Source: an uncultured virus (IMG/VR IMGVR_UViG_3300021255_000141) (taxonomy: Duplodnaviria > Heunggongvirae > Uroviricota > Caudoviricetes). From it: a DNA stretch of 20,000 nucleotides. The notes below the pieces were generated by a model. That model was not told the origin of the DNA, did no database searches, and worked only from the letters and a program-made list of their open reading frames with translations. This document shows, piece after piece, positions 1-20,000 of this stretch. The first letter of the stretch is position 1, and every line of letters starts with the position of its first letter. The stretch is taken from the IMG/VR virus record IMGVR_UViG_3300021255_000141. The stretch is one strand, 5' to 3'. The translations under genes and the position numbers were made by a program.

Positions 1-1
1 T

Positions 2-292
2 TTAATAAAAGATGAATATGGGAATTATTGCGACCCTAAAAATTATGAAACTGATATGGAAGTGCCAAAAGAATACATAATTAAAGAAGCCGATACGATA
101 GAAGAATTATGTGATGGGTTTATTTTTAAAGATACTTGTACAAATAAATTACATTTAGCAGACCTAAACGATGGAATATCTATGTTAGGTGTAGCGTTGT
201 TTGAAGAAACTTTAAGAGGTTTTATAGAAACTGATAAAGGCTTAATCTATGTTGCAAAGATGAACGAGAAAGGAGAATTAGAATTGATATGA
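2..292 (+). CDS. Phage hypothetical protein, probably 5'-truncated by the window edge
   Basis: The frame of ORF 56..292 is open back to position 2. It ends ...TDKGLIYVAKMNEKGELELI with an ATGA overlap into the next gene. Confidence 0.75.
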   Translation, partial: LIKDEYGNYCDPKNYETDMEVPKEYIIKEADTIEELCDGFIFKDTCTNKLHLADLNDGISMLGVALFEETLRGFIETDKGLIYVAKMNEKGELELI

Positions 293-498
293 GTAAATAT
301 GGTGACCATACAAAGAAAGAATTTATAAGTGAACAGTTGGATTATATAAGTTATAAAATATACAATAAAGATTGGTATTATTTAACGCAAGAAGAAAAGG
401 TAGAATTGGTTGGAGTGATACTTTCGATTATATCAGACAATATGATTGGTTATGATGGAAATTTTGAAGAGCCAATGTTAGAAGATAGGAGTGAGTAG
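289..498 (+). CDS. Hypothetical protein ending in EDRSE
   Basis: ORF track; SD AAAGGAG upstream; ends in the DRSE junction motif. Confidence 0.8.
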   Translation: MSKYGDHTKKEFISEQLDYISYKIYNKDWYYLTQEEKVELVGVILSIISDNMIGYDGNFEEPMLEDRSE

Positions 499-501
499 AA
501 T

Positions 502-708
502 ATGTTGTTAAATTCAAAAGATGATTATAAATTATCATTAAAGCAATATAATGTATTATTAAATTATTTTGATTATGAATATGATATTACTGATAATTAT
601 ATAATGCAAAATAATTATGATGAAATAAGTAAAACTATTGGAAAAGTATTAAAGCAAGTAGAACCTCGTTATAATCCTCACGAAGATGATTGGGGTGATA
701 TACAATGA
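502..708 (+). CDS. Hypothetical protein (MLLNSK...)
   Basis: ORF track; start follows the DRSE/SD motif; ATGA overlap with the next gene. Confidence 0.8.
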   Translation: MLLNSKDDYKLSLKQYNVLLNYFDYEYDITDNYIMQNNYDEISKTIGKVLKQVEPRYNPHEDDWGDIQ

Positions 709-1079
709 ATAGATTAACAAGAAAAGCAAAAAATGATGAAACTTATGATTTAGATTATATGACTTGCGAAGGTGATTATTATCCTTTAGGGAATATAGTT
801 GATATAGTTGATAAATTAGGTAAGTTAGAAGATTTGGAAGAACTACTAGGATGTCCGTTAGAAATTGTTATTACACCATATTTTAAAAGAGGTAAGTTAG
901 AAGTATTTTATCATAATAAAATGAGAGAAGTAATTAGAGTTGTAGCCTTTGAAGAAGCAACAAGACCTTATATGGAAATCTTTTATAGGGATAATGAAAA
1001 AGAGAAATTTAAAGTAAAAACAATTTGGTTAGATGATTACAAAAAGACTTGGTGGTTGAAAGAAGATAGGAGTGAATAA
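705..1079 (+). CDS. Modular phage hypothetical protein (KLGxLEDLEE, GCPLE and KTWWLKxDRSE modules)
   Basis: Shares peptide blocks with ORFs at 3337, 5426 and 10194. Confidence 0.85.
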   Translation: MNRLTRKAKNDETYDLDYMTCEGDYYPLGNIVDIVDKLGKLEDLEELLGCPLEIVITPYFKRGKLEVFYHNKMREVIRVVAFEEATRPYMEIFYRDNEKEKFKVKTIWLDDYKKTWWLKEDRSE

Positions 1080-1082
1080 AAG

Positions 1083-1658
1083 ATGAAATTATTATTATAT
1101 TGCACAAAAGCAAAACCCATATTAAGAAAATTCTATAATTATTTTTTAGATAAGCATACTGACAATTATTATTGGAAAAAAGGACAAGTTGCTCCTTATA
1201 ATTTTAATGGCAAAATTGTAGCTGAATGTGATTATGAGGTAGATAGACTATCTAATAATAATATTTATAAAGAATATGTATTAGAACATAATTCTGAATT
1301 ATGGGAAAATGATATTCTTACAAAATCTTGTCTTACTTATGATGAATTAAATAATTATTTAAGTGGTAATGGTTATGCAATCCACATTAAGAACTTGCAT
1401 ATATTTGATGAGCCAAAGAAATTGAGTGAGTATTATTCAATAATAGATATGGGTGGTGGTATGTTAGGAACTAAACCTTTAATAAAAGCACCTCAAAATA
1501 TGATGAGTGTTAGTTCTAATCAATGGGAATATTGTTTTTATAACCCAAATGATATAAACATCTTAATCTCAATTAGACCAGAATGGCTATGCAAAATTCT
1601 AAATGGAGAAAAAACTATTGAGGTTAGAAAGAAAGTGTTAAAGGAGATGATTAGATAA
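1083..1658 (+). CDS. ASCH-domain protein, apparently circularly permuted (copy 1)
   Basis: The ASCH signature ILISIRPEW..KILNGEKTIEVRK (GxKxxExR) is at the C-terminus. LLYCTK, NGKIVAE and GYAIHIKNLHIFD precede it. Confidence 0.8.
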   Translation: MKLLLYCTKAKPILRKFYNYFLDKHTDNYYWKKGQVAPYNFNGKIVAECDYEVDRLSNNNIYKEYVLEHNSELWENDILTKSCLTYDELNNYLSGNGYAIHIKNLHIFDEPKKLSEYYSIIDMGGGMLGTKPLIKAPQNMMSVSSNQWEYCFYNPNDINILISIRPEWLCKILNGEKTIEVRKKVLKEMIR

Positions 1659-1945
1659 TGTATTTTGAACTAATTTTTAAACTAATACTATGTCATTTAT
1701 TAGGTGATTATGTATTACAAATAGATTATTTAGCAAAGACAAAAGGTAATAATTTTTATCATTTACTAGCACATTGTTTTTTATATGCAGTTCCATTTTA
1801 TATATGTTTTGGATTTATATGGCAACTTATACCATTGATTTCTTTACATATAATCATAGATTTATTAAAGGCTAGATATAAGTTAATACCTTATTGGTTA
1901 GACCAATTACTACATTATTTAACTTGTTTATTATATTTAATTTAG
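1658..1945 (+). CDS. DUF3307-like membrane protein (copy 1)
   Basis: Motifs HLLGDYVLQ, LLAH, HIIIDLLK and DQLLH within hydrophobic helices; paralog at 11004. Confidence 0.8.
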   Translation: MYFELIFKLILCHLLGDYVLQIDYLAKTKGNNFYHLLAHCFLYAVPFYICFGFIWQLIPLISLHIIIDLLKARYKLIPYWLDQLLHYLTCLLYLI

Positions 1946-1961
1946 CAAAGGAGATGATAAA

Positions 1962-2387
1962 ATGAGTAAAGAATATTTAGAAGCATTAGAAAAGATTGAA
2001 GAAGTTTTAGATAGTTATAATATAACAAGTTATTGGTTTAAAGAATTAGATAATATCAAACAAGCACTACAACGCCTAAATGCAATAGAAAACTCAAATC
2101 CTAGTGAAGCGATAAAGTGTTTAGAAGAAATATGCAATGATAAGACAATTCATGATTATATACTTTATAATTGTTTAGATGAAGGGTTTACAACTGTAAT
2201 ACATTCTTTACTAAAGGTACAAGATTTAGAAAAAGAAAATGCTTATATTGAAAAACTATTGCAAGTTATAAAACAAGAGTTTAAACTTGAATTATATGCC
2301 ATGTGTAAAAGAAGATTAGAATTAGCAACAAATGCAAATAGAGATAATTTAGAGAAAATATTAGAGTGGTTAAAAAAGGAGGAATAA
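1962..2387 (+). CDS. Modular phage hypothetical protein (MSKE, IKQALQRL..PSEA, EKENA and CKRxLEL..LKKEE modules)
   Basis: Blocks shared with 10194, 5426 and 2635; SD AAAGGAG. Confidence 0.85.
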   Translation: MSKEYLEALEKIEEVLDSYNITSYWFKELDNIKQALQRLNAIENSNPSEAIKCLEEICNDKTIHDYILYNCLDEGFTTVIHSLLKVQDLEKENAYIEKLLQVIKQEFKLELYAMCKRRLELATNANRDNLEKILEWLKKEE

Positions 2388-2389
2388 GC

Positions 2390-2632
2390 ATGACAGCAAG
2401 TGCAATAATATTAGTAGCAAGTTATACAAACGAAAACTGTTTGAATTGTGGTAGGCATAGAGTTGAATTAGTTACGTTAGAAAATGGTCATCAATACAAT
2501 ATTTGTGAAAAGTGTCATTATATAAAAGAGCAAGATAGATATTGCGAATATATAGATATGTCATTTGATTTTACTTCATTTAATAGAAGAGGAAGATTGG
2601 TAAAATGGCTAAAAGAAGATAGGAGTGAATAG
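2390..2632 (+). CDS. Small Zn-ribbon-like protein ending in WLKEDRSE
   Basis: Two CxxC pairs (CLNC, CEKC). ATG 2390 follows SD AGGAGG and is preferred over the track start at 2366. Confidence 0.75.
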   Translation: MTASAIILVASYTNENCLNCGRHRVELVTLENGHQYNICEKCHYIKEQDRYCEYIDMSFDFTSFNRRGRLVKWLKEDRSE

Positions 2633-2634
2633 AG

Positions 2635-3174
2635 ATGCAATGTGGAGATAATCGATTTGAAATTATTGAAAAGGCTAAAAAACATTTAATTAATGCTACT
2701 AATATTAAAGATAGTCCAGAAGAAATGGAAGTTATTGATAGTATTTTATTTAGATGTTGGCAAATGGGTTGGTTAGATAAATATAATAATAAACCTGGTG
2801 AAGCGTTGGAGTATTTAGAACATATTAAAAAAGATGATTTTAATATGATATTAACAACTTATCCGCCATTACCAGCATATAATGGTATAACTAAAGATGA
2901 AATGTTCAATAAAATAGAAGAAACACTTATTAATGCACGAGAAGATAAACGGAAACTTAAAATTTTTAAAGAATCATATAAAGAACAAAATGAAATGCTT
3001 GAAAATTTAGAAGAGCAAGCAAGAGAGCGATTACAAATGTTATTAATAATTAAATTTAAATTCGGTATGGATTTATATGATATTTGTAAAAGAAAATTAG
3101 AATTATGCACTTGTGCTGCTGATAGAAACCCTATTGAAAAAATTATTGAATTTTTAAAAAAGGAGGAAGAATAA
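2635..3174 (+). CDS. Modular phage hypothetical protein sharing its C-terminal module with 1962..2387
   Basis: LYDICKRKLELCTCAADRNPIEKIIEFLKKEEE versus LYAMCKRRLELATNANRDNLEKILEWLKKEE. Confidence 0.85.
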   Translation: MQCGDNRFEIIEKAKKHLINATNIKDSPEEMEVIDSILFRCWQMGWLDKYNNKPGEALEYLEHIKKDDFNMILTTYPPLPAYNGITKDEMFNKIEETLINAREDKRKLKIFKESYKEQNEMLENLEEQARERLQMLLIIKFKFGMDLYDICKRKLELCTCAADRNPIEKIIEFLKKEEE

Positions 3175-3344
3175 TGAAAGGAAGAAGATATTTTATTATA
3201 ATAACTTGGTTTCCATACAATGAATTATTGGAAAATAGAACAACTGTAATAGATGTAGAAGAAAGTATGATAGAGAGATTTATATCTACACTACCTTTAA
3301 GTGAGATTGCAAAAATTAGGGTGGAGGAAAATAATAATGAGTAG
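3174..3344 (+). CDS. 56-aa hypothetical protein (absent from ORF track)
   Basis: Manual translation MKGRRYFIIITWFPY...RVEENNNE*; TAATG coupling; SD AGGAGG; fills the gap between neighbours. Confidence 0.7.
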   Translation: MKGRRYFIIITWFPYNELLENRTTVIDVEESMIERFISTLPLSEIAKIRVEENNNE

Positions 3345-3630
3345 AATTACAAAATTCGAGCCTAGTCCAAATAGTAAATTCCCTTATAAATTAAAAGATG
3401 ATTGTCTTGCAACTGAATTAGATTGTATTCATAAACTAGGCGGACTAGAAGATTTAGAAGAAGAAATGGGTATTATTCCATTAGAAACAATTTTGAACTA
3501 TATAAAAAATGGTTTTACTGATAAAACTGGTAAATATCATAAACAATGCTATTTAACTTATGTAGATAATGAGTGGTGTATTTGTGATTTAATTACTGAT
3601 GAATGTTTTGTATTAAAGGAGATGTTATAA
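3337..3630 (+). CDS. Modular hypothetical protein (MSRIT...KLGGLEDLEE...VLKEML)
   Basis: ATG 3337 follows GGAGG. The N-terminal region resembles the 705 ORF, and the 3' end is identical over 18 nt to the 9153 ORF end. Confidence 0.8.
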   Translation: MSRITKFEPSPNSKFPYKLKDDCLATELDCIHKLGGLEDLEEEMGIIPLETILNYIKNGFTDKTGKYHKQCYLTYVDNEWCICDLITDECFVLKEML

Positions 3631-4209
3631 ATGTATTTAAAAGATTTTACTAATAAAGGGTTTATAGTAACAAAAGAAGATGAAATAAAAGAATCTGATA
3701 AAAGAATATATAGAAGAGTAATGAAAGATGAATTTGAACATATTGAAATTATGAAATGGTTTACAGATGACAAAGATTGGAATGAAGTTAGAGATTATGC
3801 CTATGATAATTATAAGTGTTCATTAGTATGTATTCATAGTGGCTCAGATGGTTCTTACCCTGTTTTAAATAAGTATGCAAAGGGTGAAAGAATTATTCTT
3901 GAACGAGAAGGTATTCAATTATTTATAGAGAAAGATGTAGATACAGATTTTATTTATCAAATTGATATGAATATAAATTATGTAAATGGTGGTGCTGGAA
4001 CTGAAAACTTTTACAGAGCAGAAACATCTACAGATAAAACTACAGTAAATTATGTTCTTGGTTTAATTTTAAAGAAGAAATTTGAACTACTTGAAGAATC
4101 AGATGAGAGATTAGTAGAAGAAATTGAAAAATTACAATCAAGAAATAAATATTATAAAGAGAACTATTCAAAAGGAATAGGATTCTTAATTGATTGTGTT
4201 AGAATTTAG
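3631..4209 (+). CDS. Hypothetical protein
   Basis: 192-aa ORF abutting the previous stop; SD AAAGGAG. Confidence 0.8.
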   Translation: MYLKDFTNKGFIVTKEDEIKESDKRIYRRVMKDEFEHIEIMKWFTDDKDWNEVRDYAYDNYKCSLVCIHSGSDGSYPVLNKYAKGERIILEREGIQLFIEKDVDTDFIYQIDMNINYVNGGAGTENFYRAETSTDKTTVNYVLGLILKKKFELLEESDERLVEEIEKLQSRNKYYKENYSKGIGFLIDCVRI

Positions 4210-4222
4210 GAGAATGTTGTAA

Positions 4223-4393
4223 ATGGAAAAGAAAATAATTGAATTAACTAACAAAGAATTACTTGATTGGGTATCTAAAAATTGTGATTATTATGTTAAG
4301 GATAATTGTTATGGTTGTCCACTTAATATTGATGATAATTGTTATGTAGATATTGAAACAGTAATGAAAACAAGAAAGGTAGAGGTGGAATAA
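4223..4393 (+). CDS. 56-aa Cys-containing hypothetical protein (absent from ORF track)
   Basis: Manual translation MEKKIIELTNKELLDWVSKNC...CYGCPL...C...RKVEVE*; SD AGGAG. Confidence 0.72.
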   Translation: MEKKIIELTNKELLDWVSKNCDYYVKDNCYGCPLNIDDNCYVDIETVMKTRKVEVE

Positions 4394-4395
4394 GA

Positions 4396-4692
4396 ATGAC
4401 ATTTGAAGAAGCAATTAAGCGTTTAAGACAAGAAACAGCACCTGCAACATATTGTCCTGATTTTGATAAGGAAGAATGTTTAAAGGTAATTGAAAAGGAA
4501 CATAAGGCATTAGAGATTATTAAGAAATATTTTAATATTGAATTTAATGAAGAAACAACTTCACAGGGCGATATTTTGGCTAGATTTGTATACATACAAG
4601 GAAAAGAATATGCTAGAAAATGGGATTACGTTGCAGCAGCTGACCTTGTTAATTATCAAGAAGATTTTAAAACGTTAAAGGAAGTGTTGTAA
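4396..4692 (+). CDS. Hypothetical protein (KALEIIKKY...LKEVL type)
   Basis: ORF track; SD GAGGTG; shares EIIKKY and KEV with the 14555 ORF. Confidence 0.8.
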   Translation: MTFEEAIKRLRQETAPATYCPDFDKEECLKVIEKEHKALEIIKKYFNIEFNEETTSQGDILARFVYIQGKEYARKWDYVAAADLVNYQEDFKTLKEVL

Positions 4693-4694
4693 AT

Positions 4695-4775
4695 ATGTTT
4701 TCTATTGGTATATTTTTTGGAATAATAATTGGTGTTGTAATCACAAACATATTATTGAGAGGTGAAAGAAGATGA
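4695..4775 (+). CDS. 26-aa single-TM micropeptide
   Basis: MFSIGIFFGIIIGVVITNILLRGERR*; SD AAGGA; ATGA overlap with the next gene. Confidence 0.6.
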   Translation: MFSIGIFFGIIIGVVITNILLRGERR

Positions 4776-5068
4776 GTAAATATTTATATAGACCTCATTG
4801 TGGTGGGCTTGCTGATGCTATGAAAGAATTAAAAGAATTCAAGTCCAAGTATGAAATGTTAAATTATATTTATAAACATCATTCTTTTGGAGACGAAAAT
4901 TCTATAAAAGATATTACTTTTCATAAATACGCTTCTGGAGATTATAGAATTGGCTGGAAAACCACTTACATAGTATGCAGCAAAGGAAGAGGTGGATGTG
5001 GGTGGTTTACAAAAGATTTGTCTAAGAAGGAAAGTCTTGAAATTTATACTAAATGGTTAAAAAAGTAG
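4772..5068 (+). CDS. Hypothetical protein
   Basis: ORF track; SD GAGGTG; followed by a terminator. Confidence 0.8.
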   Translation: MSKYLYRPHCGGLADAMKELKEFKSKYEMLNYIYKHHSFGDENSIKDITFHKYASGDYRIGWKTTYIVCSKGRGGCGWFTKDLSKKESLEIYTKWLKK

Positions 5069-5094
5069 GAATTTAAAATATTCCTATTTTTTTT
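5059..5094 (+). terminator. Intrinsic terminator, possibly bidirectional
   Basis: Stem TAGGAAT (5066-5072) / ATTCCTA (5080-5086), followed by T8 and preceded by an A-tract. Confidence 0.7.
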
Positions 5095-5106
5095 ATTAAA
5101 AAACTA

Positions 5107-5135
5107 TTGACACTAATTATAAGTAATGATATAAT
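5107..5135 (+). promoter_or_regulatory. Consensus sigmaA/sigma70 promoter with extended -10
   Basis: TTGACA (5107-5112), 17-nt spacer ending TGA, TATAAT (5130-5135). Confidence 0.88.
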
Positions 5136-5166
5136 TTAGTTGTAAAGAGAAAGAGAGGTAGATAAT

Positions 5167-5424
5167 ATGGAGTTAAAATTAACGAATTATCTAGGAGAGG
5201 TTACAAAAATAGTAGATATTAAAGAAGGAGATTATGTACAAATAGACGTAATTACTGGAGACTGGGTTATGCAGTTACCTTTTCATGTTGATACAGCAGA
5301 CGACAGATTAACAGATTATTTTGATGGAAGTGTTAGTTTTATTGCCACAAAAGAAAATGTTGATAAAGTAAATGCATGCAGCAATGAATATGATATTTTA
5401 AATATAAAGTTTGAGGTGATTTAA
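5167..5424 (+). CDS. Hypothetical protein
   Basis: ORF track; SD GAGGT; first gene after the promoter. Confidence 0.8.
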   Translation: MELKLTNYLGEVTKIVDIKEGDYVQIDVITGDWVMQLPFHVDTADDRLTDYFDGSVSFIATKENVDKVNACSNEYDILNIKFEVI

Positions 5425-5425
5425 A

Positions 5426-5971
5426 ATGAAAATTATGAATGAATATTTAGAAACGTTAAGTAATAAAATAAGATATAAAAAAGAATATATTGAAAATGAT
5501 ACATATAGATTATTTATCAAGAAAAACGAACTAGAGTTTTTAGAGAAAGAATTACAAAGATTAGAAACATTAGAAAATGTTAAATCAAACAAAGCATTAG
5601 AACATTTTAAACATTTTGAAAAATGGTATAGAAAATTAAGTTATAATGTTGTAACAACTTATCAATTAGACAAAGATTTAGAAACTATCAAACAAACCTT
5701 ATTCAAATCACAAGAAATGGAAAAGGAAAATGCTAGATATAAACAATTAGAAGAGCAAATAGGTTGTCCATTAGAGGTTAGATGTAAAGTTGTAAGTGAT
5801 AGCCATATTTATGATGAAAACGGAATTGAATATGATGTTGTTTACATTCACAAAGAATATTTTGACTGCGAAGACCCTCTTGACAATGATATAGGTTATA
5901 CTAAACTATGTGCTTTTGAATGGAAAGATTATAAAAAGACTTGGTGGTTAAAAGCCGATAGGAGTGAATAA
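5426..5971 (+). CDS. Modular phage hypothetical protein (LQRLE, EKENA..GCPLE and KTWWLKADRSE modules)
   Basis: Blocks shared with 705, 1962 and 10194. Confidence 0.85.
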   Translation: MKIMNEYLETLSNKIRYKKEYIENDTYRLFIKKNELEFLEKELQRLETLENVKSNKALEHFKHFEKWYRKLSYNVVTTYQLDKDLETIKQTLFKSQEMEKENARYKQLEEQIGCPLEVRCKVVSDSHIYDENGIEYDVVYIHKEYFDCEDPLDNDIGYTKLCAFEWKDYKKTWWLKADRSE

Positions 5972-5974
5972 AAG

Positions 5975-6304
5975 ATGAAATTAAAAGAATATATAGGATA
6001 TGAAAATTGGGAAGAATTATTAGATAAATATGAAAATGAAGATTTTGGTGACGCTGAAGTAAGAAAACATTTTAGAAATGATTTTAATGAAGTTAGTGAA
6101 CTAATGTGGAGATGTTGGACTAAGAAGTTTGATGATATGGATATCAAAGCGTTAGCAGAAGTTTGGTGTTCTGGTATTGAACAAGGTAAAACTATGAAAG
6201 ATACCTATGAAGAAGCGTGTGCTTATTTAGATTATTCAAGTGATAGAATGAATTTCGGTAGATGGATGCGTATCAGAATTTTATTAAATTATGATGTAAA
6301 ATAA
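5975..6304 (+). CDS. Hypothetical protein
   Basis: ORF track; start follows the DRSE motif. Confidence 0.8.
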   Translation: MKLKEYIGYENWEELLDKYENEDFGDAEVRKHFRNDFNEVSELMWRCWTKKFDDMDIKALAEVWCSGIEQGKTMKDTYEEACAYLDYSSDRMNFGRWMRIRILLNYDVK

Positions 6305-6321
6305 AATCAGGAGGAATAGAT

Positions 6322-6639
6322 ATGAACTTACCAAGATTAAATACTTATGTATATATAATTACTTATGTAAATGGTTCACCTTATACCATAACAAAAGATA
6401 AGGTTTATATGAAGAATAAGAAATCATTTATCACAGAAGAAATGTTAAGTGATTGTTTTATACCAGAATTTCCTATGCCACTAAATGTAGATGATTATGG
6501 AAGATACTGGTGTAAATCATTAAAAGAATGTAAAGATATTCTTGAAAAATGGAGACAAGAAGAAATGAAATATTTTGGGAATAAAATAGAACCTTATAAA
6601 CTTAAAAAGATTTCAGATTATTCTTGGAATGTAGAATAA
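6322..6639 (+). CDS. Hypothetical protein
   Basis: ORF track; SD AGGAGG. Confidence 0.8.
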   Translation: MNLPRLNTYVYIITYVNGSPYTITKDKVYMKNKKSFITEEMLSDCFIPEFPMPLNVDDYGRYWCKSLKECKDILEKWRQEEMKYFGNKIEPYKLKKISDYSWNVE

Positions 6640-6655
6640 AGGAGGAGTGATTAAT

Positions 6656-6940
6656 ATGGTAGGTATAACAGAATTCAAGAAGGATTTAAACGCTGTAATA
6701 GGTGATAAAGACCTTTGGATAGATTTATTTTTCCAAGATAAATTTGTAGGAACCATCAGATTTGACAAAGCCAAGAGCAAGAAGCAGGTGATGGATTCAA
6801 TTACAACCGAAAAAGTATCCAACGATTATGATTATGAGAAAGATGATGGTTCCACAGTAGACTACATATCCTTGTGGATAGAGAATGAATTTGGGTACTG
6901 TTATTACATGTTTGATGAATATAAAATAAATTGTTATTAA
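6656..6940 (+). CDS. Hypothetical protein
   Basis: ATG 6656 follows GGAGGAGTGA; the track start is GTG 6647. Confidence 0.75.
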   Translation: MVGITEFKKDLNAVIGDKDLWIDLFFQDKFVGTIRFDKAKSKKQVMDSITTEKVSNDYDYEKDDGSTVDYISLWIENEFGYCYYMFDEYKINCY

Positions 6941-6962
6941 AAGGAGGATAAGAAGAATAGAT

Positions 6963-7150
6963 ATGTTAATAAAAATCAATTTAAATGAATTAATTGAAAC
7001 TGTAGTTGATACAACTGTTGAACATTATGTTGATGATACTGAAGATAGCATGAAATATAGCCACAGAGAAATTCGTGATGAAAGTATTGATGATATGAAA
7101 ATAGTTTAATAAGAAAATTAACTGCAATATTTGAGGATAAGAGTGAATAA
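6963..7150 (+). pseudogene. Frameshifted small gene that would end FEDKSE*
   Basis: The reading from ATG 6963 stops at TAA 7107-7109. Adding one A to the A4 run at 7098-7101 gives ...MKNSLIRKLTAIFEDKSE*, ending at the junction motif 7136-7150. Confidence 0.65.
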
Positions 7151-7151
7151 T

Positions 7152-7399
7152 ATGGAATGGTATCAAATTTTAGTCTTATATTTTCTATTGAAGCATTTAT
7201 AAATGTGACCTTTATTATTATTACAGTAAATGGAGTAGGTTTTAAATATGAATGGGATGTATATGTACCAATGCCTAAAGACTTTAAAGATAACACAGAA
7301 ATGAATTGGCTTGGTTGTGTAGTTTGTTATATACTATTATTTATTTTATTACCAATTCCAAATATTTGTAAACTTGTTTATTGGTTATTTCATATTTAA
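7152..7399 (+). pseudogene. Two-TM membrane protein, probably frameshifted near the N-terminus
   Basis: ATG 7152 directly follows the junction motif and reads MEWYQILV..., then stops at 7202. One extra base near 7174 would join it to the LIFSIEAF... frame of track ORF 7157..7399. Confidence 0.55.
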
Positions 7400-7413
7400 G
7401 GAGGAAATTAATT

Positions 7414-7761
7414 ATGAATAAATTATATTATATAACATTCTCTGAAAAAGAATGTCCACATATCAGAGTTAATGAATATGAAGTTACAGAAAAAGTAAAT
7501 GATACCTATTATGTAAAAATAGGCGATAATGAATATACAGATGATGTTCGTAAATGGGAAATAGATAACTTTGATACAGGATTAAATACTTATGATTCTT
7601 ATGAAGGTGGATATTTTGCTTATATGTGGCTATCAAATAATGATAGGGATAGTATTTTAAAGTTTGAGAATGAAGTTCTTAAAATACTTAATAATAGAAT
7701 AGTTAGATTAAATAATGAAATGGAAAGATTTGAAAAAATGAAAATGTTAGTAGGTGATTAG
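7414..7761 (+). CDS. Hypothetical protein
   Basis: ATG 7414 follows AAGGAGG; the track start is TTG 7381. Confidence 0.8.
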   Translation: MNKLYYITFSEKECPHIRVNEYEVTEKVNDTYYVKIGDNEYTDDVRKWEIDNFDTGLNTYDSYEGGYFAYMWLSNNDRDSILKFENEVLKILNNRIVRLNNEMERFEKMKMLVGD

Positions 7762-7764
7762 AAT

Positions 7765-7950
7765 ATGAATGAATTTTTAAAAAATAACCCATTTATTGTA
7801 GTTGAAAGTGAGGCAACAGATGAAAACCCATTTGCAGAAAATAAAATTAGATTAGCAACGCCAGATGAATTTGGTAAGAAAGTATTAGAACATTTACAGG
7901 ATGAAGATTTTGTGAATATGTTAAAAGATTTTGAAAATAATGAGGTGTGA
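7765..7950 (+). CDS. Hypothetical acidic protein
   Basis: ORF track; SD AGGTGA. Confidence 0.75.
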   Translation: MNEFLKNNPFIVVESEATDENPFAENKIRLATPDEFGKKVLEHLQDEDFVNMLKDFENNEV

Positions 7951-7955
7951 ATTGT

Positions 7956-8156
7956 ATGAGTAAAATAATTAAAGTAAGAATTACATATAATACAGGTTTT
8001 GTCTTAGAAACAAATATGGAAGAAGGCACTTTTGATTATTATGCAAAAAATAGAAATGTTATGTATAATCCTAAATATCCTACTGTAGATGTTAATATAG
8101 GAGATACTGAGTTTATTAGTTTATATGGAGCAGTTAAATTAGAAAGGTGTGAATAA
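7956..8156 (+). CDS. Hypothetical protein ending ERCE (degenerate junction)
   Basis: ATG 7956 follows GAGGTG. Confidence 0.75.
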   Translation: MSKIIKVRITYNTGFVLETNMEEGTFDYYAKNRNVMYNPKYPTVDVNIGDTEFISLYGAVKLERCE

Positions 8157-8158
8157 AA

Positions 8159-8488
8159 ATGACACAAGAAGAAAAAGATAATGCAATAGAAAACAAAGAT
8201 TATCAAGATTTTGTTGATAGATTAATCTGTAATGGTTTTTATTTTAAAATTGATTTAGAAGAGAAAAGAATGTATATCTCTACATATCAACAGAGAGAAG
8301 AAACTTGGAGTGATATAGGATTCCACTATTATGGAAAAGCACAAACTCATTATATTAAAATTAATGATTTAGATGAAGTATCAGATATTATAGGCGATGC
8401 AGTTAGTACTATGAAAGAGTATATGAAAAATGAAACTGCAAAGAAATTAAAAGATGTTATAGTTCATCATTTAGGAAGAAGTGAGTAA
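8159..8488 (+). CDS. Hypothetical protein (MTQEE..., ends GRSE)
   Basis: ORF track; bounded by degenerate junction motifs on both sides. Confidence 0.8.
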   Translation: MTQEEKDNAIENKDYQDFVDRLICNGFYFKIDLEEKRMYISTYQQREETWSDIGFHYYGKAQTHYIKINDLDEVSDIIGDAVSTMKEYMKNETAKKLKDVIVHHLGRSE

Positions 8489-8489
8489 T

Positions 8490-8684
8490 ATGAGTATGAT
8501 AGAAAGAATAATTGCAATGAATAAACAAAGCGAAGATATAAAATTATCTCTTCCCATGTCAGATGGCATGTTGAGAAGAGTTGGTGAGGCTAGTGAAATG
8601 GCTCTTGATGAAAGAATTAAATATCAAAAAGAAACTATGAATAATTTTATTAAATATAAAGGTAAAGGTGGAAGGAAGTTATAA
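8490..8684 (+). CDS. Hypothetical protein
   Basis: ATG 8490 lies 1 nt after the upstream stop; the track start is GTG 8481. Confidence 0.7.
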   Translation: MSMIERIIAMNKQSEDIKLSLPMSDGMLRRVGEASEMALDERIKYQKETMNNFIKYKGKGGRKL

Positions 8685-8687
8685 AAT

Positions 8688-8936
8688 ATGACACAAGAAG
8701 AAATTAAAATTTTAAGTGAAAGTATGGTAGAATCATCTAAATTAGGAGCAGTTAATGCTTTAGGTTATATTAAAGCAGGTTTTGAAGCATACAAGGCAGT
8801 AGAAATACCTATTGCTAATGAGTATAGAAAAAGAATACCTTACAGAGAAGATAAAGAAGTTCAAACATTTATAGACTTTATGCTTGTATATCTTGACGAG
8901 GCAATTAAAAGTTTGGAGAAGAAAAAGAGTGAATAA
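8688..8936 (+). CDS. Hypothetical protein (MTQEE..., ends KKSE)
   Basis: ORF track. Confidence 0.78.
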   Translation: MTQEEIKILSESMVESSKLGAVNALGYIKAGFEAYKAVEIPIANEYRKRIPYREDKEVQTFIDFMLVYLDEAIKSLEKKKSE

Positions 8937-8938
8937 GA

Positions 8939-9169
8939 ATGATTAAGATATTAAAAAAAGGTAAAATACCAAAGCCTACAAAATTAATCTATAAAATAAC
9001 TTGTCCAAACTGTAAATGTAAATTTGAATTTGAGAATGAAGATTGTATTATAGGTAAAGGAATATTTGGAACTATGACAGTAAAATGTCCTTGTTGTCAT
9101 ACAGAAATGACACAACGTCATTTTGACAATAGAATAGTGGAGGTAGATGAAGATGAAAAAGAAAATTAA
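8939..9169 (+). CDS. Small Zn-ribbon protein
   Basis: CPNC...CPCC pairs (ITCPNCKCKFEF...VKCPCC). Confidence 0.78.
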   Translation: MIKILKKGKIPKPTKLIYKITCPNCKCKFEFENEDCIIGKGIFGTMTVKCPCCHTEMTQRHFDNRIVEVDEDEKEN

Positions 9170-9752
9170 AGCATTATTATATTGCACAAAAGCAAAACCT
9201 ATATTAAGAATTGCAAAAGAAGAAATGAAAGGTCAAAAAAGAGCAAGATGTTATATTAAGGAAGAAACTAAATATTTTACTCAATATATAGAAGAAGAAA
9301 TGTATGAGGCAAATGGTAAAATAATTGCCGAATGTGATTATGAGGTTGAGAAGATAATACCTATTAATGTTGATGATGACGATTATAATTACGGACTTAA
9401 TAGTGGTAAAAATCTATTAAAAGAAAGTTGCTTAACTGATTATGATATTTATGAATATTTGAAAGATTATAATGGAGAAACTATTTTTAAAAAAGGTTAT
9501 GCAATACACATTAAGAACTTACATATATTTGATAAGCCAAAGGAATTAAGTAGTTGTTGGGCAAATACAAACGCTTGGATATTTGACAATGAGAAATTAG
9601 ATGTTGCTCCTCAAAATATGAGGTGTTGTGGAGATTGGAATTTGGAAAAAGCAATTTTAATTTCAATTAAACCTGAATGGCTATGTAAAATCCTTAATAG
9701 AGAAAAGACTATTGAGGTTAGAAAGAAAGTATTAAAGGAGATGTTAAAATGA
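9153..9752 (+). CDS. ASCH-domain protein, apparently circularly permuted (copy 2)
   Basis: Paralog of 1083..1658 with C-terminal ILISIKPEWLCKILNREKTIEVRK. ATG 9153 is well spaced from GGAGGT. Confidence 0.8.
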   Translation: MKKKIKALLYCTKAKPILRIAKEEMKGQKRARCYIKEETKYFTQYIEEEMYEANGKIIAECDYEVEKIIPINVDDDDYNYGLNSGKNLLKESCLTDYDIYEYLKDYNGETIFKKGYAIHIKNLHIFDKPKELSSCWANTNAWIFDNEKLDVAPQNMRCCGDWNLEKAILISIKPEWLCKILNREKTIEVRKKVLKEMLK

Positions 9753-10201
9753 ATAAAGAAGAATGGAAAATTATTCAAGATTTCCCTAATTACGAAATAA
9801 GTAATTATGGGAATGTTAGAAAGAATAAAGTTATTATGGCTACAACAAATGATAATGGATATAAGGTTATTTGCTTATATAATAATGGCAAAAGAAAAAA
9901 GATAGGTGTTCATATTCTAGTTGCTAAATATTTTGTTGATGGTTATAAAAAAGGATTAGTTGTTAATCACAAAGATGAAAATAGAGAGAATAATTATTTT
10001 GAAAATTTAGAATGGCTTACAAGAGGTGGTAACGTTCAATATTCATTATCAAGACCTGTGAAATCTATTGATGATAATGGCAATGAAACATATTATAAAT
10101 CAATATCCGAAACAAGATATTATGGATATAGTTATGGTGATGTTCGAAGAGCGTGTGAAACAAAAATAAAACATAAAGGTTTGAGGTGGGAATATGTCTA
10201 A
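9749..10201 (+). CDS. NUMOD4-HNH homing endonuclease
   Basis: NUMOD4 N-terminus EEWKIIQDFPNYEISNYGNVR; HNH core VHILVAKYF...VNHKDENRENNYFENLEW; short C-terminal helical DNA-binding-like tail. Confidence 0.92.
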   Translation: MNKEEWKIIQDFPNYEISNYGNVRKNKVIMATTNDNGYKVICLYNNGKRKKIGVHILVAKYFVDGYKKGLVVNHKDENRENNYFENLEWLTRGGNVQYSLSRPVKSIDDNGNETYYKSISETRYYGYSYGDVRRACETKIKHKGLRWEYV

Positions 10202-10757
10202 AGAATTAGATGCACTAGAAACATTTAACTATATAATGGCTAGATGTAAAGATGAAGATAGTTATATTATAAAATTCCCTTTAGGTATTCAAAAAGGAAC
10301 AACTTTTGGTGAAGATATGGAAAAAGCATATAAGGTTATCAAACAAGCCTTACAAAGACTAGAAGCAATAGATAATGCTAATCCTAGTGAAGCATTGAAG
10401 TGGCTTGAAAAATATAGACTAACTATTTTATTCAATACAAGTATTGTTGAAAATGCCTTAATCAAAGCACAAGAACAAGAAAAGGAAAATGCTAAATATA
10501 GACAGTTAGAAAAAGAACTAGGTTGTCCGTTAGAAATTGTCGGTAGATTATTATTACATAAAGAACGTTATATGTATACTATCGAAAAAAGTAAATTAAC
10601 TGGTGAAGACTTTATGGATAAACACAAAATAGTGGGAGTAAGTGAATTCGGAGTCTGTATTTTAATTACAAATTATATATTAAAAACTGAGCCTAAATAT
10701 TATGAGTGGAATCAATATGGAAAGACTTGGTGGTTGAAACCAGATAGGAGTGAATGA
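10194..10757 (+). CDS. Modular phage hypothetical protein (MSKE, PSEA, EKENA-GCPLE and KTWWLKPDRSE modules)
   Basis: Carries modules seen separately in 705, 1962 and 5426. Confidence 0.85.
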   Translation: MSKELDALETFNYIMARCKDEDSYIIKFPLGIQKGTTFGEDMEKAYKVIKQALQRLEAIDNANPSEALKWLEKYRLTILFNTSIVENALIKAQEQEKENAKYRQLEKELGCPLEIVGRLLLHKERYMYTIEKSKLTGEDFMDKHKIVGVSEFGVCILITNYILKTEPKYYEWNQYGKTWWLKPDRSE

Positions 10758-10759
10758 GT

Positions 10760-10966
10760 ATGACACAAGCAGAAATGAGAGATAAACTTGTAGTATTAGG
10801 TTATCCAGCATTAGATAGTGTATCAGCATTACGATTAACTAATTTTAATTTTGAAGAGGCTAAAGAATTATTAGATTTATACACTACATCAGATATGAAT
10901 ATTGTTTATAAATTATTAAAACTTATGAAAAGAGTAGAAAAATTAGAAAAGGATAGGAGTGAATAG
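10760..10966 (+). CDS. Small protein with a UBA-like three-helix motif, ends KDRSE
   Basis: LVVLGYPALDSVSALRLTNFNFEEAKELL resembles the UBA pattern (L..MGF......AL..t..n.e.A...L). ATG 10760 fits the junction spacing; the track start is 10754. Confidence 0.6.
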   Translation: MTQAEMRDKLVVLGYPALDSVSALRLTNFNFEEAKELLDLYTTSDMNIVYKLLKLMKRVEKLEKDRSE

Positions 10967-11003
10967 AATATGTGGCTAAATTCAAAAAGAGAGGGAATAA
11001 ATA

Positions 11004-11369
11004 ATGATTCAATATTTATTTATAATGATTTGGTGTCACTTAATTGATGACTATGTATTACAAGGGTGTCTAGCCAAAATGAAACAAAAATCTTTTTGGG
11101 AGGAAAATGCACCTGATAAACTTTATAAGCATGATTATCTTATGGCTTTAACATGTCATGCTCTAATGTGGAGCGTTTCAATAATGATTCCCACAATTAT
11201 TAGTGGTAATTTTATTTGGTGGTTAATACCTATTAATTTTATTATTCATTTTGTAGTAGATGATTTAAAAGCAAACAGGCATAAAATTAATTTAATTACA
11301 GACCAAAGTATACATTTTATACAAATTATTTTAACTTTTTTAACTTGCTATATTTGGCTGAAAGGATAA
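11004..11369 (+). CDS. DUF3307-like membrane protein (copy 2)
   Basis: Motifs HLIDDYVLQ, LTCH, HFVVDDLK and DQSIH. Confidence 0.8.
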   Translation: MIQYLFIMIWCHLIDDYVLQGCLAKMKQKSFWEENAPDKLYKHDYLMALTCHALMWSVSIMIPTIISGNFIWWLIPINFIIHFVVDDLKANRHKINLITDQSIHFIQIILTFLTCYIWLKG

Positions 11370-11375
11370 ATATAT

Positions 11376-11621
11376 ATGACAGTAAATGATTTTCCATACA
11401 GAAAGAAATCTACAATGACATGTGTAGAAAGCAAACTTAATAGATACTATATTTTTACCAGGGAAGAAAAAATGGTAATATTTGTAGAAATATTTGAAGG
11501 GGTTACTTATAAAATTTTAAAGGAATTTAAAATTGATACTCGTATTACTCCTTTATCTGATTCACCATTTGCAAATTGGCTTAATAAAAATAAAGTTACA
11601 AAGGTTGATATAGGTTATTAG
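11376..11621 (+). CDS. Hypothetical protein
   Basis: ORF track; SD AAGGA. Confidence 0.72.
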   Translation: MTVNDFPYRKKSTMTCVESKLNRYYIFTREEKMVIFVEIFEGVTYKILKEFKIDTRITPLSDSPFANWLNKNKVTKVDIGY

Positions 11622-11633
11622 GAGGTGAATAAG

Positions 11634-12047
11634 ATGCTAAACTTCGATAATAGAGGATATCATGATTCAATGAATAAATATAGAGGACACAATTTTATAA
11701 ATGCTAAAAATTGGTTTAATGAAATAGAGCCTTTTACATTTAGTTATACTAGACCATGTTTAGATTGGTATGAAACTCAAAAAGTAGAAATTAGGTGGAA
11801 TGATTTTGACGAGTTTAGATTAGAATTGAGATTTGGACCTAGTGTTTGGTTAGTTGGTATAGTTTTATATAGTGATAGAAACGAAATTGAGGAATATCAA
11901 ATAGGAGAGTTTGAACATAAAGAAGATTTAGAAAGATTTATTGAATGGAATAAGAAATTATGTAAAAATGGCGGAACTGCTATTAAAAAAATAACTTGTT
12001 TACATAATGGATTATTTGATTATTTTGATTTAAAGGAGTGGAAATAA
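11634..12047 (+). CDS. Hypothetical protein
   Basis: ATG 11634 follows AGGAGGTGA; the track start is GTG 11625. Confidence 0.8.
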   Translation: MLNFDNRGYHDSMNKYRGHNFINAKNWFNEIEPFTFSYTRPCLDWYETQKVEIRWNDFDEFRLELRFGPSVWLVGIVLYSDRNEIEEYQIGEFEHKEDLERFIEWNKKLCKNGGTAIKKITCLHNGLFDYFDLKEWK

Positions 12048-12049
12048 AT

Positions 12050-12511
12050 ATGAAATATATAAAGCGTTATTTTAATGTATATGATTTTGATAATTTTGAT
12101 TTAACAACAGCAACAGGTACTACAGAATTTGAGAATGATTATTTACCTCGAATAAAATGTAGTATGATTGTAAGAGCAATAGAAGAAGAAAAATTAAATC
12201 AAGATAATACGAACTACATATTTGAGTTTGAAAGAGAATATTGGAGCGAAGAAAGAATATATAATGAAATACATAAATATCCAATCGCAGATGGTAAATA
12301 TCTATATAGAGGTAATTTATATAGAAAAGATTTATTTGAAGAAATGGTATCGAGCAAAAAACCTTTTGATTTGGTAATGAAAATTAAAACTTATGAGGAT
12401 TTAAAAGAAGAGTTTAAATTAGATGAAATGCTTGAAAATCATTATGGAGTAAATACTAGAGGTTTATCCTATAAAGAAAAAGTAGAAATGTATAATAAAT
12501 TTAGGTGGTAA
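12050..12511 (+). CDS. Hypothetical protein
   Basis: ATG 12050 follows AAGGAG. Confidence 0.8.
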   Translation: MKYIKRYFNVYDFDNFDLTTATGTTEFENDYLPRIKCSMIVRAIEEEKLNQDNTNYIFEFEREYWSEERIYNEIHKYPIADGKYLYRGNLYRKDLFEEMVSSKKPFDLVMKIKTYEDLKEEFKLDEMLENHYGVNTRGLSYKEKVEMYNKFRW

Positions 12512-12518
12512 TATAATT

Positions 12519-12740
12519 ATGACAGACATGGAAAAATATAAAAAATTAGAATTTGAAAAAAACAATATTAGAGATTTAATTGACGGTTCATTAAATCGTA
12601 TATCTATTACAGATGATGACGAAGAAAGATATAGACAATTTTATTCTGTATCTAGAAACGCTTTAATTTATATAAAACTAAGTAGGGAGGCTCATGAGTT
12701 ATTTGAGAACATTAATAGAACAAACAAAATACAAAATTAA
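12519..12740 (+). CDS. Hypothetical protein
   Basis: ORF track. Confidence 0.72.
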   Translation: MTDMEKYKKLEFEKNNIRDLIDGSLNRISITDDDEERYRQFYSVSRNALIYIKLSREAHELFENINRTNKIQN

Positions 12741-12996
12741 ATTTCTTGAAGAAAAAAAAGAATCTGAGGGAAGATTATCTATTTTTGATAAATTAGAACT
12801 TGAATATTATCAAAAAGTATTAAAGGAACTTGAGATATCTGATTCCACAGGATATGAGGCAGATGATGTATTCATGGCAATAACTAACAAAAATACTATA
12901 AAATTCTGTGGAGATGCATATTATGGAGAGTTTTCAAAGGATAGTTGGTTAAGGTTCATTAAAGAATGCATAGATGCATATAAAAAACTTAACTAA
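12694..12996 (+). CDS. Hypothetical protein
   Basis: ORF track; SD GGGAGG; overlaps the previous gene by 47 nt. Confidence 0.72.
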   Translation: MSYLRTLIEQTKYKIKFLEEKKESEGRLSIFDKLELEYYQKVLKELEISDSTGYEADDVFMAITNKNTIKFCGDAYYGEFSKDSWLRFIKECIDAYKKLN

Positions 12997-13001
12997 AATT
13001 A

Positions 13002-13030
13002 TTGACATATTATATAACATTTGTTATAAT
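13002..13030 (+). promoter_or_regulatory. Consensus sigmaA/sigma70 promoter with extended -10
   Basis: TTGACA (13002-13007), 17-nt spacer ending TGT, TATAAT (13025-13030). Confidence 0.88.
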
Positions 13031-13059
13031 AATAGTATAGAGATTGGAGGAAAGAAAAA

Positions 13060-13221
13060 ATGTTAAAAAGTGTATTATATATAATTCTTATGACACTTAT
13101 TTTTATTGGAATCACACTATTAGTTCTTTTTATATCAGGGTGGTTTGCGTTGTTATTTATTTTATTAACAGCAGTAAATGGATTAGTATTTTATAAGGTA
13201 ATGAAGGAAAAGGAGCAATAA
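13060..13221 (+). CDS. 53-aa two-TM membrane protein (absent from ORF track)
   Basis: MLKSVLYIILMTLIFIGITLLVLFISGWFALLFILLTAVNGLVFYKVMKEKEQ*; SD GGAGG; first gene after the promoter. Confidence 0.75.
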   Translation: MLKSVLYIILMTLIFIGITLLVLFISGWFALLFILLTAVNGLVFYKVMKEKEQ

Positions 13222-13224
13222 AAC

Positions 13225-13920
13225 ATGGACGCAAGAAAAGAAATAGAATTAGCAATTAAAAAAGAAAATCCTAATTGGGACGGAAAGACATTTGATTATG
13301 GCTGCAATATTTATGAAAATGTATTAGAATGCTACGAGGCAATTCAACCTATAATCGAGAAGGCAGGTCATAGTGGAATGTCTTATGGAATGTTTTGTAA
13401 TATTTTTAAAAGATTATTAGACGGTAAAGTGTTAACTCCACTTACTGATGATGATTTTGATGAAGAGCCTGACTGGGAGGATACAGACGGAAGTAAACAT
13501 TATCAATCAAATAGATATTCAGCATTTTTCAAAAGTGTAGATAAAAAAGGTAATGTATCATACAGTGATAATGAAAGAATTGTTTCTATAGACCAATATG
13601 GAATGAGTTGGCATAGTGGAGCAACAGAAAGAGAATGCTGGGATTTAATTCCACAAATTACTCTTCCTTATATGCCGCTTGATAAACCTATTAAAATTTA
13701 TCGTTGGGAATTTTCTTACGATAAAGCAACAGGGTCTATTTACAAGGAAAGAGGACAATTTAATGGTGAATATATCGATAGAATTGTTTTTCCAGACGGC
13801 AACGTTGTAAAGGTTAATAGACTTTTCATCGATGACGAGCCTAGAAAAATAAATAAAAGCCTTTTCAAAAGATTAGAGGCGTTTATTAAAGAGGATGTGA
13901 AGGAATTTGAAAAGAATTAG
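13225..13920 (+). CDS. Phage hypothetical protein with a GHSGxS...LTPLT motif
   Basis: 231-aa ORF; SD AAGGAG. The motif is familiar from uncharacterised phage proteins; function unknown. Confidence 0.8.
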   Translation: MDARKEIELAIKKENPNWDGKTFDYGCNIYENVLECYEAIQPIIEKAGHSGMSYGMFCNIFKRLLDGKVLTPLTDDDFDEEPDWEDTDGSKHYQSNRYSAFFKSVDKKGNVSYSDNERIVSIDQYGMSWHSGATERECWDLIPQITLPYMPLDKPIKIYRWEFSYDKATGSIYKERGQFNGEYIDRIVFPDGNVVKVNRLFIDDEPRKINKSLFKRLEAFIKEDVKEFEKN

Positions 13921-14197
13921 TTTATTAATTTTAACTATTATATCTTTATTTTCATTATCATCATGTAAACTTCCTGCAAAGGTCGATTATACTAGAACTA
14001 ACTCAACTGTTAGAGTTGAAAGTGTAATTGTATACAAGGATTCTTATTCAAATTATAAAACATCATTCTCAGAATCAGACAGTGTAAAACTTTATTTTAA
14101 TCCTGATAAAAAATGTTTAAAAATAGTTACTAAGGATTCTAAAACACAATATTATTATTTTAGTGAAGATGAAACATTAAAAGTTATTTATAAGTAG
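13907..14197 (+). CDS. Putative lipoprotein
   Basis: MKR, hydrophobic stretch, lipobox-like LSSC (Cys20); TTG start. Confidence 0.75.
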   Translation: MKRISLLILTIISLFSLSSCKLPAKVDYTRTNSTVRVESVIVYKDSYSNYKTSFSESDSVKLYFNPDKKCLKIVTKDSKTQYYYFSEDETLKVIYK

Positions 14198-14207
14198 GCG
14201 AAAAAAA

Positions 14208-14558
14208 ATGAAAGAACAAGAAATTGTATTAGATGTAATTAATACTCTAAAACCTTATTTAGGTAATGGGGTTGATGATATTATCAAAAAAATAAAATCT
14301 AAATATCAAATAGAGGAAAAACTTCCAACATTAAGAGAATATATCAACGAGCATGCAAAGGGAGCGTATCATCGTTTTATATTTGAAATTTCTTACATAA
14401 CAATAACTGTATGTGATGTTTACGATTTTGAGAGTTTTTATAATAAAGATTTACTCGACCAATATTATGTAACAGGCGACAAAAAGGAATATTTCGGTAA
14501 TAACTGCACAAATTATGAGTGCAGACATCATTTAACTTTAGAGAGGATAAAAAAATGA
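14208..14558 (+). CDS. Hypothetical protein
   Basis: ORF track; ATGA overlap with the next gene. Confidence 0.75.
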   Translation: MKEQEIVLDVINTLKPYLGNGVDDIIKKIKSKYQIEEKLPTLREYINEHAKGAYHRFIFEISYITITVCDVYDFESFYNKDLLDQYYVTGDKKEYFGNNCTNYECRHHLTLERIKK

Positions 14559-14833
14559 ATAACGATATAAAAACAATAAAAAATTTACTAATAAATTTAA
14601 AATATTTCAACGGAATATCAATCGATACAGATATAATCGACTTATGCGATAAATTATCCATAATAACTGAAACATTCGAAATAATAAAAAAATATAACGT
14701 TGATATCCTACGAATAAGGAAATCAAAATCTGTCAAGGAGTATAACCAGGCAGCCAAAATTAACTATCATGATGAAATATCACCTGAGACATTCAACAAA
14801 ATTAAGGAGGTAATAAAATGCAACGAGCAGTAA
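14555..14833 (+). CDS. Hypothetical protein (EIIKKY...KEVI type)
   Basis: ATG 14555 follows GAGG; weak similarity to the 4396 ORF. Confidence 0.72.
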   Translation: MNNDIKTIKNLLINLKYFNGISIDTDIIDLCDKLSIITETFEIIKKYNVDILRIRKSKSVKEYNQAAKINYHDEISPETFNKIKEVIKCNEQ

Positions 14834-15027
14834 CAAAAAAACAAATAGGCAGTGAGGACAAATTAACTCAATACGCAATAGGATTCTCTGATATCCCTGA
14901 GGGTGCCGAGGTCGAGGTAATACAGAGACGATTTGTAAATTATTATGGAGTCTGGGTTATCGTCAGATATAACGGCAGAATCTATTATACATCAGAGGAC
15001 AATTTAAAATTCGAGGAGGAGAATTAA
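14818..15027 (+). CDS. Small protein, possible SH3-like beta-barrel
   Basis: IPEGAEVEVI...WVIVRYNGRIYYT...NL resembles the bacterial SH3 pattern; SD AAGGAGGT. Confidence 0.55.
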   Translation: MQRAVTKKQIGSEDKLTQYAIGFSDIPEGAEVEVIQRRFVNYYGVWVIVRYNGRIYYTSEDNLKFEEEN

Positions 15028-15028
15028 A

Positions 15029-15334
15029 ATGGAATACGACGGACACTACAAATATCAAATTATGTTCCAGGACGAATATAACAATTTATATCTAGTCGGA
15101 TTTTATAACGACTTATCCGAGGCTGAGCGAGATGTAAACGAGGAAATCAAGAATTACCTACTCGACGCTGAGTCATACGATAACGACGATACACTATCCA
15201 TGGAGTGCAGATTCGGGTCTGATACAGTTCTAGGTGAACTCAGAGAATATCCAGGAACATTCGGTATGTGTATCGATAAAGAAATCTACGTCGAGGACGG
15301 AGCAATTTACGTCCGAGGGTTTGTATTCAGATAA
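15029..15334 (+). CDS. Hypothetical acidic protein
   Basis: ORF track; SD GGAGGAG. Confidence 0.8.
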   Translation: MEYDGHYKYQIMFQDEYNNLYLVGFYNDLSEAERDVNEEIKNYLLDAESYDNDDTLSMECRFGSDTVLGELREYPGTFGMCIDKEIYVEDGAIYVRGFVFR

Positions 15335-15389
15335 ACAATAAAACCGCCCAAAACAGGGCATAAAATGAGAAATACAGGGGGTTATAACA

Positions 15390-15578
15390 GTGACTAACAG
15401 TGAAATAATAAAAAATCTACTTAAAATTATGTTATCCGAGGCTACGAGGGACGAGTTATACGATGAGATATCTAATATACATATCGCATTATCGGATTAT
15501 GAGAAATCCATGAGGATGAGTCAGGCAGTAATCAGAAAACACATAACAAATAAAATCAAGGGAGGAAAACGACTATGA
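15390..15578 (+). CDS. Hypothetical protein
   Basis: GTG start after AGGGGG; ATGA overlap with the next gene. Confidence 0.65.
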   Translation: MTNSEIIKNLLKIMLSEATRDELYDEISNIHIALSDYEKSMRMSQAVIRKHITNKIKGGKRL

Positions 15579-15928
15579 AACGACTACTACTACTTCTACT
15601 ACTACTACTACCACTAACAATATTATCAGCCTGTGGTAAATCTGGGCGACCTGAGAAGGAGTTAACGACCGTACATTTCAGAAACCCAGGTGAGAGTGGT
15701 CAGATATCATACGAGGCATACACACATACAGGTGAGTTCTGGTGCAGCAAGTGTCAGAGAATCTATACGAGTGAGGTACGCAAAATAAAATATAACGAGA
15801 CTACTCGAACAGTAACGCTCACAGATAGTCGCAACTGCGAGTGCAGGAGAACAACGAAAAAAATAAAAATCGACGATTACACAATCTGCATATTAATATA
15901 CAAATTAACATACGAGGAGGCAAAATAA
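15575..15928 (+). CDS. Putative lipoprotein with CxxC/CxC
   Basis: MKR-L9-PLTI-LSAC lipobox (Cys20); CSKC and CEC in the mature part. Confidence 0.78.
   Translation: MKRLLLLLLLLLPLTILSACGKSGRPEKELTTVHFRNPGESGQISYEAYTHTGEFWCSKCQRIYTSEVRKIKYNETTRTVTLTDSRNCECRRTTKKIKIDDYTICILIYKLTYEEAK
15584..15610 (+). repeat. (CTA)3-CTT-(CTA)5 trinucleotide repeat encoding a poly-Leu signal h-region
   Basis: Read directly from the sequence. Confidence 0.85.
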
Positions 15929-15929
15929 T

Positions 15930-16406
15930 ATGTATCCATACAATTTAATAACAGACATACTTAAATTATACGAGAATTCTGGGCGAGAAATAACAATAAA
16001 ACTGTACGACGTGGACGGACACATCGAGAAATTACTAGGAGAATTACCACCCAGAGAGAGAGGGTTAATCGAGCAGCGATACAAACGATACTTAACAGTA
16101 AGTGAGGTGGCTGAGAGGGAGGGAATATCTCGTCAGAGAGCGTCCCTACTAATAAACGACGCACTCAAATTAATATCATCGCCAGCCCTATTCGACAAAC
16201 ACCTAAGTGGCAACGGAGAGTGTGGCGGAGGTATCGATTACAAGTTAAAGATTTCTGAACTAGATATCTCTAAAAGATGCAAAAACGCTCTAAATAACGC
16301 TGGTATTATGTACTATAATGAGTTGAAGGCGTTAGGGCTTAAAAAGGTGGCGGAAATCAAAGGTTTAGGTGCTAAGTCGTATAAAGAACTAGAACACCTA
16401 ATATAA
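15930..16406 (+). CDS. Transcription regulator: sigma70 region-4-like HTH fused to an RNA polymerase alpha-CTD-like domain
   Basis: Sigma region 4-like: LPPRERGLIEQRY..LTVSEVAEREGISRQRASLLINDALKLI. Alpha-CTD-like: ISELDISKRCKNALNNAGI...IKGLGAKSYKEL. Confidence 0.82.
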   Translation: MYPYNLITDILKLYENSGREITIKLYDVDGHIEKLLGELPPRERGLIEQRYKRYLTVSEVAEREGISRQRASLLINDALKLISSPALFDKHLSGNGECGGGIDYKLKISELDISKRCKNALNNAGIMYYNELKALGLKKVAEIKGLGAKSYKELEHLI

Positions 16407-16476
16407 AAAACTACTATAAAACTATTTGCTTTATGGTTCCATGTATTATAAGGATGTTGGAATTTTTTTTGGAGAG

Positions 16477-16534
16477 TAATATATTATTATTATATTTATT
16501 CTAATGAATAAATAAATATAATAATAATATATTA
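16477..16534. repeat. Perfect 24-bp inverted repeat in the AT-rich intergenic region
   Basis: TAATATATTATTATTATATTTATT (16477-16500), 10-nt spacer, AATAAATATAATAATAATATATTA (16511-16534). Confidence 0.9.
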
Positions 16535-16698
16535 ATTTAATATTTTTGTATTTTTTAAAAAAAGTTAACAAATATAATAGAAAATAAAAATTATATAAAA
16601 AAGTTTAGCATTTTTTCGATTTTTACAAAAATTTTCATTTAATATATATATTTATATATATATTACTGCTCGAAAAAAATTCCTGAGGGGGTGTTTTT

Positions 16699-17175
16699 AT
16701 GGATTTTTTACATTTTTTATTCGATTTCGAGGGAAACTTGAGAGTTAAGAGGGCTCCAAAACTAAAACTCGTTGAACCAGGTGGTTTTATACTTTCTTAT
16801 GAGGTTCCAGGTGAGGGTAGGTTATACAAATTATTTAAGTCAAATGTCTATAAAGGAAATGATGAATATTTGAAAATTATTTTTGAGTATTTCTCAATTT
16901 CTAATTCAACGCTGAGTCGCTGTAAATCTAATAGGTATACTTTACTTAAACCAAAACCTTCTAAAATTAAAAGGCTTTTCGGTATAGTGTCTGACGAGGA
17001 CAGAAAGAATGCTTTATACAATATGGAACTCGCAGTTAAACAGGCTAGGAAAAATCATTCTCTAAGGTTATTCGATTTATGGTTGTCTAACTGGAAAATC
17101 TTAAATCCTGGGAAAAAATATTCTTATAATAATATGCTAAAAGAGTTTGACAATATCGTCTCTTCAGTGTTATAA
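16699..17175 (+). CDS. Basic hypothetical protein
   Basis: 158-aa ORF; SD-like GAGGGGGTG. Confidence 0.72.
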   Translation: MDFLHFLFDFEGNLRVKRAPKLKLVEPGGFILSYEVPGEGRLYKLFKSNVYKGNDEYLKIIFEYFSISNSTLSRCKSNRYTLLKPKPSKIKRLFGIVSDEDRKNALYNMELAVKQARKNHSLRLFDLWLSNWKILNPGKKYSYNNMLKEFDNIVSSVL

Positions 17176-17176
17176 T
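17147..17176 (+). promoter_or_regulatory. Consensus sigmaA/sigma70 promoter upstream of the packaging/head module
   Basis: TTGACA (17147-17152), 18-nt spacer ending TGT, TATAAT (17171-17176); embedded in the 3' end of the previous ORF. Confidence 0.75.
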
Positions 17177-17198
17177 GTATTAAAAGGAGGTACTATAT

Positions 17199-17588
17199 AT
17201 GAATTTCTGGAAACGTTCCGATAATCAATCCCTTGATGGATTCGATTTCGACAGGGATACTTTTGAAGATTTAATTGAATGCTATACCCCTCAAGAACAA
17301 ATCCTTTCATTACTTGGTATCTCTCATTATGATATGGACAGGTTCTGCAAGAAGATTTACAACATGTCTTACAATGAGGCTTACTGCTTTCTTTTATACA
17401 AGTCTGATGCTCATAACAGAAAGGCATTTAACATGCTTGCTAAAGAGGGTAATCAGACTGCTATGAAAATTGTCGCTGAACATTTTATGAAACTTGGTTC
17501 TATCGACAAGTCAGATGTTAAGGTGCAATTCGTAAATGATGTGCCTCAGGTTAAATCAGATGCTGAACTTTTAAAGGAGGAGAAATAG
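17199..17588 (+). CDS. Putative terminase small subunit
   Basis: HTH-like FEDLIECYTPQEQILSLLGIS..MDRFCKKIY, helical RKAFNMLAKEGNQTAMK and beta-tail VKVQFVNDVP; upstream of the portal; SD AAGGAGGT. Confidence 0.6.
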   Translation: MNFWKRSDNQSLDGFDFDRDTFEDLIECYTPQEQILSLLGISHYDMDRFCKKIYNMSYNEAYCFLLYKSDAHNRKAFNMLAKEGNQTAMKIVAEHFMKLGSIDKSDVKVQFVNDVPQVKSDAELLKEEK

Positions 17589-17589
17589 T

Positions 17590-18045
17590 ATGATAGGGGA
17601 TATGGCGAAGGAGTTGATAATTCAACAAAAACAAGAGTTGAAGTATGCAACGTGCCCGTATCTCAAGGTCACTGGGGAGCCAATTTTACCTGGTGAAACT
17701 CCTAATTTAAATCATGATATTTTTCAAATAAATAAGAACTTTGGAATATGTTATATGCGTAGGCGTACGAAGACGCAGGGAGGCGTATATAAAATAATAA
17801 CAGAGATAGCAATTGATAAAAGAGTTTACTATATAAAGAGTTATGAAGAATTTGTTGAATTAGCGAAAACAGATAAAGCATTAGAATTCATGCTAAAATT
17901 TACATGTATAAGTAAATTGCTGTTTGATTTAGCAAAAGATAATGAAGAGATGAGAATTCCTTTTGGAATGAATTGGGATAAATATGTCGAACATATAAAA
18001 AGTAAAACAGACAAAGTTAGATTAAATCCATATAAGGAGGACTAG
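17590..18045 (+). CDS. Hypothetical protein
   Basis: ORF track; lies between the putative TerS and the portal. Confidence 0.75.
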   Translation: MIGDMAKELIIQQKQELKYATCPYLKVTGEPILPGETPNLNHDIFQINKNFGICYMRRRTKTQGGVYKIITEIAIDKRVYYIKSYEEFVELAKTDKALEFMLKFTCISKLLFDLAKDNEEMRIPFGMNWDKYVEHIKSKTDKVRLNPYKED

Positions 18046-18047
18046 TT

Positions 18048-19661
18048 ATGTTATTAAGAGAGTGGATAAGTAAAAAGGTACTAGAGATAGTAGGGCTATC
18101 TAAGACAAACGGTCCTGAGGAAGAGAATAGATTAACATTAATAAATGATAGATATAAGATAGTTCAACAGAAACTTGAAGAAGCCAATATCTGGTATGAA
18201 GGAGATTCTGATGAACTATTAAATTATTATACAAAAGCCACACATATAGACTGGAACTATGAACCATGGTATTCGAGAAATAAGAGAGGATATTTCTGGA
18301 GTATCTCATCGACAGAGTTCGATATTAAGAGAACACATAGTGGACAGCCACGTAATATAGTAGATACACTAGTTAATCTGATAGGTAAACCTGAAGTTAA
18401 TGCAGGACCTAAATTAAAGAAGGAATTTCCTATTACAGAGAAACTAGAAGATATACTTGAGGAGAACTCATTCTGGGAGATGTATGCGACAGTCCAGATG
18501 CCAATGACACTGGTTGAAGGTTGGGGAGCGTATAAGATTGATTGGGATAAAGATTTTTCTGATAATGTTATTATTAAATATTATAGAGCGAAAGATGTCG
18601 AGTTTATATATAAAGATAATCGAATTAAAGGTATAATGTTTAAAGATTATTATACAGACGGTAAATATAATAATTATCTGATAGTTGAGACGAGAGTTAA
18701 TATTAAAAAAGACCTCGTTATTATGAAGAATGTATTTAAGGTTACAGGTGATGATGTAACTGAAATTGATAAAGATAATTTACCTGATGAGTTATCTGAT
18801 TTGGATTTAGATGTATTTAAGGTAGAATCGTATAATAGGCTATTAGCCGTGCCAAGTATATTTTATAAAGATGTTGCGAATAACGACGGATACGGAAGAA
18901 GTATATTTACAGGTAAGTTCGATTTATTCGATGACCTAGACCAGTGTTTGAGTCAGAGTTCTAATGCCGTGCGAAGAAGTACAGTTATTGAATATTTTAA
19001 TACAGATTATCTGGAGAGAGATAAGAAGACAGGTATCCCACAGATGCCTAAGGTGTATGACAGAAAATATATTCAGTATGTTGGAGGTAAGACAGCAGAT
19101 GGTTCAAGTAATTCTAAGGACCCTGTACAGGTAGCACAGCCTCAGTTAAATTTTGCTGAATATTCTGAAGAGGAGAAAAATATTCTGTTACAGATTATTA
19201 CAGGTATTATGTCACCTGCGACACTGGGTATTGATGTATCTCGTAAGGATAATGCAGATGCACAGAGAGAAAAAGAAAAGGTTACAATATTTACACGTAA
19301 TATTATTATTGAATCTGAGACTCGTACTCTGAAGAAACTGTTTAATCAGGTTTTAGAGGCTGATGAGTTGATGAGAACAGGTAGAATTGAATGTCATGAC
19401 TGGAATATAAGTATTAAATATTCTGAGTTCGCAGACGAGAGTTTTGAAAATAAGTTATCGAAACTGGGAGATGCGTATGCGAATGGAGTTATATCAGACG
19501 ATATGTATTTGTCGAAGTTATATGGTGATAGCCTAAGTTCTCAGGAATTAGATAATGAGAAGAAATGGTTAGAAAGCCAGAGAGTTAAAAAACAGGCTGA
19601 GGATAATCCGTTTGGAGGTATGTTAGATGACATCGACAGAGAGGATAACGAGGATATTTAA
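18048..19661 (+). CDS. Phage portal protein (SPP1/A118-like)
   Basis: 537 aa; GWGAYKIDWD, YGRSIF...LFDDLDQ..S, MSPATLGID, AQREKEKVTIFTRN and an acidic tail; followed by a minor head gene. Confidence 0.88.
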   Translation: MLLREWISKKVLEIVGLSKTNGPEEENRLTLINDRYKIVQQKLEEANIWYEGDSDELLNYYTKATHIDWNYEPWYSRNKRGYFWSISSTEFDIKRTHSGQPRNIVDTLVNLIGKPEVNAGPKLKKEFPITEKLEDILEENSFWEMYATVQMPMTLVEGWGAYKIDWDKDFSDNVIIKYYRAKDVEFIYKDNRIKGIMFKDYYTDGKYNNYLIVETRVNIKKDLVIMKNVFKVTGDDVTEIDKDNLPDELSDLDLDVFKVESYNRLLAVPSIFYKDVANNDGYGRSIFTGKFDLFDDLDQCLSQSSNAVRRSTVIEYFNTDYLERDKKTGIPQMPKVYDRKYIQYVGGKTADGSSNSKDPVQVAQPQLNFAEYSEEEKNILLQIITGIMSPATLGIDVSRKDNADAQREKEKVTIFTRNIIIESETRTLKKLFNQVLEADELMRTGRIECHDWNISIKYSEFADESFENKLSKLGDAYANGVISDDMYLSKLYGDSLSSQELDNEKKWLESQRVKKQAEDNPFGGMLDDIDREDNEDI

Positions 19662-20000
19662 AAGTATACAGTTAGCCGTGCGCAGCAGGAATAAAGCGTT
19701 CATGTATGTGGCGGTTAAAAATCTGGATAAGAACCTGATAGATAGGGATAAGAGTAGGATATATAAGAAAATGCTCGAGTTGTATTATAAATATACGAAG
19801 GTGAAATCTGAATTTATCCCTCTGGAAGGTGAGATTCTGGAGTTGGTACGCTGTATTAATAAAGTATCAGAAGCCAGACGTAAAAGAATCGAAATTAAAG
19901 CACAGCGAGAGTATTTGAGAGTGCGTAGAAGCGAGGGTCAGGTATTCTGGTTGTGTAGTTGGCACGATGATTGTGCAGAGGACCACAAGGACTGGCAGGG
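19627..20000 (+). CDS. Minor head/capsid morphogenesis protein, 3'-truncated by the window edge
   Basis: ATG 19627 follows GGAGGT and the frame is open to the end: MTSTERITRIF...FWLCSWHDDCAEDHKDWQG. The S.H....H..WQG motif and position after the portal are typical. Confidence 0.7.
   Translation, partial: MTSTERITRIFKSIQLAVRSRNKAFMYVAVKNLDKNLIDRDKSRIYKKMLELYYKYTKVKSEFIPLEGEILELVRCINKVSEARRKRIEIKAQREYLRVRRSEGQVFWLCSWHDDCAEDHKDWQ

Follow-up and report, generated by a model that had tools for sequence, protein, structure and literature searches.

Here, we present an analysis of a recurring gene junction in a 20,000-nt stretch of DNA (the window) from an uncultured gut phage. The junction motif, GATAGGAGTGAR plus a stop codon, reads as DRSE-stop and is present in six exact copies. 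These 15 nt close the constant 3′ node (about 45 nt, YKKTWWLKED[KR]SE-stop) of a large mosaic gene family with many copies, and they also serve as the Shine-Dalgarno sequence (SD) and spacer for the next gene. We consider it probable that the motif is the exported 3′ boundary of this family and was spread by short-homology recombination, rather than being an integron-like connector. Our analyses show that constant nodes surround variable segments that combine almost freely, that the operon is shuffled gene by gene, and that the tail is polymorphic on unrelated genes. In this reading, the motif is one of several reused joints rather than a dedicated cassette machine. The relevant features of the window are as follows.

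289..498, + strand: unrelated 69-aa gene with a DRSE tail
484..498, + strand: exact motif copy ending unrelated gene 289; captured tail
705..1079, + strand: mosaic-family paralog 1 (RLT head, variable segment V1, middle node, V2, tail node)
834..868, + strand: middle node LEELLGCPLEIV; natural recombinants cross over between this node and 10506-10540
1035..1079, + strand: full tail node DYKKTWWLKEDRSE plus stop, 45 nt; putative junction donor, also at 5927-5971 and 10713-10757
1065..1079, + strand: exact motif copy at the end of mosaic-family paralog 705
2390..2632, + strand: unrelated 80-aa CxxC gene with a DRSE tail
2618..2632, + strand: exact motif copy ending Cys-motif gene 2390; captured tail
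5426..5971, + strand: mosaic-family paralog 2 (different head, middle node, V2, tail node)
5747..5781, + strand: middle node copy
5957..5971, + strand: exact motif copy at the end of paralog 5426
7136..7150, + strand: DKSE-type copy, out of frame with gene 6963
8142..8156, + strand: degenerate copy (ERCE-stop)
8474..8488, + strand: degenerate copy (GRSE-stop)
8922..8936, + strand: degenerate copy (KKSE-stop)
10194..10757, + strand: mosaic-family paralog 3 (MSKELDALE head, middle node, V2, tail node)
10506..10540, + strand: middle node copy
10743..10757, + strand: exact motif copy at the end of paralog 10194
10760..10966, + strand: unrelated 68-aa gene with a DRSE tail
10952..10966, + strand: exact motif copy ending gene 10760
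10970..11047, + strand: 25-codon stub, the first codons of which match gene 502

The motif is a purine-rich, 15-nt non-palindrome; the sequence GATAGGAGTGARTRR occurs six times, always on the + strand, and 0 times in each of 200 dinucleotide shuffles. As described in a first-pass annotation of this DNA, the exact copies are the in-frame ends of the genes starting at 289, 705, 2390, 5426, 10194, and 10760, no exact copy occurs past 11 kb, and an ATG follows closely, after 3, 3, 2, 3, 2, and 3 nt, respectively, and after 1-2 nt at the four degenerate sites. All four of these sites are present; however, the one at 7136, which had been listed as a gene end, ends no intact gene, the stop of gene 6963 lying at 7109 and the motif at 7136-7150 in another frame. 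Its DKSE form is the commonest in relatives. The upstream genes had been called unrelated apart from three paralogs, and three exact copies do lie on unrelated genes; the label "UBA-like" found no Pfam match, and gene 2390 has only a sub-threshold Pfam match, to NMD3. The same claim for the downstream genes holds only in part: the stub starting at ATG 10970, which overlaps gene 11004 (a gene with its own SD), is identical to gene 502 at 19/21 nt past the motif, and genes 1083 and 5975 have 12 nt past the motif in common. Moreover, the copies at 484 and 10952 have 36 nt in common, extending into the head of the next gene, those at 5957 and 1065 share a 57-nt repeat, and the copy at 2618..2632 matches 1053-1078 at 92% over 26 nt. 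Genes were called as + strand or two-strand ORF chains rather than with a trained gene finder.

The mosaic family comprises 1,934 clusters at 50% identity (E ≤ 0.001), and its proteins have the constant nodes RLT, LEDLEEELGCPLE, and YKKTWWLKED[KR]SE around freely recombined variable segments. Parsing 113 of 122 proteins gave 73 V1 and 73 V2 types in 107 combinations, with three four-way cycles, and the same V2 was present in only 7 of 74 pairs with the same V1. Recombinants at the middle node were found in L214/P0029 and in contigs assembled from three runs (at most two samples, one study), one of which may be the source of the window. We conclude that the internal nodes of the family are the clearest crossover sites and that the first-pass annotation gave too little weight to the place of the motif, at the 3′ end of a giant family of mosaic paralogs. 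A D[KR]SE end is present in 97/120 family homologs among those listed and in 70/125 further members. Family tails were classified by a regular expression that mislabels a few rows. Paralog 705 has no match in Pfam or PHROG, tblastn with this gene gave no match in a collection of cultured phages, and locus searches with single proteins gave one relative each. The V2 segment was modeled with a pLDDT of 66.7 and a pTM of 0.43; compared with SH3/KOW/Tudor domains, the best Z was 3.6 over 39-44 residues, and Foldseek returned no match at E ≤ 0.001; a WYL/SH3-like fold is a lead only.

The motif is conserved at the level of DNA. At 95 gene ends of the D[KR]SE type, AAG encodes K in 57/59 (background 30%), AGG encodes R in 35/36 (background 7%), and AGY encodes S in 95/95 (background 41%), and synonymous codons are free in 11 interior D[KR]SE occurrences. 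Selection on the C-terminal peptide as a sorting or stability tag would agree with the very high conservation of the D[KR]SE end in the family. However, codons are fixed at gene ends only, on which ground peptide-level selection was rejected; also, copies occur out of frame or between genes (in G012, twice in L270, in L234, and at 7136 in the window), and 55 of the 125 further family members end otherwise. Such a tag is, therefore, extremely improbable.

Convergence on a good Firmicutes-type SD, AGGAG-TGA, the overlap of which with the stop would repeatedly yield RSE-stop, is also very unlikely and largely refuted. The DRSE form indeed pairs well (−11.4, using the canonical anti-SD, not that of the host), SD-coded peptides (KEML, KEE, EV) end many other genes of the window, and the pattern is found singly in unrelated viral contigs. 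However, the residue preceding the core is D in 92/102 cases and E in none, a scan of the whole of IMG/VR gave only 93 stretches, with the GAA variant more numerous, and the motif is absent from 105/106 genomes of the putative host family, the host assignment being a hint only. Moreover, on the question raised in the first-pass annotation of whether the reading frame and GAT/GAR flanks are more conserved than an SD alone would predict, identity extends to the left of the SD: measured leftward from its core, 42 non-family tails match family tails over 6.4 nt, compared with 0.85 nt in 1,843 other gene ends; measured from the Asp codon, the values are still 5.2 and 2.3 nt. This left-tract signal could instead reflect selection on a longer functional motif. 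Because of the DNA-level conservation, the often weak SD, and the near-absence from putative host genomes, we argue that the motif spread by descent and not by SD convergence. The R form makes up 6/7 window copies versus 34% elsewhere (p=0.008), and copies in one locus tend to have the same K/R form (22 loci, p=0.013; p=0.095 once the window is removed).

The motif might alternatively be a selected recognition site for a phage factor (a translational activator, repressor, or endoribonuclease) or a re-initiation signal of middle genes, with recombination only spreading it. The DKSE form pairs weakly with the anti-SD (median −5.6 versus −9.3 kcal/mol at other close junctions; again the canonical sequence, not that of the host), yet its codons are fixed, and the better-pairing ERSE form occurs in 0/102 cases. 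Also in line with this idea, the motif is missing in replication and structural genes and in 105/106 genomes of the putative host family; record G001 of the same phage, which covers the preceding 19.8 kb, has no copy at ≤1 mismatch. The motif is also placed like the SAS elements of cluster K mycobacteriophages, the consensus of which likewise contains GATAGGAG (PMC3203893). However, the motif does not stay with particular downstream genes: a given downstream family has it in front in only some phages and mostly follows other junctions. Moreover, there are 0 to 7 copies per stretch and none in 15/20 independent loci, and a bulged duplex over a longer span gives −8.5 for the DKSE form (canonical anti-SD, not that of the host), which may make it an adequate SD. 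Most loci were found via the family tail, which raises the counts of the motif. Altogether, we regard a recognition site as unlikely.

Spread from the mosaic family is consistent with the homologs of the tailed genes. A DRSE end is present in 0/4 homologs of gene 2390 and in 0/2 homologs of gene 289; two of these homologs end in WLKENKE and one in MLKEK. A homolog of gene 10760 ends in LLENKSE. Several other gene families are polymorphic, the tail being present in some members and absent in others. A point against this reading is that some loci (L347, L352) have captured tails and no family gene in the stretch analyzed. Based on tract decay and outgroup homologs rather than a tree, the tail was probably transferred from the family to the other genes.

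The first-pass annotation read the motif as a standard connector. It is a phage-specific block of DNA that is shared by descent, confined to the accessory operon, and carried by unrelated genes, and relatives swap genes at it; that it is the standard connector is not supported, non-motif junctions in motif-bearing phages being broken almost as often. In favor of a connector, there are cases in which a gene keeps its motif junction and the gene upstream changes (L271/L242, L251/L215, L261/L270, L274/L256, and G015/G007); 18/54 such pairs share at least 10 nt upstream versus 2.7% at random, about 12 of the 18 being motif-like by eye. The proposed comparison of accessory and core genes gave the motif (≤2 mismatches) at 41/434 accessory versus 0/927 other starts; this is partly circular, as starts were counted as accessory when they lay close to the motif. 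Neighbors were kept at 0/24 motif versus 4/22 non-motif junctions (p=0.045) and, in a pooled test, at 0/39 motif junctions, both tests leaving out L227/L229 and L246/L248. However, stratification by locus pair raised the former p to about 0.55, and the latter test is confounded, 18/21 kept non-motif junctions coming from four loci without any motif. A strict test within motif-bearing phages gave 1/19 versus 6/118 kept neighbors (p=1), and a p of 0.013 in one enrichment test rests on four junctions of the single near-identical pair L227/L229.

A privileged connector, at which motif-by-motif recombination inserts, excises, and swaps genes like cassettes, is also hard to reconcile with the joints themselves, and we doubt it strongly. 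Where the upstream neighbor changed, pairs with the motif on both sides were no commoner than permutation predicts (six settings, p 0.056-0.37; 3 versus 2.67 in another test), and swaps mostly pair the motif with a different junction type. Among the joints listed (15 of 109, from assembled contigs), none links two motif copies. In a close relative, 6/7 motif and 10/12 non-motif observed junctions are broken; gene 502 lies behind a different SD, gene 3631, which has a non-motif junction in the window, lies behind the DKSE copy, and 8 bases common to the two gene starts form the 8488-to-7955 join. Thus, relatives break synteny at the motif, as had been proposed for checking, but also at almost every junction of the accessory operon; five tests of breakpoint enrichment gave mixed results, with shuffling near saturation. 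Given that 0/39 motif junctions kept their neighbor, there may be a real excess of breakage at the motif.

The window contains no recombinase, as stated in the first-pass annotation, which advised looking for an annealase elsewhere in the genome. About 10-12 kb upstream, record G001 has a Sak4-like annealase (phrog_124, E 2.6e-43) and an SSB (phrog_378). In G009 and G012, which are near relatives, an exonuclease and an unknown gene take the place of Sak4; therefore, Sak4 is not required. PF00589 and PF00239 are absent in 5/5 records, of which G009 is complete and motif-bearing and that of the window is about 50% complete. At 15-27 nt, the motif/tail tract is shorter than the Red-beta minimum homology of roughly 30 bp quoted in PMC3945230. 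We suggest that short-homology recombination, between co-infecting relatives or within a genome, would use any shared patch, probably by means of the Sak4-like annealase and SSB of the phage or of host functions. Usable patches would be the 35-60-nt nodes, A/G-rich gene ends (TTAAAAGAA, AAGGA), and stop/spacer/ATG heads. Where an unrelated gene has a native L-K/E-E patch, a crossover from there into the donor tail would graft D[KR]SE-stop and a coupled start onto this gene, a crossover at the ATG would place a new gene behind the motif, and selection would retain products with a whole gene, stop, and usable start. According to this model, no machine recognizes the motif; it outnumbers the other joints simply because the donor family is so numerous.

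Integron arrays have an attC site after each gene, an imperfect palindrome that folds into a hairpin, and an IntI-type tyrosine recombinase. Like them, the window strings together small, unrelated genes by a joint that recurs; however, the likeness drawn in the first-pass annotation breaks down at the attC site and probably also at the integrase. Folding of the six junction regions was no stronger than that of shuffled sequences (z −1.2 to +2.5, computed for the top strand with RNA parameters), no integrase or resolvase was found in the five records, and only about 10/33 junctions have the motif. PeSLs of T4-type hyperplastic regions, which are intergenic promoter and stem-loop units of about 100 bp with demonstrated minicircles (Arbiol et al. 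2010, PMC2839356), are likewise repeats among small, non-essential genes that are gained, lost, and replaced with no dedicated recombinase, and the motif region is similarly hypervariable, with small genes and gain or loss at the repeat. In contrast, the motif is 15-45 nt long and coding, has no promoter or hairpin, and gave no circle in assembled contigs. Hairpin and promoter/terminator roles were rejected: no stem-loop terminator and no sigma-70 promoter was found in the motif, the two perfect promoters (5107, 13002) lying away from it and other matches being at chance level.

SAS elements (PMC3203893) are non-palindromic, in one orientation, and a few nucleotides before the ATG. The motif shares this placement, the AGGAG core, the non-structural region, and a host (assigned as a hint) without the motif; however, SAS/ESAS mostly stay with one family of downstream genes, whereas the motif is read as the last codons of the upstream gene, travels mostly with that gene, and has no inverted repeats. 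Another parallel is the model of boundary sequences, which are short, conserved, and located where phage mosaic modules meet, as summarized in PMC3233612 and PMC3029335, which also describe the 18-residue C-terminus shared by Island3 genes 67/68. Here, too, general recombination at short homologies at gene ends would give a new gene the C-terminal residues and DNA of its neighbor, and the homologous motif lies at mosaic module junctions in different phages; unlike these sequences, it is on dozens of unrelated families in many phages, probably stems from a single giant mosaic family, and includes stop, SD, and next start. The donor family has the same constant/variable layout as the T-even gp38 adhesins, in which conserved motifs flank interchangeable hypervariable segments (PMC3157838); however, gp38 is a single-copy virion adhesin and the donor family is multi-copy in a non-structural operon, the likeness being one of layout. 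Our literature search, which covered mainly open-access papers, found papers on PeSLs, SAS, boundary sequences, and annealases but nothing on this specific combination.

A farther-reaching idea, which we hold to be possible but doubtful, is that the accessory operon is a recombinase-independent combinatorial library. Constant coding nodes, namely, gene heads, a middle node, and the D[KR]SE tail, would be evolved standard joints at which half-genes and whole genes are reassorted in frame and remain coupled in translation, the tail would be a self-propagating connector homogenized per genome, and thousands of head/barrel combinations would form a so far unrecognized, diversified family of host-interacting (e.g., counter-defense) proteins. 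With about 1,900 clusters, no annotation, and halves that recombine freely, the family is a candidate for arms-race diversification. More generally, it is a long-standing question why phage mosaic junctions coincide with gene boundaries, by targeted short homology or by random joins filtered by selection. This clade offers a traceable marker, a rare fixed-codon tail, the gain of which can be dated per gene by comparison with homologs. It also suggests where boundary sequences may come from: the constant end of a gene family with many copies, from which they would be exported.

The repeated gene end reported in the first-pass annotation stands, with corrections. The motif GATAGGAGTGARTRR matches six times in the window and not once in 200 shuffles, and 6/6 matches are in-frame gene ends reading DRSE*, with an ATG 2-3 nt downstream. 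Four degenerate sites are also present; the one at 7136 is of the DKSE type and does not share the frame of gene 6963. The stop of this gene lies 41 nt upstream of the DKSE copy, and a relative's contig has a single gap over this stretch (window 6963-7150).

The window derives from a tailed phage with a portal gene at 18048 (phrog_533) and is identical over window 1-16607 to G001, a record of the same phage. Upstream of the window, G001 encodes terminase, primase, helicase and dUTPase, as well as an SSB and an annealing protein that resembles Sak4; the first-pass annotation had proposed to seek annealases elsewhere in the genome. The terminase large subunit (L299:15583-17139 in G001) belongs to the replication module and is separated by ∼20 kb from the portal, with the accessory array between the two, an order also found in the related record G009. 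G009, G012 and G013 have the layout of the window, with motif copies grouped in the small-gene operon adjoining the portal module. In G016 (L313:207-11916), a convergent region of ∼25 small genes lies downstream of the portal module, mostly with long spacers that resemble promoter/terminator units. The phage was detected in animal-gut metagenome runs; because relatives are present in two genome bins, of an uncultured Firmicutes and an uncultured Acholeplasmatales, the host is only hinted at. The window also contains the following features.

Other genes and elements in the window
1658-1945 and 11004-11369: a pair of DUF3307 membrane proteins
5107-5135 and 13002-13030: perfect TTGACA-17-TATAAT promoters, both with an extended −10 TG, within the accessory operon
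9749-10201: gene for a NUMOD4-HNH homing endonuclease, located within the array
13225-13920: Tad3, type I Thoeris inhibitor (PF25185, 68 bits versus a cut-off of 27)
15930-16406: fusion of Sigma70 region 4 with a domain like the RNA polymerase alpha-CTD
16477-16579: AT-rich stretch, non-coding, that contains an internal inverted match

The Tad3 stretch has homologous DNA in the viral loci L039 and L215. Judged by eye, base usage seems different at ∼14.9-16.4 kb, and the AT-rich stretch is possibly an origin or genome-end element.

The window, 11 retrieved records and 62 de-duplicated loci together contain 2,334 unique gene ends. Of these, 95 read D[KR]SE, 60 in the mosaic paralogs that we refer to as the donor family and 35 in unrelated genes. 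At these ends, Lys is AAG in 57/59 cases versus 30% in gene interiors, Arg is AGG in 35/36 versus 7%, and Ser is AGY in 95/95 versus 41%. These fixed synonymous codons, together with non-coding motif copies, point to conservation of the DNA and not of the peptide. The residue preceding the ARG AGY GAR core is Asp in 92/102 cases and Glu in 0/102, despite the better duplex that Glu codons give with the canonical anti-SD (a generic sequence that may not be the host's); this speaks against a plain SD. With the same anti-SD, the DKSE form pairs only weakly as an SD (median −5.6 kcal/mol versus −9.3 kcal/mol; −8.5 when a longer segment is allowed to pair). Motif plus ATG occurs in 1/106 genomes of the putative host family and in only 93 IMG/VR stretches. 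Among 20 non-duplicate loci found via a different gene, five have starts within two mismatches of the motif, and DKSE ties with others as the commonest ending (5/649), arguing that the motif is lineage-limited, with the window at the high end.

The combinatorial donor family is the most striking part of our findings. Three of the six motif copies form the ends of paralogs 705, 5426 and 10194, whose common repeats mark two nodes, one in the middle and one of 45 nt at the tail. The family has constant nodes flanking two variable segments (V1 and V2). A homolog search returned 203 proteins, and among the 120 listed, 65 end in DKSE and 32 in DRSE; a profile search gave 1,934 clusters at 50% identity. 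In a database clustered at 90%, with near-identical pairs removed, 113/122 proteins could be split, yielding 73 V1 types, 73 V2 types, 107 combinations and three four-way cycles; only 7/74 same-V1 pairs have a common V2. Recombination within genes is captured in L214, a related viral stretch in which the gene 705 head is joined to the gene 10194 V2 at the middle node, a recombinant also found in contigs of runs X2 and X3 (one sample). In the structure model, a helix precedes a small beta domain, and the only matches are weak SH3/KOW-like ones. In design, the family resembles gp38 (PMC3157838). Single modules of this mosaic system (an MSKEYLEAL head, an NPSEA block, and a RIT...LEDLEEEMG head without the tail node) lie in genes at 1962-2387, 2635-3174 and 3337-3630. 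Two phrog_3136 paralogs (1083-1658 and 9147-9752), in which variable inserts lie among conserved blocks (MKLLLYCTK...EWLCKILN...KKVLKEM), form a second node-and-insert family with 23 loci in viral contigs.

The motif copies are of shared descent, also in unrelated genes. Left of the SD core, unrelated motif-tailed genes match donor-family tails over 6.4 nt versus 0.85 nt in controls. The tail is absent from 4/4 homologs of gene 2390 and 2/2 homologs of gene 289; in the window, these genes switch to DRSE directly behind a donor-like patch of their own, WLKE or ML[KE]. Other gene families are polymorphic for the tail in the same pattern. Transfer would thus have run from the donor family outward. 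Repeats reach leftward (paralogs) or rightward into the next gene's head, and the copies at 498 and 10966 have 36 nt in common, with a 25-codon stub left at 10970. The R form makes up 6/7 window copies versus 34% elsewhere, an excess that suggests local copying and is weak without the window.

The proposal that the motif is a gene-swapping connector holds in that it serves as a joint, but probably not a privileged one. Shuffling of gene order in the accessory operon is close to saturated: when the motif is defined strictly, the neighbor is kept in 1/19 motif versus 6/118 non-motif junction pairs. Mapping of synteny breakpoints in a close relative (pieces ∼95-97% identical) gave breaks at 6/7 observed motif versus 10/12 other junctions, by our own reading among the contig pieces listed (24 of 1,484). 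With a wider definition, neighbors are kept in 1/25 motif versus 9/28 non-motif pairs (0/24 versus 4/22 minus two near-identical pairs), so that motif junctions look more often broken, but a stratified test of motif versus non-motif breakage was null. In an enlarged set, four motif-free loci account for 18/21 kept non-motif junctions; without these loci, 0/39 motif versus 3/≤69 non-motif junctions are kept. Where the upstream neighbor changes, the length of common upstream sequence is bimodal: 18/54 pairs retain at least 10 nt, in many cases resembling the motif, whereas crossing is at the ATG in the remaining pairs; both-motif pairs are not in significant excess. Because MKLLL, MSKEL and MKKKI heads and FDLLK-type tails also recur and all kinds of junctions break, the motif is one joint among many.

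The likeness to an integron array did not hold: five records, one of them complete, yielded neither a tyrosine nor a serine recombinase, and motif junctions showed no hairpin. Nor is the motif of the PeSL kind (PMC2839356). Sak4 acts with its SSB to anneal single strands (PMC5928155), and the Sak4-like protein is a candidate enzyme. Relaxed homologous recombination is described as the driver of phage mosaicism, and the minimum quoted for Red-beta is ∼30 bp (PMC3945230). The nodes (35-60 nt) fit this minimum and the bare 15-mer does not, so tail captures are probably rarer microhomology events, retained by selection, perhaps for translational coupling. A search limited in coverage and to main texts found no literature on the motif or the donor family. 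The motif acts like the boundary sequences of PMC3233612 and PMC3029335 and is placed like the SAS of PMC3203893. Altogether, the motif is real and shared by descent, the first-pass reading was right in part, and we conclude that the motif is a form of boundary-sequence mosaicism.
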